This document shows, one piece after another, positions 1 to 64,000 of a stretch of 64,000 bases of DNA. Each line of letters begins with the position of its first letter. The stretch's first letter is position 1. The notes below the pieces were generated by a model that worked only from the letters and a program-made list of their open reading frames with translations, was not told the DNA's origin and did not search any database. Made by a program: the position numbers and the translations under genes. Source of the stretch: Candidatus Amarolinea dominans (lineage in GTDB: Bacteria > Chloroflexota > Anaerolineae > SSC4 > Amarolineaceae); the NCBI GenBank assembly GCA_016719785.1, contig JADJYJ010000010.1, positions 1 through 64,000 of the forward strand, written 5' to 3'.

Positions 1-18
1 GAATGAAATGAGACAACC

Positions 19-1529
19 ATGAACTGGAAACAGGTTTTGCAGCAGGCTATGGCAGTGACCCTGGTGATGTTGTTCTTGGCTGGATGTGGAAGCGCCATAC
101 CCACTTCGGTCGTCGAAGCTCCGGCTCAAACACCAGAGCCGCCAGCGCCGACCCCACCACCCGCTCCGCCAACACCTGGCTCTGGACCAAAGTCCGGGGC
201 GTCTGGCCTCGGCGACTCCTTGTATCCCGGCTTCGGTAATGGCGGCTATGATGTCCAGCATTATCGCCTTGACTTGACCGTCAGTGATGTTGGCGCCAGT
301 ACCCTAAACGGCGTTGCTACCATCGAAGCAAAGGCGACACAAGATCTGAGCGCTTTCAACCTGGACTTCATCGGTTTCACCATCGCGGGCATCACCGTGG
401 ATGGTCAGCCAGCCGAGTTCAGCCGCAGCGGGCAAGAACTGACGATCACGCCGGCAACGCCACTTGACGCAAACGAGCTCTTCACGGTCGAGGTAACCTA
501 CCACGGCGCACCTGAAGCGATTGAATCGGTTGCGATCCCTGTGCCGACCGGCTGGGTGAATTTTGGCCGGGGAAGCTTCGTGTTGAGCGAACCCGACGGC
601 GCTGCCAATTACTACCCGGTGAACGACCATCCCCTGGACAAAGCGACCTACACCTTCCGCGTCACCGTGCCCAAACCCTTCGCGGTTGCGGCGAATGGAG
701 TGCTGGCTGACACGATTGATCACGGCGATTCCACCACCTTTGTGGGAAGCCCGTGATCCGATACCAAGTTATCTGACCACGGTGAACATCAGCGAGTTCG
801 AAGTCGAAACCGAGGAAGGCCCGAATGGGATACCAATTCGCAACTACTATGCGGTGGGATTGGACGCAGCGATACGCGCACCTTTCGCCCGCCAGGCGGA
901 GATGCTCGCCTTCTTTGGCGAAATTTTCGGCCCGTACCCCTTCGAGGTGTATGGTTCGGTGGTGATGAATACGGAGGTTGGTACCGCCCTGGAAGCGCAG
1001 ACGATGGCGATCTTCGGCGTTGACATAATCAATCTTGAGGACATCTCGTCCGCTGAGCGGATCATCGCTCACGAAGTCGCGCATCAATGGATTGGAAACA
1101 GCGTCAGTCTGGCGGATTGGAGCGACATCTGGCTGAATGAAAGCTTTGCGGCTTATGCGGAGGGGCTGTGGGTTGAACACACAGGGAAGCGAAGCTCTTG
1201 ATGCGTGGGTCAGAGACCGATACGAGCATGTCGTTGAGTCCCGCGAGAAGATGACCCCGCCGGGCAAACCCGCGGCTGACAGCCTGTTCAACGGCGGGGT
1301 GTACGCCTGGGGGGCGCTGGGACTGCACGCGCTGCGGATCGAGGTCGGCGATGAGGCCTTCTTCGCTATTCTGAGAACCTATTTTGACCGCTTCGAGGGT
1401 GGCAATGTCAGGACTGCCGATTTTATCGCCGTGGCGGAAGAGGTCAGCGGACAGGAATTAGGGGCGTTCTTCGATAGCTGGTTGTATAGCGAGGAAATTG
1501 CTCCTATGCCTGCGTTGGGGCTGAAGTAG
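19..1529 (+). pseudogene. M1 family zinc metallopeptidase (aminopeptidase N-like) lipoprotein, split into three frames by two +1 frameshifts
   Basis: ORFs 19-756, 686-1201 and 1137-1529 are consecutive pieces of one protein. Piece 1 has the lipobox LFLAGCGS. Piece 2 has the gluzincin HEVAHQW motif and the downstream NESFAAY Glu. Each piece picks up where the previous one ends in the next frame. Confidence 0.8.
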
Positions 1530-1571
1530 GTACACCACTGATCAAGGCGGTATAACCTCTCAAGTCGCATC

Positions 1572-2512
1572 TCAATTGCTTCGATACGCGGCCACGCGAT
1601 CCTGACGCCGCGCCAATTCGCTCGTGTAGCGCCGGCCCAAGGTGTCAGCATGGGTCGCGATCCACGCGCTGAGCGCGGTTGCGCCGGCCGGTTGGGCATC
1701 CACATAGAGTAGATTCGCCATCAGTCCGGCGATCTCCTCGTGCGTGATGGTCACATCGCCGACCAGCGCGCCAACCGCACGACCGACCCAGTAGCCCACG
1801 GCCGGCGGCATGCCGATCACCGGCCGCCGTGCGCCGATCAAGCGGCCGATGGTCCCCACCATCTCCCGGTAGGTGAACGTTTCGGGGCCGATGGCGTTAA
1901 TGATCGCGTTCTCCCGCGCCGCGCCCTGCACCACGGCCAGGGCAGCCAGGTCATCCACGTAGATCGGTTGCAGCTTGTAGGCGCCGTCGCCGAAGACGCC
2001 GAAGATGGGCAGGCGGCGCAGCAGCCAGGCGATGTTGTTGATAAGGATGTCCTCCTTACCGAAAAGCACCGTGGGCCGCAGGATGGCATACGACAGACCT
2101 GACTCGATCAGCGCCCGCTCCAGCCGGGCCTTGCCGCTGAAGTACTCCAGCGGCGAGTCCTCCGAGGGGTTGGTGATGCTCACATGCACGATCCGCGCCA
2201 CGCCGGCGCGTTTGGCCGCCTCGAAGAGCACGAGTGTATTGCGCACTGCGTCCGCGTGGCGAAAGAGCGGGTGGTTGAAACGTACCCAATAGGTGTTGTA
2301 GAGCACCTCGACCCCCTGCAGCGAGCGCGCCAGCTCGTCAGGCCGGTCGAAGTGGAACGGGTAAATCCGCAGCCGGCCTCCGAACGCGTTGGCGGTCGGT
2401 CGAGTTGGTGAGAGTGATCGTCGGCTGGCCCTGGGCAAGCAGACGTTGCGCAATGCTGCTTGCCGGAATAGCCGAACACGCCGGTGACGGCGTGGATGCG
2501 AGCTTCTGTCAT
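1572..2512 (-). pseudogene. NmrA-like / NAD(P)-dependent epimerase-dehydratase (atypical SDR), frameshifted near the N-terminus
   Basis: ORF 1572-2453 matches the SDR body (VHVSITNP, YxxxK-like region). ORF 2180-2512 starts MTEARIHAVTGVFGYSGKQ, which is the Rossmann GxxGxxG N-terminus, and then goes out of frame after about 20 codons. Confidence 0.7.
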
Positions 2513-4077
2513 TGATTCCTCTGACTTTGTTCAGCCGCCGGTTCTGACTTCCAGTCGCCTATGGCGCGTTTTTCCTTGTCGAAGGCAATGCCGATCAGCA
2601 CCACCGGTTTGCCGCTGGCGCGGTAGGGCTGATCGTAACCGCGCGCCCGAATCTGATCGAGCGCAACCTGCGCGCTGGTCATCTTGAATTCGATGATGTA
2701 GATTCTGTTGGGCAGTTCCAGCACCGCGTCTATACGGCCATGCGCCATGACCTCTTCGGCGTTCACCTCGAAGCCAAGTACGCTGAGGATCAGATAGACC
2801 AGTGAATGGTAGTAGGCTTCCAGCGGAAGATGAATGGTGTGAGGAATGCTGGCAAAGACCGAATTGAGGATCAGCACAAATTCGGCGATGGAATCCCGGC
2901 GCAGCGCCTTCTGCAGCCTGCCTGTCAAGGAAGATGGAAGGGCGCCTACCCGTGGCCCCAGATAATCCGCCAGCAAGTATTGCCTGAAAGCCTGTGCCAC
3001 TTCGTGATTGGGGTAGCCAAGCCGGTATTCGGTGCCAGCGACAGAGGGCAGTCTCTCTCGAATGGTGAGATAGCCGGTCTGAAATAGCAGGGAGACCGCA
3101 TCTATGTGATTCACGTCGGCCGAATCGAGCAACCGGTTGTCGGCATAGATTTCGTCCAGTTCATAGGCGGCCACCTGGTTGCTGCGCAGGAGTTTGATCA
3201 AGAAACTGGGCGTGGCGGTGGCGAACCAGTGATTCTCGAAGCTCTGCAGTTCGAAGAAGACCAGCGTGGAGAAGGGCACATAGAGCGTCTGCTTGCCATC
3301 CCAGGAAAAGCCGTTGTACCAGAAGCGGATGGCCTCCACCATCTCCGCCCGGCTGACGGCGAAGCGTGCGGCCAGGGCTTCGATGCGGTCGGGGAAGTAG
3401 CGCTCCAGTTCCTCCTGCGTATAGCCGACCAGGGTGGCAAAACGCTCGTCCAGGGTGATGTCGAGCAGGTTGTTCAGATCGGAAAAGAGCGACAGCTTGC
3501 CGTACTTGGAGATACCGGTCAGGAAAGTCCAGTGGATATGGTTGGCCGCGGTGGTCTTCAGCACCGAATAGAAATTTTTCAGGGTGGCGATATGCTCGGC
3601 CACCTTCTGCTCGTTCTCCAACAGGTCGGTGATAGCCCGGTCGTATTCGTCAATGAGCAGAACGATTTTTTGCTCGGCTGACAGGCAGACGATCAGTTCC
3701 TGGAATTTATCTTTGTAGTGTTCAGCCTGCAGTTGAACCTGATGCTCGGCGGCCAGGCGATCCAGGTGATTGGTCAGCGCTCGCTCCAACGGCTGTTCGT
3801 GATAGTCCAGATCGTTGAAGTTGATCACCAGCACCGGGCGCGGCCGCCAGTCAACCTTGTCTTCGATCCAAAGCCCGCGGAAAAGCTCACGATGTCCCTG
3901 GAAGAGATGCTGCAGCGTGGAGACCAGCAGCGACTTGCCAAAACGTCGCGGCCGCGATAAGAAGACGAAGGTTCCTGTGTTGATCAGCCGGTAGATCTGC
4001 TCGGTCTTGTCAACGTAGAGGAAATTGCCTTCGCGCAGCGAGTCGAAGAACTGGATACCGATCGGCAGCTTTTGCAT
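2509..4077 (-). CDS. Predicted AAA-ATPase (PF09820-like) with C-terminal PD-(D/E)XK nuclease domain (PF08011-like)
   Basis: N-terminus MQKLPIGIQFFDSLREGNFLYVDKTE and the FGKSLL Walker-like motif are typical of this family. The C-terminal RIDAVLELPNRIYIIEFK is the PD-(D/E)XK core. Start taken at the internal Met. Stop overlaps the epimerase start in an ATGA arrangement. Confidence 0.75.
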   Translation of the reverse strand: MQKLPIGIQFFDSLREGNFLYVDKTEQIYRLINTGTFVFLSRPRRFGKSLLVSTLQHLFQGHRELFRGLWIEDKVDWRPRPVLVINFNDLDYHEQPLERALTNHLDRLAAEHQVQLQAEHYKDKFQELIVCLSAEQKIVLLIDEYDRAITDLLENEQKVAEHIATLKNFYSVLKTTAANHIHWTFLTGISKYGKLSLFSDLNNLLDITLDERFATLVGYTQEELERYFPDRIEALAARFAVSRAEMVEAIRFWYNGFSWDGKQTLYVPFSTLVFFELQSFENHWFATATPSFLIKLLRSNQVAAYELDEIYADNRLLDSADVNHIDAVSLLFQTGYLTIRERLPSVAGTEYRLGYPNHEVAQAFRQYLLADYLGPRVGALPSSLTGRLQKALRRDSIAEFVLILNSVFASIPHTIHLPLEAYYHSLVYLILSVLGFEVNAEEVMAHGRIDAVLELPNRIYIIEFKMTSAQVALDQIRARGYDQPYRASGKPVVLIGIAFDKEKRAIGDWKSEPAAEQSQRNQ

Positions 4078-4230
4078 GGCGGTATTGTAGCACAATTGCG
4101 TCAGAAGTTGGAAATCACCCTCACGATCGGGGTTGATTCGCATCGTTATGATCTGTATCGTGCGGGTATTCCATCCACAGAAAACAGGTCATCAAGCAGG
4201 CAACCGCACTGACTGCCGCCGCCGAGTGAA

Positions 4231-7200
4231 TTAGGGTCGCCCGGCGCTCGCCACCGACGCCGGCCACCAGGACGGCGTCGGAATGGCCCCGCGGCCCGCC
4301 AGCCCGCTGTGGTTGATGGTCACCAGGCGGTCGCCCTGCGAGGCGCCGACGTTGTACGGCGTCGCATTCGGGTCCGGGCCTTGCCCCACTTCAACCCACC
4401 ACATGTAGACTTCGCCTGACGGCCAGCCGGCGGGAATGCCCGTCAGGTTGACGCAAGCCACGTTGCCCAGGAAGGCCGTCGTGGCGGTTTCGCCGGTCAG
4501 CCAGTTGTAGAGCGCCAGCCGGTAGGTGTCGGTGGCTACGCCGCGCGGGGTCCAGCAGAACTGCGCCGGCAGCGTGATCTCGGCCCCATCCTCTGGCGAG
4601 ACCAGTGCGACATCGGCCACGTCGAAGTCTCCGCCCCAGGCCGTCGCGCCTGCGGTGTAGGCGGCCAGCCGGTTGCCCCACCAGCTCCACAGATACCCCT
4701 CGCCAGGGTTGGGGTCGTCGGGGGTGTTCAGATAGCGCACCGCGTAGAACTCGTCCGCGGTCAGCGCCGGCGCGCCGACGAAGAGATAATTGCCGTTTGC
4801 GGCCGTTATCGTCGCGGCCTGTGTGCTCCAATCATCGCCGTTCCAGCGCCGGAGGTCCAGCCGTAAACCGCCCGCGGCCGCGCCGTGCGAGGTGACCCGA
4901 CCGTAGATGCCATTGGCAGACGCTGTGGCTGTGGGGGTAGCGGTGGGCGTGCGCGTACGCGTGGCGGTCGGTGTGTTGGTCGGCGTGCCCGCGGACGCGG
5001 TGGGCGTGCGCGTGGGCGTGACGGTCGGCGTGCGGGTGCGCGTGGCGGTCGGTGTGCTGGTCGGCGTGCCTGCGGACGCGGTGGGCGTGGCGGTCGGTGT
5101 GCCTGCGGACGCGGTGGGCGTGCGCGTCGGGGTACGCGTCGCGGTCGGTGTGCGCGTGGGCGTGCTGGAAGCGGCGGCGGTCGGCGTGACGGTCGCGGTG
5201 GCCGCGCCAGAACGGCAGCCGAAGTCCTGCGCCCAGTAATGTTTGTAAGTGCTTGCTGCGTTGTAGCCGTAGCCGACGCCAATCTCGCAGACCAGGGGAT
5301 TGAGGAGATTGGCGCGATGGGGCGGGCTGTTCAGCCAGGCATTCACCACTGCTTCGGCTGAGTCCTGCCCCCAGGCGATATTCTCAGCAATCGTGTAGTG
5401 CGGCGAGTAACCGAAGCCGACCAATCTCGTGGTCATGTCACGGCCCAGGCGATCAATGTGGTTGGCGCTGATGTAGTTATACGCCGCCATGTCCCCGGCG
5501 AACCAGGCGGACGCATTGCCCAGGTTGGTCTGTGTTTGCAGCGGCGGCAGGCCGTTTTGGCTGCGCGCGGCGTTACTCAGCTCGATGACCCGGCGCACAA
5601 AATCGTTGCTGGTCGTGGTTGGCGTGGCCGTGGGAGTGCGCGTGGGCGTTGGCGTGGGGCCGCCCCCGCCCGCACGCCGCAACAGCGGCAGATACAGGCG
5701 TGGCGACTGCATCCGGAACCGGGCCGCCTGGAAGCTGGTCTGCTGGTCGAAGCTCACGCGGACGCCGAAGGTGTACTCGCCTTCCGGCGAGGTGGGCAGT
5801 CGCCCTTCCAGTGTCAGCGTGTTGGCGCCGGGCGCCAGCGTGCGCGTGCCGCTCTCGGAGAGCGCCGGGATCGCCTGGCGCGCGCATCCACCAGGATCAG
5901 GCTGTAGGTCGCGGTCACATCCTGCCCCACGCGGCCGGCGCTGCTGGCGGTATTGCTGATCACCGCGCGCAGACGGATGGACGCGCCGGGCGTCAGTGCA
6001 ACCGCTGGATTGCCCGCGCCGTCCGTCACCTCGACCGCGGCCATCTGCACAGGCGAGCAGGCGCGCGGGGTCAGGCCGATGTCCAGGTCCGTCACCGGCG
6101 GCGGTACGGTCACGGTGCGGCTCTGCGCGTCGGCGAAGCAGGGCTTGGCGGCCAGCACGTAGAAGCTGCCCGCTGACGTCTGCCAGCCGTAGCGACCGTC
6201 GCTGTTCGTGGCCTGCGGGTTGAGCTGCCCGGAAAGGGCCGGGTTCCAGATCGCGTCGCCCGTGACCGGGTCGCGCTGGTAGAGCGTCACCACCGCGCCT
6301 GGCAAGGGGGCGCTCGTGCTGGCATCGAAGACCTTGCCGGCCGGATCAATGCAGGCCAGCCGGCCGCTCAGCACAGTCTCGGTCATGGTGACGCCATCGG
6401 ACCAGACGACCCGCTTGGTCACGACGACGCCCAGGGCCGTGTTGGGGATGCTCGCCGCGCCGCGGTAGAGTCCGCCGCCGGAAAAATTGGACACACGGGT
6501 CATGACGCCCAGCAGGTTGCCCTGGCTGTCCACCAGGGTGACGCTGCTCGGCGGGTCGCCGTAGATCGGCTCCTCGACTGTGATGCTTGCGTGTGGTACA
6601 CATGAGACCACGAAGGGATAGTTGGCTGAAGTCACCCCGCGCCAGGTGTAGGGGCCGTAGGTGACGGTGGCCGCGCCCAGCCCGCGGCTGACATCCGACC
6701 GCACGGTGAATCCCTGGGCGAGTACGCCTGCCCGGCCGTTGGGATTGGTCACGGTTACATCGCGCGCCTGGCGCCAGGCCCGCGACCAGCGTTCCGCGCA
6801 CGCGCGCGCGGAAGGGCGGCGCTGTCTCGTCGGGCAAGTGCTGAAGGCCCTGCACGATGCTCGACCCCACCGCCGCCTGCAAGCCGGGCTGGAAGAAGTA
6901 GCCCAGGATGGTGACTTCGACGTTGATGCCCGCGCTGGCTGACGCCGGTTCGATGGCATCTACGATCGGGGTCGCGCCGTCGAAACAGCGCGAGAACTCC
7001 GAGGTGTTGCCGTTGGGGTCCGTGGCGGTGGCCGTCATCTGGTCACCGGCCGGCACCGCATTGACGAAGGTGGCCGAGAACGCGGCATTGCCCGAGGCGT
7101 TGGTGGTGGCCGTAGTTGCGCCCAGGAACGTCCCACCCTCGCCGTAACCCGAAGGATCGCAGGTGGGGCTGGCGAAGAATTCCAGCCGATAGCTCTGCGA

Positions 7201-10200
7201 GGGCTGGCTGTTGATGGAGCCGGTCAGGGTCTTGCGGTTGGCGGAGAGGGTCAGCAGCAGCGGGAAGTTCTGCAGGCGGTTGGGGCCATCGTCCGCGTCA
7301 CCGCTGTCGTTGGCCGTCGCCCCGGCCGGCGCCAGGTCGAGGCCCAGGCTGTCGTTGGCGAAGATGCTGTTGACCGCGAAGGTGTTGGTCCGGCCAGAAT
7401 CGGCGAAGACGCCCGCCCCGGCGTTATGGGCGATGACATTGCCTTCGCCCGCTCCCGCGCCGCCGATGTCGTTCTCACTCGCGCCCAGGGTGAAGAAAAC
7501 GCCATGACCATCATTCCCCAGCGCGCTCGTTCCGTCCGCTGCGGCGCCGATGAAATTGCCTTGCACGGTATTTGTGGTTGCGCCCGGCCGCGTCAGTTGG
7601 ATGCCGTCCTCGCCGTTGCCGGAGATGACGTTGCCCGGCTGAGGGCCTGCGCCGCTGCGCGGCCCGCCGATGGTGTTGCCACTGGCGCTGTCAACGGCCA
7701 CGCCCGCACGGGTGTTGCCCAAACTGGCCGCGCCCACCGCGTCCGGGCCGATCAGGTTGCCCAGCACTTTGTTGCCACTGGCGGCCGTGCCATAGATGCC
7801 CACGCCGTTGCCGCTGTTGCCAGAGATGACATTGCCGGGCAGCGCGCCCGCCGGCGCCGCTGCTCCGCCGATGATGTTACCCGGCGCACCCTGCACGACG
7901 ACGCCATCACTCCCGTTGCTCAGAGCGACCGTGCCCGCCGCGTTCACGCCGATGGAATTGCCCAGCACCTTGTTGCCGCTGGCGCCCGCGCCTTCGATCT
8001 TCACACCCGCCTGGCCGTTGGCTGCAATCACGTTGCGCGGCGAGGCGATGCCGACCAACGTTTCGCCGCCGATGGTGTTGCCCGGCGCGCCTTGAAGATA
8101 GACGCCGTTCAGGCCGTTGCCCAGGGCCCGTGTGCCCGTCGCGTCCGTGCCAACCAGGTTGCCCCGCACGACATTGCCCATGGCATTGGGGCCGGCAATC
8201 GCAATGCCGTGCCCTTGCGCGCCGATCAGCCCGTTGCCGGAGATGGTGTTGCCCGGCGCCGACCCCATCACGGTCGTCTCCCGCCAATCGAATTGCGCGG
8301 CGCGTCGAAGATCTTCACGCCATTGGCCCCATTGCCCAGCACCCGCGCCCCGGTTCGATTCGGCCCGATGATGTTGCCCTGCACCCGGTTTTCCGCGGCG
8401 CCGCTCTGGATGGCGACGCCGTCGAGCATGTTGCCCGAAATGATGTTCTCGACGTCGAACCCCGTTCCGCCGATCTGATTGGTGTTCGTTCCCGCGTCCG
8501 TCAGCAGCACGCCGCTGAGCAGATTGGGCAGCGCGTTCTCACCGGCCAGGTCCGTGCCGATCAGGTTGCCCTGCACCGAGCTGTTGGCGGCGGCCAACGA
8601 GATGAGCACACCCACCCCGTGGCCTTCAGCGCCGTCGCCGTTGCCGGAGATCAGATTGCCCGCGAGCGCGGCCGGCGGGTTGTTCGACCCGCCGACGGTG
8701 TTGCCGGGCGCACCGGTGATCTCGACGCCGTGAAAGCCGTTGGGCAGCCGTCTGGCGCCGGTCGCGTCCGCGCCGATGATGTTCCCCAACAGCCTGTTGC
8801 GCGTGGCGCCGCCCGCCAGAATCACGCCGTCCTGCACGTTGCCGGAGATCAGATTGCCGGGCGCCGCGCCGCGGGTTGCCGTAGCCCCGCCAACCGTGTT
8901 GTCGTTCGCCGCGTTGATCTGCACCCCGCTGAGTCCGTTGCCCCTGGCCGTCGCGCCGGCCGCATCCGTGCCGATACGATTGCCGGCCACGGTATTTTGG
9001 GTGGCGCCGTTCTGCAGGCTGATGCCGTATTGGCCGTTCCCGGAAAGCACATTGCCTTCTCCGACGCCCGGCCCGCCGATGGTGTTCGTATTTGCCGCGT
9101 CCACGACCACGCCGCTCTGGCCGTTGCCCAATGCCGTCGTCCCGCTCGCGTCCATGCCAATCCTGTTGCCCTGCACCTTGTTGCGCGCTGCAGCCTCCGC
9201 CAGACGCACGCCGTCCTGACTGTTGGCCGCGATGATGTTGCCCTGGAACGCGGCCGACCCGCCGATGAGATTGAGATCGCTGCCCGCGCTGTAAACTGCC
9301 ACGCCGTGGCGTCCGTTGCCCAGTCGGGCGTTGGCGGTATTGACGCCGATGGCGTTGCCGTAAATGATGTTCTCTGCCGCGCCGTTCTGGATCGTCACGC
9401 CATCCAGCCCGTTGCCGACGATGATGTTGCCCCCATCAACCGCAACCCGCCCCACCTGGTTGGTGCGCGTGCCCGCGCCGTCCAAAATCACGCCGCTGAG
9501 CCGGTTGGGCCGCGCCAGCGTGGCGGTGGCGTCCGCGCCGATGACGTTGCCTTCGATTTTGTTCAGCGTCGAGCCGGCGCTGACGAACACGCCCACGCCG
9601 TTGCCCTGGCTGCCATCGCCGTTGCCCGCGATGACGTTGCCGGGCGCGCTGCCGGCGGGGTTGGCCGGCGCGCCGATGAAGTTGCTGGACGCGTTCTCGA
9701 GCGAGACGCCGTGCTGGCCGTTGCGCACCACCGTCGTGCCATCCGCGGCCAGGCCGATGAAGTTGCCGTAGATGCGGTTGCTGACCGCGCGATCGCTCAG
9801 CAGCACACCGCTGCGACCGTTGCCCGCAATCACGTTGCGCGACTCGCGATCCTCGCCGCCGACCAGGTTGGAGGCTGTGTCGGAACCAACCAGCGCGACG
9901 CCCGCGTTGCGGTTGCCCAGGTTGGCGCTCCCCGCGCTGTTCGTGCCAATCAGGTTGCCCTTGATTTCGACGCCGGTCGTGGTCCCGTGTAGAACAATGC
10001 CGACCCCACTGCCGGCCGCGGCGCTGCCGTTGGCCGCAATCACGTTGCCGGGCGGCGCCCGGCGTGGCGCTGCGCCCGCCGATGAAGTTGACGCCAGCGT
10101 CCGCCACCTCGATGCCGTGCAAATAGTTGCCCAGCGCTCCCCCGGCGCCGGTCAGGCCGATGAAGTTGCCCTGGACACGATTATCTCTGGCGCCGTTGCC

Positions 10201-11835
10201 GATCCACACGCCATCCAACTTGTTGCCGGAGATGACGTTGCCTTCGGCCGCGGTCGTCCCGCCGATCGTGTTTTCCCTGGCGCCGTTGATCTCGACCCCA
10301 TGGCCGGCGTTGCCCGGATCAGGGTGGGCGAACGGCACGGCGCCGATCAGGTTGCCGAGCACGTGATTGCCCGCCGATGTGCCCGAAATATGCACGCCGC
10401 TGCCGGCGTTGCCCGCGATCACGTTCTCCGCGCCGTCGGCCGTGCCGCCAACCTGGTTGTCGAAGCTATTCGCGATGGCGATGCCGGCGCTGCCGTTGCC
10501 CAGAAGCCCTGCGCCCCATTGCAGCCCAACTCTATTGCCCTGGATGCGGTTCCCGTTGGCGCCGGCATACAGATAGATGCCAACGTTCCCGTTGCCGGAG
10601 ACCACGTTGCCTTCCTCCTCCGTATCGCCGCCGATGTCGTTGCCGTTGGCGCCCTGGAACACGATGCCGTAGCTCGTGTTCGGCAGGGCGGCGAGGCCCG
10701 AGCTCGTCAAGCCGATCCCGTTGTTCTGAATAGAGACGCCCGCGGTCCCGTTGTAGAGCAAAACGCCATTGGTGTTGCCGGAGATCAGGTTTCCCTGTCC
10801 CTCCGCGGCCCCCCCTACGTAGTTCTCATTCGCGGCTTGAATGCTGACCCCCGCGCCAGGGCTGTTGCCTAGCGCCTGGTCGCCCGTCTTGTTCGTCCCC
10901 ACGTAGTTGCCATAGATCCGGTTGCCGGTCGTCGCGCCGTTGATGAACACGCCGGTATGGTTGGCGCTGATGACATTCCCCTCTACGCGGTTGTTGGGGG
11001 AGCCGCGAATCTCGATGCCCGAAAGCGCGTTGCCCTTCGCTTGCGTGCCGCTCAGACCAACGCCGATATAGTTGCCGGTAATGATGCTGCCGCCGCCGTC
11101 CAGAATGAAGATTCCAACCTGGAAGCGGTTGATCGCCAGCCCCTTCACCGTGGTGGAACCTGCCCGGATCTCAAGCCCATTGGCCTGGTAGGACGGGGTG
11201 CCGTCCAGCTCGATGACCGGGGCGCCGTTCCAGCCGGGCTGCGTGGTCGCGTCAATGGTCACCGGATCGGTGATGACCGGCAGCCCCGGCCCCTGCATGA
11301 AAATCGTGTGCGGCCCAGGCGGATCAATGGCAAAGGTGATGTCGTCGTGGCCGGGGTTGGCGTTGGCAAGATAAATGGCGGCGTAGAGCGAGTCTGGCCC
11401 GTCGGGGTTGGCGTTGCGCACGATGTAGCCCTGGGGCGCGGCAGATTGGGCGGCCGCTGGCTGCGTTGATTGAAGCGCCGAGAGCAGGCGCGCGGTCGCG
11501 GGAATGCCGCCAACGACCGTCGCGGCCCGAACGCCATCGGCCCAGGTTGAGGCGTAGGCGAGGGGCGCCGACGAGGAGACGACAACCGCGCCGGGCGCGG
11601 TCTTCTTCGACGCCGGCGCTGAAGCGCCGCGGACGACGAAGGTCGTCTGCAGGCCAGCGGGAGCCGGGATGGGTGCGGTTCGACGCGGCCCTTCCGCCGC
11701 AGACTGCGAACCTGCGGTGAATGTCAACATGAGGGAGATCGCCAGAGTAAAGGCAATGTGCCCGGCGCGGGCAGCCAGGCGCAGCAAGGTGTATCGCAGC
11801 GGCATGTATCTTATCATCGTGTTCATGATCACCAT
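4231..11835 (-). pseudogene. Giant (~2,500 aa) secreted parallel beta-helix (PbH1) repeat protein with Cna-B/CarboxypepD_reg-like domain, PT-rich linkers and a C-terminal CAP/SCP/PR-1 domain; split by about 4 frameshifts
   Basis: Five ORFs (9436-11835, 8268-10043, 6346-8271, 5814-6959, 4231-5757) continue one another across frame changes. The N-terminal signal peptide is followed by hundreds of GNxIGxxxxG.../NxIGG beta-helix turns. The CAP domain shows ...[13 protein letters not shown]... and ...YWAQDFG. TPT(A/R)TPT linkers separate the domains. Confidence 0.8.
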
Positions 11836-12150
11836 CTTTCCCAGGGCTTATGCTACACTCACTGCACAATCCGCCGTCGGTAGTTGCCGCGTATTTTGGA
11901 GTTGTTTGACAGAGCGATGAAGAAATCTGACTGCCTCATGGCGGCAGGCGGAAAGGAGCATTCTGTGTGAGAGATAATTTACGGACTTGTATAGCACTAA
12001 TACCGAATTAAGTCAAGTCGGGTTGGAGATGGACAGCAACCCCAAATGTGGGTTTTAGGCAGAATCGGCGCGGTTCGAGTGACTCCCACGATCCGGACCG
12101 GTGCAAGAAGGAGGAAAAGATGAAACACTCGCGCTCGAAGGCGATACACC

Positions 12151-12366
12151 ATGGATAACGAGAGACGAGCGACGATCAGAGAGCGATTAGCCCTGGTCAG
12201 CGACCAGTTGACAACGGGTGACAGCGCGCTGGCTGTCGTCTTGAGCGAGGCGCGCTTGCAGGCGGGGTTGGCGGCCTACGAACGCGCTCGAGCCGATGGC
12301 CTGTGCCATGAAGGCGCCTGGGAATGCGCGCTGGAGGCCATGCAGGCTCCTGCCGCTGAGACCTGA
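12151..12366 (+). CDS. Small hypothetical helical protein, 71 aa or longer; true start possibly the ATG at 12120 after an AGGAGG
   Basis: ORF in the AT-rich leader upstream of the recombinase. A strong RBS, aaggagg, precedes the ATG at 12120 in another frame (MKHSRSKAIHHG*), so a frameshifted 83-aa protein is possible. Confidence 0.3.
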   Translation: MDNERRATIRERLALVSDQLTTGDSALAVVLSEARLQAGLAAYERARADGLCHEGAWECALEAMQAPAAET

Positions 12367-12610
12367 GTATGCGTGCCGCCGTAACTGCTCAGCCAGGCAG
12401 TGAGAATGGTCTCGATAGCGCCCTTCGCGTCCTTGCGACTTGGCGTTATGGTTACAAACGACAAGAAGGTGGTGAAGAGAAGGGACTTGCACTTTGACAA
12501 TCGAATAGAACTTCCTATCTGTTTCGGGCGCAAGCGAGAACGCTGAAGTTACGGTGGCTGAAATGTGCTATCCTGAATAAAGTCATGAGGCGAAATTCAG
12601 GAGGCAGCCA

Positions 12611-12820
12611 ATGAAAGCAAAAACAGAATGGCGAGTACGGATGGAACGCCAAGCCCATCGAGATGCCATGCACAGACTGAAAGCCGCTTATCAGAAATTG
12701 AGTCAAGAAACAGAGCCGAAGGAGGTTCGTAATGAAACAGACAGCTGCGTTGTATGCCCGTGTTTCGACGCAACGCCAGGAAGAGGAGGCCACGATAGCC
12801 AGCCAGGTGGCGGCGATTGA
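12611..12820 (+). CDS. Small basic protein overlapping the recombinase start, possibly a recombinase accessory or regulatory protein
   Basis: AGGAGG lies 7 nt upstream of the ATG at 12611. The ORF reads through the recombinase RBS and start, suggesting translational coupling. Confidence 0.35.
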   Translation: MKAKTEWRVRMERQAHRDAMHRLKAAYQKLSQETEPKEVRNETDSCVVCPCFDATPGRGGHDSQPGGGD

Positions 12821-14307
12821 AGAATGTCCCACCCACGAGGGTACGCCTTGCGAAAGGACTTGTATTTTCTGGACGAGGCGGTGAGCGGGGCGAAATTGGA
12901 TCGTCCGGCGCTGGATCGGTTACGAGACCGAGAAGGTGAAGGCTGTTACCAGGTGGTGATCTGCCTGAGTCCAGATCGGTTGGCAAGGGTGTACATGTTG
13001 CAGGTGCTTCTGCTGGAAGAATTTCGGCAAGCCGGGATACAAATGTTGTTTGTGAACCAGCCTCCGGTGAGCGATAGCCCGCAGAGCCAACTGTTGTTCG
13101 GCATTCAAGGGTTGTTTGCCGAGTATGAACGGGCTGTGATTGCCGAACGGATGCGGCGAGGGCGTCTGCATTGCGCACGTCAGGGAGCAATGGTCAACCC
13201 AAAGACCCCATATGGGTATGATTACGTGCCCAAAACAGGGAGGGAAGGCGGGCGTTGGGAAATCAATGCCGAAGAAGCCAGGGTCGTGCGTCAAATTTAC
13301 GCCTGGTATACCCAATCCGAGCCGATGACTATTCAAGAAATCACAGATCGCTTGAATCGAGACGGCCTCCAACCGCGTCGCGGGAAGTGCTGGCGCAGTA
13401 GCCTGATTGAAACATCCTGCGACAAACCCAATATACCGGATTGGCTTACTACAATCGCACCGAAAAGGTGTATCATGAGGTGGGGCGATTGCGTAAAATT
13501 GGGCATGGCAAGCGTCTTTGCCCGGTGAGTATGCTTCGCCCCACAGAAGAATGGATTGCCATTCCCGTCCCCAGCATTTTGGACAAGGATATCTGGCGCA
13601 TGGCACAAGAACGACTGAAAACGAACCAGCGATTCTCAATGCGCAACAATCGCAACCACCGCTATCTCCTGCGCGGCTTGTTGATTTGCGCCACTTTTAG
13701 CCATACACTCACCGCCCCGCTGGGAATGGCTATTTTTCCTGGCTGTGGCTATGGCGGTGTTCACCGTGCCCCCGATACGCCTGAGCATACCTGCCGCATT
13801 GACGGCAACACCGTTGAAACCCTGGTTTGGAACGCAGTGGTGGAGCTTTTGAAAAATCCCAAACTGATTTCCCAAGCGTGGGGCTGCGATGAAGCTGCCA
13901 ACATCGAGCAAGGTGAGAAAGAGCGGTTGGAAAATCGCTTGCGATCGCTCGACCGTCAGCAAGAACGTCTGCTGGACTTGTACCAAGATGAGCAGATCGA
14001 AAAGCCATCCTACCTGGTGCGCAAACAACGTCTGGATGAGGAGCAAAAAAACATTCAAACGCGCCTTCTGCAAATCGAGCAAGAGGCCAAGTCCGAACAA
14101 ATCAAGCAGGAATTGATCGAAGATTTCCAGCAATATTGCCAGCGTATCCAGGAAAACCTTGCAAATCCCAGCCCGGATTTACAACAGGAAGTGATTCGGT
14201 TGTTAATTGATCACGTTGTTGTCGGAAAAAATGAAATCGTGATCAAGCACATCGTCCCGACCGATGATGATTGTCGTTTGAAACCACAACGTCTTTGCGT
14301 TGAATAA
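12732..14307 (+). pseudogene. Large serine recombinase (resolvase domain + recombinase domain + zinc ribbon/coiled coil), split by two frameshifts
   Basis: GGAGG then ATG at 12732 gives MKQTAALYARVSTQRQ, with the catalytic Ser in the resolvase N-terminus. The frame changes at about 12830, where a GGG homopolymer sits. It continues in ORF 12824-13528 (VFVNQPP..., DRLNRDG) and changes again near 13440 into ORF 13441-14307 (AYYNRTEKV, Cys-containing zinc-ribbon region and a long coiled coil). Confidence 0.8.
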
Positions 14308-14470
14308 CGATTTTTACACAAGGGCGTGGTGCAGGAAAGCGCGCGCTTTCCGAAAAATGAACAAGAAGTGAGCACTGTTCGATCTGTTCACAGAGCATCA
14401 TTCGCGTGTATCCTGGGGTCACTGATGATCGGTACGAGGCCGATGTCAATCACCGGCAGGAGATGCAATC

Positions 14471-15058
14471 ATGACGAACCCAGGCGCCGAGAGACCGCTT
14501 TCCAATTCCAATCCCAACACTCATGCCGCCGTTCTCGACGCCAGCCTGGCCGGTCTGTTGACAGCCCGCGTATACTATTCTTTTACCACCATCTGGCAAC
14601 TCGCCGCACCGGTTGCCCCCATCTGGACGGCGATTACCGAGGTTGAGCGATGGCCGCAGTGGTGGCGGGGGGTCGAGGCGGTCGTCCGCCTGCGCCGCGG
14701 GGACAGCCGCGGGATCGGCGCCGCCCACCACTACACCTGGAAGAGCAAGCTGCCTTATCGTCTCACCTTCGTGATGGAGACAACCTGCATCGAACCGTTC
14801 CGGCGCATCGAGGGCCGCGCCACAGGCGAGTTGGAAGGGACCGGTTACTGGACCTTCAGCGAAGCCAATGGCATCACGACTGCGCGCTACGATTGGAACG
14901 TGACGACCACCAAGCGCTGGATGAATCTCCTGGCGCCGCTCGCGCGACCGTTCTTCGCCTGGAACCACGACATCGTCATGGCGTGGGGCCGCGAAAGGGC
15001 TGTCCGCCTTACTGACTGCGCCCCTGCAAGCCTGGCCTCGACGGCCAGCCAGGCCTGA
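14471..15058 (+). CDS. SRPBCC superfamily protein (polyketide cyclase / dehydrase-like, COQ10-like)
   Basis: [14 protein letters not shown] followed by a beta-grip-like body typical of PF10604/PF03364. Confidence 0.65.
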
Positions 15059-15146
15059 GGTGCGCAGTCAGGGCGGCGCCTCCGCGCAAGACCTGTCGAA
15101 TGGCCGCAAGCGCCATCTTCAATATCCTGGTAACGAGGTATCATCT

Positions 15147-15761
<615 letters not shown>

Positions 15762-15776
15762 TAGGAGCAAGAAACC

Positions 15777-16057
15777 ATGTACGGCACGATTGCACGGATC
15801 AAAATTGACCCGACCAGGATCGAGGAATTGAAGGCGTTGGGTGACAGCATGGGCGTGGCGCCCGGTCAGGTCACGCTTGCGTTTACCAGATGGACGCCGA
15901 CCCCGGCGAGCTGTTCCTGGTGGCTGTGTTCGAGAGCAAGGAGGCCTACTGGGCCAACGCCCAAAGCCCGGAGCAGAGCGAGCGCTTCATGCAGTTGCGC
16001 GCCTTGCTGCTGGCTGACCCCGAATGGCACGACGGCGCGATCGTCAGCGTGGCTTGA
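15777..16057 (+). pseudogene. ABM (antibiotic-biosynthesis-monooxygenase/Dabb-like) small protein, frameshifted at about 15890
   Basis: [23 protein letters not shown]... continues in another frame as YQMDADPGELFLVAVFESKEAYWANAQSPEQSERFMQLRALLLADPEWHDGAIVSVA*. Confidence 0.5.
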
Positions 16058-16078
16058 CGAATTGATTGGGGGCGGGGC

Positions 16079-16264
16079 ATGGCCCATCAGACGATAGAAA
16101 CCGTTATCGTGGGCGGTGGACAGGCCGGGCTGGCAACCAGCTACTGGCTCTGCTGTTGGGTGTCGGGGACGATGCGGCGTTCATCGCCGAACACATCGCC
16201 GCGCGCTGGGACTGACAGAACGCACCTGCTCAGCCGGCGGCGGCCGCAGGCGAGCGCACGATGA
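16079..16264 (+). pseudogene. N-terminal remnant of an FAD-dependent oxidoreductase (flavin monooxygenase-like)
   Basis: MAHQTIETVIVGGGQAGLATSYWL is a GxGxxG FAD-binding start. The remainder is out of frame or absent. A palindromic repeat follows. Confidence 0.4.
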
Positions 16265-16298
16265 GCATCAGCCATTGATTGACCGAAAGAGTGCTGAA

Positions 16299-16385
16299 CT
16301 ATGCTGCAAGCGGGCACGAATTGCGCCTGTTTCCGCCGGCAGAAGAGTGAAGTCTATTCCCACTTGCAGTATACCTCGCCTGTCC
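16299..16385. repeat. Palindromic MITE/REP-like element copy A (about 85 bp, ends TGCAAGCGGG...CC(G/A)CTTGCA)
   Basis: ctatgctgcaagcgggcacgaattgcgcc...gaagtctattcccacttgcagtatacc. A second copy lies at 58341-58417. Confidence 0.7.
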
Positions 16386-16420
16386 GCGCACAGCGCTAAC
16401 CCTGCGCTGGCCGAAGCGCC

Positions 16421-16870
16421 TCAATCGCGCCGCGGCTGGTCGAGCAGGCGGTTGGTCAGCGCGGGGCCGATGATCATGACCAGCGCGGCGATGGCCCGGC
16501 CGGTCTGAGTCACCGCGAAGATGTCGGCGTAGCCCACCGAGGCGCAGGTGGCGATGTAATAGAAGGCATCGGTGTAGGTGGCGATTCTAGGGTTGGCGTG
16601 TTGTTCGGCGCGATAAAAGGCCCACGCGGCCGCTCCGAGGAATTGCACGGCTGCATCGAACGGGTTTTTCGCGACCCAGTCCAAGAGCCGCGCCTCGACA
16701 TGCGTCTTGCGCGCCTGCAGAGACTGCAAGGTGGCTCCGAGATCAGCGCCCGAAACGCCCAGCCACGTCTGCAACAGATCAGGCGCCGGCGTTGGCGTGC
16801 TGGCGGATGCTGCCGGCAGCCGGCGCAGTAAATCGGTCAGCGCTTGCTCTTGTTCTGGGGTCAGCGCCAT
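16421..16870 (-). CDS. Small 2-TM ion-channel family protein (K+-channel pore fold, filter SVGYAD)
   Basis: YYIATCASVGYADIFAVTQTGRAIAALVMIIGP is a pore helix, filter and TM2. It is the last gene of the flotillin operon. Confidence 0.6.
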   Translation of the reverse strand: MALTPEQEQALTDLLRRLPAASASTPTPAPDLLQTWLGVSGADLGATLQSLQARKTHVEARLLDWVAKNPFDAAVQFLGAAAWAFYRAEQHANPRIATYTDAFYYIATCASVGYADIFAVTQTGRAIAALVMIIGPALTNRLLDQPRRD

Positions 16871-17519
16871 GATGATTCCTCGGTCCTCGGTCGCGTCTGC
16901 GCCACTTCGCGGCGGGCTGCAATGCGGTCCTCAGCCTGGGCGATCTGCTCCTGACGCCGGCGCAGCTCGACCTGGATTTCCGCGGTCCGATGATCCTGCT
17001 CGCGCTGTGCCCGCGTCAGCGTTTCCACGGCGCCGGCCGTGCGTTCTCCCACGTTTCCAGGGCCTCGCGCTTTCGTCGCGCCTCAAGCAGGCGGGCCTCC
17101 TGGGTTTGGGCCGTCGCGGTCAGCTCGTCCAGAACCTGGGTGCAGGCCCGCTGCAGCTCTGCCCACTCCTGTACGCGGGCCTGACTTTGTTGCCGTGCGG
17201 CCAGGTGCCGGCGCGCCTGGTCCTCCTCGCCCGCCAGTAGCGCAGCATCCACCGCCGCATCCAGGCGGTTGACCTCGGCCAGGGCGGCTTGCCAGGCTAA
17301 CTCCACGCGCTTGCGCCGGGCCACGGCCGCGTGGCGCTGCGTCTGCAGGTCATCCAGCCGGGTTTGCGCCTCGGCGAGCAGGGCGTTCAGGCGATCGTCG
17401 GCCGCCCGGTCGCGCGACGTTGATCCCCGCGGCCTGTCCGCCCCGGCCTCATCGCCCTCGCCGAACAGGTCCCGCAGGATCGTTTGCCACCACGCGGCCA
17501 GCCATGCCCTCAACTTCAT
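16861..17519 (-). pseudogene. PspA/IM30-like coiled-coil protein, frameshift at about 17040
   Basis: ORF 17016-17519 (MKLRAWLAAWWQTILRDLFGEGDEAG... long heptad coiled coil) continues in ORF 16861-17052 after a frame change. Confidence 0.5.
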
Positions 17520-17545
17520 CGCTCATGACCTCCTGCAGCGACCGG

Positions 17546-19618
17546 TCAATGGGTTGCCATGCGCAGATAGAGGTCCTCGAAGGGCAGGTCGTTGAGCACC
17601 GGCAGCTGCGCCAACGCCCGCTGCGCCTTCTCAACCAGCGTGCGTTCGTCGCCGGACACCTTCTGACCCACCAGGGCTAGAATCTCACCCAGGCTCTTGC
17701 CCTTGACCTTGTTCAAGTCCACGCTCTTCTCGGCCACACGCATCACCTCAGGCACCAGGGCCGCCAGTTCTTCGATGCTGGTGCCCGGCGCCGCGGCCTT
17801 GCCGCTCTCCGTAGCCGCCATGCGCACCAGGCTATCGCCGGCTGGATCGCCAGTCGCCCGGTTGATCAACTGCTGGCCAATCTCCCGCACCGGCTCGGGC
17901 GCGGCCCTGATCACTTCACCGATGCCGTCGGCCAGCGTCACCAGGCGCAGCAGGGAAGCGGCCGCGTTCGGATCGCCGATCAGCTTGATATTCATGGACG
18001 CGAGGGCCGAGCCAAGCGCCTGGGCCTTGGCGATCTCGATGCGTACCTGGGCATCCAGTTGCAGCTTCAGCATTTCCACGCGCTGCGCCACGCCGTCGAA
18101 CGCGGCCAGCGCCTCGGCCTTGGCCTTGGCACTCTCGGCCTCGGCCAGGCCGCGGGCGCGTATCGCCTCGGCCTCGCGCATGGCCGCATCGGCCTTGGCC
18201 TTCATGACATCGGCCTCTGCCAGGCCGACCGCCGACGAGGTCGCCTTCGTGCCCTCCGCGCGCAACTTCGACGCCTCCGCCTCGGCCTGGGCTTGGGTGC
18301 GCAGCGTGTCGGCCTGTTTGAGCGCCGCTTCGGCTTCGGCCGCGGCGATCTCTTTCAAGGCTTTGGCCTGCGCTTCGGCCTCGCGCTGCTTGCGCAGCGC
18401 ATCCAGCTCGATGCGATTCTTCTGTTCGATGACCGCTTTCTGCGCCTCGCGCTCGGCCTCGATCACGCGGATTCTGGCTTCGCGCTGCGCTGTCTGCGTG
18501 GCCTGCACCGTCACCACCGCCTGCGCCGCCTCCTCGCGTGCGGCCGAGACCAGCAGGCGATCCTTCTCGGCGCCCTCGCGTTTTTGCTGCTCGGTCAGAA
18601 CGATGATCTGGCGCTGCTGTTCTGCCATTTCGATGGCCTGGCGTCGCGTCACCTCGGCCCCCATCACCTCTTGCTGTTTGCGCTCATTCTGGATGGCAAG
18701 CTGTTGGTCGCGCTCGATTTCCATCAGCGCCACGGCCCGTTCCTTGGCCACGCGCGCCGCTTCCGATTTTTGTATTTCCTCGTACTCGCGTAGCTCGGCC
18801 TGCGCCTTTTCCACCGCCTGGCTTGTCCGCACCTCGCGTGACTGGGTGGCGGACGCCAGGGCCAGTTCACGATCCAGGTTGAGTCGCAGCCGCGCGGTGT
18901 CGGTATCGCGCTGCTTGATCTCGATCTCCGCGGTGCGTTCGATGTCGTTACGCTCGCGCAGCGCCTGCTGAATGACCTGGGCGTTGGCGCGCGCCACCTG
19001 GGCGCCGAAGACATCATCGGTGCCGAACGATCCCTGCCGCGCGGCGCGCAGGGTCAGCACCGACACCGATTCGAGCACCAGGCCGTTTTCCTCCAGGTCG
19101 GTCTTGAGCCGATTCTGCACCTCCTGGATGAACTTCTCGCGTTCCTGGTGCAGGCTCATCAGCGTGAAGGAGGCCGCCACGTCGCGCAGCGCGCCATCCA
19201 GCTTGGCTTCGACCAGCTGCTTGACCGCGTTGACATCCACCTGCTTGCTGCCGATGGTGCGCGCGGCGTCAATGATACCTTCGACGGTGGGGTTGACTTT
19301 GACGTAAAAGATGGCCTTGATGTCCGCGTACTGCGGGTCTTTGGTGAGAAGGGCGTTGTTTTCGGTGCGTTCGATGTCAATCGCCATCGTGCCCAGGTCA
19401 ACCCAGGTGATTTCATGGATGGCCCGGAACACCCAGGCGCCGCCGTTCATCACCACCTTGGGCGGGTTATTGACCTTTTGCGACAGGCCGCCCGTGCGCA
19501 CGAACGAACGATTGGCCGGCGTTTTGACATAAGAGCGCATGACGGAGCGCACGAGGACCAAGAGGAGCAAGAGCACAACTGCAAGAATCACGGAACCATA
19601 GACAACGGCTATCTGCAT
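17546..19618 (-). CDS. Flotillin-like SPFH/band-7 protein (YqiK/FloT type), 690 aa
   Basis: N-terminal TM, SPFH domain and the very long Ala/Glu/Gln-rich coiled coil (EAEREAQKAV...) typical of bacterial flotillins. Confidence 0.85.
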   Translation of the reverse strand: MQIAVVYGSVILAVVLLLLLVLVRSVMRSYVKTPANRSFVRTGGLSQKVNNPPKVVMNGGAWVFRAIHEITWVDLGTMAIDIERTENNALLTKDPQYADIKAIFYVKVNPTVEGIIDAARTIGSKQVDVNAVKQLVEAKLDGALRDVAASFTLMSLHQEREKFIQEVQNRLKTDLEENGLVLESVSVLTLRAARQGSFGTDDVFGAQVARANAQVIQQALRERNDIERTAEIEIKQRDTDTARLRLNLDRELALASATQSREVRTSQAVEKAQAELREYEEIQKSEAARVAKERAVALMEIERDQQLAIQNERKQQEVMGAEVTRRQAIEMAEQQRQIIVLTEQQKREGAEKDRLLVSAAREEAAQAVVTVQATQTAQREARIRVIEAEREAQKAVIEQKNRIELDALRKQREAEAQAKALKEIAAAEAEAALKQADTLRTQAQAEAEASKLRAEGTKATSSAVGLAEADVMKAKADAAMREAEAIRARGLAEAESAKAKAEALAAFDGVAQRVEMLKLQLDAQVRIEIAKAQALGSALASMNIKLIGDPNAAASLLRLVTLADGIGEVIRAAPEPVREIGQQLINRATGDPAGDSLVRMAATESGKAAAPGTSIEELAALVPEVMRVAEKSVDLNKVKGKSLGEILALVGQKVSGDERTLVEKAQRALAQLPVLNDLPFEDLYLRMATH

Positions 19619-19693
19619 CGTCGGAATCTCCCTGAAACTGGGGCCGGTGGGGTGAGGTGCGCCGGCCTGGCGGAAGCTGTCAAAGAAAAACGT

Positions 19694-20500
19694 TCAGCGA
19701 CCCGCGTCGCGCAGCGGGGGTTGCGCCAGCGTGACGATGTAGCGGCGGTGAACCGGGTCGTAAGTCAACAGGATCACCTCAGAGCCGCGCTTGATGGCTG
19801 CTTCGCCCTGCACGACCGCGAAAATGGTGATCAACGTGTTGCCCGCGTCGCGCAGATGGACCATGCCATACTGGTCGTCCACGAACGGGCTGATGACCGT
19901 GCCGTGGGTACCCACCAGACTCTGCGCGCGACTGGCCGTGGTGCTGATGGGCGGCAGCGCGTGGCCCACCCAGCGCGCCATGCGTGCGGTCACCAGGCTG
20001 CCTATGACCAGCGCGGTCGGCAGCACCGCGAACAGCGCGGGGCCGGGGTACACCCCGGTGGCGCCAGCCAGCAGGCCGTTCAACAGCCAACCCAGCAGGG
20101 CCACCGATTCGAACAGGATCAGTAAGACCACCAGCAGCGGCGCCTTACCCGCGCCCAGGAAAGCCAGCAGCGAAAAACTGCCGGACGCGCCGGCGCCGCT
20201 CTCATGCTCGGCCGCGTGGCCGCCATCCGCCGCGTGATCGAGGTCTGCGCCATGATCGAGGTGAGCGTCGTGATCCAGCCCGGCATCATGATCGAGATGA
20301 ACGTCATGGTCCAGGCCGGCATCGTGATCGAGGTCCGCGCCCTGATCGACGTCCGCGTCGTGGTCTGCATCCCCGTGCGCGTCATCGCCCGCGCCCAGCC
20401 CGGTCAACTGCAGGCCGGCGAGCAGAATCCCCATGGCGAACAGCACCGTGAAAGGCAGGTTATACCAGGCAAAGGCAAAAGCGAGAAGATCACGCAGCAT
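19694..20500 (-). CDS. NfeD-like (YqiJ/DUF1449) membrane protein with OB-fold C-terminus and an internal His/Asp-rich repeat
   Basis: TM helices, a (D/H)HDAGLDH octad repeat and a C-terminal beta-barrel (VISPFVDDQYGMVHL...EVILLTYD). The position directly upstream of flotillin is canonical. Confidence 0.75.
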   Translation of the reverse strand: MLRDLLAFAFAWYNLPFTVLFAMGILLAGLQLTGLGAGDDAHGDADHDADVDQGADLDHDAGLDHDVHLDHDAGLDHDAHLDHGADLDHAADGGHAAEHESGAGASGSFSLLAFLGAGKAPLLVVLLILFESVALLGWLLNGLLAGATGVYPGPALFAVLPTALVIGSLVTARMARWVGHALPPISTTASRAQSLVGTHGTVISPFVDDQYGMVHLRDAGNTLITIFAVVQGEAAIKRGSEVILLTYDPVHRRYIVTLAQPPLRDAGR

Positions 20501-20733
20501 TGCACACCTCAGGCACAGCAGACCCCGTCCGCGCCGACTGACAGAATTTCGACGCCGATCACAGACCGCATTTTACCACCAGGTCGCAGCAGCCGTCAAA
20601 GCAAGTTGAGGACGAGTGCGGAGTTGAGCCAGCGGACGATGTCCCCGCGTGCCGTGGCATACGTGCGCAGACCGCCGGCGTTCCTGTTTGCACAGCACGT
20701 TGATGAGTTCGGTTGTAGACGCTCCGTTTTAGT

Positions 20734-21222
20734 TCAACTCAGTCCCTTTTCAAACATCCCCTGGTAAGGCCCTTCGGCCCCGCAGTGCTGGCAGGGTAGC
20801 GAGACGCCATAGGTGCATTTGTTGCAGCGTTCGCAGTGCCATTCCCGCCAATCCCGACACTGGCCGCAGACCTCACAGTGCCAGGTGCAGCTATCCTGGA
20901 CGACACTCTGCCAGCAAAAAGAGTACCAGTACACCTCGCTGCACCCCTGGCAGGTATAGTCATCGAGCAGCGACCTGAGCGGTACGTGCTCACACCCGCA
21001 CGGCAGTTCGTGTTCCTCTGCCAGCTCCTTCTCCGACAGCTCTTGGAACTCCTCGATATTCTGGATGGCGCAAACAGAAAGGGCGTCAACGTCCACGCCG
21101 TTCAACGGATTGTGGCAGTCGGCGCCGGTGCAGTTCTCGTCGCATGGCTCGTTGTTTTTCAAGCACGCGCAGCGCCTGTTGCGGCAGCCGGTTTTGCAGT
21201 TACAGTGAAATTCCTTCTTCAT
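20734..21222 (-). CDS. Cysteine-rich zinc-finger protein (CXC/CRC-like N-terminal motif + CHY-zinc-finger-like C-terminus), about 162 aa with 23 Cys
   Basis: The N-terminal Cys spacing and the two HCxxCxxC units are laid out under the Cys-rich-protein finding. Start taken at MKKEF after the GAGGAA RBS. Confidence 0.6.
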   Translation of the reverse strand: MKKEFHCNCKTGCRNRRCACLKNNEPCDENCTGADCHNPLNGVDVDALSVCAIQNIEEFQELSEKELAEEHELPCGCEHVPLRSLLDDYTCQGCSEVYWYSFCWQSVVQDSCTWHCEVCGQCRDWREWHCERCNKCTYGVSLPCQHCGAEGPYQGMFEKGLS

Positions 21223-21386
21223 TTCATTCCTCAGTAGTTTTGCACTTTTAACATAGGGCCAGATTGGACGGCCAGCGTTCTCCCGGTTAGAGTTAGGTTC
21301 ATGGTATCTCAACAAGCGTGTCTGGCGAACCACCCGCCAACGTGGCTGGGACCTGACTGGTGGTTGGTGTTGCGGAAACGGGCTGC

Positions 21387-23303
21387 TCAGCCTGGCATGA
21401 ACGGGAAGAACCAGGGCGATGCCTGCACCAGCGGCGTGATGCGCACGACGATCAGGCCGCCGGTGTCAGCCGCCACATAGGCCAGATCGTTCTGCACGTC
21501 CACGCCGCGCGCAGAACCGGGCGCAGCGAACAGGCCGGTGACCAACGGCTGCGCCGGATCGCTCACGTCCACGATCTGCAGGCCGCCGCTGCCGCAGGCC
21601 ACAAAGGCCCAGGACTGCGCCAGGGCCAGGCTGTAGGAATTGCCCGGCAGCGGCATGCTCGCCAGGCGCGCGGGCGCGGTGGGGCTGATGACCGTGGCTG
21701 TCTCCAGACCGACCGTCTGGGCGATGTACGCGACGCCATCGCGCACACGCGCTTCGCCCGCGGCGCCGTCATACGGGTAGGTTGCCAGCAGCAGAGGCGC
21801 CGCCGGATTCGCCAGGCTGAAGATGCGCAGCCCGCGCGGGGAGCGAAAATCGGCCACGTACATCAGATCGCCAACGATGTCCACGCTGCGCGCATCGCGC
21901 AGACCGAGCACGGTGACGAGGGTCGGCGTGGCCGGTTGGCTGACGTTGATGACCGAGAGGCGCGGCCCGTCGGCCACATAGGCCAGGGTGTTGCTGATCG
22001 CCACGTCGAAGGCATAGCCGATCGTGTCGTAACTGCCGAGCAGGGTTGGCTGGCCGGGGTCGGTGACATCGAGAATCTGCAGACCGCTGTCGCCGACCGC
22101 GACATAGGCAAGAGATCCATCCAGCGTGACATTGAGCGGCGATTCGGGCGTGCGATAGAGGCCGAGCGGCGCCGGGTTGGCCGGATCGGTGATGTCCATG
22201 ATCCACAGGCCGTCATCGGCATCGGCCAGGTAGGCGCGAGTTCCGTCAACACGCGTGCGCCGGACCGCGGCCGGTAGATCGAAGGAACTCTCGCGCACCG
22301 GCGCGGCCGGCTGCGACACATCCACGATCACCAGGTTTTGATCCTTGCCTGCGACGAAGGCGTGACCGCTGCTCACCCGCAGCGCGCTGCCGATGGCGGC
22401 ATAGGCGTAGCTGCCTGCCAGCGTCGGCGCGGCGGCGTCCTGGATGTCAACCACTTGCAGCCCATCTTGATCCGCGGCCAGGTAGGCGAACGCGCCGTCC
22501 ACGGCAATTCCCTTGCTGGCGCCGGGAGTCAGCAGGTGGCCGATCTGCGCCGGCACGGCCGGGTCGGTCACGCTGACGATCTCCATGCCGTCCGCGCCCG
22601 CGGCCAGGTAGGCCAGGCCATTGATCACCGTGACCGCTTCCAGGTAGGCCGTGGATTGGTAGGCGCCCATAAGGACAGGGTTGGCCGGATTGGCCGCATC
22701 GAGCAGCAGCATGCTTGTCCCGCGCAACAGGTAGACCATCGTCCCGACCGCTGCCACCTGGCGCGCCTGGCCTGGATAGGCGCCCAACCAGGTCAGGTGA
22801 TCGGCATCAGTCAGGCCGATGATTTGCAGGCTGCCCGTGCTGTCGGTGGCGTAGATACGGCCGGGCGCCAGGGCCAGCCGGCGAATATCACCGCTGGTGT
22901 CGAGTCTGCCGGCCAGCGTAGGGGCCGCGGGTGTGCTGACATCCAGCACCTGCACCCCAGCCTCGCCCAGGGCGACGATCAACAGACTGCCGCTGAGCTG
23001 CACGTCCTGCACCACGGTCGGCAGCGCGGCGCTCTGACCGACCTGCTGCGGTGCGGCCGGGTCGGTGACATCCAACACCAGCACGCGCGGCCCCACGCCG
23101 AGGTACACGTAGGGGCCGGAGGAATCGAGGGCATAGGTGGCGCCGCCGATCTGGCCGATCAACTCGGTGGCAACCGGCGGCAGCAGGGGGCCGGACGGCG
23201 GGGATGTTGGCTGAGTGAGAGGGGAAGCCAATCCACGGCTGGTCCATGCGCCAACCATCAAGAGGGCAACGATGGCCCAGGGAACGAGAAAATTACGACG
23301 CAT
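21387..23303 (-). CDS. Secreted LVIVD-repeat (PF08309) beta-propeller protein
   Basis: Signal peptide, then more than 12 repeats of ...AYVAxxxxGLxIVDVSxPxxP.... Confidence 0.75.
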   Translation of the reverse strand: MRRNFLVPWAIVALLMVGAWTSRGLASPLTQPTSPPSGPLLPPVATELIGQIGGATYALDSSGPYVYLGVGPRVLVLDVTDPAAPQQVGQSAALPTVVQDVQLSGSLLIVALGEAGVQVLDVSTPAAPTLAGRLDTSGDIRRLALAPGRIYATDSTGSLQIIGLTDADHLTWLGAYPGQARQVAAVGTMVYLLRGTSMLLLDAANPANPVLMGAYQSTAYLEAVTVINGLAYLAAGADGMEIVSVTDPAVPAQIGHLLTPGASKGIAVDGAFAYLAADQDGLQVVDIQDAAAPTLAGSYAYAAIGSALRVSSGHAFVAGKDQNLVIVDVSQPAAPVRESSFDLPAAVRRTRVDGTRAYLADADDGLWIMDITDPANPAPLGLYRTPESPLNVTLDGSLAYVAVGDSGLQILDVTDPGQPTLLGSYDTIGYAFDVAISNTLAYVADGPRLSVINVSQPATPTLVTVLGLRDARSVDIVGDLMYVADFRSPRGLRIFSLANPAAPLLLATYPYDGAAGEARVRDGVAYIAQTVGLETATVISPTAPARLASMPLPGNSYSLALAQSWAFVACGSGGLQIVDVSDPAQPLVTGLFAAPGSARGVDVQNDLAYVAADTGGLIVVRITPLVQASPWFFPFMPG

Positions 23304-23415
23304 CTGAAAACGCTTCTCCAAATTCGTAGATTTCTTGTGTCGGGCTGACGGGTGTAAAATGGTGATCAATTCCGAAATCGAACCTCACTCTGCAGGATAG
23401 GGAGCACGGATACGC

Positions 23416-24246
23416 ATGGAGATCACGATTCGCCGTCTTTCGACGTTCGAGGAGTATATCGCGGCCGAGGAGCTGCAGCAGGTCTGCTGGCAGACCGACC
23501 CGATCGACGCGGTGCCGGCCCATCTGCTCTTGACCATTCAGAACGAGGCCGGGCTGGTACTGGGCGCATTCACGCCGCAGGGCGAATTGATCGGTTTTGT
23601 CTTCGGTTTCCTGGGCCGTGAAGGCGATGTGCTCAAGCACTGCTCGCACATGGCCGCGGTCCATCCGTATTATCGCGATCATAACCTGGGCTACCGCCTG
23701 AAACTGGCTCAGCGCAGCTTGATGCTGGAACAGGGGTTGGAGATCTGCACGTGGACCTACGATCCGTTGGAGGCGCGCAACGCGGTGCTCAACATCGCTA
23801 AGTTAGGGGCCACGGCGCGCATCTACAAGCGTAACATCTACGGCCAGCGCCTGGGCGGTCTCAATGCGGCCTTGCCGACGGACCGCTTTCATGTGCGCTG
23901 GGAAGTAAGCAGCGATCGCGCGCTGCACTGTGTGAGTACGGGCCAGCGCGTGATGGCGCCGGTCGCCGGCCAGCCCGAGCAGATGCTGACGCGGGTCATC
24001 ATGCAAGGCGACCTGCCGTTCCTGGCCGCCACCGGGCCGCTTCCTGCCGACGACATCATCGGCGTGCAAATTCCGTCCAGTTTCCAGCGCGTCAAGCGGG
24101 AGAATGTCGAGGCTGCCAGCCACTGGCGCCTGGGCACCCGCGCCCTCTTCGAAAACGCCTTCCGCGCCGGCTACACCGCCGTCAACGTCACCGCCGATGC
24201 CGAGCATCCAGAATCGCTGGCGGTGTATACGTTGGTGAGGGGGTAG
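23416..24246 (+). CDS. GNAT-family N-acetyltransferase (COG3375-like)
   Basis: Acetyl-CoA-binding-like core HCSHMAAVHPYYRDHNLGYRLK. Confidence 0.65.
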   Translation: MEITIRRLSTFEEYIAAEELQQVCWQTDPIDAVPAHLLLTIQNEAGLVLGAFTPQGELIGFVFGFLGREGDVLKHCSHMAAVHPYYRDHNLGYRLKLAQRSLMLEQGLEICTWTYDPLEARNAVLNIAKLGATARIYKRNIYGQRLGGLNAALPTDRFHVRWEVSSDRALHCVSTGQRVMAPVAGQPEQMLTRVIMQGDLPFLAATGPLPADDIIGVQIPSSFQRVKRENVEAASHWRLGTRALFENAFRAGYTAVNVTADAEHPESLAVYTLVRG

Positions 24247-24480
24247 TGCAAAGTGCAAAGTACAAAGTACATAGTGCAAAGTGCAGACGACGTTCCGCCC
24301 TGTTGTCAATGATGAATGCTGAATTCTGAATAGTGCATAGGACGTTCAGCATTCAGCTCTGAGCATTCAGCATTCAGCTCTGAGCATTCAGCATTCAGCT
24401 CTGAGCATTCAGCATTCAGCTCTGAGCATTCAGCATTCCACATTCAGCGTTTTGCACTTCGCACTTTGCACTTTGCACTT
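24247..24480. repeat. Compound repeat between convergent genes: 5x GCAAAGT heptamers, 4x 21-bp unit (gagcattcagcattcagctct), then the inverted heptamer array
   Basis: Read directly: gtgcaaagtgcaaagtacaaagtacatagtgcaaagtgca ... (gagcattcagcattcagctct)x4 ... gttttgcacttcgcactttgcactttgcactt. Confidence 0.85.
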
Positions 24481-24483
24481 CCC

Positions 24484-25890
24484 TTACGGCGGCCAGTTTG
24501 GGGCCAGGCCGCGCTGTTGACGGATGTAGATGCGCAGTTTGGCATAGGCGGGGCGCCAGTGCAGTTCGTCAATCTGGCTTGGCTTCATGATGGACCACCA
24601 GTATTGCTCCTGCGCCTCGGTCCAATCCACGTCCGGCATGTAAACGACGACCATGAGACCGATCCAGGGCTGCCAGTGGGTCTTGGCCCATTCGAAGGCC
24701 TGCACCAGGTAATCGCCCTGCTGCTCCTCCGTCACCGCGTGCCAGTGGTAAGGTGAGTCTGGCCGCGAATCGGTGCTCCAGCCAAATTCCAGCACGGCCA
24801 CCCTCTTGTTGGTATCGCCGTACTTCACCATGATCTTGCGCAGGTCTTCGACACGGCGGAAGGTGAAGAAACGCTCGCCGCCGTACTCGGCCTTGTTGCC
24901 CGCGGCCTCATCCGGGCCGATGCTGGGTGCGGCCCGGAAACCGGCCGCATGCACGCCGAGCACATCGAAGTAACCCGCGCTGTTGCCGCCCATGGCCTGG
25001 TACATCTGCTCCAGATATTTGTCATCGGGAATGGCGATATCGCAGCAGGAGCCGGTGGGCGTCAGACCGGCCGAGATGACCAGGGCCAACGGCGCGCCCT
25101 TCTTGACGCCCGCGTAGGCCGACTTGAGCAGGCGCACATACTCGGTCGCGTTGGGCGGTCGGCAACCCCATTCACCGCCGCCATCGGGCCGATTCAGGTT
25201 CGGTTCATTCCAGATCTGATAGGCCTGAATTTTCCAGGTGTAGCGCTTGGCCACTGCCGACAGAAAATCCTCGAAGTCCTTGTAGTTGTCGGGCGGCCCG
25301 TTGCACGGGAAACCGCCGCCGGCCCATTTGGGCTGACTGTCCACACGCACGATCAGCTTGAGATTGTGCTCGATCGCCTGCTGCACGATGCGGTCGGTGA
25401 CGCTCCAGTCGAACTGACCTTTGCCCGCGCCCTCGATCTCACGCCAGGGGAAATTTTGCTTGACCCAGGTGAACCCGGCGGCCTCCACCAGCCCCAGGTC
25501 GCGGTCGGCAATCTCCGGTCGCCACCAGAGGAACGCCTGCACGCCGAAATCGGGCGATTTGAAGCCGCGGCTGGAATCACCGCCGGCCGGGGGCGGGGTG
25601 GCCGTCGGTTTGACCGGCGCGGGCGTGACGGTCGCCTGATTGGGCGCCGGGGTGACTGTCGCTCCCGTGCCCGCGGTGGGGGTGGCAGTGACCGGCGCCT
25701 GCGTGGCCGTCGGCGGCACAGGGGTAGCGGTCGGCGGTAGGGGGGTGTTGGTCGCGGCCACGGTTGGCGTCTTCGTTGGCGTGGGGGTTGGCGGCGGTGA
25801 CGCGGGGCCGCAGGCCGACAAAATCAGTGTGACAACAACGATTCCGGTCAGCAGGCGCAAGAATCGTCGGTACCTGTTGGATTGCCTCAT
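24484..25890 (-). CDS. Secreted lipoprotein glycoside hydrolase, clan GH-A (GH5-like TIM barrel), with PT-rich linker
   Basis: LILSACG lipobox, a PTPTPT linker, the WNEPN acid/base motif and the nucleophile context LEFGWS. Confidence 0.75.
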   Translation of the reverse strand: MRQSNRYRRFLRLLTGIVVVTLILSACGPASPPPTPTPTKTPTVAATNTPLPPTATPVPPTATQAPVTATPTAGTGATVTPAPNQATVTPAPVKPTATPPPAGGDSSRGFKSPDFGVQAFLWWRPEIADRDLGLVEAAGFTWVKQNFPWREIEGAGKGQFDWSVTDRIVQQAIEHNLKLIVRVDSQPKWAGGGFPCNGPPDNYKDFEDFLSAVAKRYTWKIQAYQIWNEPNLNRPDGGGEWGCRPPNATEYVRLLKSAYAGVKKGAPLALVISAGLTPTGSCCDIAIPDDKYLEQMYQAMGGNSAGYFDVLGVHAAGFRAAPSIGPDEAAGNKAEYGGERFFTFRRVEDLRKIMVKYGDTNKRVAVLEFGWSTDSRPDSPYHWHAVTEEQQGDYLVQAFEWAKTHWQPWIGLMVVVYMPDVDWTEAQEQYWWSIMKPSQIDELHWRPAYAKLRIYIRQQRGLAPNWPP

Positions 25891-25899
25891 CTTTCCTCG

Positions 25900-27321
25900 T
25901 TACTTCGGCATGTTGCGCAGCGCATCATAGGTGGGCCTGCCATAGATCTTGAACGCGCTTTGCTCGCCGGATTCGAAGTTCAAGTTCCACAGGAACATCG
26001 GGCCAACCCAGCCCCAGGAGCGGGCAAGCTCGTAGGCGCGCACAGTCCAGGCGGCCTGTTCGTCGGCCGTGTTGTCGGCTGCATACTCATAGCCAGGATG
26101 CGGGTTGCCGGAAACGGCCCAGCCAAACTCGGTGGGCCAGATGCGCTTGGCGCCGTCGCCATTTGCCAACATGACATTGCGATAGCCCTCCATCGTGCCG
26201 CGGAAGCACCAGGAGTGGTGTCGGTTGTCGAAGGGGCCGCGATAGATGGCGCCGGCATCGGAGACCGAGCGCCAATCGCCGTCCGGCGGGCAGTTGAACC
26301 CGCTGGGGTGCGCGCCGATGGCGTCGGAATAGCTGCGCAGCCCGGCGCGGTACATGGCCGAGAGGTAGGCGACATCATCCATCGCCAGCGGCGCGGGCGC
26401 GCCGGTCGGCGTCAGCGCACCGCTGACCACGATCATGCCCGGGCATGCGCCCTTGATGGCGCGGTAGGCCGCGGCCAGGAGCTGCACGTAACGGCCTGGA
26501 TCAAGCGGTTCCCCGCCCCATTCGTACCACAGGTTTTGTTCGTTCCAGACCTCGATGGCCTGCACGCGGCCGCAGTAGCGGCTGGCAAAGCCGCGCACGA
26601 AGTTGGCATAGGTGCCCGGGTCGGCCGGCGGGCCTTCGACATCGAAGTTGCTGTTGCCAGCCCGCGCCCACTGCGGCGCCTTGACGATGCTGGCGAGGAT
26701 GCTCAGCCCGTTACCGTTGAACTGGCCGATCATGTCGTCCAGGCCGCCGAAGTCCACCTGGCCCGGCTGTCCCTCGAAATCCTTCCAGGGAAGCTGGAAT
26801 TTGATCCAGTTGAAGCCCATGTTCTTGACCGCGCCGATGATGAAGCCCTTGTCTGCGCTGGTCTCTACCTGGATGCCATAGCCAAAGAAGCCGGCCGCGC
26901 GCACGTTGGGCGCGGGCGCGGACACGGTGGTGCGTTTGGCCGTCGTCTGTGGCGGCGGCGCGGGCGCAGCTACCTCGGGTACGGCGCTCAGGCTGCTGTT
27001 GGCTTTCACCAGGGAGGCGCTGACCCAGCCCTGCTTGTCGCCGGTGGTGCAGCAGACCTTGAGCCAGGTGGCGCCCTTGTTCTTACCGATCACTTCCAGC
27101 GAACGGCCGAGCGTGACGCGGCCCAGGATCGTGTAGGCGGTGGAGGGACCAGAGCGTATATTGACCAGATCGCCGGTGACGGTGGCGGTGGGGCCAGAGG
27201 CCAGGGCGGGGCGGGCGACCGGCGCCGGTTGGGGAAGCGCGGCCAATGACACGGCCGGGAGCGCGGTGAGCAGAATCAGTGTGAGAAACAGGGCACGACG
27301 CAGCACGAACAGACGAGACAT
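25900..27321 (-). CDS. Secreted SH3b-domain + GH-A (GH5-like) glycoside hydrolase
   Basis: Start ATG 27319-27321 after AGGAGGA. Signal peptide, SH3b (GDLVNIRSGPSTAYTILGRV...WLKV), then VWNEQN and PTEFGW catalytic motifs. Confidence 0.75.
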   Translation of the reverse strand: MSRLFVLRRALFLTLILLTALPAVSLAALPQPAPVARPALASGPTATVTGDLVNIRSGPSTAYTILGRVTLGRSLEVIGKNKGATWLKVCCTTGDKQGWVSASLVKANSSLSAVPEVAAPAPPPQTTAKRTTVSAPAPNVRAAGFFGYGIQVETSADKGFIIGAVKNMGFNWIKFQLPWKDFEGQPGQVDFGGLDDMIGQFNGNGLSILASIVKAPQWARAGNSNFDVEGPPADPGTYANFVRGFASRYCGRVQAIEVWNEQNLWYEWGGEPLDPGRYVQLLAAAYRAIKGACPGMIVVSGALTPTGAPAPLAMDDVAYLSAMYRAGLRSYSDAIGAHPSGFNCPPDGDWRSVSDAGAIYRGPFDNRHHSWCFRGTMEGYRNVMLANGDGAKRIWPTEFGWAVSGNPHPGYEYAADNTADEQAAWTVRAYELARSWGWVGPMFLWNLNFESGEQSAFKIYGRPTYDALRNMPK

Positions 27322-27335
27322 AGGGTCCTCCTCAC

Positions 27336-27390
27336 GAGAGACTGAGAGACTGAGAGATTGAGAGATTGAGAGATTGAGAGATTGAGATCG
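27336..27390. repeat. 8-bp tandem repeat (gagagact/gagagatt, about 7 copies) in the 5' leader of the GH gene
   Basis: gagagactgagagactgagagattgagagattgagagattgagagattgagatcg, 15-70 nt upstream of the start codon. Confidence 0.85.
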
Positions 27391-27476
27391 CACCTGAAGG
27401 GCGTGACGGCCAGGCCATAGATTAGTACACGAGCAGCAGGAGAGGCGCATCGGATCAGCGCCTCTCCTGCTCGGAT

Positions 27477-30428
27477 TCACTTGGGCATGCGGGCCAGGGC
27501 ATCGTAGGCTGGCCGCCCGGCGATGCCGAACTGCGCCAGCTCCGTGCCCGGGTTGGTGATGCCAAAATTGATATTCCAGAGGAACATGGGGCCAACCCAA
27601 CCCCAGCCACGCGCCATTTGGTAGGCTTGCACCAGCCAGGCGGCCTGCTCTTCGGGGGTGTTGTCGTTGGCATAGCCGTAGTTGTTGTTGAAGGCCGGGC
27701 CGATCGCCCAGCCAAACTCGGTGGGCCAGATGCGCTTGCCGCCGTCGCCGTTGGCGATCATCACGTTGCGGTAGCCTTCCATGGTGCCGCGGAAGCACCA
27801 GGAATGATGATGGTTGTCGAACGGGCCGCGGAAGGAGGCGCTCGGGTCTTGCACCGTGCGCCAGTCGCCGTCAGCCGGGCAGTTGTAGCCGCTGGGGTGT
27901 GCACCGATGGCGTCGGCGTAATTCTTCATGCCGGCGCGGTACATCGCCTGCAGGTATTCGATGTCATCAATGGCCTTGCCGCCGCCGCCGCCCGTGGGCG
28001 TTGGCGCGCCGCTGACCACGATCATGCCCGGACACGCTCCCTTGATGGCGCGGTAGGCCAGTTTCAACATCTCCACATAGCGGCCGGCGTCGAGCGGCTC
28101 GTTGCCCCACTCGTAGTGCAGATTTTGCTCGTTCCACACCTCGATGGCCTGCACGCGGCCGCAGTAGCGCCCCGCGTACGCGCCCACGAAATCGGCGTAG
28201 TCCTGCAAGTTCTGCGGCGGGCCTTCATCCGAATAGCCGTAGGCCGGGTTGCGCGACCAGTTGGGCGCCTTGACGATGCTGGCCAGGATCTTCATGCCGC
28301 CGCCCGCCAGGGTGTTGACGATGTCGTCCATACCGCCCCAACCGTAGTCGCCCTTGCCGCCGCCTTCGAAGTCCTTCCAGGGCGCCTGGAACTTGACCCA
28401 GTCGAAGCCCATGTTGCGGGTGGCGTTGACCACATAACCCAGGTCGGCGCCGCCGTAGACCTGCGCCTGCACGCCGTAGCCAAACCCGGCGCCGCCACTA
28501 GGGCGCGGCGCGGGCGGGTTGTTGGCCGCCGGCGGCGCCGCGGGCGCAGGCGGCCGGGTGGGCGCGGGCGTTGCGGTCGGGGCCGGCGTGGGGGTCGCGG
28601 TCGGTTCCGGCGTGTCGGTTGCCACCGGGGTGTAGGTGGCGACCAGCAGCGCGACTTCACCGGCCGGGCTGACGGGGCGACCGTTTTCCACAATGACTGC
28701 ATTGATCTGATACTGCGCGCCTGGGCTATCCGGCGCCTTGAACGCGTAGACGCTGTTTTCGCTCAGCGGTTGGCTGGAAACATCGGTCACCTGTCCATCA
28801 GCGCCCTTGACGGTCCAACTGATGCCGAATTCGCTCTGCTGCGCCGATGGCGCGCCCTGCTGGAAGGTGGTCAGCATGCGCCACAGTTCCGGATCGGTTG
28901 CAGGCAGATAGTCCAGGGTAGCGCCTTGCAGGTGATACTGATTGACCAGCGCAAACTTGTGGCTCAGGCTGGCGGCATTTTCCAGCCAGACCGTCCGCTC
29001 ATAGCCCTGATCGTCGCGATAGCGATAGGTGTAGGCGCCGATGGCGTCATCGAAAGTCAACTGGCTGGTGGCGCGCTCGGCAATGACCTTGAGATCAATC
29101 TGTTCGCCCGGCGCGGCCACGCCTTTGGTGGCCTGCACCTGGCCGACCAGCGGCTGCAGGGCTTCATCGTAAGCCTTGAGCAGATAGTAGTTGCCCGAAC
29201 GCTCGATGCTGCGGCCGGGCAGCACGATCTGAATCTTGCTGCGGTTGACTTCGCCCACGGCCCATTTGAGCAGGGTGTGCATCTGGCCGTCTGGCGCATA
29301 GGCCTGCGGATTGCTGATGGCCGGGATGCGGAAGGTGTCCACCACCGCGCCCAGCTCACGCCAGAGGTACGGCCCGGTTTCCCAGCGATCCGCCGCCACC
29401 TGGCGCGGCTCCTCCACCCGCACAGAGACCTTCTTGTCCTGGGCGTGCAGCCTTGCGGCCAGTTTGGTCACAAAGGCGACATAGTCCCCCGCCAGTTCGG
29501 CGTTGATCCCGCGGTAGTCCAGGTCAATGCCCTTGTACAGGTTGCTCACCAGCAACTGCTCGATGGCGCTGATCTGCTTTTCCTGCTGCTCCGCGCTGAC
29601 CAGCAAGTTGGCGATCAAATCGGTGCGGATGGAGCCGTCATCGCCAAAGTTACGCAGGGTGGGGACCACCGCAAAGGAACTGGCTGCGTCGGCGGGCAGG
29701 CCCTGTATGCTGCCCTCGATGCCACCGTCACCGGCCAGGCGCAGGCCCACCGGGTTGACCTCCACCAGCGCGCCCTTGCCGGCGTCTGGCAGCGGATTGT
29801 CCGCGGTGACCAGTGCGGCGGCAACCGGCGGCTGCGCGGTGGTCTGCATCACCATGAAGGCCGCGGGGACGGCCGTCAGCTTCGACTCGATCGCGTCATC
29901 CTGCGGCACAATCTGGCTGGGGATGTAAGACCAGGCAGCAGCCTTCGGGTCGTAACCGTAGAGGTCGAGCGTTTCATAAGGTTCGGAGTCGTTGGGGATC
30001 GGTACGTGAATGACAGCCTGGGGCGGCTTGGCGCCGCGCACGCTGGTCTGATAAAGCGGACTGCGCGGGTTGACCGTGTTTGGCAGTTGCTCGGCCGCTT
30101 TGCGCAGTTCCGCACCACCCTCACCGGCCATGAAGGGCTGGCGCGAGATGCTGGTCAGGCGTATCTGCGTCGTGCCTTGCGTCATGGCCTCGGCAGGCAC
30201 CGTGACCGAGGTGCCATCGGAGTCAACCACCGAGCCACCCTGCTCGCCCACGCGGGTGAAGCCTCGGGTCTGGGTGCGCTCGATGAGAGAAACAGGGGGG
30301 AGAATCAGGCTGAAAATGACCAGCCCGGCAATAGCGAGATTCAACAACCAGCTTCCGTTGCGGCTGTTGAACCACCGGGTCAGGTTTGGATAGAGGTCAG
30401 ACGAGTTCGCGGTTTGCTGCATTGACAA
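27477..30428 (-). CDS. Membrane-anchored multidomain glycoside hydrolase: N-terminal TM, GH18-like domain lacking the catalytic Glu, PT linker, C-terminal GH-A (GH5-like) domain
   Basis: TM WLLNLAIAGLVIFSLILPP. The GH18-like motif reads KGIDLDYRG in place of DGxDxDWE. The C-terminal domain is about 60% identical to the neighbour gene (VWNEQNLHYEWG, PTEFGWA). Confidence 0.75.
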   Translation of the reverse strand: MSMQQTANSSDLYPNLTRWFNSRNGSWLLNLAIAGLVIFSLILPPVSLIERTQTRGFTRVGEQGGSVVDSDGTSVTVPAEAMTQGTTQIRLTSISRQPFMAGEGGAELRKAAEQLPNTVNPRSPLYQTSVRGAKPPQAVIHVPIPNDSEPYETLDLYGYDPKAAAWSYIPSQIVPQDDAIESKLTAVPAAFMVMQTTAQPPVAAALVTADNPLPDAGKGALVEVNPVGLRLAGDGGIEGSIQGLPADAASSFAVVPTLRNFGDDGSIRTDLIANLLVSAEQQEKQISAIEQLLVSNLYKGIDLDYRGINAELAGDYVAFVTKLAARLHAQDKKVSVRVEEPRQVAADRWETGPYLWRELGAVVDTFRIPAISNPQAYAPDGQMHTLLKWAVGEVNRSKIQIVLPGRSIERSGNYYLLKAYDEALQPLVGQVQATKGVAAPGEQIDLKVIAERATSQLTFDDAIGAYTYRYRDDQGYERTVWLENAASLSHKFALVNQYHLQGATLDYLPATDPELWRMLTTFQQGAPSAQQSEFGISWTVKGADGQVTDVSSQPLSENSVYAFKAPDSPGAQYQINAVIVENGRPVSPAGEVALLVATYTPVATDTPEPTATPTPAPTATPAPTRPPAPAAPPAANNPPAPRPSGGAGFGYGVQAQVYGGADLGYVVNATRNMGFDWVKFQAPWKDFEGGGKGDYGWGGMDDIVNTLAGGGMKILASIVKAPNWSRNPAYGYSDEGPPQNLQDYADFVGAYAGRYCGRVQAIEVWNEQNLHYEWGNEPLDAGRYVEMLKLAYRAIKGACPGMIVVSGAPTPTGGGGGKAIDDIEYLQAMYRAGMKNYADAIGAHPSGYNCPADGDWRTVQDPSASFRGPFDNHHHSWCFRGTMEGYRNVMIANGDGGKRIWPTEFGWAIGPAFNNNYGYANDNTPEEQAAWLVQAYQMARGWGWVGPMFLWNINFGITNPGTELAQFGIAGRPAYDALARMPK

Positions 30429-30800
30429 AACGCCACTCCTTTCGTAAATTTGTAGTCAGATATGAAAAATGCCTCATACCAGTGCGTGTGCCAACACCCC
30501 GGCGCACTCCATAGGGTACGACGCGGCCGGCGTGACGAACAGCGGTCTCTGGTCGAGGCGCTCATCAGACGAAGGACGATGACTGCCCGTCCACGTTTGA
30601 ATAGGTTCGGCGCACAGCCCTCTCGGCAGAGCAACACAGGGAACTGGGCGCCTACTTGTACGTCTCACATCGGCGTACTCCAACATGGTTGACATTCTAG
30701 CATAGCGATTGGGATTTGGCAAAGTGACAGACGAATGTGACGGCGCCGCCCCAATTCCAGATTTCGCTCGTTTTGCAGTATACTTGGGATCCGGCAGCCA

Positions 30801-30899
30801 CCGATGGAAATCTGATGGAAATCCGATGGAAATCCGATGGAAATCCGATGGAAATCCGATGGAAATCCGATGGAAATCCGATGGAAATCGGCGGAAACC
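30801..30899. repeat. 11-bp tandem repeat CCGATGGAAAT x8 (plus a degenerate 9th) in the divergent intergenic region
   Basis: ccgatggaaatctgatggaaat(ccgatggaaat)x6cggcggaaacc. Confidence 0.9.
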
Positions 30900-31023
30900 T
30901 GCTGAAGCAGATTCGAAACGCCGCCCGCCGCAACCCGCTTCAGCGGGTTTCCAGTCGGATTCATCCGATGCCGGGGGGCAGGTTGAGCAGTAGGTACGCT
31001 TTTTGAGATGATACCGCTACAGG

Positions 31024-32334
31024 ATGTTGTGCATGCCGCGTAAATTCGATTGGACGTTTATCGGCCTGGGTGTGGGCCTGGTTTTCTTGCTTGGCCTGGG
31101 CTTGATCTCGCTCTATGCTTATTTCAGCCTTGATACGACGCCCGCCAACGCACCGGACCTGACCTGGGAGGAACCGTGGCGCGCGGTGGATGGCGCGTTC
31201 GTGCCGCCAGACCTGGGACTGCTGCCCCTGGCCGGCGATGCGGTGGATGACGCCGTGCGCCGGGCGCTGGCGGCTAATGAACTCGATGCTGGCTACGCCC
31301 TGGTGGTGCAGTCGCCTGAACTGACCGATGCTCAGCGCGCCGGCCATCTCCTGCTCCTGAGCAGGTCTTTCATGACCAGCCAGCAGCCCGCCAAGTCAGC
31401 GCTCTGCTTGCGCCTGACCCAGGAGGTGATTGCGCTCAGCCCCGCGCTGCCCGACATCGCACGCGCGGAGACCGCCCTGCAGGTCGCGGAGGGCTGGCGC
31501 AAATTGCAGCAACCGAGCCTGGCACGGGTTAGCCTGGATTTGGCCGAAACCCTCGCCATCAGCAGCACCTACCTGCTCGACCCGCAGCGTGTGGACATCC
31601 TGACGCGTCTGGCTGCCGCGTACATTAAAATGGAAGACCAGCCGCAGGCGCAGGCGCTGCGCCAACTGGCGAGCAAACTACCCCCGCGCAGCGCCCCGCC
31701 CCAGCGTCCGCCTGACCTGGCGCTTGACCGCTGGCGCGCGCCGCTGGCGATTTCCGAGACCCTGACCGCCACCATCGAGGCGCGGCGCGCGACCGTGGAT
31801 GGCCTCATCAACGGGCTGCTGGCGGGCCGTCAACTGACCGATGCGGATGTCATCCGCCTGGAGCCGCAGTTGGTGGCAGAAGACGAGCAGCGCACGGCGT
31901 TCTATCGGCAGATCGCAAGCGATGCCGCGCAGATGCCGGAAACCCAGGCCGCGGCGCAATTGGCACTGACCAACTGGCTGACCTTCAAGTGGCGGGTGGC
32001 GCGGCTGGATCTGCAGGTCAGCCTGGCGCCCGCCTGGGAGGCGCAGCGGGATGAGATCGAGGCGCAACTGGTGGAGGCCAACGCCAACCTGTTTGCCCTC
32101 TACCGCGACCTGGCCAGCGCGCTGCCCGACAGCGATACCGTCAGCCGGGCGCGGTTGGAGGTGCTGCGCGCCGAAATTTTGCGCGGGCGCCTGGGGCTGT
32201 ATCCCGATTATCCATTGGATGAGCTGGTCGCGCGACTGAATGAGGCACAGGCGGGATTGGAGCCAGGCCTCGGCCCGCACGTCGCCCTGCGCAAGGTGGA
32301 TGAACACCTGATCTTCACACTGGCAACCCGGTAG
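31024..32334 (+). CDS. Hypothetical membrane-anchored helical protein
   Basis: N-terminal TM (FIGLGVGLVFLLGLGLISLYAYF) and a long Ala/Leu/Arg-rich helical body. No recognisable motifs. Confidence 0.5.
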   Translation: MLCMPRKFDWTFIGLGVGLVFLLGLGLISLYAYFSLDTTPANAPDLTWEEPWRAVDGAFVPPDLGLLPLAGDAVDDAVRRALAANELDAGYALVVQSPELTDAQRAGHLLLLSRSFMTSQQPAKSALCLRLTQEVIALSPALPDIARAETALQVAEGWRKLQQPSLARVSLDLAETLAISSTYLLDPQRVDILTRLAAAYIKMEDQPQAQALRQLASKLPPRSAPPQRPPDLALDRWRAPLAISETLTATIEARRATVDGLINGLLAGRQLTDADVIRLEPQLVAEDEQRTAFYRQIASDAAQMPETQAAAQLALTNWLTFKWRVARLDLQVSLAPAWEAQRDEIEAQLVEANANLFALYRDLASALPDSDTVSRARLEVLRAEILRGRLGLYPDYPLDELVARLNEAQAGLEPGLGPHVALRKVDEHLIFTLATR

Positions 32335-32345
32335 GACCCAAGAGA

Positions 32346-33215
32346 ATGCCACATACATTGTACATTGTGGGCACGCCGCTGGGCAACGCGGCCGATTGGT
32401 CGCTGCGAGCGCAGCAGGTGCTGGCGGCAACGCCGGTCATTGCGGCCGAGGACACGCGCGTCACCGCGCGGCTGCTGGCCCACTGCGGCATCAGCGGGCC
32501 GCGGCTGCTCACCTACACCGACGCCTTTGCGCCCAAGAAGGCGCAGCGCCAGGCCGAAGTGCTGGCGGCCCTGCAGGCAGGCGATGTCGCGCTGGTGTCG
32601 GACGCCGGGATGCCGGGCATTGCCGATCCCGGTTCCGAACTGGTGCAGGCGGCCATCGCGGCCGGGCATCGGATCGTGCCGGTGCCCGGTCCCTCGGCGG
32701 TGGTAACTGCCCTGGCGGCGTCGGGTTTACCCGGCGAACGTTTCCTCTTCCTGGGCTTCCTGCCCCGTCAGCGCGCTGAGCGGCAGCAACTGCTGCGTCA
32801 GGCCGCGGATGAGCCGGGCGCGCTGGTCTGCTTCGAGGCGCCGCATCGCCTGCTGGACTGCCTGCAAGACCTGGTTGCGGTGTTGGGCGACCGCCGCGTG
32901 ACCCTGGCGCGTGAATTGACCAAGGAGCATGAGGAGATCTGGCACGGTCGCTTGGGCGAGGCGCTGGCACGGTCGCAAACCCAGGCCCCGCGTGGGGAAT
33001 ATGTGATCGTCATCGAAGGCGCGCCGCCCGCGCCGGCCGCGGAGAGCGGCGCCTGGCCGGTTGGTCAGGTGCGCGAGGCGCTCGCCATCCTGGCGCAGGA
33101 AGGGATTGACACCCAGATGGCGCCGCGGCTGGTCGCGCGGCTGGCCGGCTGGCGCAAAAAGGACGTCTACCGCCTGCTGGTGGCAGACAGGGATGCCGCT
33201 GACCCCGAGGGGTGA
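32346..33215 (+). CDS. rsmI: 16S rRNA (cytidine1402-2'-O)-methyltransferase
   Basis: MPHTLYIVGTPLGNAADWSLRA, with AAEDTRVT, VSDAGMPGIADPG and FLGFLP motifs of the RsmI tetrapyrrole-methylase fold. Confidence 0.85.
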   Translation: MPHTLYIVGTPLGNAADWSLRAQQVLAATPVIAAEDTRVTARLLAHCGISGPRLLTYTDAFAPKKAQRQAEVLAALQAGDVALVSDAGMPGIADPGSELVQAAIAAGHRIVPVPGPSAVVTALAASGLPGERFLFLGFLPRQRAERQQLLRQAADEPGALVCFEAPHRLLDCLQDLVAVLGDRRVTLARELTKEHEEIWHGRLGEALARSQTQAPRGEYVIVIEGAPPAPAAESGAWPVGQVREALAILAQEGIDTQMAPRLVARLAGWRKKDVYRLLVADRDAADPEG

Positions 33216-33300
33216 CGCCTGACCGCTATACGCTCGACCGGCTGGCCGACGACTTGCTGGATTTCGCCGAGCCGGCCGACCTGCAGCGCTGGTTTACCCG

Positions 33301-33711
33301 TTACACGACGCAGTAGCCGCACACTGTCTCCCCAGTGAAAGCGAGGCGGCGGCTGGCAAGGGGCGGTTGGAGTAGACGCGACGACGCGATGGCTCCTGCC
33401 GCTCCCTTGTGTTCCTCGCCCCGGTTGCCGACGTAGCTACGCATCCACTCCTGCGCCGACCCCGTCAGGTTGAAGCCCACCGTGCCGCCTGCCACGTCGT
33501 CCAGCACCTGCCCGGTGAAGCGGCGCTGCGTCGGCGTCGTACCGAAGGTGTAGCGGCTCTCGCCCCACGGCTTGTAGCGAATCTCCGACAGCCGGCCGCC
33601 GGTCTCGCTGGCTGTCAGCGCCGTGCTGCCGAGATGATCGGTCGCCAGCCAGCGCACCACCCCGTTGACCCGCAGCGCAATGCGCTGACCCCCGGCCTGG
33701 TAATACATCTT
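33301..33711 (-). pseudogene. Orphan RHS core-end fragment with a short divergent C-terminal tail
   Basis: MYYQAGGQRIALRVNGVVRWLATDHLGSTALTASETGGRLSEIRYKPWGESRYTFGTTPTQRRFTGQ is the conserved RHS C-terminal core. It has no upstream repeats. Confidence 0.55.
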
Positions 33712-33748
33712 CACCTCATCACCTGCCTTGCGAGCAAGACAAACAATC

Positions 33749-34137
33749 CTAATCCTCGAACTGCTCGCGCTGCAGACAATCCTTGTAGACGGCATGCCAG
33801 ACGTATGGCTCAAAGCTGCCGAGATCATCGTCCACGACGAATACGCCATTGACAGGCCTACTCTTGACAATCACGATGTCGGCTTGGTCATACTTATGAC
33901 GGCCGAAGAAGAAAAGATCCGTGATTGTTTCAAGCTTGCCGCCTACGAGATTGGGGCATGGCTGATGGTACCAGGCCTTTCGCTCAGACTCCGGATCGCA
34001 TCGTCGCGCAGCGTCCCCACGGGCACCTGTTTTCTCGCCTCCTCCAACGGCGATGTATAGCATCCAGCTACCAGTGTGACCAACAAGATCACGACACTCA
34101 CTGCTCCCAGTCTGCCGGCAACACTGATATGTTGCAT
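33749..34137 (-). pseudogene. Small lipoprotein directly downstream of RHS-1 (candidate immunity protein), frameshifted
   Basis: ORF 33943-34194 gives signal peptide plus lipobox VILLVTLVAGC. It continues in ORF 33749-34063 in another frame. Confidence 0.4.
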
Positions 34138-34160
34138 AACAAGCCTCCTGGCAGCGTCCA

Positions 34161-36687
34161 TCAGAACCAACGATCCAGCATGAAAAAGTTCCATGCGTGT
34201 GTGATGTCCGTCAACCCCAGGACACGGAATCGAACACCGAGCGCAGCCCCGCGATTTCCGATGCTGACATCTGACCAGCTATTGCGCCAATCGCCATGAA
34301 ATTGCGTGATTTCGCGCCCCGTGTTGAGCAAACTGCCGCCCGGGCCGTACTCCGCCCCCATGGTCAGCGCCCAAGCCCAATGATGCACATTCGCATCGTC
34401 ATCTGAGGTGCCCATGAACGAGGCAGGCAACCCCTGCCGATCAAAATAAACCCAGGTCCGTATGGGATTCCCTGCATTGCTGACCGCCGGCCAAGCGTTT
34501 GGCGCTTCCAAGCGATTGGCTAGACCTCCGAACAGGCTACCAATGTCTCTGGTGAACATACCCTCTTCGCCAGCTTTGTACCAACCGGTCAAGCGTTCCA
34601 GCGCGCTTGGCATGTCATTCCATGACCAGTTAGCAGGTCGGTTGTCTCGGAATACGCTCTCCAGGTTTCCCTGGACGTAGTTACCGTCAGCGTCGTAGAA
34701 GACTGACCAATTCCACTCGCCAGGAAAGGCTATCGAGAACAGACGAATCAAAATGTCTTCGGCCGTCGGCGCACGATGATGCATCTGCTCAAATTCGTCT
34801 TGCCACGCCTGATCCAACGGGTCGTGGCCTGATGGATCGATAAAGCGTAGAGGATTATTCCGGCAGTAAGAGTAGCGATTGAGATTTTGCGGATCGCCAG
34901 GATTGGGTATAATGCTGTCGGGTTGGATCCACCGGTTAAGATAAGGGTCGTAGTATCTGGCGTTGTAGAAATACAACCCAATGCTCGCATCCTCGCGTTG
35001 ACCCGTGAACCGGTAGGTCGTCGGCGTCGCGCCGACGGGCGTCCCTCGATTCTCACCCCACGGCTTGTACCACAACTCCCCCGTGCGCTCACCGCTGGCG
35101 CCATTGGCCGTCACCGTCGTGCTACCCAGGTGATCGCGCAACAGCCAGTACAACACCCCCGCCACGCGCACGGCCACCCGCTGACCGTTGAAATAGTAGT
35201 ATTTCGTGTGCGTCGTCGCGCCGCCAACCACCTTCTTCTCGTACAGGTTGCCGATCGTGGTGACCGTCTCCCCGTTCATCACGCTCTTGACCCGGTTCCC
35301 ATCCGCGTCATACACGAAGCTCGCCGTTGCTGCCCCGCTGATGCTGACCAGGCGATTCTCGTCATCATACGTCAGGGTGTAGGTGTTCCCCCCGATCGTG
35401 CGCCGCCGCATGTTGCCGTTCTGATCGTAACAGTAACTGCTGCCGTTGCTTGTGCTCACCACCGCATGCTTCTTCACCAACGCACCTTCCGGGCAACTGC
35501 CCGCCTGCGCCACCCCGTAGCTGTACGTCCCCTGCCCCGTCTTGCTGATCAGGTTGCCCGCATTGTTGTAGCTGTAGCTCTCATCGTACACCCAGCTCCC
35601 GGTCCCATCGTCGTAGCCCGCGCAAATCGCATCACCCGTGAAGCCGCGCAACAACCGATCCAACCCGTCGTAGCTGAAGCACTGCCGCTGACCGCTATTG
35701 CGCGCATCCACGATCCAGCGCACATTGCCGGCCGTATCGTAGCCATACGTCAAGTCCTGCAAACTGCTGGCATCCGCCGACGTTCCTGCCTTCACCTTCT
35801 GCAGGCGCCCCAGTCCGCCGCTCGCTGTCCAGGGATGGTAGGTGAACGCCATCTGCACCACCGGATTGTTGTTGGTGCTCTGCTTGCCCAGCTTCAACTG
35901 CGTCAGCCTTCCGGCCTCATCATACACCGCATTCCCGCTGCGCACATAATCCACACTGCTGTACATCCGCCCCGGCAGCCCCTGCGCTGTGTACGCCACG
36001 TTGACCGTCTCCGCACTCTGGGTCGGGTAAACCACCCGCAGCACCCGGTCCGCCGAATCATAGGTGTAACCGAGGGTGTACGCCTCCCCATCAATCGTGT
36101 GCGTTTCCGCCGTCACCCGCCCGCGCTTGTCGTATGTCCAACTCGCGCTGTTGTTGACTTCGCCGCCCACATACGCCCTCATCCCGGTGCGCCGACCCTT
36201 GCCGAACTGCGTGGCCCCATCGAACGCATCATAGCTGTAATCGGCCAACACCATCCCGCTGCTGCTGCCGCTCTGCCATTTCTGCGTCAGCCGGTTCCAG
36301 TCCGTCATAGCCAAACCCTATCGTGACATTCCGCGCATCGGTCTGCGCCACCAGGTTCCCGGCCGTGTCGTACGTGTAACTCCACGCACCCATGTCCGGG
36401 TCGTTCATACTCGTCTTGCGCCCCAGCAGGTCGTACGTGATCGTCGTCACCGCCCCATCCGGCCCGGTCATCTGCAGCAGCCGGTCGGCGATGTCGTAAG
36501 CATAGGTCGTCACCCCGTTCGCATTCGCATTCCAGGCCGGCGTCGGACACGTGGCCGTGCCGCTGCCCAGTCGGTCGCCAGCCAGCGGGCGCGGGCGGGG
36601 CGGGGGGCTCGGGGCGCTTTGCGCTGATACCGTCGTCGCCAGAGTGGTAACAAGCATCAACTCTGCCGTGCAAAAAGGGGACATCAA
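34161..36687 (-). pseudogene. RHS/YD-repeat protein (about 840 aa) with signal peptide and about 240-aa C-terminal domain; one frameshift at about 36300
   Basis: ORF 36229-36687 carries the signal peptide and the first YD repeats, and ORF 34161-36314 carries the rest. The core ends ...YRFTGQREDASIGLYFYNARYYDPYLNRWIQPD...RFIDPSGHDP, followed by the C-terminal domain. Confidence 0.8.
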
Positions 36688-36765
36688 ACACCTCCTCTAC
36701 CCTAGATAACGCTACTTTATCACAGCGTTACTTTACCCAACTTTGGTAGTGGTGTCCAGTCCTCA

Positions 36766-37177
36766 TTTCACATCGTACGGTGTCAAATCGAGCAGATTCA
36801 GAGGAATCCACCCTTCAAGAGAACCTGAGGATTTGACAAAGGCCCAGAATTCTTGATCGGTATTTGACCAGGCAAAGTCCCAAATGGTAACTTCTTTGTA
36901 GCATGGCAGAACCCCCAACAGATTACCTCTGTCACCCATGTATGCACTGTTTGGATCTGAAGGCTTGACACCGGGCAGTTCCCAGATACTAATCCCGCCT
37001 GGATCTAATTTCGGATCCCCTGTACATCCAATACTCGCCTTTTTTGGCAGTACTTGTAGTTCGTGTGGTGTTGTTGGTGTTCTCTCGGGGAGGGGTCGGT
37101 TGAGGCGATATCAAGGCGCATCCGTTCAGCGTCAACATAAATAAACACATCGTTATGGTCAATATGGTATTCAGCAT
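36766..37177 (-). pseudogene. Small lipoprotein starting 4 nt after the giant RHS stop (candidate immunity protein), frameshifted
   Basis: MLNTILTITMCLFMLTLNGC lipobox in ORF 36989-37270. After a frame change near 37000 it continues ...GCTGDPKLDPGGISIWELPGVK...WIPLNLLDLTPYDVK* to 36766. Low-GC region. Confidence 0.45.
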
Positions 37178-37181
37178 GGCG

Positions 37182-40100
37182 CTACCTCGCCCACGGCTGA
37201 AAGTAGTACCATGGCACACGATGACCAGGCGAGTTGCTCGCCCAAAGCCCGGATCGCGCATCCACAGCATAAGTCACGGCCAAGCCAACCTCTGCCATGC
37301 TGATGATTCCATCATACAACATGGACCCGTGGCTTACCGCCACATACCCCAAGTTCAGATCGGGATTACTCAACTCGCTGAGAGGGCCATCTCGAAGCCA
37401 ATTGCTGGCGTAACCAGCAGCTGGCCCAAAGAAATACCCCAGGTAAAAAAGTCCTGCGTAATGATGGCTTGGATTGGGGTCATCAACCAATGATGCTCTC
37501 CAGTTGGCTGTGCCTTCGAAGAGAGGTTCATATTGGGCCCATGCAGCGCCAGGGTTGGTTGCCATCTGCCAGGCTGCAGGGATGGCATGGCCAAGCGGTA
37601 CACCTCCCCAAATAAAACCAATGGCTTGGGCGTATAATCCTTCCTCGCCGGGTGCATAATACGAGGCCAGTTGTTGAAGATGAGTAACAAAACGATCCAG
37701 TCCTGCAGATGGAGCGCCTTGCCATGATGTGCTACCTTCCCAGAGTCCTTCCCTATTGGCGTGATACCTTGTCCAATCCTCATCTGTCCACGAACCGTTA
37801 GCCCCACTGCCGGCAAACAAGATCGAAAAGAACCGATCTCGGCGATCTTGGTCAGTTGGCGCACGATCATGCGCGGCGTAGAAGGCTTGCTCCCACGCAG
37901 CATCTATGGGGTCAAATCCACTCGGATCCACAAAACGTAAAGGTCGGTTCCCGACATAGCTGTACCGATTCAAACTTTGCGGATCTTTGCGGCTGGGGAA
38001 TGATCGTATCCGCGGCGAGGAATCGCCCGATGACCGGGTCATACCATCGCGCCTGGTAGAACAGCAACCCTGATCCACTATCCCGCCGCTGCCCCGTGAA
38101 GTTGAACGTCGTCGGCGTCGTGCCCGCCGTGTAACGCGGCGCGCCGTAGGGGTAGTAGCGAATCTCGGTGTTGGTGTTCAACCGATTCCCCGCGCTGTCC
38201 AGCGTCAGCGCGGTGGAGCCGAGATGATCCGTCAGCAGATAGTAGAGTACACCGCCGCTGTTCTCCGCCACGCGTGCGGCGCCAGCGTAATAGTACTTCT
38301 TGACCGTCCCGTTGTCTACTTCGTAAGTGTTCCCTACGAAGACCCGGGTCGCGCCGCTGATGGTCTCCTTGACCCGGTTGCCGTCGCCGTCGTACACGTA
38401 ACTCGCCGTCACGCCCCCGGACATCGCAGTCAGCCGATTCTCCGCGTCGTAGGTCAACGTGATGTCCTGGCTGCCGCTGATGCGCCGGGTGGCGTTGCCA
38501 TTCTGGTCGTACCAGTATTTCTGATAGCCTGCCGTCGTGCCCCCGACATGGGTCACAGCATGCTTGTGTGCGCCATTCTGATAGTAGAGGTTCGTGCCTG
38601 TGCTCTCGAAATTGGTGATGTTGCCCGCATTGCTGTAGGCGTAATTGCGCTGGCTGTAAGCTCCGTAGTTTCCATTGTTGGCAACGCAGGTCCCCCCGCT
38701 CAGCGTGCATGCCGTTTGCAGACGATCCAGTCTGTCATACGTGAAGCGCAGCGCCTGGCTCCCGCCGTACGCCGCCGCATCCGTAATCGTCAGCACGTTG
38801 CCCGCATCATCGTACGTGTAGCTGATGTTCTGCCGGTTATCGTAGTTCGGACTCGTGCCTGCCTTCAGGCTCAGCAGGCGGAAGTTCTCGGCCGCACTGT
38901 AGGCGTACAGTTGTTTCACCACCCCGGTCGTGCTGCCCAGCCAGCGTTCCATCACCTGCCCGCGTTCGTTGTACTGCGTCTTGCCGACATAGTAGGTGCT
39001 GCCGTTGCTGCGCACTGTGTTCAGCAACCCCTGCGTCGTGTACGCATAGTGTACCTGCTCGCCAATCTGACTCGCACTGCCGCCGGGGTATTTCATCCAC
39101 AGCGGCCGATCCGCCGAGTCGTATCCCCACTGTGTCACGAAGGTTCCGCCGCCCGTTCCGTTGATGGCCTTGCTCTCCTGCGTTACCCGTCCGCGGCCGT
39201 CGTAGGTCCAACTCGCGCTGCCGGAGCTGTCGCTCATCCCGGTGCGTCTCCCCTTGCCGGTTGTGCCGCTGTCATACGTGTAACCCACCGCCGTCGCACT
39301 GCATCCACTCGACCCGCTGTAGGTCTTGCCCTTCACCCGGTTGAGGCCATCGTAGCTGAAGGTGATGACGCAACCCCGCGCATCGGTCTGCGTCTGCAGA
39401 TTGCCCGCCGTATCGTAGGTGTAGCTCCACGCACCCATGTCCGGGTCGCTCATGCTGGTCTTGCGGCCGGCCAGGTCGTACCCGATCGTCGTCACCGCCC
39501 CGTCCGGCCCCGTCATCTGCTTCAGCCGGTCGGCCACATCGTAGCTGTAGCTGGCCTGCCCGTAGACCGTCGCTCCCCAGTTCGGCGCAGCCCCCGGCGC
39601 CAGCGTCAGATCATACTGCTTGACACTCGCCAACCGCCCAAAGGCATCGCTCTCCGAGATCGTCTGGTGGTTCAGCTCGTCCAGCATCGCCGTCTGTCGA
39701 TTCTGGTAGTAGGTGCGCACGGTGCTGCCGTCCGCCTGCGTGACCTGCGTCACCCGCCCCAACCGATCGGACGTTGACTGCGTCGCGGCCAGCCCACTCC
39801 AGTTCACCGCCTGGTACGTCACTCCGCTCACCGTACTCGTGTACGGCGCCGAGGCCGCCGCCAGGTTGCCCAGCCCATCGTAGCGCTGGCTCACCAGGCT
39901 CCACTGGCTGCTGCTGTACTCCTTCTGCACCTGCCGCACGCGCCCCAACCCATCGTAGAACGTGCGCTCCTCCAGGTAGGTCGCACTCGCGCTGGCGTCG
40001 CCATTCCCATCATCGCGCAGCAAATGCCGCTGCACATACAACCCCTGGTCCGTCGTGTAGACAATCTTCTCCGTCGCCGGGTTGCTGAACCCCGCCCCCG

Positions 40101-43100
40101 GCTTACGCACCTCCGTCAGCCGGCCAAACGTATCGTACGTATAGAGCGTGACCGCCTCGTTGGCGTCGGTCTCGCTCTGTATTTGTCCCACCAACCCGCT
40201 GCCCCCGCCGTCGCATTCATGCCGTAGCGCGATGGTCGTCGTCAGCGTCGCGCCGCCCAACTGACAGGCCTGCACCGTTACGCTCATCGCATAGGCATGA
40301 AACGTGCTGTCGAAGGCCGTCGTGACCACGCTGCCATTGGCCGCCGTCTCGCTCCAACGGTTGCCCCATTGGTCATAGCCGTAAGCCGTCGACCGCATCC
40401 AGTTCGCGTCACACCCCGTGCCGCCCTGTCCCGCCTGCCACACCTCTCTCACCTGCCCAGCCGTCGGCGCCTGGTTGTACGCCGCATAGCCGCTGTAGTT
40501 GTCGTAGATGGTGCGCGTCTGCCCCTGGCATGTCCCGCTTTCGCTCCCCGCGAACAGCTTCTCCTCCGCCACCCGATTGACGATGTAGGTCGTGCCGTCA
40601 TTGCGTGGGGAATAGACCCGCTTGATCGTTCGGTATGGTATCGTTGGCGCGGCCTCGCTGTATAGCCGGGTCAACAGCAGATTGCCATACGCCGCATCGT
40701 AGGTGTTGACGCTTTTGGTGTAACGCAGCGGCGGGTCCGTGCCGTTGGGGTCCACAACGTATTCGGTCTTGTCTTGCAGATAGACGAAGTGCATCCCGCC
40801 CGGCGTCCCCACGCTGGTCTCGTTCCAGGTCTGCAGCGAACGCGCCAGCAAGTTGTTGGTGACGCCCAAACCCGCACGCGTCTCTGTCTTGGACAGCTTG
40901 CCTTTCCAGCGGTGCTGATTGGTCGTGGTGTGGAACCACTGCTTCAGCCGCGTGTCCGGCTGACCGCTGCCGATCAAGGCGCCGCTCCCTACCAGCGTCA
41001 TTTCCGCTTCGGCAAAGCCCCCCGCCTCGTTGTCCCAGGTCGTCGTGTACCAGTAGCTCGTCACGATGTCCGGATCGCTCCCGCCCCCACGCCGCCGCTC
41101 CTGCTGCACCACCATTCCGCCGCTCGAACCGCCGTACGTAACCTCCACCCGTCCCTGGTAGCCGTTGTTCACCGTCACCATGTGCCCATCCGTCGTGCCG
41201 CTCCCGTAGGTGTAGCTGGTTGGCGGCAGCGCATTGCTGCCGGTCCCATAGTGCGTGATCGTACTCAAGTACAGCCGGCTCTGCGACGGCGCCGCCGGGT
41301 TGATGAACGCCGTCATGCCCAACACCAGTTTGTGCAGCAGCGTATTGTTGGCCATCACCTCCACCCGCTGCAGGTACTTTCGTGTCCAGAAAACCTGGTA
41401 GCCGGTCTCGTCGAAGTGCTGAGCCCGGTCCTCCCGGTTCAGATAGAATAGCTTCAGCTTGAAGGCGCCGTTTGGCCCATAGCTGATCTCCTTCACCCGC
41501 ACCGCACGCACCTGGATGCGCGCATCGGCCGTGTAGTCGCGGTTCCAACAGTCTGCCGGCACATTCACCGCCAACAACGAACCCTCATAGTCATAGCTGA
41601 ACGTCAGACGATTAGGCGTCGTTGGCGTGGTGTCGCGCACCTCGGTCAACACCCACTTGGTGAAGCGATGCACCACCCGCAGTTCCGAAGGCGTCCAGTC
41701 TCCATTGCTGCAATCGCGCACATACAGCGCCGGCTCGAAGTGATAGGTAATGCCGCCCTCGGTCGTCACCTCCCACACCAGGTTGTCCCGGTTGTACAGC
41801 GCCGGCGTCTGGGGCAGATCAATCGTCTTGAAGGGCGTCGGCGTACTGGGGTCAAAACTTCCATCGACTGGATAGTCAGGGTTGGAAGCGGTGGGCCGGC
41901 GAATCTTCAGGAAGGGGTCCTGCACGCTGTAGAAAATCTCGCCGTGTTTCTCCAATTCATGGGTCACGCCGTTCAGGGTCAGGTGTACTTTCCCATGCCG
42001 TCTGGAGTCAAATCGTGCAGGATGTAGCTCAACCCACCGATGTCCCAGCCCCACCCGGCCAGTTGATGATGACCGGCGCCGGCCAGGCTGCGGCTGCTAT
42101 AGTCCAGGCTTAGCCCAGGCGCCAGTCCGCCCGGCCCCGGCGGCGCTGCGATCGGGTAGCTCACGGTCCAGGCCCCGTTGTACAACTGCGACTGCACCCC
42201 TTCGATCCCCGGCGCAGGCTCTGGCACAATGGCGTTGCCTTGCGCAAACAGCGTCAAATGGGTCAGGGTGGTGATCAGCCGCCTTTGCTCCTGATCCATG
42301 CTCGTTGGCAAGACCACCCAACGCCCGTCGGCCGCATCCTGGAAGAACAGCGAAGCGCCCGGTGGCCAGGGCGTTTGCTCATCGCCAGCCGCCGGATCGC
42401 GATAGCGCAGCGTCAACCCCACCGCAAACTGTGTCACCGGCAGTCCCGACATCTCCGTGGCGCTCAACTCGAACAGGAAATCAAGGTTCGCCGGCTGATC
42501 GGGATCGCTCTCGTGCGGGTGTAGCGCACCAGGGTCGGTGCGCTGACCGTACCAGCCGGAATCGTGAGCACCACCCGCCCATCGCTGCTCTGCAACCGGC
42601 TCTCCTGATCAGGCATCACCCACACCTCATCCGGCCCCGGCCCCGGCGTCCAGGTGGCGTCGGCGTCGGCGTACACCCCTCATCATCCTGGCAGGGGTGA
42701 CGGTGCAGCCGTCGGCGTTGGCGTCGCCGTCGGCGTCCAGGTGGCGGTCGGCGTTGGCGTCACTCCTCATCCTCGGTGGCGTGGCCGTCGGCGTCGGTGT
42801 ACACTCCTCATCCTGGCAGGGCGGCGGCTCGGCCGTCGGCGTGGCGGTCGGCGGTTCGGCCGTGGGCGTCGGCGCGCAGTCCTCGCCCAGGCAGGGCGCC
42901 GCGGTGATCGTGATCGCAGCGCTGGCCGTCACCCCTGCGCCCACCTCCTCGCTCACGATGGCCGCGGTGTTGGTGATGACCTGCCCGCTGACCGCACCCA
43001 GCGCCTGCGCCTGGAACGTGCCGGTCAGCGTCGCGCCCGCGGCCAGTTGGCCGATGACCCACTCCAGCCGGCGCTCGGCCTCCAGGTAGCTGAAATCCCC

Positions 43101-43322
43101 CTCCCCGGCCGGCCAATAGGCCAGCTCCAGCGGCAGGGTATCGCTCACCACCAGCCCGCTCAGGGCGCGGTCGGCCAGGGTGTTGGTGATGACCACGGTG
43201 TAGGTGACCACCCCGGCCGGCTCGACCTGCCGCGGTGCCGCGGCCAGCGTCAACTGCACCGGCGCAGGCGCGGGCGTCGCACCAGGATCGGAAATGAGAT
43301 CGAAATTGGGATCAGGGGACAT
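37182..43322 (-). pseudogene. Giant (about 2,040 aa) RHS/YD-repeat polymorphic-toxin-like protein: DUF11/CARDB-like domain, PT linker, SpvB-like N-terminal region, YD repeats, RHS core, about 270-aa C-terminal domain; about 4 frameshifts
   Basis: Pieces 42627-43322 (DUF11, TPTPTATP), 42464-42676, 41979-42467 (GWGWDIGGLSYI) and 37912-42054 (dozens of YD repeats; YYYAGAARV...LTDHLGSTAL...FTGQRRDSGSGLLFYQARWYDPVIGRF). These are followed by 37182-38078 (PxxxxDPSGFDP then the C-terminal domain). The shift at about 42005 occurs in a gggaaag run. Confidence 0.85.
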
Positions 43323-43345
43323 GGGTTTAGTAGCGGTATTTATCT

Positions 43346-43357
43346 GGGGGGGGGGGG
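43346..43357. repeat. Homopolymeric G12 tract (C12 on the RHS coding strand) about 25 bp upstream of the giant RHS start
   Basis: tatctggggggggggggtagcagc. Confidence 0.85.
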
Positions 43358-43726
43358 GTAGCAGCAGCCGCCGTGGAAAAGAGCAGGCTGAATACTACCA
43401 ACAGATGAACCAACGACGACAGGCGCGGCGCGAGCCGGCCGCGAGCAGAATGTCGAGAAGAGAGGAGAGAGAAAGTAGAACACCAGCGTAACATGACAAC
43501 GGACTCCTTTCGTGCAGCAATCGAAACGGCTGGGGTCAGGGACATTTTCCTGACTGCTGTAAGGAGGTCGCGGGCGGGAGAGAGAACTCTCGCCGGGGAC
43601 TTCCGACGGCGGGAGACGACTCGGAAGGCGGGGGGCATGCTTGTGGCTGGTCACAGCATACCACGCGCGCGGCGATCTGTCAAGAGGCAAATTCGGGTGA
43701 CGACAGGGAGTCACGAAGGAACCAAG

Positions 43727-43952
43727 GAATACTCCTTTGTGTCTTGGCGTCCCTGTGTGACCAAGAAAGAAATCTCACACAAAGACACGAAGAACACAAA
43801 GGAATCAGAGAATACTCCTTTGTGTCTTGGCGTCCCTGTGTGAGCAAATCCCGTTAACGCAAAAGACGCCAGAGGCGCAGGAGACGCAAGGGTTACTTGA
43901 AAACCCTTTGCGTCCCGGCGTCTTGGCGTCCCGGCACCCCGGCGTTGAAAAA
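43727..43952. repeat. Cluster of short GC-rich repeats (core TTGGCGYCCC): a 34-bp direct repeat x2 plus a 70-bp element related to 59547-59594
   Basis: gaatactcctttgtgtcttggcgtccctgtgtga occurs at 43727 and 43811. gagacgcaagggttacttgaaaaccctttgcgtcccggcgtcttggcgtcccggcaccccggcgttgaaaaa compares with gagacgcaagggctttttcttggcgccccggcgccccggcgttaaaat at 59547. Confidence 0.75.
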
Positions 43953-43961
43953 ATGGAACTA

Positions 43962-44576
43962 TCAGGCCATTGCGGCTGCGAAGCGCTTGCTGACCTCGTC
44001 CCAGTTGACGGTGTTCCACCACGCGGCCAGGTAGTCGGGCCGGCGGTTCTGATACTTCAGGTAGTAGGCATGTTCCCACACGTCAATGCCCAGGATCGGG
44101 GTGTGCCCGTCCATCAGGGGGCTGTCCTGGTTGGCTGTGCTATAGGCGGCGAGCTTGTGCTTGCCGTCCACCACTAGCCATGACCAGCCGCTGCCAAAAC
44201 GGGTAACGCCGTTCTGCGTGACCTTGGTCTTGAAATCGGCAAAGCTGTTGAACGTGCCGGCAATGGCCTCGGCCAGCGCGCCGGTCGGTTCCCCGCGGCC
44301 GCCGGGAGCCATGATCTCCCAAAATAGCTTGTGATTGTGATGCCCGCCGCCGTTGTTGCGCACAGCCGTGCGGATGCTCTCCGGCACGCCGGCGATCTCA
44401 GCCAGCAGGGCCTCCAGCGGTTTCTCGGCCAGTTCGGGCGCATTGGCCAGCGCGTTGTTCAGGTTGGTGACATAGGCCTGATGATGCTTGTCGTGGTGAA
44501 TCTGCATCGTCAGTTCATCAATGAATGGTTCCAGTGCGTTGTATGCATAGGGTAAAGGTGGAAGCGTATGAGCCAT
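43962..44576 (-). CDS. sodA: Fe/Mn superoxide dismutase
   Basis: [10 protein letters not shown], a GGGHHNH-containing helix, and [18 protein letters not shown], which is the metal-ligand Asp/His signature. Confidence 0.9.
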
Positions 44577-44805
44577 CGGTGATTTCTCCTTCGTTCTGTT
44601 TTCTTTCGTGATTGTTCGGAACAGCCATCATTTTACTACAATGCGCCGGTGTTGTCAACTTTAGCAACACTAATGTTGCTTTACTCGCAATCAGATAGAG
44701 CCTTTGCGCCCTCGCGTCTTCGCGTTGAAATATCTTCCCGTCAGCAAACCATGCTCCGCCGCGGACAGCGCCGTCACGCCGGAGGCGTGACCTACGGGGG
44801 GAGCG

Positions 44806-46347
44806 TCAGAAGGCAGCGTCGGCAAACGTACACACCTGGCTGAGGCGGCCCACACGGCGGGCCATGTGCAGCTCGGGCCACGGTTCGCCCAAAATGCCGT
44901 CATGAATCGCCCAACTGCGCCCGCGCACGGTGCGGCCGGCGTCCAGCGGCCGGAAAGTGCTGCCATCCAGGCGGCCGGCCAGGTCGCCGTCGCGAAAGCG
45001 CCGATCGAGGTCTTCCATGAATCGCTGACCGGTCAGGTAGAAAAAGCCCCAGCGCTCCAGCAGGATGGCGTTGTGATAGGCCAGCGGCTGGGCAAAGATG
45101 TACTGCTTGCCCCACGCGGCCGCCAACCGTTCGACGCGCGGCAGCAGGCGGCGGCTGACCAGCCCCAGCCCGGCGCGCACCTGCCCGGGCGTCAGGCCGG
45201 CGCGCAGAGCGGCCTCTTCTGCAGCCAGATTGCGCGCCACTAACCCCAACAGCGTGGGATGTCCTGCGCTGTCGTAATCAATGTCGAACCGCTCTGCGTC
45301 CAGGTTGTTGACCACCACCAGGTAGATTTGCAACTGGCCGTTGCTGGTCTCGCCAAAGTGCAGGAGCAGCGCCGGGTCTTGATCCCCGCGCTGGCGCCAG
45401 ATCGTCAGTTCGACCATGGCGCTGTTGGCGTTGGTGGCCAGGCGCAGGGCGAAGTCGCCATGCCGGTCGCGCAGTGACTGTTCGTCAATCTCACAGGTGG
45501 TCAGCAGCAGGTTGGGAATCAAAGGGCGAAAGGCCTTGATCTGCTCAGGCAACGGCAACTGGCACAGGTCGCGTAAGGAAACATACTGGGCGCCTGGGGC
45601 GGGTGCTTCTGTCTCAGGCAAGGCCGGCGGCGGCGGCTGGTGCGGCCTTTGAACTTTCAGCGCACGCAGATAGGGCGGCAGCGCGCTGTTGTGTTCAAGG
45701 TCATCCAGAATGTGACGCGCCATCGTCTGCACTTGGGGTTTCCAATGGGTGCTGAACGGCTCTGCCAACGCCCGTATCTGCGCCTGCCACGGGCGACCAG
45801 ATGCACTGCCCGCCAGGGTGCGAATCCCCTCCAACATGCCGTCCACCTGGTGCGTGTTGGCCTGATGGCCGATGGCCTGCGCCAGCTCCTCCCAGGCTTC
45901 TTGTAGCAGGTCTTGATCGCCGGCCATCAGCCGCGCCAGGGTCTGCGCGGCAAAGGCGCGGGCGGCAGCGCTGCGCTGATCCCACAGGGCGCGGCGCAGC
46001 GCTGCCATCTCCGGCGCGCTGCGCAGAGGTTTCAAGCTCCAGTCGGCCACCGCCTCCAGCGCGCGCACGACATCCCGATGCGCATCGAGGTCGTCCCAGT
46101 CGGTCAGCGCGGCCAGCAGTTGCGGGACCACCGGCGCCAGTGTGGCCGGCCGGTGCAGGCCAATGTCGGCCAGCCTGGCCGCGGCCTGCGCTTGCCGGTC
46201 CTTGTCGTCGCCGTGCAGCAGCGCGACGACATCGGGTAAGGCCAGATCGCCAACCGAGACAGTCGGCGCCTGTATCGCGGCCGATTCATCCCCTGACGCG
46301 ACGGCAAGCGTGCTTTCCTCCAGGACAGTCATTCCAGGTGTCGTCAT
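44806..46347 (-). CDS. Hypothetical protein (N-terminal helical-repeat region, C-terminal alpha/beta domain)
   Basis: Intact 513-aa ORF with no diagnostic motifs recognised. Confidence 0.5.
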   Translation of the reverse strand: MTTPGMTVLEESTLAVASGDESAAIQAPTVSVGDLALPDVVALLHGDDKDRQAQAAARLADIGLHRPATLAPVVPQLLAALTDWDDLDAHRDVVRALEAVADWSLKPLRSAPEMAALRRALWDQRSAAARAFAAQTLARLMAGDQDLLQEAWEELAQAIGHQANTHQVDGMLEGIRTLAGSASGRPWQAQIRALAEPFSTHWKPQVQTMARHILDDLEHNSALPPYLRALKVQRPHQPPPPALPETEAPAPGAQYVSLRDLCQLPLPEQIKAFRPLIPNLLLTTCEIDEQSLRDRHGDFALRLATNANSAMVELTIWRQRGDQDPALLLHFGETSNGQLQIYLVVVNNLDAERFDIDYDSAGHPTLLGLVARNLAAEEAALRAGLTPGQVRAGLGLVSRRLLPRVERLAAAWGKQYIFAQPLAYHNAILLERWGFFYLTGQRFMEDLDRRFRDGDLAGRLDGSTFRPLDAGRTVRGRSWAIHDGILGEPWPELHMARRVGRLSQVCTFADAAF

Positions 46348-46552
46348 AGGTCATTCCCCTTCTCCGGCGGTCGAAAATCTATTCTTGCTGACTGATTTTA
46401 GTGTAACATACATGACGCAGTGCGTCAAGCACCGCGTAAAGCCCCAAATTGCCTTGTGTGTCAATTTGGAGTAAACTCCCCCAATCCATCGTCTGCCCCC
46501 AACCGCCCATCGGCGCTGCAAAGCCCGATTCCATCTGCTGGAGGAATTCATC

Positions 46553-47953
46553 GTGCGTCCGCCTGCTGAAGCAACCGAAAAGGTCCCTCTCGTCACCAAA
46601 TTGGCGTTCGGCGCGGGAGATGTCGGCCCCGCCATCGCCACCGCCATCATGTCCTTTTTCCTGCTCTTTTTCCTGACCGACGTGGCCCGCCTTAATCCCG
46701 CCGTGGCCGGCGTCATCCTGCTGCTCACCAAAATCTGGGATTCTGTCAATGATCCCATTGTGGGTGTGCTTTCGGACCGCATCAAGACGCGCTGGGGCCG
46801 CCGCCGGCCCTGGTTCCTGTTCGGCGCCATTCCCTTCGGCCTGACCTTTTTCCTGCTCTTTCTTGTACCGCAGGTCAGCAACAATGGCAAATTCTGGTAC
46901 TACCTGGTCGTCTCTCTGCTCCTGGACACCGCCTTCACGGTGGTCAACGTGCCGTACACCGCGCTGACGCCCGAACTGACGCGTGATTACGACGAGCGCA
47001 CCAGCCTGAACTCCTTTCGCTTTGCCTTCTCCATCGGCAGCGGCCTGATTGCCGCGGTCCTGCATCCCCTCATCGTCAACGCCGTGCAGCCGAGCATGGG
47101 CATCCAGGGCGCCTATGCCGTGTCGGCCGGCGTCTGGGCCATCTGCGCCACCCTGCCCTTCTTCTTCGCCTTCTGGGGCACCTACGAACGCCATCAGGAG
47201 TCGGAACAGGAGGAGATCCCGTTCTTCGATGGCCTCAAGATCACCTTCAGAAATCGCGCCTTTCGTTATGTTACCGGCATCTACCTGCTCTCCTGGCTGG
47301 TGGTGCAAACAGTCTCCACCATCGTCATCTACTACATGACCTACTGGCTGCGCCAGCCCGGCCTGGTGCCGGTGGTGATTCTGGCGGTGCAGGGCAGCGC
47401 GCTCATCTGGCTCTTCATCTGGACGGCCGTCAGCCGCCGCACCGGCAAGAAAGGCGTCTACTACCGCGGCATGATCTTCTGGATCGTCGTGGCCTTCGCC
47501 CTCTTCCTGGTGCAGCCGGACTGGCCCAGTTGGGTCATCATCGCGCTGGGCGCGCTGGCCGGCGTTGGCGTGGCCACGGCCTACCTGGTGCCCTGGGCCA
47601 TGCTGCCCGACGTGATCGAGCTGGACGAACTGGAAACCGGCAAGCGGCGTGAGGGCGCGTTTTACGGCTTCTTCGTACTCTTGCAGAAGCTCGGCCTGGC
47701 GCTCGGCCTCTTCCTGGTCAGCCAGGTGCTCAACTGGACCGGTTACATCACGCCGCCCGAAGGCGCCACCACACTCATCGTGCAGCCGGACAGCACGCTG
47801 CTCGCCATTCGTCTGATGATCGGCCCCATTCCCGCCTTCATCCTGGCGGCCGGCATCTACCTGGTGTACAAATTCCCCATCACCAAAGAAAATCATGAAG
47901 AAACGCTGCGGGAATTGGCGCGGCGCCGCGCCGCAACGACACTCTCAGCCTGA
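46553..47953 (+). CDS. MFS transporter, glycoside-pentoside-hexuronide (GPH):cation symporter family
   Basis: 12 TM helices. The RIKTRWGRRRPWFLFGAIPFG motif is diagnostic of GPH/MelB-like symporters. Confidence 0.8.
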   Translation: MRPPAEATEKVPLVTKLAFGAGDVGPAIATAIMSFFLLFFLTDVARLNPAVAGVILLLTKIWDSVNDPIVGVLSDRIKTRWGRRRPWFLFGAIPFGLTFFLLFLVPQVSNNGKFWYYLVVSLLLDTAFTVVNVPYTALTPELTRDYDERTSLNSFRFAFSIGSGLIAAVLHPLIVNAVQPSMGIQGAYAVSAGVWAICATLPFFFAFWGTYERHQESEQEEIPFFDGLKITFRNRAFRYVTGIYLLSWLVVQTVSTIVIYYMTYWLRQPGLVPVVILAVQGSALIWLFIWTAVSRRTGKKGVYYRGMIFWIVVAFALFLVQPDWPSWVIIALGALAGVGVATAYLVPWAMLPDVIELDELETGKRREGAFYGFFVLLQKLGLALGLFLVSQVLNWTGYITPPEGATTLIVQPDSTLLAIRLMIGPIPAFILAAGIYLVYKFPITKENHEETLRELARRRAATTLSA

Positions 47954-48072
47954 CCAACGCATGAAGAATCTCAGCAAGAATCGCAACATCACCATCCTGT
48001 TCTTCACCATGATCGTGGTCATGCTCGGTTTTGGAATAATGGCCCATTCATTTTCATTATTAGCGAGGTATC

Positions 48073-48783
48073 ATGACACCAACCTTCAATGGTACACTGG
48101 CGCTGCTAGGCGCCGGCGAATATCTACCAGTCGTCGAAGCGATAGACCGCTTCTTGCTCAGCCGCTTGCCCGCGCCCCAGCGTGTGGTCTGCCTACCCAC
48201 GGCGGCCGGCGCGGAGAGCGAGGAGCGCCTGCGCTATTGGGCCGATTTGGGCATCAACCACTTCACCCGCCTGGGTGCAGAGGTGCAGTCACTGCCCGTA
48301 TTTGATCGCGCCAGCGCCCAAGATACCCGCCTGGCCGACCAGGTGGCCGAGGCCAACTTCGTCTACCTGTCCGGCGGCAGAGCCACCTACCTGTACGATG
48401 TTCTCGTGGGCACCCCGGTCTTCGACGCCATCATGTACGTCCTGGACACCGGCGGGGTCGTGGCCGGCTGCAGCGCCGGCGCCATGATCTGGGGCGAGCA
48501 CATTCCCCGCTTCCCACCGCCGCCCGTCTGTCAGCCCGGCTTGGCCTATCTGCCCAACGCCATCATCCTGCCGCACTTCGACGAGATATCGCACCTCATG
48601 ACCAACATCCTGCACTTTGTCCTGGGCAACGGGCATACGCTCGTGGGCATTGACTGCAACACCGCCCTGATCTGCATGGATAGCATCTTGACGGTCGCGG
48701 GCAGCGGCGGGGTAACGGTGTGGGACGCCAGTCGCAAGGAGCGTTACACCGCCGGAGAGACCGTGAGCCTGCCCACAAGCTGA
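48073..48783 (+). CDS. Peptidase S51 / class-I glutamine-amidotransferase-like protein (dipeptidase E / cyanophycinase family)
   Basis: VYLSGGRATYLYDVL...AGCSAGAMIWGE with the nucleophile Ser in context, and ILPHFD. Confidence 0.6.
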   Translation: MTPTFNGTLALLGAGEYLPVVEAIDRFLLSRLPAPQRVVCLPTAAGAESEERLRYWADLGINHFTRLGAEVQSLPVFDRASAQDTRLADQVAEANFVYLSGGRATYLYDVLVGTPVFDAIMYVLDTGGVVAGCSAGAMIWGEHIPRFPPPPVCQPGLAYLPNAIILPHFDEISHLMTNILHFVLGNGHTLVGIDCNTALICMDSILTVAGSGGVTVWDASRKERYTAGETVSLPTS

Positions 48784-48793
48784 AAGGCGACCA

Positions 48794-50551
48794 ATGACCA
48801 ACCACTCTCAACTCTCGCCAACGGGCGCACAACCCTGGTGGCAAACGACCGTCTTCTACCAAATCTACCCGCGCAGCTTTGCCGATAGTAACGGCGACGG
48901 CATCGGCGACCTGGCCGGCATCAACAGTCGCCTCGACTATCTGCAAGACCTGGGCATCGGCGCGATCTGGCTTTCGCCGCATTACCCCTCGCCCCTGCTG
49001 GATTGCGGCTATGACGTGGCCGACTACACCGGCGTGGCGCCAGAGTACGGCACGCTCGACGATTTCACGCACTTCCTCGACGCCGCCCATCAGCGTGACA
49101 TCCGTGTGGTGCTCGACCTGGTGCTCAACCACACCTCCGATCAGCACCCCTGGTTCCAGGACGCCCGCCGCGGCCGTCAGCAGCCGCATCACGATTGGTA
49201 CGTCTGGCATCCCGGCCGCGACGGCGGGCCGCCCAATAACTGGAACTCAGCCTTTGGCGGTTCGGCCTGGGAATTTGTGCCAGAGCTGGGCCTCTACTAC
49301 TACCATTACTTCCTCAAGCAGCAGCCCGACCTCAACTGGCGCCATCCGGCTGTCAGGCAGGCGATGTTCGCGGCCGCGCGTTTCTGGCTCGACCTGGGCG
49401 TGGACGGCTTCCGCCTGGATGCCATCAACACCCTCTTCGAAGACCCTGCGCTGACCGATCATACCACGCAGATGAGTCAGCGTGATCTGTTCGCGCTGAT
49501 GGCCCTGGCCTCCAGCGACGAGCAGCGCCAGCAGGTCGTCGAGCAATGGCGCCTGATGTACCAGCACCAGGTGGATCAGCCGGGCGTCCATGCGCTGATG
49601 TCCGATCTGCGCACGATGATTGACGCCTATCCCGGCGCCATGCTCGTGGGCGAAACGGACGACATCGCCTACATGGGCAACGGCCACAACGAGTTGCACC
49701 TGGTTTTCAATTTTCCGCTCATGCAAACCGAGCGCCTGACGCCAGCCTGGGTACGCGCCAATCAGGCCGCTCGCCTGACCGCACTGCCCGCCGGCGGTTG
49801 GCCGTGCAACACCCTGGGCAACCATGACTCGTCCCGCGTCTACACCCGTTTTGGCAACGGCAAACACGACGCGGCGCTGGCGCGGCTCTCGGCTGCCCTG
49901 GTGCTGACCCTGCAAGGCACCCCGTTTCTCTACAACGGCGAGGAGATCGGCATGACCGACCTGCTGCTCGACGACGTCAGTCAGTTCCGCGACCTGCTCG
50001 GCCTGCAGCTCTACCAGATGGCGCACGCGGAGTTCGGCTTGCCGGCGGAGGTCGCCGTGGCGCATGCGGCCCATCATGGGCGCGACAAATGTCGCACGCC
50101 GCTGCAATGGACGCCTGCGCCCCAGGCCGGCTTCTGTCCGCCCAGCGTGCAGCCCTGGCTGCCGGTCAACCCCAACGCGGCCCAGGTGGTCAACGTGGCC
50201 GAGCAGGCTGACGACCCTGCTTCGCTGCTCAACTTCTATCGCCGCCTGCTGGCCGTGCGCCGGCAAACCCCCGCGCTACAAACGGGCGCCTACGTCCCGC
50301 TGCACGAATCGGCCGACACTTATCTCGCCTTCCTGCGTCAGCTCGACCAGACGGAGGCAAGTTGCCTGGTGGTGCTCAACATGGCGGACCAGGCCCAAGA
50401 CCTGACCTTCGATCTGGCGGCCGGACAGGTGCAATGCCTGTTTTCCAGCCACGAGCGCCCGGCCGGCCCGCAGGCCCTGCGCCATCTGACACTGGCGCCG
50501 TTCGAGGTTTTCATCGGCGCATTGAATCGAAAATCCCAAGTTAGATTGTGA
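48794..50551 (+). CDS. GH13 alpha-glucosidase / oligo-1,6-glucosidase-like
   Basis: WWQTTVFYQIYPRSFADSNGDGIGDLAGI, DLVLNHTSDQHPWF, GVDGFRLDAI and GETD are the conserved GH13 regions I-IV. Confidence 0.85.
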   Translation: MTNHSQLSPTGAQPWWQTTVFYQIYPRSFADSNGDGIGDLAGINSRLDYLQDLGIGAIWLSPHYPSPLLDCGYDVADYTGVAPEYGTLDDFTHFLDAAHQRDIRVVLDLVLNHTSDQHPWFQDARRGRQQPHHDWYVWHPGRDGGPPNNWNSAFGGSAWEFVPELGLYYYHYFLKQQPDLNWRHPAVRQAMFAAARFWLDLGVDGFRLDAINTLFEDPALTDHTTQMSQRDLFALMALASSDEQRQQVVEQWRLMYQHQVDQPGVHALMSDLRTMIDAYPGAMLVGETDDIAYMGNGHNELHLVFNFPLMQTERLTPAWVRANQAARLTALPAGGWPCNTLGNHDSSRVYTRFGNGKHDAALARLSAALVLTLQGTPFLYNGEEIGMTDLLLDDVSQFRDLLGLQLYQMAHAEFGLPAEVAVAHAAHHGRDKCRTPLQWTPAPQAGFCPPSVQPWLPVNPNAAQVVNVAEQADDPASLLNFYRRLLAVRRQTPALQTGAYVPLHESADTYLAFLRQLDQTEASCLVVLNMADQAQDLTFDLAAGQVQCLFSSHERPAGPQALRHLTLAPFEVFIGALNRKSQVRL

Positions 50552-50638
50552 CGCAAGTTGGCAACTGGCGCCCCTGGCGTTTTCTGCGAAATCGCCCCCG
50601 CAGGAGCATGAGCGACTGACCGGAAAAGCGCAGGCCAT

Positions 50639-53008
50639 CTACCGGTTGATGCTGTTGTAGCTGGCCAGCCACTGTCCACTCTTGAGCGTCTCCGCCACGG
50701 CTACCAGTGGTTGGTTAGACTGAATCCGTACCGAACCTGTCCAGTTGCCGCCCAAAGAAATCGTAGCACAATGGTTGCGGGTATTGCGGCTGAGCGATCT
50801 GCCCGCGACGATCGTCAAGTTCGACTCCTGGAACGTCAGCGTGCCGTTCTGGTCGTAGTAATAGATGTCCACGTCAGTGGCATTGCTGGTAGTTGGATTC
50901 TGGATGCGCAAGATGGAGTACTGATCCCACTGGTTTTCACTGGACGGGCAAGAAGTGTAGGCGGTGTTCTTCTGGTAGACACCCGGCAGGTAGGTGTTCG
51001 TGCTCGCCAGTCCGCTGTGAACGCCGGTATAGGCGCCAGCCACGTTGTTGTCCGGCCGGAGGGTGATCTGCGCTACTGCCAGCGGCTGATTGGACTCAAC
51101 AATGACAGCGCCTGCCCATGCGCCTCCCAGAACACTGTAGACGCTGGCCTCGACATTGCCACCCGTCTTGGTGTTGAAGCCTTTGGCCGCATTCGGTGTG
51201 ATGGTTTGACCGGAGATGGTCAGGTCTTCGTTGCCGGTAGCGGCATTGCGATAGCGCAGGGTCACGTTGGCATTGCTGCTGCCCAGGTTTTGCACGATGG
51301 TGATCGAGAAGCCCTGCCAGCTTCCTGCGTTGGGATTGCAGTCGGTGCAACGCCGCTCTATGGAAGGTGCAAAGACCGGCCGTGCGCCACCGCTGACGCC
51401 GTTGTAAGCCGCCACATACCAGCGCCAGTAGTTGGTCAGCACAGAAGTGATGAGCTGGCCGTTGGTCGAGGTAACCTTGACTGCTCCGGTCCAGTTGCAG
51501 CCGGCCAACGTTCCGCATTGAGTATTGTAGTAGTCCGTCTGCCTCAGATCCGGCACTGCACCGCCTGGATCACGCAAGTCGTAATTGCGAAAGCCGTTCG
51601 CTACCAGGGTGTCGGAGCGCGTGAAGTCGGTCACGCCGCCGCGGTTGATGTACGTGAGCTCCAGGCTGGCGGCCGCGGTGGTCGTGTTTTGCACCATGAA
51701 GCGGGAATACTGGACGAAAGGCACGCCGTGGGTGACCGGATCCGGGTAGTAGACGGCGTAAGGCAGGTACATCGCAGCGCTACCCGCGTCGAAAGCGCTG
51801 TAGGCGACTGCCGCGTTGCCATCCCCATAATCGCCGCCGCTATAGCGATTCTCCACGATCACGGCCTGGTCCTGGCTGGCCACCGCCAGGGTTGAGCCGC
51901 GACAAAAGGCGCAATAGTTGGAGAAACGCACCTCCCTGGTGCTGTTGAGCGCAATGAAGTCGGTATTCTGCCGGTGTACCCAGTCGTCAGCGAGCAAGCT
52001 GGTGTTGACTTGGGCTACCTTGGCCTGGCTGTTGTTGCGCACCAGGATGGTCGAGTTCCAGCCGTAGTAGTTGGATAGGATGTCCGGCAGATAGGCGGGA
52101 TACAGACCAATGAAGGTGGTCCGGCCCGCGACGAAGGTGTGGTTGCCCAGGTCTTCATAGAGGGTGTCGTTAGGATAGCGAGCATAGAGGTGGTAGGTCC
52201 CCGGCTGCACGTCGGTGGTACCAAAATTCTCCACCACCAAGTCGTCCGCATTGGCCCAGGTGTAGGCATAGGTCTGTGACCAACCATAGCTCCCCCAAGT
52301 GGCATTGGCAGGTTTTTGTATGCCATGAATTCGCAATCCGCCGACTGGGTTTCCATTGGCATCGGTCACTTTGCCTACTGCGTTCGCTGTTTGGGTCCCG
52401 CCGTTATTGAATGATTCAAGCCAGAGTTCAGGGTTCCGCGACCGGGCCTCTGAGTCGAGTGTGTTAGGCTCCAGCTGTCTGTCTGACTCAGGATGAACAA
52501 CAATCTGCTGGTGTAGGTGATTTCCCTGCGAGTAACTACCGGTGTCGTCCACTTCACCGATCTTGGTTTGGCCAGCGTATACGACGTTGCCCACCTGTAC
52601 TGGTACACTCCATTGTTTGAGATGAAGATACACGGAGTAGACGTAAGCCATCTGTTGCGATGTACGATCATAGTGTCGCTGATTGTGACGCACGAGCGCA
52701 AAATTGCCCCAAGCGGTGCTTCTGTCTCCATCCGGTCTATCTTCACGCAGTTGGACAACCGTACCGTCTGCGACAGCGTATACGCTGGTGCCGTTTGGGT
52801 AGGGAAAGTCGATGCCTTTATGCGTGCTTCCACCGGACTCCTCAGCATACAAATAATACTGGTTGATCTTTCCACCATTGTCAGTGATCGGGCGTCGAAT
52901 TTGGTATGCTGCGTAAATGTCACCAATAAGCGCTGCCATCAGTAACACCAGGAATGCAGCGATAAGTACACTTATTCTGAACTGCTTTTCTACGAGTGTG
53001 TTTGTCAT
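50639..53008 (-). CDS. Membrane-anchored M23/LytM-family metallopeptidase with large C-terminal domain of unknown function (copy 1)
   Basis: N-terminal TM, HKGIDFPYP...GNHLHQQI (HxxxD...HxH M23 motifs), then a 550-aa Asn/Thr/Tyr-rich beta domain. Confidence 0.8.
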   Translation of the reverse strand: MTNTLVEKQFRISVLIAAFLVLLMAALIGDIYAAYQIRRPITDNGGKINQYYLYAEESGGSTHKGIDFPYPNGTSVYAVADGTVVQLREDRPDGDRSTAWGNFALVRHNQRHYDRTSQQMAYVYSVYLHLKQWSVPVQVGNVVYAGQTKIGEVDDTGSYSQGNHLHQQIVVHPESDRQLEPNTLDSEARSRNPELWLESFNNGGTQTANAVGKVTDANGNPVGGLRIHGIQKPANATWGSYGWSQTYAYTWANADDLVVENFGTTDVQPGTYHLYARYPNDTLYEDLGNHTFVAGRTTFIGLYPAYLPDILSNYYGWNSTILVRNNSQAKVAQVNTSLLADDWVHRQNTDFIALNSTREVRFSNYCAFCRGSTLAVASQDQAVIVENRYSGGDYGDGNAAVAYSAFDAGSAAMYLPYAVYYPDPVTHGVPFVQYSRFMVQNTTTAAASLELTYINRGGVTDFTRSDTLVANGFRNYDLRDPGGAVPDLRQTDYYNTQCGTLAGCNWTGAVKVTSTNGQLITSVLTNYWRWYVAAYNGVSGGARPVFAPSIERRCTDCNPNAGSWQGFSITIVQNLGSSNANVTLRYRNAATGNEDLTISGQTITPNAAKGFNTKTGGNVEASVYSVLGGAWAGAVIVESNQPLAVAQITLRPDNNVAGAYTGVHSGLASTNTYLPGVYQKNTAYTSCPSSENQWDQYSILRIQNPTTSNATDVDIYYYDQNGTLTFQESNLTIVAGRSLSRNTRNHCATISLGGNWTGSVRIQSNQPLVAVAETLKSGQWLASYNSINR

Positions 53009-53020
53009 TGCTCTTGCCTC

Positions 53021-54403
53021 CTAATAGTCTAACGAAGAAAGAACGATGAAATCAGGCGTTGCTGAAAGCCCGGTTTGCACTCCAATGCTCAGCGAGAGAG
53101 TCCACACCCTCCTTAAATCAGTAACATAGATCAGTTGGGTGCCATCTGGAGACCAGGTCGCCAGCCATTCGTTGCTGGCGCTCGTAAAATTCGAGGTTAG
53201 ATGTTTCAGCTCGGTTCCTGTCCTATCGATAAGCCACAGGTCGGTAAGGGGTTGGGGCTCTTCATAATATCGAATTCCGGTAAATACAATCCAATTTCCA
53301 TCAGGAGACCAACGGGGAATCCCCGCGGTCACGTCAATGTCTCGCGTGAGTTGGGTTTGTCTGGATCCATCAGGGTTCATAATCCACAAGTTGTAAGGAT
53401 AATCAGGACCTGATCTCTCGCCTAACAGAGAGACATACAGAATCTTATCGCCATTAGGCGACCATTGTGGAAAGTACAGTTCCGGTGCCTGTGGTGACAC
53501 CAGCACAGGAACAGATCCTCCACCGTCTGCCTCAACGACCACCATCGTGGCAGACCGCCGAAAAACACTGTCCACCAAGACCAAACGCTGTCCACCGGGC
53601 GCCCAAGCGAAATTGACGGCTTTATGTTCATTTTCTCGATCAACCGGATAAATCTCGCCTCGATCCCCGGTCGCCACATCCACAATCCACAAGCCCTGAG
53701 TCCGAGTACTGTGATAGGCGATGCGCGCGCCGCCAGGAGACCAAACCGGTTCGATTCCACCCTGCACCAGCTGCCGCAAGATCCCCATTCGAAGATCGAA
53801 TAGATAGATGCTATATTCGGGTGCTTCACCTTTACTTAAGGATGTCCGACTTTCTACGTTGCTCAATACTAAGGCAAGTTGAGTTCCATCTGGTGACGGA
53901 TTGGCCCATGTGTCAACACCCATATCTTGGCTGGCTAAAAAGAGTGGCACTTGGGCGTGAACATCTATTAGCACGCGCTCGCTCGTACCATCATTGCGGA
54001 TAGCGCGAATAAGATTACCGGTACGAAAAGCAATCGTATACGATGCGGTCTGTCCCGGTGGCAGCGGAATGATGGGCGGTACCGCGGTGGGGATGCGGGT
54101 CACCACCGGCGTGGGCAGCCGCGTGGGCACAGGCGGAATGGTGGGCGTCGGTCGCCGGGTCGGTGGGGGCGGCTCGATCCACAGCGTGGGGACAGGCGTC
54201 GGTGTCTGGATAGGAGACTGGAATAGTGATACGATAGGTCCCGTTGTGCTGCTTGGCATCGCCTGCGGCTGCGCGACTTCAGTCAGCGGCTCTGGCGTGA
54301 CACTTGGCGGCCACCCGGGCCCGCAACTGGCTAACACAACCAGCAGACCGGCCAACAGCAGCGCCCCCAGTGCGATAGTCAATCTCATGTGCAACCCATT
54401 CAT
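53021..54403 (-). CDS. TolB-like WD40/PD40 beta-propeller lipoprotein with Pro/Thr-rich N-terminal linker (copy 1)
   Basis: LVVLASCG lipobox, PTPT linker, repeated WSPDG...I.F/Y blades (PD40 repeats). Confidence 0.75.
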   Translation of the reverse strand: MNGLHMRLTIALGALLLAGLLVVLASCGPGWPPSVTPEPLTEVAQPQAMPSSTTGPIVSLFQSPIQTPTPVPTLWIEPPPPTRRPTPTIPPVPTRLPTPVVTRIPTAVPPIIPLPPGQTASYTIAFRTGNLIRAIRNDGTSERVLIDVHAQVPLFLASQDMGVDTWANPSPDGTQLALVLSNVESRTSLSKGEAPEYSIYLFDLRMGILRQLVQGGIEPVWSPGGARIAYHSTRTQGLWIVDVATGDRGEIYPVDRENEHKAVNFAWAPGGQRLVLVDSVFRRSATMVVVEADGGGSVPVLVSPQAPELYFPQWSPNGDKILYVSLLGERSGPDYPYNLWIMNPDGSRQTQLTRDIDVTAGIPRWSPDGNWIVFTGIRYYEEPQPLTDLWLIDRTGTELKHLTSNFTSASNEWLATWSPDGTQLIYVTDLRRVWTLSLSIGVQTGLSATPDFIVLSSLDY

Positions 54404-54608
54404 GGCTTGTCCTCCTCAGGTCAGAGTGTCGCAAATCAATCGGTCGCCCAACCGGGCGGTTATGATGGGCGGCAGTTCCATCACACCCTAAAGTATAGCA
54501 CGGAGGTGGCTACAAACTGGCTACAAATGGGTGTTTTTAGGGGAAAAAATCAACGAGTTTTGGAGCAGTTTGGCGCCATGTCAAGGCTCGATGTGACGCG
54601 GCCGTTGC

Positions 54609-54637
54609 TTGACACTCATAAACATTTCGTTTATGAT
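54609..54637 (+). promoter_or_regulatory. Consensus sigma70-type promoter of higBA (TTGACA-17-TATGAT), giving a near-leaderless transcript
   Basis: cttgacactcataaacatttcgtttatgatat, with the -10 about 8 nt upstream of the GTG at 54645. Confidence 0.55.
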
Positions 54638-54644
54638 ATATCTT

Positions 54645-54926
54645 GTGATTCAATCATTCGCTGATGACGAAACGGAATACTTCTACACCACCGGCAGGTC
54701 ACGCCGTCTCCCAACCGAGATTCGCGCTCGTGCAGCGATGCGGCTCACACAACTGAATGCATCCACGCGCATCGAGGATCTACACCTACCACCGTCGAAC
54801 CGCTTAGAGGCACTGAGGCATGACCGCAGCGGACAGTGGAGCATCCGCATCAATGACCAGTGGCGGGTCTGTTTTCGTTTCGAGAATGGCGACGCTATTG
54901 ACGTCGAAATCGTTGATTATCACTGA
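54645..54926 (+). CDS. higB: HigB-type toxin (RelE/ParE superfamily, killer protein)
   Basis: (M)IQSFADDETEYFYTTGRSRRLPTEIRARAAMRLTQLNASTRIEDLHLPPSNRLEALRHDRSGQWSIRINDQWRVCFRFENGDAIDVEIVDYH matches the HigB consensus closely. Start assigned to GTG. Confidence 0.8.
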   Translation: MIQSFADDETEYFYTTGRSRRLPTEIRARAAMRLTQLNASTRIEDLHLPPSNRLEALRHDRSGQWSIRINDQWRVCFRFENGDAIDVEIVDYH

Positions 54927-54938
54927 GAAGAGGTTGTT

Positions 54939-55298
54939 ATGATCAGTAGTGGTTTGCCGCCCATTCACCCCGGCGAGTTTCTGCTTGAGATACTGCATGA
55001 ACTTGGCATTTCACAGGCACAGTTTGCGCGCGCCATTGGCGTATCGCCTATGCGCGTGTCGTATGTCGTCAATCGCACACGCCCGGTGACGGCGGAACTT
55101 GCACTGCTTTTCGGTCGCGCACTGGACCAATCGCCGCAATACTGGCTCAATCTACAAGCGGCTTACGACCTGAAGACTGCTGAGATAGCTATCGGCCAGC
55201 AGTTGCTGACCGTTGCCCAGTTGGCGCCTGCTAGACAGGCCAATACACCTGTTGGCTTGCGCGAAGGCCGTTCGCCAGCAGGGTGTCGGTGCGCGTGA
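54939..55298 (+). CDS. higA: HigA-type antitoxin (HTH_XRE)
   Basis: IHPGEFLLEILHELGISQAQFARAIGVSPMRVSYVVNRTRPVTAELALLFGRALDQSPQYWLNLQAAYDL. The ORF tail reads antisense through the truncated M23 copy, so the true C-terminus is probably near 55240. Confidence 0.8.
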   Translation: MISSGLPPIHPGEFLLEILHELGISQAQFARAIGVSPMRVSYVVNRTRPVTAELALLFGRALDQSPQYWLNLQAAYDLKTAEIAIGQQLLTVAQLAPARQANTPVGLREGRSPAGCRCA

Positions 55299-56697
55299 AG
55301 TCGGTCACACCGCCGCGGTTGATGTACGTGAGCTGCAGGCTGGCGGCTGCGGTGGTGGCGTTTTGCACCGTGAAGCGGGAATACTGGACGAAAGGCACGC
55401 CGCCGGTGACCGCATCCGGGTAGTAGACGGCATAGGGTAGGTACATCGCGGCGCTACCCGCGTCGAAAGCACTGTACGCAACCGCCGCGCTGCCATCCCC
55501 ATAATCGCCGCCGCTATAGCGATTCTCCACGATCACGGCCTGGTCCTGGCTGCTCACCGCCAGGCTGGAGCCCCGACAATAGAAGCAATAGTTGGAGAAG
55601 CGCACCTCCCTGGTGCCGTTGAGCGCAATGAAGTCGGTATTCTGTCGGTCTACCCCGTACTCATCGTCGGCGAGCAAGCTGGTGTTGACCTGGGCTACCT
55701 TCACCTGGCTGTTGTTGCGCACCAGGATGGTCGAGTTCCAGCCGTAGTAGTTGGATAGAACGTCCGGCAGATAAGCGGGATACAGTCCGATGAAGGTGGT
55801 TCGACCCGCCACAAAGGTGTGGTTGCCCAGGTCTTCATACAGGGCGCCGTTGGGATAGCGCGCATAGAGATGGTAGGTACCCGGTTGAACATCCGTAGTG
55901 CCAAAATTCTCCACAAGCAGGTCGTCCGCATTGGCCCAGGCGTAGGCATAGGTCTGTGCTGTCAGGAAATTGTGCGCCGGGTCCCCTTCCGCTGCCAGGG
56001 GCTTCTCCATTCCCCAGATCAGCTTGCCGCCAACAGGATTACCGTTGACATCGGTGAGTTTGCCTATCGCGCTGGTCGTCTGAACACCGCTATTATTGAA
56101 CGCTTCCAACCACAGCTCAGGATTGCGCGAGGTGTTTTGCGACCACTCCCAATCCTCTGGGTCAGTACGGTTGAGATCCGTGGAAAGATTGACCTGCAGG
56201 TGAAGATGAGAAAGGGTGCTATTACCCGTGCTATTGGACTGGGCAATTACCTGTCCGGCACTGACAGTATCATCAACATTGACGCTTATGCTGTTATACT
56301 TCAGATGCGCGTAGATTGAGTACACATAGGCCATTTGACCCACTGCACGATCGTAGTGCATTCGAGCATGCCGTATCATCACGTAGTTGCCAAATGCACC
56401 CTCTGTGTTTTGATTGTCACGCACATCCTCGTTAACGGCCATTACTCTTCCATCATCGGTAGACCGAACATTGGTACCTGTTCCATGCCGGAAGTCTACA
56501 CCTCTATGAACTTGGCCACCAGATTCTTCTCCATACAAGTAGACTTGATTGACGATGCCACCGTTATCAGTGATGGGCCTTCGGATAGAATAGGCAGCAT
56601 ATACGGTTATGACCATAAGAGCCGCAGTAACAGCAAGAATAAGCAAGCCATAGATGACGTAATGTCGTGGGTGAGAATGCTTGATCATAAGAATCAC
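55231..56697 (-). CDS. M23/LytM-family metallopeptidase paralog (copy 2), truncated at the 3' end by the higBA insertion
   Basis: Close to copy 1 through ...TRTDTLLANG, then 11 unrelated codons and a stop inside the higA region. It lacks the last about 300 aa of copy 1. Confidence 0.7.
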   Translation of the reverse strand: MILMIKHSHPRHYVIYGLLILAVTAALMVITVYAAYSIRRPITDNGGIVNQVYLYGEESGGQVHRGVDFRHGTGTNVRSTDDGRVMAVNEDVRDNQNTEGAFGNYVMIRHARMHYDRAVGQMAYVYSIYAHLKYNSISVNVDDTVSAGQVIAQSNSTGNSTLSHLHLQVNLSTDLNRTDPEDWEWSQNTSRNPELWLEAFNNSGVQTTSAIGKLTDVNGNPVGGKLIWGMEKPLAAEGDPAHNFLTAQTYAYAWANADDLLVENFGTTDVQPGTYHLYARYPNGALYEDLGNHTFVAGRTTFIGLYPAYLPDVLSNYYGWNSTILVRNNSQVKVAQVNTSLLADDEYGVDRQNTDFIALNGTREVRFSNYCFYCRGSSLAVSSQDQAVIVENRYSGGDYGDGSAAVAYSAFDAGSAAMYLPYAVYYPDAVTGGVPFVQYSRFTVQNATTAAASLQLTYINRGGVTDFTRTDTLLANGLRASQQVYWPV

Positions 56698-56768
56698 CTC
56701 TTGAATGAGAGCCTTGCATTGTCAGTGACTTCCACACAGGTTCTGATTGTGCGCCGATGAGTCGAAAT

Positions 56769-58142
56769 CTATCGCAAGAGAAGAAACGATACGACATCGT
56801 GATCCCAGGCTTGCCTGAGTGAACCGTCTCTGAGGGTCACATCCCAAATCCCGTCGCCTTCCCTGTAGAATACTATCCGCTGCCCATCCGGTGTCCAGAC
56901 TGGGTTCAGGTCAGTAGCAGGGTCATTATTCAGGCGTGCGAGTGCATTCCCATCATTGCTAATCAGCCAAAGGTCATATTGATAGGGTTCGCCTTCCAAT
57001 AGATTCGTTCCTGCAAAAGCAATCCAATTGCCATCCGGCGACCAGACTGGTGCGCCGCCGCCAGCGCTCATGTTTCGAGTCAACTGCCGCTGTACTCCGG
57101 TGTCTGCTTCGACAATCCAAATGCTAAGCGGTCGTCCGGGAGTTAGTCGTTCACCTTTCCTTGATCGGAACAAAACGTCCTTACCAGTAGGAGACCACTC
57201 GAGACCCAAGGCGTTCATCTCCATTGAAACTACTTGACGAGACTCGCCGCCATTGCCCACATTGACGATCCAAATACCCCCTACATTGGCGACACCGCCC
57301 CAGTTCTTCACCACGGCGATTCTCTGCGCATCGGGTGACCATGTGAACCAATCGGCCTGATGCTCGGTTTCGGGATAGCCTACAGCGAACAGTTCTTGAG
57401 TGTCCCCTGTGGCCACATCTACCACCCACAACCCCTGGGTTCGGGTGCTGCGATAGGCAATGCGAGCACCATCCGGTGACCACACCGGCTTGACGCCGTC
57501 TTCCACCAGCAATCGCAGGTCCCTGGTCGCCGGATCGAGGAGATAGATGGCGAATTCAACCTGTTTCCCCCTCGGTAACGTATCGAGGTTCTCGAAATCG
57601 CTTGCCACCAGCGCCAGTCGGCTGCCATCGGGCGCAGGACTGGCCCAGGTGCCCACCAGGAAGCTGCGGTCAACCAGAAAGCGCGATAATTGGGCAGGAA
57701 TGTCTATCACCACCCGGTCGTTGCGGCCGTCGCTGTCCACGGCTCGCACCACACTGCCCTCTCGATAGACGATGGTGTATGGTTCCGGCTCTCCCGGTGG
57801 CAGCGGAATGATGGGCGGCACCGCGGTAGGGATGCGGGTCACCACCGGCGTGGGCAGCCGCGTGGGCACAGGCGGAATGGTGGGCGTCGGTCGCCGGGTC
57901 GGTGGGGGCGGCTCGATCCACGGCGTGGGGATAGGCGTCGGCGTCTGGATAGGAGACTGGAATAGTGATACGATAGGTCCCGCTGTGCTGCTTGGCATCG
58001 CTTGCGGCTGCGCGACCTCAGTCAGCGGCTCTGGCGTGACACTTGGCGGCCACCCGGGCCCGCAACTGGCTAACACAACCAGCAGACCGGCCAACAGCAG
58101 CGCCCCCAGTGCGATAGTCAATCTCATGTGCAACCCATTCAT
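56769..58142 (-). CDS. TolB-like WD40/PD40 beta-propeller lipoprotein (copy 2)
   Basis: The first about 110 aa and the upstream 80 bp are identical to copy 1. The propeller is about 55% identical. Confidence 0.75.
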   Translation of the reverse strand: MNGLHMRLTIALGALLLAGLLVVLASCGPGWPPSVTPEPLTEVAQPQAMPSSTAGPIVSLFQSPIQTPTPIPTPWIEPPPPTRRPTPTIPPVPTRLPTPVVTRIPTAVPPIIPLPPGEPEPYTIVYREGSVVRAVDSDGRNDRVVIDIPAQLSRFLVDRSFLVGTWASPAPDGSRLALVASDFENLDTLPRGKQVEFAIYLLDPATRDLRLLVEDGVKPVWSPDGARIAYRSTRTQGLWVVDVATGDTQELFAVGYPETEHQADWFTWSPDAQRIAVVKNWGGVANVGGIWIVNVGNGGESRQVVSMEMNALGLEWSPTGKDVLFRSRKGERLTPGRPLSIWIVEADTGVQRQLTRNMSAGGGAPVWSPDGNWIAFAGTNLLEGEPYQYDLWLISNDGNALARLNNDPATDLNPVWTPDGQRIVFYREGDGIWDVTLRDGSLRQAWDHDVVSFLLLR

Positions 58143-58340
58143 GGCTTGTCCTCCTCAGATCAGAATGTCGCAAATCAATCGGTCGCCCAACCGGGCGGTT
58201 ATGATGGGCGGCAGTTCCATCATAACCTAACCCGGCCAAGCCGGGATCGAACAGGATGATCTCTGCCACGAATTTTCACGAATTGGCCCCTTTGCCTTCG
58301 TGAGCATGGTTCAGACGATCCAAGGTAATGCAACTGAATG

Positions 58341-58417
58341 CTATACTGCAAGCGGGAATAGACTTCGCTTTTCCGCCTAAGGAAAAAGGCGCAATTCGTG
58401 CCCGCTTGCAGTATATC
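58341..58417. repeat. Palindromic MITE/REP-like element copy B
   Basis: ctatactgcaagcgggaatagacttcgcttttccgcctaaggaaaaaggcgcaattcgtgcccgcttgcagtatatc. The ends and subterminal blocks match copy A at 16299-16385. Confidence 0.7.
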
Positions 58418-58718
58418 AGAAGTACAACTGCCAGGGGTAGATCATCCGATCCTCGGCGGGGCGCCCGTACAGCCCCACGACTCGATAATCCTCCACCTCA
58501 GCCACAGCATCACCGACGGCGGCGCCAGCAGCCTTCAGCAGGGGAGGTGTCCCATGCGGAAAAGTGAGCTTGGTCTCGATCAGTAGGGTGACTCCTGGCT
58601 GGCGCACGATAAAGTCAACCTCGCGCTTGTCGGTGGTCCGCCAGTAACCTACCTGCTGGCTGCCGTAGCGTTTGAGCAGTTCCGTGTAGACGCTGGTCTC
58701 GAAGACCGCTCCCACCAC
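58416..58718 (-). pseudogene. C-terminal remnant of a DUF4143-type (AAA-ATPase-associated) protein
   Basis: ...YWRTTDKREVDFIVRQPGVTLLIETK resembles the DUF4143 C-terminal domain. There is no N-terminal ATPase part. Confidence 0.4.
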
Positions 58719-58842
58719 TTTAATCCTATTTTTCTTAAAGTCAACTCTTATTTTTATATGATGCGAATCGGACAGGAACAGGTTGCGCCGTGGCGCCTTT
58801 TCGTGATAGAATAAGATGAGACAGGGGAAACATAATCAATCC

Positions 58843-59484
58843 ATGAATTCAATCGTCCCAACAACGCTCCTTTTCATCCGTCATGGCGAGACCGACGCCA
58901 ACGTCAACGGCCAGTTGGAAGGCGCCACCGACAGGCCGCTCAACGCCACCGGGCAGGCGCAAGCCCAAGCCCTGGCCGCCCGCCTGCTGAGCGAAAACCG
59001 GCCTATCCAGGTCATCTACAGCAGTTCGCTGACCCGCGCCCGGCAGACGGCCGCCGCCCTGGCTACGGCGCTCGGCGAACTGCCGGTGCAGGTTGACCCC
59101 GACTTGTCTGAGTATCGCTTGGGCGAGTGGGACGGCTTGACCTTGGAGGAACTGCGCGACGAGAAACAGATGTGGGTGCGCACGGCAAGCGACCCGCATT
59201 TTGCTCCGCCCGGCGGTGAGTCGGCCATGCAGTTCGGCTTGCGCCTCGTGCGCGCCGTGCGCGCCATCCTCAGCCGCCACCCAGGCCAGACCGTCGCCAT
59301 CTTCAGTCACGGCGGCGCCCTGGCCACCGTGCTGGCCCTGCTCCTGGAAAACCAGGGCAATCGCTGGCCTGGGTACCAGATGGACAACTGCGGTATCAGC
59401 GAGGTGGTGTTCGAACCGGCGCCGCGCCTCGTGCGCATGAATGATGTCGGTCATATCGGAGAAATGCTGAACGAGGAACGCTGA
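58843..59484 (+). CDS. Histidine phosphatase family protein (phosphoglycerate-mutase-like)
   Basis: LLFIRHGETDANV has the RHG catalytic His, and SHGGAL contains the second His. Confidence 0.75.
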   Translation: MNSIVPTTLLFIRHGETDANVNGQLEGATDRPLNATGQAQAQALAARLLSENRPIQVIYSSSLTRARQTAAALATALGELPVQVDPDLSEYRLGEWDGLTLEELRDEKQMWVRTASDPHFAPPGGESAMQFGLRLVRAVRAILSRHPGQTVAIFSHGGALATVLALLLENQGNRWPGYQMDNCGISEVVFEPAPRLVRMNDVGHIGEMLNEER

Positions 59485-59546
59485 ACGCTGCGGTCGCGCA
59501 AGGAGCGTTGGGCAAGCGGACTCTAACGCAAGGGCGCAAAGGTGCA

Positions 59547-59594
59547 GAGACGCAAGGGCTTTTTCTTGGCGCCCCGGCGCCCCGGCGTTAAAAT
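59547..59594. repeat. Intergenic GC-rich repeat related to the 43880-43952 element
   Basis: gagacgcaagggctttttcttggcgccccggcgccccggcgttaaaat. Confidence 0.65.
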
Positions 59595-59625
59595 CGGCAT
59601 CGCCCCTCGCGGCAGATGCCCCTCA

Positions 59626-60354
59626 TCAGGAAGTGGGCATTGGCGCGCGGCTTTTGCCGAGATAGGCCTCTACAATGGCTGGGTCTGCGCGTAACTGGGC
59701 GGCCGGCCCTTGCTGCACGATGTGCCCGCTCTCCAGGACATAGGCGTAGTCGGCGATCTGCAGAGCCTTGCGCGCGTTCTGTTCCACCAGGAGAATGGTT
59801 GCGCCTTGCGCTTTCAAATCGGCGATGATGCGGAAAATCTCCTGCACCAGCAGCGGCGCCAGCCCCAGCGACGGTTCATCCATCATCACCAGGCGTGGCC
59901 GCGCCATCAACGCGCGGCCGATGGCTAACATTTGCTGTTCGCCGCCGGAGAGCGAACCGGCCTCCTGGCGCCGCCGCTCACGCAGCCGCGGAAAGCGCTG
60001 AAAGGTCGCCTCCAGGTCGGCGTGAATGTGGGCGCGGTCACGCCGCCGGTTGGCGCCCAACAGCAGATTTTCTTCCACGCTCAGCGGCGCCAGGATTTGG
60101 CGGCCTTCGGGCACCTGCACCAGGCCCAGGGCAGCCACCCGATCCGCGCGCCAGCCTGTAATATCCTGCGCGTCGAACGTGATGCGGCCCTCGCGCGGGG
60201 CCAACAGCCCGCTGATCGTGTTCAGGGTGGTGGATTTGCCCGCGCCATTGGCGCCCACCAGCGCGACCACGCTGCCCTGTGCCACCGTGAATGTGATGCC
60301 CTTCAGCGCGGCAATCGCACCGTAGGCTGTCTGTAGATTCGTCACCGTGAGCAT
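59626..60354 (-). CDS. livF: Branched-chain amino acid ABC transporter ATP-binding protein
   Basis: Walker A GANGAGKST, signature LSGGEQQML. Start taken at MLTVTNL. The ORF is open to 60390. Confidence 0.85.
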   Translation of the reverse strand: MLTVTNLQTAYGAIAALKGITFTVAQGSVVALVGANGAGKSTTLNTISGLLAPREGRITFDAQDITGWRADRVAALGLVQVPEGRQILAPLSVEENLLLGANRRRDRAHIHADLEATFQRFPRLRERRRQEAGSLSGGEQQMLAIGRALMARPRLVMMDEPSLGLAPLLVQEIFRIIADLKAQGATILLVEQNARKALQIADYAYVLESGHIVQQGPAAQLRADPAIVEAYLGKSRAPMPTS

Positions 60355-60382
60355 GATCTCGCTACGCCTCGGTCTCTTTATT

Positions 60383-60433
60383 GCCTTCATTGGCCTTCAT
60401 TGACCTTCATTGGCCTTCATCGCCTTCATTGCC
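60383..60433. repeat. 9-bp tandem repeat (CCTTCATTG x about 5.5) spanning the livG stop / livF start junction
   Basis: ttgccttcattggccttcattgaccttcattggccttcatcgccttcattgccc. On the coding strand this is CAATGAAGG, giving an ATG plus GAAGG in each unit. Confidence 0.85.
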
Positions 60434-61195
60434 CAAATAGGCCTCGATGACGCGGGGGTCATGACGCACCTGGTCCGGCGTCCCGGCGGCGATGGTGCGG
60501 CCAAAGTTGAGCACCACCACCTGATCGCAGATGCTCATGATCAAATCCATGTGATGTTCGATGACCAACAGGGTCAGGCCGGCCGCGCGCAGTTCCAGCA
60601 GGAGATGCGCCAGTTGCTCAGTTTCCGCGGCGATCATGCCGGCCGCCGGTTCATCGAGCAGCAGCAGCCGTGGCTCCAGCGCCAGGGCGCGCGCCATTTC
60701 CACGCGGCGCTGATCACCATAGGAGAGCGCCCCGGCCGCGGCCGCCGCCAGGTGCTCCACGCGCAACCGGCGCAGGAGGCCCAGGGCGGCGGCCTGCGTC
60801 GCCTGCTCCGCGCGCCGGCTGCGCGGCAGACGCAGCAGCGTCTCGATGATGGCGCCCGGCTGGCGCAGGTGGTGGCCGACCATGACATTCTCCAGCACCG
60901 ACAGGTCGCCAAACAGGCGGATGTTCTGAAAGGTGCGGCCGATGCCACAACGGGCAATGTCATGCGCAGGCAGGCCGCTGATCACCGCGCCGTCGAAGGT
61001 GATGCGCCCGCTGTTGACCGGAGTCAGCCCGCTGATGATGTTGATGAGCGTGGTCTTGCCGGCTCCATTCGGCCCAATCAAACCACAAATGGCGCCGGCC
61101 ATGACATCGAAGGAGACATGATCGAGCGCGGTCAGGCCACCAAACTGGCGGCTGACATCGGCGACGCGCAGCAGCGTCTGGGTGCGATCAGGCAT
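60407..61195 (-). CDS. livG: Branched-chain amino acid ABC transporter ATP-binding protein
   Basis: Walker A GPNGAGKTT, signature LSYGDQRRVE. Confidence 0.85.
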   Translation of the reverse strand: MPDRTQTLLRVADVSRQFGGLTALDHVSFDVMAGAICGLIGPNGAGKTTLINIISGLTPVNSGRITFDGAVISGLPAHDIARCGIGRTFQNIRLFGDLSVLENVMVGHHLRQPGAIIETLLRLPRSRRAEQATQAAALGLLRRLRVEHLAAAAAGALSYGDQRRVEMARALALEPRLLLLDEPAAGMIAAETEQLAHLLLELRAAGLTLLVIEHHMDLIMSICDQVVVLNFGRTIAAGTPDQVRHDPRVIEAYLGNEGDEGQ

Positions 61196-61201
61196 GGCCC
61201 C

Positions 61202-62128
61202 TCACTCCTGCGCCGCGGCGGGCACGCGTGACCAGAAGCGCAGGCGGCGCCAAAAGTGTGGATCGGCCAGCCCGCGCGGCAAATAGATGATGGCCAGCAT
61301 GATGACCAAGCCGTTGATCACTTCGCGCTGCGCCCGCAAAAAACGCAGGGTCTCCGGCAGGGTTGACAGTAGAATGGCGCCCAGGATCGGGCCGGCCCAG
61401 TGGGTCATGCCGCCGAGCACCGCGTAGGCCAGAATGTCCACGGCGCGGCCGAAGACATAGTTGCGCGGATCAATCACGCGTACGATGGGGGTGCTCAAGG
61501 CGCCGGCGCCGGCGGCCAACGCCGCGCCGAGGACGAAGACGAGCAGCTTGTAGCGCACCACCTGGATGCCGAGGGTTGACGCGGCTGCTTCATCCAGGCG
61601 GATGGCGGCCATCAAGCGGCCGTAGCGTGAATGCTGCAGGGTGGCCAGCAGGTAAATGCAGGCCAGGACGTAGAGCAGGATCGGCCAGGTGGTGTGCGGC
61701 AGGCCGAGGATGATCTGTGGCGTGCGGTAGGTGAGGGTGATGCCTTCGGCGCCGTTGAAAATAGTCAGGTCGGGCTGGCCGCTGAAGGCGCGCAGCAGTT
61801 TGTCGCCATTGAGGGCGATAATGCGCACGATCTCGCCAAAGCCCAGGGTGGCAATCGCCAGGTAGATGTCGCGCAGGCGCAGGATGATCAAGCCGAAGGG
61901 TACGGCCAGCAGCACGCCGATGAGCATGGCCAGGGCCAGCCCGGCGCCCAGCGGCAGCCTCGTTTGCGTGGCGACGATGGCGGCCGTGTAGGCGCCGATC
62001 GCCATGAAGCCGGCATTGGACAGGGAGAGCAGGCCGGTTGCAAGGGTCAGGTAGATGCTCAGCCCCAGGGCGATGTTGATGAGGGTGAAGTTGACGAGGG
62101 AGATGTGGTTGCTGATGAACGCAGGCAT
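61202..62128 (-). CDS. livM: Branched-chain amino acid ABC transporter permease
   Basis: 8-10 TM helices. Position and size are canonical for LivM. Confidence 0.8.
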   Translation of the reverse strand: MPAFISNHISLVNFTLINIALGLSIYLTLATGLLSLSNAGFMAIGAYTAAIVATQTRLPLGAGLALAMLIGVLLAVPFGLIILRLRDIYLAIATLGFGEIVRIIALNGDKLLRAFSGQPDLTIFNGAEGITLTYRTPQIILGLPHTTWPILLYVLACIYLLATLQHSRYGRLMAAIRLDEAAASTLGIQVVRYKLLVFVLGAALAAGAGALSTPIVRVIDPRNYVFGRAVDILAYAVLGGMTHWAGPILGAILLSTLPETLRFLRAQREVINGLVIMLAIIYLPRGLADPHFWRRLRFWSRVPAAAQE

Positions 62129-62142
62129 GTCTCAACTCCTCA

Positions 62143-63198
62143 TCAGGCGCGTACGCTGCTGCTGCGGCCGAGGATGCCGCTGGGACGCACGAGCAGGACC
62201 AAGATGAGCAGGGCAAAGACGAAGGCATCGCGGAAGCTGCTGTCAAGGTAGGCCACACTCAAGACACGAATCATGCCCACCAGAAAGGCCGCCACGGCCG
62301 CGCCGCCGATGCTGCCCATGCCGCCCACGATGATGACGGTCAGCCCGGCCAGTTCCACCTCGTTGCCCATGGTTGGCTCCAGGCGGTTGAAGGCCAGGCC
62401 CAGCAGTACGCCGGCCGCGCCGGCCAGCGCACCAGAGAGGAAAAATGTCTGCGCCACCACCCAGTCTACGTTGATGCCGAGCAGGCGGGCCGTGCGTTCA
62501 TTCCAGGCGATGGCGCGAATGGCGCGCCCCAGGGATGTGCGTTCGATGAGCAGGCGCAGGGTGAGCATCAGGCTGAGGGCAAGGACAAGAACCAGAACCT
62601 GAATCGGCGCAATGACCGCGCGCCCGAAGAGGGACAGGGGGGCGGTGGGGAAAATCTCAGGGGGAAAGCGGGAGACCTGCGCACCAAAAACGCCCTGCGC
62701 CACGCTGATGAAGATGATGGACGCGCCGATCGAGGAAATCATCGGCGCCAGGCGCGGCACCGGCGCCTGGCGCAGCGGCCGGATCGCGCGATAGTCAAGC
62801 ACGATGCCGGCCAGCGCCAGCGCGGCGCCGGCGCCGAGCAGGATCATCCCCCAGGGCGCGGGCCAGGCGCCGATGATGCCGAGCAGTAAAAGGATGAAGC
62901 CGGCCCAGAGCACCAGGCCGCCCATCGTCAAGCTGCGTAGCGGTTTGAACGCGAGGCGATCGAGCAGAATCGCCAGCAGGCCCGCGCCGATCATGGCTAG
63001 CGGAATAGAAACCCACAGCGGCCAGCCCAACTGCGTGACACACAAGAACGCGATGAACGCGCCCCACATGTAGTTGGCGCCGTGTGCCAGGTTGACGATA
63101 TCGAGCACCCCAAAGACCAGGGTGTAGCCCATGGCAAACAGTGCCAGGGCAGCCCCTTGCCAGATACCGTTGATGAGCTGCTGTGGGAGTTGTTCCAT
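62143..63198 (-). CDS. livH: Branched-chain amino acid ABC transporter permease
   Basis: Polytopic permease with the EAA-like loop region, upstream of livM. Confidence 0.8.
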   Translation of the reverse strand: MEQLPQQLINGIWQGAALALFAMGYTLVFGVLDIVNLAHGANYMWGAFIAFLCVTQLGWPLWVSIPLAMIGAGLLAILLDRLAFKPLRSLTMGGLVLWAGFILLLLGIIGAWPAPWGMILLGAGAALALAGIVLDYRAIRPLRQAPVPRLAPMISSIGASIIFISVAQGVFGAQVSRFPPEIFPTAPLSLFGRAVIAPIQVLVLVLALSLMLTLRLLIERTSLGRAIRAIAWNERTARLLGINVDWVVAQTFFLSGALAGAAGVLLGLAFNRLEPTMGNEVELAGLTVIIVGGMGSIGGAAVAAFLVGMIRVLSVAYLDSSFRDAFVFALLILVLLVRPSGILGRSSSVRA

Positions 63199-63215
63199 AA
63201 CTGTGCCAGTCTGCC

Positions 63216-64000
63216 CTACTTGAACAGATCGAACTTGCCGTCCTTGACCACCTGCACGATCGGGGCATGCACAGGGTCGCGGCTGGCGGCGAAGGAGAAC
63301 TTACCGAGCACGGTGTCCGCGTCCTTGACCTGTGCCAGGGTATCGCGAATTGCCTGCCCCTCCGCCTTGCCTGCGTTCTTGATGGCCGAGGCCATGATGT
63401 AGACCGCGGCATAGGCCTGCGCGGCGAACTGGTCGGGATTGGCGCCGTACTTGGCGTTGTAGGCCTTGACGAAATCCTGGTTGCCAGGCGCGTCGGAGTT
63501 GACGAACCAGGCCGCGCCGGAGATGGCGCCCTCAGCGGCCGCGCCGGCCAACTGCGCCAGTTTGGGCGAGTTGAAGCCGTTGCCGCCAATGAAACGAACG
63601 CTATCGGGAATGCCGAGCTGTCGGCCCTGGGACATGATGCCCGCCGCTTCTTCTGCCAGCGCGGAGACCACGATGGCCTCGGGGTTCAGCGACTTGATCT
63701 TGGTCAACTGCGCCGAGAAGTCGGTGTCACCTTTTTTGAACGTCTCGGTGGTCAAGATCTCGATGCCTTCGGCGTCCAGGGCAGCCTTGAAGGCATCATA
63801 GCCGCTCTTGGTAAAGGCGTCGTCGTCACCGTAGAGAACGGCCACCCGCTTGTAGCCCAGCTTGGCTTTGGTCATCTTGATCGTGTTGGGAATCACGGAC
63901 GCCTCAGGCAAGCTGTTGCGGAAGATGAAATCGCCAATTTCGACGATGCCGGCGGCCGTGTTGGAGGTGGCCAGCACCACTACCTTCTTCTCCTGGGCGA
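63216..64000 (-). CDS. ABC transporter substrate-binding protein, LivJ/LivK (type I periplasmic binding fold) family; partial, N-terminus beyond window end
   Basis: ORF 63216-63980 continues to the window edge. It has the PBP1 fold pattern (VVLATSNTAAGIVEIGDFIFRNSLPEA...). Confidence 0.75.
   Translation of the reverse strand, partial: AQEKKVVVLATSNTAAGIVEIGDFIFRNSLPEASVIPNTIKMTKAKLGYKRVAVLYGDDDAFTKSGYDAFKAALDAEGIEILTTETFKKGDTDFSAQLTKIKSLNPEAIVVSALAEEAAGIMSQGRQLGIPDSVRFIGGNGFNSPKLAQLAGAAAEGAISGAAWFVNSDAPGNQDFVKAYNAKYGANPDQFAAQAYAAVYIMASAIKNAGKAEGQAIRDTLAQVKDADTVLGKFSFAASRDPVHAPIVQVVKDGKFDLFK

Follow-up and report, generated by a model that had tools for sequence, protein, structure and literature searches.

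Octamer-array repeats form a hairpin cluster between sodA and an RHS operon promoter in Candidatus Amarolinea dominans

Between sodA and the promoter of a CLIPPER(DUF11)/RHS operon, Candidatus Amarolinea dominans, a filamentous member of the Chloroflexota from activated sludge, carries three hairpins (hp1 to hp3) made of short degenerate repeats. The octamer arrays that compose them constitute a family not described before, and the cluster belongs to what is an ordinary, species-specific set of repeats. Rather than forming a leader RNA of the RHS operon, the repeats probably serve as terminator or insulator hairpins. All positions refer to the window, i.e., the whole 64-kb stretch of DNA that was analyzed. 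The order of parts on the minus strand is sodA, hp1 to hp3, a near-consensus sigma-70 promoter, a leader of ~150 nt, and the SD and ATG of the operon's signal peptide, with the cluster taking up all of the space from the sodA stop codon to the operon's own promoter. The following features were located:

43962-44576, minus strand: sodA, Fe/Mn superoxide dismutase of 204 aa (ORF; Pfam Sod_Fe_N and Sod_Fe_C on the identical product)
43858-43952, minus strand: hp1, long imperfect hairpin of 27 to 28 pairs with an AACGC...GCGTT closing stem (folds at -42 to -49 kcal/mol, z = -4.3)
43774-43844, minus strand: hp2, near-perfect 71-nt palindrome with ATTT on both flanks (folding)
43700-43758, minus strand: hp3, weaker hairpin of 21 to 22 pairs (folding and repeat comparison)
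43810-43843, no strand assigned: distal copy of a 34-nt exact direct repeat, forming the 5' arm of hp2 on the minus strand
43727-43760, no strand assigned: promoter-proximal copy of the same repeat, forming the purine-rich 5' arm and loop edge of hp3 on the minus strand
43655-43683, minus strand: sigma-70 promoter predicted for the CLIPPER/RHS operon, TTGACA-17-TATGCT, whose -10 is extended by a preceding TG (10/12 match)
43495-43648, minus strand: true 5' leader of the RHS operon, ~150 nt and octamer-free (alignment of paralogous loci)
43504-43509 and 43492-43494, minus strand: SD (AAGGAG) and ATG, respectively (read from the sequence and ORFs)
43346-43358, minus strand: poly-C(13) tract in the signal-peptide/N-terminal coding region, which breaks the frame to the CLIPPER domain ORF (43322-42627)

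Repeats and hairpins downstream of sodA

The repeat features at 43700-43960 that a sequence-only reading had pointed out exist and are far above chance expectation. The 34-nt direct repeat is present in two exact copies, as that reading had stated, and it is the core of a 53-nt repeat with 91% identity and a spacing of 83 nt (blastn E = 6e-14). The motif TTGGCGYCCC matched 4 times in the window versus 0.74 times expected, and 4 matches were reached by 1 of 100 shuffles. Four copies of this core had been attributed to the region; three exact copies of TTGGCGTCCC were indeed found there (43744, 43827, and 43923), but the fourth corresponds either to the variant TTTGCGTCCC (43907) or to TTGGCGCCCC at 59566. 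Likewise, the cacacaaag/ctttgtgtg inverted repeats are present, but instead of standing alone they are the tips of three hairpins of 65 to 95 nt with stems of 21 to 30 bp. The proposed dispersed element proved to be real: a 29-nt degenerate pattern matched only at 43922-43950 and 59565-59593 (0 expected), with GAGACGCAAGGG exact at both. The likeness to the 59.5-kb site (site B) reaches further than first noted, over ~59517-59596, and in an alignment with 43858-43952 the main difference was an internal deletion of ~28 nt at the 59.5-kb site. By this alignment, hp1 is the cluster's relative of site B. The two hairpins pair in different registers.

Jointly, hp1 to hp3 fold at -120.7 kcal/mol versus -82 kcal/mol for shuffles (z = -8.2). 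The repeats start 10 to 16 nt past the sodA stop codon. Octamer arrays are present in both arms of hp1, which on the minus strand has UUUUUU on its 5' side and UCUUUUGCGUU on its 3' side; a terminator-like match with the tail CTTTTGCGTT was found on the 3' side of hp1 on the sodA strand (43878-43866). On the minus strand, hp2 forms 30 pairs including 4 G-U (-43.8 kcal/mol, z = -8.9), compared with 25 pairs on the plus strand (-33.9 kcal/mol). This asymmetry favors the sodA sense strand; however, an octamer-type hairpin at the paralogous RHS locus L123 favors the opposite relative orientation, and because the two disagree, the strand asymmetry in fold energy is not evidence for selection at the RNA level. 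The 5' arm and loop of hp3 duplicate those of hp2, while its 3' arm has diverged and is one unit shorter. A GTG-rich variant of the repeat underlies both hp2 and hp3, which constitute a local tandem duplication of 83 nt.

Several other explanations of repeats in this position were tried and rejected. The region is no CRISPR array, with only two direct copies, a "spacer" that is the complementary hairpin arm, and no cas gene among the called genes. A ToxI-like antitoxin array was dismissed given the promoter between the repeats and the downstream genes and the lack of a toxN-like gene among the called genes, and an invertible promoter given that no inverted repeats flank the promoter. DNA-uptake sequences were rejected because the motif does not occur in coding DNA and is much too infrequent. 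The consensus sequences of DnaA boxes and CRP/FNR-type sites were not matched.

Octamer arrays at other loci and their relation to known repeats

The building block of the family is a degenerate 8- to 9-nt unit, CYTKGYGY (complement, RCRCMARG). An arm consists of three to five such units, and arms of the GCG type end in GCGTTRAA; where two arms face each other, as in hp1 and site B, a long imperfect hairpin results. Outside the cluster, the window contains three further sites:

59517-59596, no strand assigned: site B, two-armed hairpin between the convergent histidine-phosphatase and ABC-ATPase genes (pattern match, alignment, and folds)
44697-44731, plus strand: site C, single arm CCTTTGCG CCCTCGCG TCTTCGCG TTGAAA (E = 9e-8)
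12415-12452, plus strand: site D, single arm CCCTTCGCG TCCTTGCG ACTTGGCG TTATGG in an intergenic spacer (E = 3e-6)

Arrays with GCGTTRAA-type ends comprise hp1 and site B, with two arms each, sites C and D, and L124:1743-1781 at another paralogous RHS locus. Altogether, the ~105 kb of Amarolinea sequence contains octamer arrays at five or more loci, all of them intergenic. Seven arms could be aligned, with the GCGTT terminus invariant, and a profile built from them matched solely the known loci and their orthologs; an nhmmer search with this profile in ~40 kb of additional Amarolinea sequence yielded no further convincing members. The octamer had 90 matches versus 45 ± 6.4 in shuffles and formed 3 clusters versus 0.02, and a regular expression for three or more units at 8- to 9-nt spacing found 3 sites versus 0.02 expected. 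Tandem Repeats Finder (TRF) periods of 8, 9, and 16 nt were obtained at 43777-43945 and 59568-59587. Control DNA of other bacteria, 629 kb in total, was free of octamer clusters.

Site B is conserved in L007, L115, and L125 to L127, and neither a U-tract nor a terminator-like match was found on either of its strands. Site C, situated downstream of the preceding gene, precedes the sodA -35 by 39 nt and has an ortholog in the L002 lineage. Being single, non-palindromic arms, sites C, D, and F cannot fold alone. No RAYT-type transposase was evident beside the sites examined. Spacers of this genome carry 7-, 8-, 10-, and 11-nt arrays, and unrelated short-tandem-repeat hairpins fill other spacers.

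Searches beyond Amarolinea added little. In a genome-contig collection, whose closest SodA was no nearer than 70% identity, the pattern GAGACGCAAGGGN{4,34}TCTTGGCGYCCCGG had 0 matches. A metagenome scan with TTGGCGYCCCGGCRCCCCGG gave 31 matches, among which L115 was the only site-B ortholog; the remainder were coincidental low-complexity (GGCGCCCC)n sequence, with L121 as a possible distant relative. Viral pattern scans and phage BLAST found nothing. In plasmid BLAST, the sole match, 44 nt long, fell in an octamer array that precedes parAB on a Pseudomonas plasmid and was judged a low-complexity coincidence.

The suggestion that these are REP-like intergenic repeats was correct in that the family is dispersed, intergenic, and shares one octamer vocabulary across its loci, but the short palindrome and the unpaired tag that define REPs are lacking. 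REPs are palindromes of 20 to 40 bp with a stem of 5 to 13 bp, a loop of 2 to 20 nt, and an unpaired GTAG/CGTC tag at one end, they occur in tens to thousands of copies dispersed through the intergenic DNA of one genome, and they are associated with a RAYT gene (an IS200/IS605-like tyrosine transposase) that they flank (PMC3733652). In contrast, the hairpins described here span 65 to 95 nt with 21 to 30 pairs, and their arms are arrays of non-palindromic octamers. A GTAG head is absent, CGTC/GACG occurs only inside paired stems, and the conserved terminus is GCGTTRAA. The resemblance to the REPs and BIMEs of Proteobacteria lies in the interspersed, strictly intergenic distribution, in the occurrence both of singletons and of head-to-head dimers or clusters with larger folded hairpins, and in the placement at gene 3' ends and between convergent genes, for which termination and mRNA stabilization have been proposed. 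With octamer strands running ++--++ / -++ in 43735-43929 and three hairpins after the sodA stop codon, the cluster has the form of a BIME, but its units are not REPs.

STRR sequences of filamentous cyanobacteria consist of a 7-bp unit in intergenic arrays, with several families per genome, and can form hairpins between genes, for which transcript stabilization has been suggested (PMC2670836). The arrays described here are likewise tandem, short-unit, intergenic, and hairpin-forming, and the host is filamentous as well. They differ in that the units are degenerate 8- to 9-mers rather than exact heptamers, the sequence is unrelated, the arms carry the conserved non-repeat terminus GCGTTRAA, and the host belongs to the Chloroflexota and not to the cyanobacteria. 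The octamer arrays are therefore an analogue of STRR, not a member; BIME clusters and the STRR arrays of filamentous cyanobacteria are the closest analogues.

Pneumococcal BOX, Neisseria Correia/NEMIS, and ERIC elements are intergenic, modular in structure, and variable in internal copy number, and they can affect termination, processing, or promoters. Like these, the Amarolinea repeats measure 60 to 150 nt, have strong hairpin potential, are located in spacers or 3' untranslated regions (UTRs), and vary in the number of internal modules among copies and strains. However, they share no sequence similarity with them, have no defined terminal inverted repeats with consistent target duplication, are known so far from about five loci, and are much more degenerate among copies.

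Promoter, leader, and regulatory readings

The sequence-only reading had described a non-coding RHS leader of ~640 bp, possibly a structured RNA controlling RHS expression. Neither part held. The non-coding spacer measures ~467 nt, after which a conserved SD and ATG open the signal-peptide frame, and the predicted RHS promoter is situated 17 nt downstream of hp3 in the direction of transcription. This promoter is conserved in strains and at the paralogous loci L123 and L124. The module of promoter, leader, and signal peptide is nearly identical at two paralogous RHS loci (about 90 to 95%, by eye), and homology to L123/L124 begins ~8 nt upstream of the -35 and continues through the leader, SD, and ATG. 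Since the paralog homology starts at this point, hp1 to hp3 fall outside the RHS transcript. The operon would be driven from the promoter at 43683-43655, with a leader free of repeats. The poly-C tract in the N-terminal coding region has other lengths in related assemblies.

A structured cis-regulatory or riboswitch-like leader, or an independent small RNA controlling RHS, is accordingly very improbable. The predicted structure is very stable, hp2 folds better by 10 kcal/mol on the operon-sense strand, and a long RHS transcript that includes the hairpins could in principle arise by read-through from sodA. However, the repeats precede the promoter, they are not part of the promoter-leader module conserved at the paralogous loci, and they are missing after sodA in a related lineage; the paralogous RHS loci also lack them in this form. 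No Rfam family reached its gathering score, and at E ≤ 10 only miRNA-precursor hairpin noise was returned. For an independent small RNA, no promoter was predicted.

The repeats had alternatively been suggested to be regulator binding sites. In such a reading, the arrays would be operator or insulator sites of a sequence-specific protein that binds contiguous 8-bp repeats, and the cluster would regulate the RHS promoter and site C sodA. Contiguous short-repeat arrays are a known type of operator, as exemplified by the heptads of the omega repressor, and this precedent speaks for the idea. The spacing of the two 34-nt repeats, 83 bp, corresponds to ~8 helical turns, and the repeats end 17 to 50 nt upstream of the -35. 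An octamer-cluster hairpin is found within ~20 to 120 bp upstream of the -35 in both of the independent promoter versions (in the window and at L123/L124), site C has its short distance to the sodA -35, and the cluster is invariant among strains. In addition, a (GGRACGCC)x8 array is found upstream of parA/parB on the Pseudomonas plasmid pBYT5-1, but this is the 44-nt low-complexity coincidence mentioned above. The sites show no consistent position or orientation with respect to genes: site B is placed between convergent genes, where there is nothing to regulate, and the orientation of the arrays to the nearest promoter varies by site. The elements upstream of the paralogous promoters are alike in vocabulary only and not homologous in sequence, hairpins with 30 bp in perfect register are atypical of operators, and no candidate binding protein was identified. 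We therefore disfavor operator sites and consider them unlikely. Quite improbable in our estimate is a more elaborate proposal, by which the arrays would be sites of a dedicated protein (e.g., a ribbon-helix-helix or nucleoid-associated protein) marking or insulating the promoters of recombining RHS operons, so that the hairpin cluster, the promoter-leader-signal-peptide cassette, and the poly-C tract would form a switchable expression module for polymorphic toxins.

Strain comparison and proposed role

Among 8 assemblies, no variable site was found in 43715-43935, versus 11 of 615 in sodA and 22 of 167 in the leader; the invariance of the cluster is only modestly significant against the synonymous rate of sodA (~4 sites expected, 0 seen). 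For the leader, the high variability suggests gene conversion from paralogous loci. At the base of hp1, the 8-nt unit GGGGTGCC is present or absent between strains, and site C of the L002 lineage shows a parallel C/G difference in two adjacent units. The arrays thus appear to gain and lose whole units by slippage.

In a lineage 97.5% identical through sodA, homology ends exactly at the stop codon, and a canonical terminator consisting of a hairpin and a T-run is found there instead. Because this terminator takes their place, hp1 to hp3 are the sole terminator candidates in the lineage of the window. The repeat cluster is located exactly at this synteny breakpoint, and several metagenome-assembled genome (MAG) contigs end in or beside it.

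Both of the latter observations would also fit selfish or neutral repeats, i.e., MITE-like insertions plus local slippage that have no host function and accumulate at the recombination-prone junction of sodA with the variable RHS island. The ATTT on both sides of the 71-nt hp2 palindrome resembles a target-site duplication, single arms are scattered through varied contexts, and unrelated short-tandem-repeat hairpins populate other spacers of the genome. However, in ~105 kb of Amarolinea DNA the sole other copy of hp2 is the adjacent, partial hp3, with no second full copy, and the 26-nt pattern of the hp2/hp3 arm is absent from the viral collection. Furthermore, the cluster is better conserved than its flanks and has no adjacent transposase. 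Functionless repeats are rather unlikely; neutrality and a by-product role in termination are compatible with each other.

On balance, and with only slightly better than even confidence, we favor the interpretation that the cluster represents three hairpin members of a species-specific interspersed family between sodA and the RHS promoter, and that these may act as terminators or insulators. The architecture of the repeats, their family, their location, the promoter module, and the conservation among strains are established by the sequence comparisons, and termination, insulation, and unit slippage are inferred. The hairpins would then act on the sodA transcript. With its strong stem and the UCUUUUGCGUU that follows, hp1 could be both the intrinsic terminator of sodA and a hairpin protecting the 3' end, and hp2 and hp3 could be backup terminators that shield the toxin operon from read-through. 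In high-GC bacteria, "I-shaped" intrinsic terminators poor in U-tracts and tandem-hairpin terminators have been described. In agreement with intrinsic terminators, hp1 is GC rich, directly follows a stop codon, and has a U-rich tail, after which tandem hairpins follow; the position of site B between convergent genes also counts for this role. In contrast to what is found here, where blocks of 26 to 29 nt are held in common, intrinsic terminators are usually unrelated between loci. Since site B has no U-tract and the single arms C, D, and F can neither fold nor terminate, termination cannot explain the whole family. The octamer-type hairpin upstream of the paralogous promoter at L123 also counts against a terminator role, as its neighboring genes are divergent and no terminator is needed there.

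The significance of these results is mostly local, in that they describe a new repeat family in an abundant bulking filament of wastewater plants. For annotation, the spacer between sodA and RHS is not an RNA leader, and the real promoter/leader module, common to several RHS toxin loci, has been located. The repeats are found where synteny breaks and where short-read MAG contigs end. They could be used as strain-typing markers, similar to STRR and REP fingerprinting. Should termination by the hairpins be demonstrated, the Chloroflexota, a phylum with poorly known terminator rules, would offer examples of repeat-derived terminators. Finally, STRR-like hairpin arrays in a filamentous bacterium that is not a cyanobacterium are a mildly interesting evolutionary parallel.

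Three hairpins downstream of sodA

All relevant genes lie on the minus strand, with sodA running from 44576 to 43962 (Pfam on an identical product). Read on this strand from 43960 to 43700, the spacer between the sodA stop and the promoter of the CLIPPER (DUF11)/RHS toxin operon contains three successive long imperfect hairpins:

hp1, 43952-43858, minus strand, 27-28 pairs
hp2, 43844-43774, minus strand, 30 pairs, z = -8.9
hp3, 43758-43700, minus strand, 21-22 pairs

The whole 276 nt folded at -120.7 kcal/mol versus -82 in shuffles (z = -8.2), and the plus strand folded nearly as well, as expected of DNA palindromes. hp1 starts 10-16 nt past the sodA stop, is preceded by U6 and followed by UCUUUUGCGUU, and was flagged on its 3' side by a terminator scan.

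The sequence-only reading had reported a 34-bp direct repeat occurring twice upstream of the RHS gene, and both exact copies of GAATACTCCTTTGTGTCTTGGCGTCCCTGTGTGA were located (43727-43760 and 43810-43843). The first copy is the 5' arm of hp3 and the second that of hp2, and both are the core of a 53-nt direct repeat (91% identity, 83-nt spacing; blastn E = 6e-14). The flanking short inverted repeats also described there are present, but turned out to be the tips of hairpin stems. Three of the four TTGGCGYCCC copies claimed for the region were found, whereas the "fourth" is a variant, TTTGCGTCCC, at 43907; the 64-kb window holds 4 matches (0.74 expected), the remaining one at 59566. Pyrimidine-rich hairpin arms consist of runs of the degenerate octamer CYTKGYGY, and the arms are periodic at 8, 9, and 16 nt (Tandem Repeats Finder).

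Promoter and coding start of the CLIPPER/RHS operon

Past hp3, as transcription runs, a promoter of the sigma-70 type was predicted at 43683-43655 (TTGACA-17-TATGCT, 10/12, its -10 preceded by TG). Downstream of it, an SD sequence (AAGGAG, 43509-43504) and an ATG (43494-43492) open a signal-peptide frame, MLRWCSTFSLLSS...LVHLLVVFSLLFSTAAAATPPPP, which on L001, a related MAG contig, runs on unbroken into the CLIPPER (DUF11) domain protein as a 476-aa gene. Promoter, leader, SD, ATG, and signal peptide are common to the paralogous CLIPPER-RHS loci on L123 and L124, other contigs of the same species (~90-95% by eye), where homology to the window extends just ~8 nt beyond the -35 on its upstream side. 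This boundary confirmed that a conserved expression module begins at the promoter; the module is near-identical at at least three CLIPPER/RHS loci:

Promoter, ~150-nt leader, SD/ATG, and signal-peptide cassette: window 43495-43683; L123:3213-3405; L124:9813-10003

Since the promoter lies downstream of the repeats, the paralog-conserved promoter-leader module, judged by sequence, excludes them, and an Rfam search of the repeat region matched no family, we rejected the earlier suggestion of a structured leader RNA controlling RHS.

Two further contigs, L003 and L005, carry this cassette joined to a Tricorn/PD40 and M23 peptidase pair instead, suggesting that recombination inside the signal-peptide region may swap the downstream cargo. 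Tandem expansions of ~20- to 23-nt units such as CTACTTTCTCTTTTCTCTCYCC occur where the signal-peptide coding sequence is CT-rich (L005:~11095-11170; L123:3420-3470; L124:10020-10085); they vary among strains and paralogs, and in some gene calls they shift the reading frame. In the window, the signal-peptide frame is interrupted by a 13-nt poly-C tract. The tract belongs to the part of the CLIPPER-RHS gene that encodes the signal peptide and N terminus, and assemblies and paralogs have C runs of different lengths:

Window, 43358-43346, minus strand: 13, out of frame
L001:~11230: 11, following AG missing, in frame (476-aa gene)
L006 (contig): 16
L004 (Illumina contig): 6C+T+9C
L123:3565-3573: 9
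L124:~10181: position of the tract
P0002 (protein): 12 implied

These length differences could stem from slipped-strand phase variation of a toxin/surface operon, or from homopolymer errors in MAGs built from long reads. The "giant RHS" (34161-43322, minus strand) is itself cut by frame breaks into several ORFs (43322-42627, 42467-41979, 42054-37912, 38078-37182, 36687-36229, and 36314-34161, all minus strand) and has more RHS C-terminal cassettes after it. The breaks are due either to pseudogenisation or to frameshifts in the assembly, and similar breaks affect other large genes of the window (e.g., 6346-11847).

A dispersed family of octamer arrays

The recurrence of an element near 59.5 kb, also noted from the sequence, proved real: a 29-nt degenerate pattern matched only 43922-43950 and 59565-59593 (zero expected), and GAGACGCAAGGG is exact in both copies. 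In a pairwise alignment, similarity spanned ~43858-43952 versus 59517-59596, the latter site being without ~28 internal nt. The family has further loci:

Site B, 59517-59596, between convergent histidine-phosphatase and ABC-ATPase genes
Site C, 44697-44731, single arm, 39 nt upstream of the sodA -35
Site D, 12415-12452, single arm
Site F, L124:1743-1781, single arm

Seven arms align as (YYYKGCG-YC)x3, followed by an invariant GCGTT and then RAA. An nhmmer profile of these arms recovered the known loci and orthologs (E ~1e-8 to 2e-5) and one weaker second match within hp1 (E = 1e-3), with nothing convincing beyond them. The window has twice as many octamer matches as its shuffles (90 versus 45 ± 6.4), and clusters of at least three octamers occur 3 times versus 0.02 expected; 629 kb of other bacteria's DNA yielded 0.69 matches/kb and no cluster. 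Family density is ~1 locus per 20 kb in the ~105 kb examined, from which a genome-wide value can only be inferred. Every strain seen has a conserved site B (one SNP, in contig L126), and site C is kept even in a second lineage (L002 and L010) with 97.5% identity through sodA. There, two adjacent site C units show the same C/G difference, indicating concerted evolution of units.

The proposal of a REP-like intergenic family holds for the dispersed intergenic arrays, but the short palindromic unit and unpaired GTAG/CGTC tag that define REPs (PMC3733652) are absent, and REP membership was rejected. The short-unit arrays in spacers of the Amarolinea window resemble STRRs of filamentous cyanobacteria, 7-bp tandem units forming intergenic hairpins and suspected to stabilise transcripts (PMC2670836).

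Other spacers of the window hold short-unit arrays unrelated to the octamer family. A 237-nt nested heptamer hairpin (24245-24481; AGTGCAA / TTCAGCA / TTGCACT) occupies precisely the gap separating two convergent genes, with AGTGCAA x6 opposite TTGCACT x4, the 21-nt unit TTCAGCATTCAGCTCTGAGCA x4.5 inside, and ~-100 kcal/mol on either strand; its architecture matches the hp cluster, but its sequence family differs. Three more arrays were found:

(GAGAGATT)x6.5, 27336-27387, shortly before the start of a gene
(CCGATGGAAAT)x8, 30801-30889, divergent promoter region
(AATGAAGGCC)x5, 60431-60376, minus strand, overlapping one ABC-ATPase stop and the next gene's annotated start; one ATG and one GAAGG per unit

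A second dispersed family, of CACGAATT(G) units, gives hairpins with 28-bp arms ahead of the paralogous RHS promoters (L123:2995-3063; L124:9548-9663) and has a short window copy near the histidine-phosphatase gene (58262-58290). Just downstream of site D, a lower-GC segment (12824-14307; ORFs 12824-13528 and 13441-14307) looks like a candidate frameshifted large serine recombinase from its reading frames and C-terminal motif, suggesting an integrated mobile element. An exact octamer array, (GGAACGCC)x3(GGGACGCC)x4-5, on Pseudomonas sp. BYT-5 plasmid pBYT5-1 (L122, 1477-1535) lies in the spacer upstream of parA-like ATPase and parB genes and is probably a plasmid centromere or operator; its match came only through low-complexity similarity and was judged a coincidence.

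Strain variation and probable activity of the cluster

Identical SodA protein is encoded on 22 contigs, and the same sodA-RHS spacer is present in 8 assemblies. The downstream protein is annotated at source as Candidatus Amarolinea dominans (recorded lineage Chloroflexota, Caldilineales). Among the 8 assemblies, 43715-43935 has 0 variable sites, whereas sodA has 11 over 615 nt and the leader 22 over 167 nt. The leader variants look like gene conversion from paralogs; the invariance of 43715-43935 is only modestly significant (~4 sites expected at the sodA rate). Variation within the repeats is limited to one hp3 SNP and the base of hp1, where presence or absence of an 8-nt unit, GGGGTGCC, suggests unit slippage. 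The -35 of the sodA promoter is overlapped by an inverted repeat, GTGTTGTCAAC-TTTAG-CAACAC (44640-44690), and another TGTTGC half-site, the third, is close by. The inverted repeat is kept in all strains and the 97.5% lineage and is a plausible candidate operator for a redox or metal regulator.

In the second lineage, all homology is gone exactly at the sodA stop codon, followed by a canonical hairpin and T-run terminator and then unrelated genes. The hairpin cluster thus marks a synteny breakpoint bordering the variable RHS region, and by this comparison is the only candidate structure for ending the sodA transcript in the window's lineage.

Octamer arrays might possibly serve as operators or protein-binding sites, as octamer hairpins stand upstream of sodA and of both versions of the paralogous promoter; the L123/L124 hairpin shares short motifs with the family (ACACAAAG, GCGCAAAG, GACGCC) but cannot be aligned to it. 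However, site B and the inconsistent geometry disfavour this model. No one function explains the family itself as well as slippage-prone repetitive DNA does, since single arms cannot fold, site B has no U tract, and both context and orientation differ from site to site. The spacer itself is best explained as a BIME-like cluster, three hairpins of a species-specific, STRR-like octamer-array family. Its most probable activity would be on the sodA transcript, with hp1 acting as terminator and 3' protector, and hp2 and hp3 as back-up insulators before the autonomous toxin-operon promoter.

Follow-up and report, generated by a model that had tools for sequence, protein, structure and literature searches.

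Two old, diverged versions of a propeller-lipoprotein and M23 peptidase operon flank a higBA cassette in Candidatus Amarolinea dominans, their arms probably homogenised by gene conversion

The stretch of DNA analysed here (the window, 64,000 nt) carries on its minus strand two tandem units, each composed of a PD40 beta-propeller lipoprotein gene and a membrane-anchored M23/LytM peptidase gene, and a higBA cassette occupies the exact gap between unit 1 and unit 2. This layout of paralogous units, which had been proposed in a preliminary description of the locus, was borne out by the open reading frames, by Pfam matches to Peptidase_M23 and PD40 in both units and by collinear blastn blocks. The features are as follows.

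50639-53008, minus strand: M23_1, complete membrane-anchored M23/LytM peptidase, 789 aa
51587-52289, paired with 55261-55958, minus strand: putative recombination tract C, M23 residues ~246-474
52290-54074 (unit 1) and 55959-57813 (unit 2), minus strand: variable core, comprising propeller domain, TM helix and LytM catalytic domain
53021-54403, minus strand: Prop_1, lipoprotein, 460 aa
54075-54491, paired with 57814-58230, minus strand: putative recombination tract A, 5'UTR and Prop codons 1-~110
54404-54491, minus strand: unit 1 5'UTR, leader common to unit 2 (58143-58230)
54492-54527, minus strand: predicted unit 1 promoter, SARP/AfsR type
54594-55260, plus strand: higBA cassette (promoter, higB, higA, 28-nt 3' flank)
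54609-54637, plus strand: higBA promoter, TTGACA-17-TATGAT
54645-54926, plus strand: higB toxin gene, 93 aa from GTG start
54939-55298, plus strand: higA antitoxin gene, 119 aa
55231-56697, minus strand: M23', truncated peptidase, 488 aa from GTG, or 485 aa from ATG at 56688
56769-58142, minus strand: Prop', second propeller lipoprotein, 457 aa
58143-58230, minus strand: unit 2 5'UTR copy, leader matching unit 1
58339-58418, no strand: palindromic hairpin element at the unit 2 5' boundary
58416-58718, minus strand: DUF4143-containing gene remnant, last ~54 of 160 domain-model positions

M23_1 begins with a TM helix (residues 5-26) and a LytM domain (~40-200) bearing the motifs HxxxD (H63..D67) and HxH (H164, H166), C-terminal to which lie a transthyretin-like domain (~205-300) and four homologous beta-sandwich repeats (R1, 303-420; R2, 432-553; R3, 564-680; R4, 692-789). 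Prop_1 carries a signal peptide with the lipobox LASC and a Pro/Thr-rich linker reaching to ~residue 117, its remainder being a PD40/Tricorn_N-type beta-propeller (Pfam PD40, 51.9 bits); assignment to TolB proper was rejected, the TolB model TIGR02800 scoring only 80.7 against a cut-off of 343. The two-gene operon recurs in Anaerolineae and Caldilineae MAGs. At 16 loci in other genomes the propeller gene directly precedes the M23 gene, and none of these loci has a tandem second copy within 10 kb. One locus (L001) holds one unit only, in a different genomic context. A literature search found no characterised member with this M23 architecture; judged from domain content alone, the operon most likely acts on the cell envelope.

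In unit 2, the homology of M23' to M23_1 is lost after ...TRTDTLLANGLR (residue 479), past which M23' reads 10 further non-homologous codons antisense to the end of higA, the two genes overlapping convergently by 68 nt. As had been described beforehand, the second peptidase copy thus ends early, running antisense into the 3' end of higA, and the two M23 genes do not end at equivalent positions (479 of 789 residues retained). In M23', the TM helix, the transthyretin-like domain, R1 and the full set of LytM motifs remain, and R2 is reduced to its first ~40% (HMM positions 2-44 only). The truncation is real, because the closest full-length relatives, P0003 (791 aa) and P0004 (801 aa), continue through three more repeat domains, and full-length genes of the same type (type 2, see below) are present at the loci L042-L044. 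The dN/dS of M23' against the same gene in another assembly (L041) is 0.14-0.16, at dS 0.38; this low value could partly stem from divergence imported with functional alleles, and not from selection in place.

Unit 2 is truncated on the 5' side as well, where the remnant of a DUF4143 gene adjoins (PF13635 model positions 106-159 of 160) and where the hairpin element, an inverted repeat with a fold z-score of -4.97, has a second copy at 16304-16373 (88.6% identical). The loss of the C-terminal ~300 aa had initially been ascribed to higBA; the truncation itself holds, but its removal by higBA as the sole agent is unproven, because a plain insertion would not remove 945 bp and the missing part does not lie beyond the cassette. 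Since unit 2 is cut at both ends, the fragment may have been made by rearrangement or deletion and not by cassette insertion alone.

The toxin gene of the cassette matches Pfam HigB-like_toxin (PF05015, 69.5 bits, cut-off 27), and the antitoxin gene matches HTH_3 and, as HigA, NCBIfam TIGR02607 (86.3 bits, cut-off 47.7). That higBA sits at the unit junction with a promoter of its own was supported by the near-consensus TTGACA-17-TATGAT element (11/12 consensus matches), which is kept in five homologous cassettes. The GTG start of higB is likewise kept in homologous cassettes and the annotation of assembly L050 also gives 93 aa; longer calls from 54609 (TTG) or 54633 (ATG) were discarded, as they would begin within the promoter. 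The native part of HigA comprises residues 1-98 (to 55232), its stop being replaced by AGA (55233-55235) and followed by an extension of 21 codons across the 28-nt flank and antisense M23' DNA; among the 120 closest homologues listed, most have 98 aa and end in ...LAPA or ...LVPA. The cassette edges abut both neighbours exactly: homology of the unit 1 upstream region to L001 ends at the cassette edge (54593), and homology to higBA cassettes in five other genomic contexts (~83%) covers 54589/54610-55228. HigA of identical sequence is found in at least five unrelated contexts (RadC, SSB, integrase, WYL, RNase H), a distribution that marks the cassette as mobile.

Strong identity between the two units begins at ~54478/58217, with weak similarity extending to 54491/58230. 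This limit lies downstream of the unit 1 -10 box (54492-54497), therefore the units have no more than the 5'UTR in common (97.5% identity across 80 nt, with no significant fold, z -0.88), and the identical promoters previously assigned to both units were not found. On the minus strand, the unit 1 promoter consists of the repeats DR1 TTTGTAGCCAG (54527-54517) and DR2 TTTGTAGCCAC (54516-54506), an 8-bp spacer (54505-54498) and the -10 element TATACT (54497-54492), and conserved sequence upstream of the box extends to 54593. This geometry conforms to the rule for SARP promoters, i.e. two 11-bp repeats located 8 bp from the -10 element (PMC10936776). The box occurs once in the window (0 expected by chance) and is kept upstream of homologous units in L001, L043 and L044; it is absent from unit 2, where the sequence upstream of 58230 is unrelated to the unit 1 promoter. 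In L001, L089 and L094, boxes of this kind are directly preceded by BTAD-AAA_16 regulator genes, and no SARP regulator gene lies within the window. As part of the reading favoured below, unit 1, which is complete, is predicted to be driven by a SARP/AfsR-type activator-dependent promoter.

Comparison of 50.6-54.5 kb with 55.2-58.3 kb, as suggested at the outset, yielded two collinear similar blocks in blastn, 51587-52278 against 55261-55958 (89.8%) and 53664-54491 against 57403-58230. Tract A is 95.7% identical (dS 0.05, NG86; ~96% over the 5'UTR and first 115 codons) and tract C ~89% identical (dS 0.30, NG86); the 1.8-kb core between them is 51.5% identical, with saturated synonymous sites (pS 0.80-0.90) and dN 0.55. 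The transitions are sharp and the heterogeneity of identity between blocks greatly exceeds chance (Fisher p ~1e-76). The first ~110 codons of the propeller genes, reported as identical, are near-identical, with 8 differences in 329 coding nt; residues 1-117 of Prop' are ~97% identical to Prop_1, and the propeller domains are saturated at synonymous sites (dN 0.55). Nor did a description of the M23 genes as 70-100% identical in stretches hold, since their N-terminal 245 residues are saturated (dN 0.55) and residues 246-474 are ~89% identical in nucleotides.

The two cores fall with separate sets of homologues from other genomes: the N-domain of M23' is 65-66% identical to the full-length P0003 and P0004 and 49% to M23_1. 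At the 16 loci in other genomes, resemblance to type 1 versus type 2 co-varies between propeller and M23 N-domain (rho 0.71). On these sequence comparisons, the cores are two old, anciently diverged lineages (type 1 and type 2). Both cores have ~46-57% GC compared to ~63-68% in neighbouring genes. In tract C, M23_1 and M23' share 90% aa identity and M23_1 and its ortholog P0002 78%, the catalytic domains of the latter two being 96% identical. Because the paralogs are there more alike than M23_1 and its own ortholog, gene conversion is indicated in tract C, and we interpret the similar blocks as recombination or gene-conversion tracts, not as traces of a recent duplication. Moreover, each of the two arm variants is found combined with each core type (W1, L001, W2/L043, L044). 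The type-1 core is closer to L001 (dS 0.08) than are the arms (dS 0.38-0.42), therefore import of DNA between lineages probably occurred as well. Exchange of the core for imported DNA by way of the conserved arms would leave a pattern indistinguishable from that of arm conversion.

The full tandem layout is present on L050 (GCA_016704685.1), a 240.8-kb MAG contig that is 99.74% identical over 13.2 kb, and L051, L053 and L054 also show the tandem arrangement; L004 and L005 each contain a single flank of the higBA junction, their overlap lying in higBA. Assemblies and MAGs from different samples (L051, L053, L054, L041 and L079) reach from unit 2 through higBA to where unit 1 starts, and the unit 2-higBA junction is present in every assembly covering that stretch. 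In L041 (GCA_049291535.1), the same break and tail are found with an M23' that is ~88% identical to that of the window in nucleotides (~12% diverged), and identity between the two jumps from ~88% to 100% exactly at the junction, a step that demonstrates recombination at this point. As the junction is common to the window and this diverged lineage, it is old and stable and does not reflect a fresh duplication.

Taken together, these results are best explained by concerted evolution of tandem paralogs, in which two old, diverged operon versions have had their arms partly overwritten (probability roughly 0.7). Unit 2 would then be a fragment starting near the transcription start, and therefore without the SARP box, and ending inside R2 of the peptidase, bounded by the gene remnant and hairpin on one side and by the small mobile higBA cassette on the other. 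The rearrangement joining M23' to higBA would have been a single event preceding the separation of the window and L041 lineages, after which both broken frames would have run to the next stop, adding 10 foreign codons to M23' and 21 codons to higA. With higBA between long direct repeats, a crossover A1xA2 or C1xC2 would delete the cassette, and post-segregational killing would penalise such a collapse of the pair while non-crossover conversion would stay allowed. The cassette thus possibly penalises deletions between the units; if true, stabilisation by higBA would account for the survival of the pair as well as for its homogenised arms.

Under the preliminary description, the locus represented a recent tandem duplication of the gene pair, a gene-family expansion in progress, in which higBA inserted at the junction and removed the 3' third of copy 2. 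The tandem, collinear units with higBA exactly between them, the near-identity of block A (dS 0.05) and the count of 0/16 loci from other genomes with a nearby second copy would fit such a scenario. It is nevertheless improbable: cores at 51% identity with saturated synonymous sites and heterogeneous dS contradict it, each core is closer to relatives in other genomes than to the other core, the promoter was not duplicated, a junction common to a ~12%-diverged lineage and to every covering assembly is not 'in progress', and insertion alone cannot delete 945 bp. The least plausible reading is an assembly artefact, whether from a chimeric join or from a repeat that was collapsed or expanded. Short-read contigs do tend to break in the repeated blocks or in higBA (L003, L004, L005, L051), but the cores are too different for an expanded repeat, and the recurrence of the arrangement in separate assemblies, including the full layout on the 240.8-kb L050 contig, shows that it is genuine.

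Somewhat less unlikely, though still doubtful, is that horizontal transfer brought in unit 2 as part of a foreign type-2 operon, possibly along with higBA on a mobile element that has since decayed, and placed this fragment upstream of unit 1, with the arms homogenised later. The low GC of the unit 2 core (~46-57%) and of higBA (~52%) relative to neighbouring genes could be taken to indicate this, yet the unit 1 core is equally low, so that base composition is no distinguishing mark of unit 2. The closest relatives of this higBA lie in mobile-element-like contexts, the truncated DUF4143 gene and the repeated hairpin flank unit 2, and L001 has a single unit elsewhere; however, integrase, transposase and att-like repeats were not found in the neighbourhood, and the same gene conversion would be needed for the arms, leaving the origin of the tandem state as the only difference from concerted evolution. 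About as improbable as the recent duplication is a role of unit 2 as a silent or 'orphan' cassette, whose variable core (propeller and LytM) could be swapped into unit 1 through the conserved arms and would thereby alter a polymorphic pair of surface or effector-immunity-like type. A variable core between conserved arms, a copy cut at both ends with intact frames and low dN/dS, the mosaic family structure and a type-1 core more conserved between lineages than the arms are all compatible with it. L052 may even show a different pair of hydrolase-like and propeller-lipoprotein genes behind the same promoter, but this contig has 2.3x coverage, is joined at a repeat and may be chimeric. Against swapping, a 5.8-billion-protein collection held no full-length protein with a window-type-2 catalytic domain at >74% identity and only the truncated form, the M23 protein has an N-terminal membrane anchor and not a secretion or toxin-delivery domain, and no recombinase or other switching machinery was seen.

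Compared to LytM/M23 endopeptidases and LytM factors (LytM, lysostaphin, MepM/ShyA, DipM, EnvC), the proteins described here combine an N-terminal membrane anchor and a transthyretin-like domain with one to four beta-sandwich repeats resembling TM1070 and the Anabaena sensory rhodopsin transducer, and their gene invariably has a PD40 propeller lipoprotein gene as its upstream partner. [quoted passage not shown] As in HigBA type II modules, with a RelE-superfamily toxin gene upstream of an HTH antitoxin gene, the predicted module is toxin-first, passes both family models and forms a small cassette with its own strong promoter in many genomic contexts, but its HigA lacks the native stop and has a 21-residue tail. 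The idea that TA modules stabilise stretches of the chromosome is well established, as for Vibrio superintegron cassettes and mosAT of SXT (PMC7167474). The present locus likewise has a TA cassette between long direct repeats whose recombination would delete it, whereas the segment putatively protected is a paralogous operon pair, not an integron array or conjugative element.

Orphan toxin-immunity cassettes (CdiA-CT/CdiI, Rhs) and silent antigen cassettes (pilS, vls) are known systems in which, as here, a complete expressed copy and a truncated copy without promoter have conserved arms in common, with the variable part in one piece; unlike in those, no swapped product was found in the 5.8-billion-protein collection, a delivery domain is absent, and what varies is a pair of proteins, one with an enzyme fold and one with a propeller fold, rather than a C-terminal toxin tip with a small immunity gene. 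Concerted evolution by gene conversion is known between tandem bacterial paralogs such as tuf genes, rRNA operons and outer-membrane or pilin families. What differs at the present locus is that the tracts form both arms of a two-gene operon, that the variable part crosses from one gene into the next (3' half of gene 1 and 5' third of gene 2), that one partner is a promoterless fragment and that a TA cassette separates the repeats; yet the sharp-edged tracts of near-identity inside otherwise old paralogs, their differing ages and the greater similarity of paralogs than orthologs within them are the same as in those families.

We found two units in tandem on the minus strand, each composed of a propeller gene followed by an M23 peptidase gene, with the higBA genes lying between them. 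This layout, put forward in the preliminary description, was borne out by the ORF list and by domain searches, and the observation made there was largely confirmed.

Genes of the two units
53021-54403, minus strand: Prop_1, 460 aa, with lipobox LASC, Pro/Thr-rich linker and PD40 repeats
50639-53008, minus strand: M23_1, 789 aa, downstream of Prop_1 in unit 1
56769-58142, minus strand: Prop', 457 aa, first gene of unit 2
55231-56697, minus strand: M23', 488 aa, downstream of Prop' in unit 2

The propeller genes had been called TolB-like, a name which proved too strong: the propeller part does align with TIGR02800, but the score is 80.7 against a cut-off of 343, and the alignment is restricted to that part, leaving the N-terminal TolA-binding domain of the equivalog model unmatched. 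In addition, the neighbours of the units are the M23 gene, higBA, an alpha-amylase-family gene and Liv-type ABC transporter genes rather than tolQRA or pal, and the supported name for Prop is 'PD40 propeller lipoprotein'. Both M23 copies carry the LytM fold with conserved HxxxD and HxH zinc/catalytic motifs; M23_1 yields a confident AF2 model (pLDDT 88, pTM 0.86) and differs from its database copy (P0001) by one residue. From their domain content, the M23 proteins are predicted to be peptidases of peptidoglycan cross-links, and the operon would act in envelope/peptidoglycan remodelling, the propeller lipoprotein serving as their partner. Our literature search returned no paper on a propeller-M23 operon. 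The pairing of an anchored LytM peptidase, bearing beta-sandwich repeats, and a propeller lipoprotein represents an uncharacterised operon, recurrent among filamentous Chloroflexota sampled from wastewater and digesters.

The same arrangement was recovered from other assemblies. A 240.8-kb contig of GCA_016704685.1 (L050), 99.74% identical, carries the Liv ABC genes, His_Phos_1, a DUF4143 remnant, unit 2, higAB and unit 1; four further contigs (L051, L053, L054, L079) cover unit 2 and/or higBA and continue into unit 1, and two (L004, L005) each cover one side of the junction and overlap within higBA. The more distant GCA_049291535.1 (L041) shows the same break and tail, although the nucleotide identity of its M23' is no higher than about 88%. 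These results demonstrate that the arrangement is real, widespread and old, and that it persists across a diverged lineage. From 55290 to 54293 (higBA and the start of unit 1), the window and L041 are 100% identical, and the jump from about 88% falls exactly at the junction, which marks either a site of recombination between strains or a contig assembled from mixed strains.

The two units had been read as the product of a recent tandem segmental duplication. Using blastn, only two collinear blocks were detected between them, block A (5'UTR and start of the propeller gene) and block C (middle of the M23 gene), referred to here as arms. The variable core between the arms is a single contiguous stretch running from the propeller domain of the first gene to the membrane anchor and LytM catalytic domain of the second.

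Nucleotide identity between unit 1 and unit 2, from global alignment in 60-nt windows and block counts
beyond 54491 vs beyond 58230: upstream of the units, 42% identity (background)
54075-54491 vs 57814-58230: block A, 95.7% identity
52290-54074 vs 55959-57813: core, 51.5% identity
51587-52289 vs 55261-55958: block C, 89.0% identity
below 51587 vs below 55261: downstream, background identity

The difference in identity between blocks is highly significant (Fisher p about 1e-76), and the tract edges are sharp, with matches per 60-nt window falling from 57-60 to 31-32 inside about 60-90 nt. By the Nei-Gojobori method, dS is 0.05 in block A and 0.30 in block C, and in the core the synonymous sites are saturated (pS 0.80-0.90) and dN is 0.55. 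Values that run from 0.05 through saturation to 0.30 across three consecutive blocks are not uniform and do not support a recent duplication; a young duplication in which positive selection sped up core divergence was likewise ruled out, as the synonymous sites of the core are saturated. Recency is further contradicted by the cores themselves, which are nearer to homologues in other genomes than to one another. In domain-wise BLAST, the catalytic domain of M23_1 is 96% identical to that of its ortholog P0002, and that of M23' is 65-66% identical to those of the full-length relatives P0003 and P0004 and only 49% identical to that of M23_1. Block C shows the opposite relationship, M23_1 being 90% identical to M23' and 78% to the ortholog P0002. 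The tracts are therefore sharp-edged and closer between paralogs than between orthologs, as expected under gene conversion. Taken together, these results establish that the units are old paralogs carrying recombination tracts, and illustrate that near-identical starts of adjacent genes need not signal a young duplication.

A seven-way nucleotide alignment resolved two arm variants and at least two core types (type 1 and type 2), with the propeller of unit 2 belonging to a third type in its C-terminal half. Each arm variant pairs with both core types (unit 1, L001, unit 2/L043 and L044). Compared with L001, which carries a single type-1 unit, the window has a dS of 0.08 in the type-1 core (52290-54074) and of 0.38-0.42 in the arms; as the core value is below that of the arms, exchange between lineages has probably taken place, and the type-1 core appears to have moved recently. 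The cores are also low in GC (about 46-57%, and about 46-55% at 52400-53600 and 56000-57000), compared to 59-66% in the arms and about 63-68% in neighbouring housekeeping genes, suggesting horizontal circulation of the cores or a different mutational regime. Among 16 loci from other MAGs of Anaerolineae, Caldilineae and Promineifilum, the propeller gene lies immediately 5' of the M23 gene in all 16, a second tandem copy within 10 kb was found in none, and the two proteins co-vary in their relative similarity to type 1 versus type 2 (rho 0.71). A scan of GTDB representative genomes, from which the species is absent, gave a best match of 51% identity.

The toxin-antitoxin genes were readily assigned, HigB covering the whole PF05015 model (69.5 bits, cut-off 27) and HigA scoring 86.3 bits with TIGR02607 (cut-off 47.7) and being 83-89% identical to many annotated HigA proteins. 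On the plus strand, higB (54645-54926) is followed after a 12-nt gap by higA (54939-55298), and the pair has its own near-consensus promoter, TTGACA-17-TATGAT, at 54609-54637. The GTG start of higB lies 7 nt past the -10 hexamer, a distance that the window shares with all five homologous cassettes, and the higBA mRNA may be leaderless or nearly so.

The placement of higBA exactly at the junction held up. Homology of the unit 1 upstream region to L001 ends at 54593, homology to the higBA cassettes of five unrelated mobile-element-like contexts extends from 54589/54610 to 55228, and M23 homology restarts at 55261; the cassette therefore exactly fills the gap between the unit 1 upstream region and M23'. 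This junction is not the one expected of a recent tandem duplication, since the 945 bp missing from M23' are not found on the far side of higBA and unit 2 is without the promoter of unit 1. Among the 120 closest HigA homologues listed, most are 98 aa long and end in LAPA or LVPA, whereas codon 99 of the window higA is AGA, the DNA reading GCT-AGA against an expected GCT-TAG, and loss of the stop through loss of one base is plausible. In this frame, higA extends by 21 codons across a 28-nt flank and then into antisense M23' DNA. Reciprocally, M23' ends in 10 codons and a stop that lie antisense to the 28-nt flank and higA codon 98, giving a convergent overlap of 68 nt. This is a clean natural example of a rearrangement after which each of two genes is extended at its C-terminal end by antisense sequence of the other, and we found nothing in the literature on higBA junctions of this kind. 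Toxicity of HigB and its neutralisation by HigA are predicted, a prediction that the 21-residue HigA tail makes non-trivial.

M23' is indeed truncated, as the preliminary description had noted. M23_1 contains four C-terminal beta-sandwich repeats (R1-R4, residues 303-420, 432-553, 564-680 and 692-789), whose profile HMMs all match one another, and M23' keeps R1 and positions 2-44 of R2 only; full-length type-2 genes are present at three loci of other genomes (L042-L044). A clean domain-boundary truncation was ruled out, the cut lying about 40% into R2. The proposal that higBA caused the truncation is not supported: plain insertion cannot account for the missing 945 bp, which call for a deletion or some other rearrangement. 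Short natural family members lacking R3-R4 exist (L010, L014, L022), and the TM-LytM-transthyretin-like-R1 form is therefore inside the natural range of the family. Between the window and L041, M23' has a dN/dS of 0.14-0.16 at a dS of 0.38, part of which divergence may be imported. Decay of unit 2 as a pseudogene was ruled out, both ORFs being intact in all assemblies and dN/dS being about 0.15, and M23' represents a truncated enzyme gene still showing a signal of purifying selection.

On its other side, unit 2 is bordered by two further elements.

Elements beside unit 2
58416-58718, minus strand: DUF4143 remnant, a 100-aa ORF matching the last ~54 of 160 model positions
58339-58418 and 16304-16373, intergenic: hairpin element of about 80 nt, the two copies 88.6% identical over 70 nt

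The DUF4143 ORF is what is left of a once larger gene, and represents another scar of rearrangement beside unit 2. The hairpin element folds at -39.5 kcal/mol (z -4.97) and has TATACT-like motifs on both strands; its copy at 58339-58418 marks the 5' boundary of unit 2, and neither copy has an Rfam match. Unit 2 is a fragment without the promoter of unit 1, cut at both ends. An Rfam search of 50.0-59.5 kb gave nothing credible, the sole match being a snoRNA family at E 0.22. Elsewhere in the window, GC-rich tandem repeats whose units measure 18, 40 and 27 nt (scores 66-117) occupy 42708-42874, a region that differs between the window and contig L003.

The promoter, described earlier as identical in both units, is not shared, although the 5'UTR is, as homology between the units begins just 3' of the -10 box of unit 1. 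Upstream of unit 1, at 54527-54492 on the minus strand, we identified the box TTTGTAGCCAG TTTGTAGCCAC CTCCGTGC TATACT, an element common to unit 1, L001, L043 and L044. According to the rule for SARP regulators, direct repeats lie 11 bp apart and 8 bp separate the 3' repeat from the -10 (PMC10936776). The unit 1 box fits this geometry exactly, with repeats spaced 11 bp and 8 bp from the 3' repeat to the -10. Large BTAD-AAA_16 regulator genes lie directly 5' of such boxes in L001, L089 and L094, and no BTAD (SARP) regulator gene was found within the window. The unit 1 box is a putative SARP/AfsR-type promoter, judged by its spacing. We also considered the 20-nt repeat as the end of a mobile element, and the fixed distance to the -10 together with the adjoining BTAD regulators suits a promoter better. 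Two readings of the leader were dropped: a riboswitch or attenuator in the shared 5'UTR, which folds no better than shuffled sequence (z -0.88), and a terminator-like hairpin CGGTTGGGCGACCG in both leaders, the number of which is within chance expectation.

Copies of the box, as TTTGTAGCCAG-TTTGTAGCCA(C), were found in 43 metagenome contigs (L056-L098), the window copy lying at 54492-54527 on the minus strand and those of L001 at 8510-8545 and 12466-12501. Many of the 43 have about 8 bp from the box to a TGCTAnnCT-type -10; AT-rich marine contigs with the 20-mer may be unrelated. In L094, the box is followed by genes for a small protein of 143 aa and for a secreted, repeat-rich protein of 690 aa, beta-propeller-like by eye. 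The pattern looks like a predicted SARP-type regulon for envelope proteins in Chloroflexota, and the operon with its likely SARP-type control provides testable starting points for work on the envelope of a phylum that has received little study.

The gene order around the box varies between contigs. L089 (652-kb contig, 1-2400) has the regulator, the box, a 72-aa gene and a 476-aa gene, and L001 (8444-12501) has the propeller-M23 pair and a second box between the regulator and the 72-aa/476-aa genes, so that the pair acts like a cassette placed at the box. Contig L052 (4806-6990; also numbered L058) matches window 59293-54489 at 99.94% identity and changes inside the promoter box to another pair, encoding a 267-aa secreted protein (possible Cys/His hydrolase motif, no Pfam match) and a lipoprotein of 438 aa that has a Pro/Thr linker and repeats resembling those of a propeller; next come the 72-aa and 476-aa genes known from L001. 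With a coverage of only 2.3x and the join at a repeat, L052 may reflect either genuine replacement of a cassette or a chimeric contig.

As blocks A and C form direct repeats, a crossover between the two copies of either would delete higBA. Recombinants of this type would be penalised if HigB outlives HigA, and conversion without crossover would stay possible, a combination that could yield a stable pair with homogenised arms. The stabilising effect of chromosomal TA modules is established (PMC7167474). In this manner, a TA cassette of small size that lies between long direct repeats could penalise deletions yet permit conversion.

A more far-reaching model would treat the low-GC core as a cognate polymorphic pair, for example an enzyme and its inhibitor/immunity protein or a surface pair exposed to phage, with exchange inside a genome and from one genome to another via the arms and SARP-box promoters, and with unit 2 as a stored 'orphan' cassette locked by higBA. 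We regard this model as improbable. No full-length protein with the type-2 catalytic domain of the window was found, the best full-length match being 74% identical, and the recombinant expressed gene that should accompany a stored, silent cassette was not seen. There is a small chance that the cassette-like mosaic is something more unusual. Overall, the arrangement is of known kinds, namely concerted evolution of paralogs together with a mobile TA cassette.
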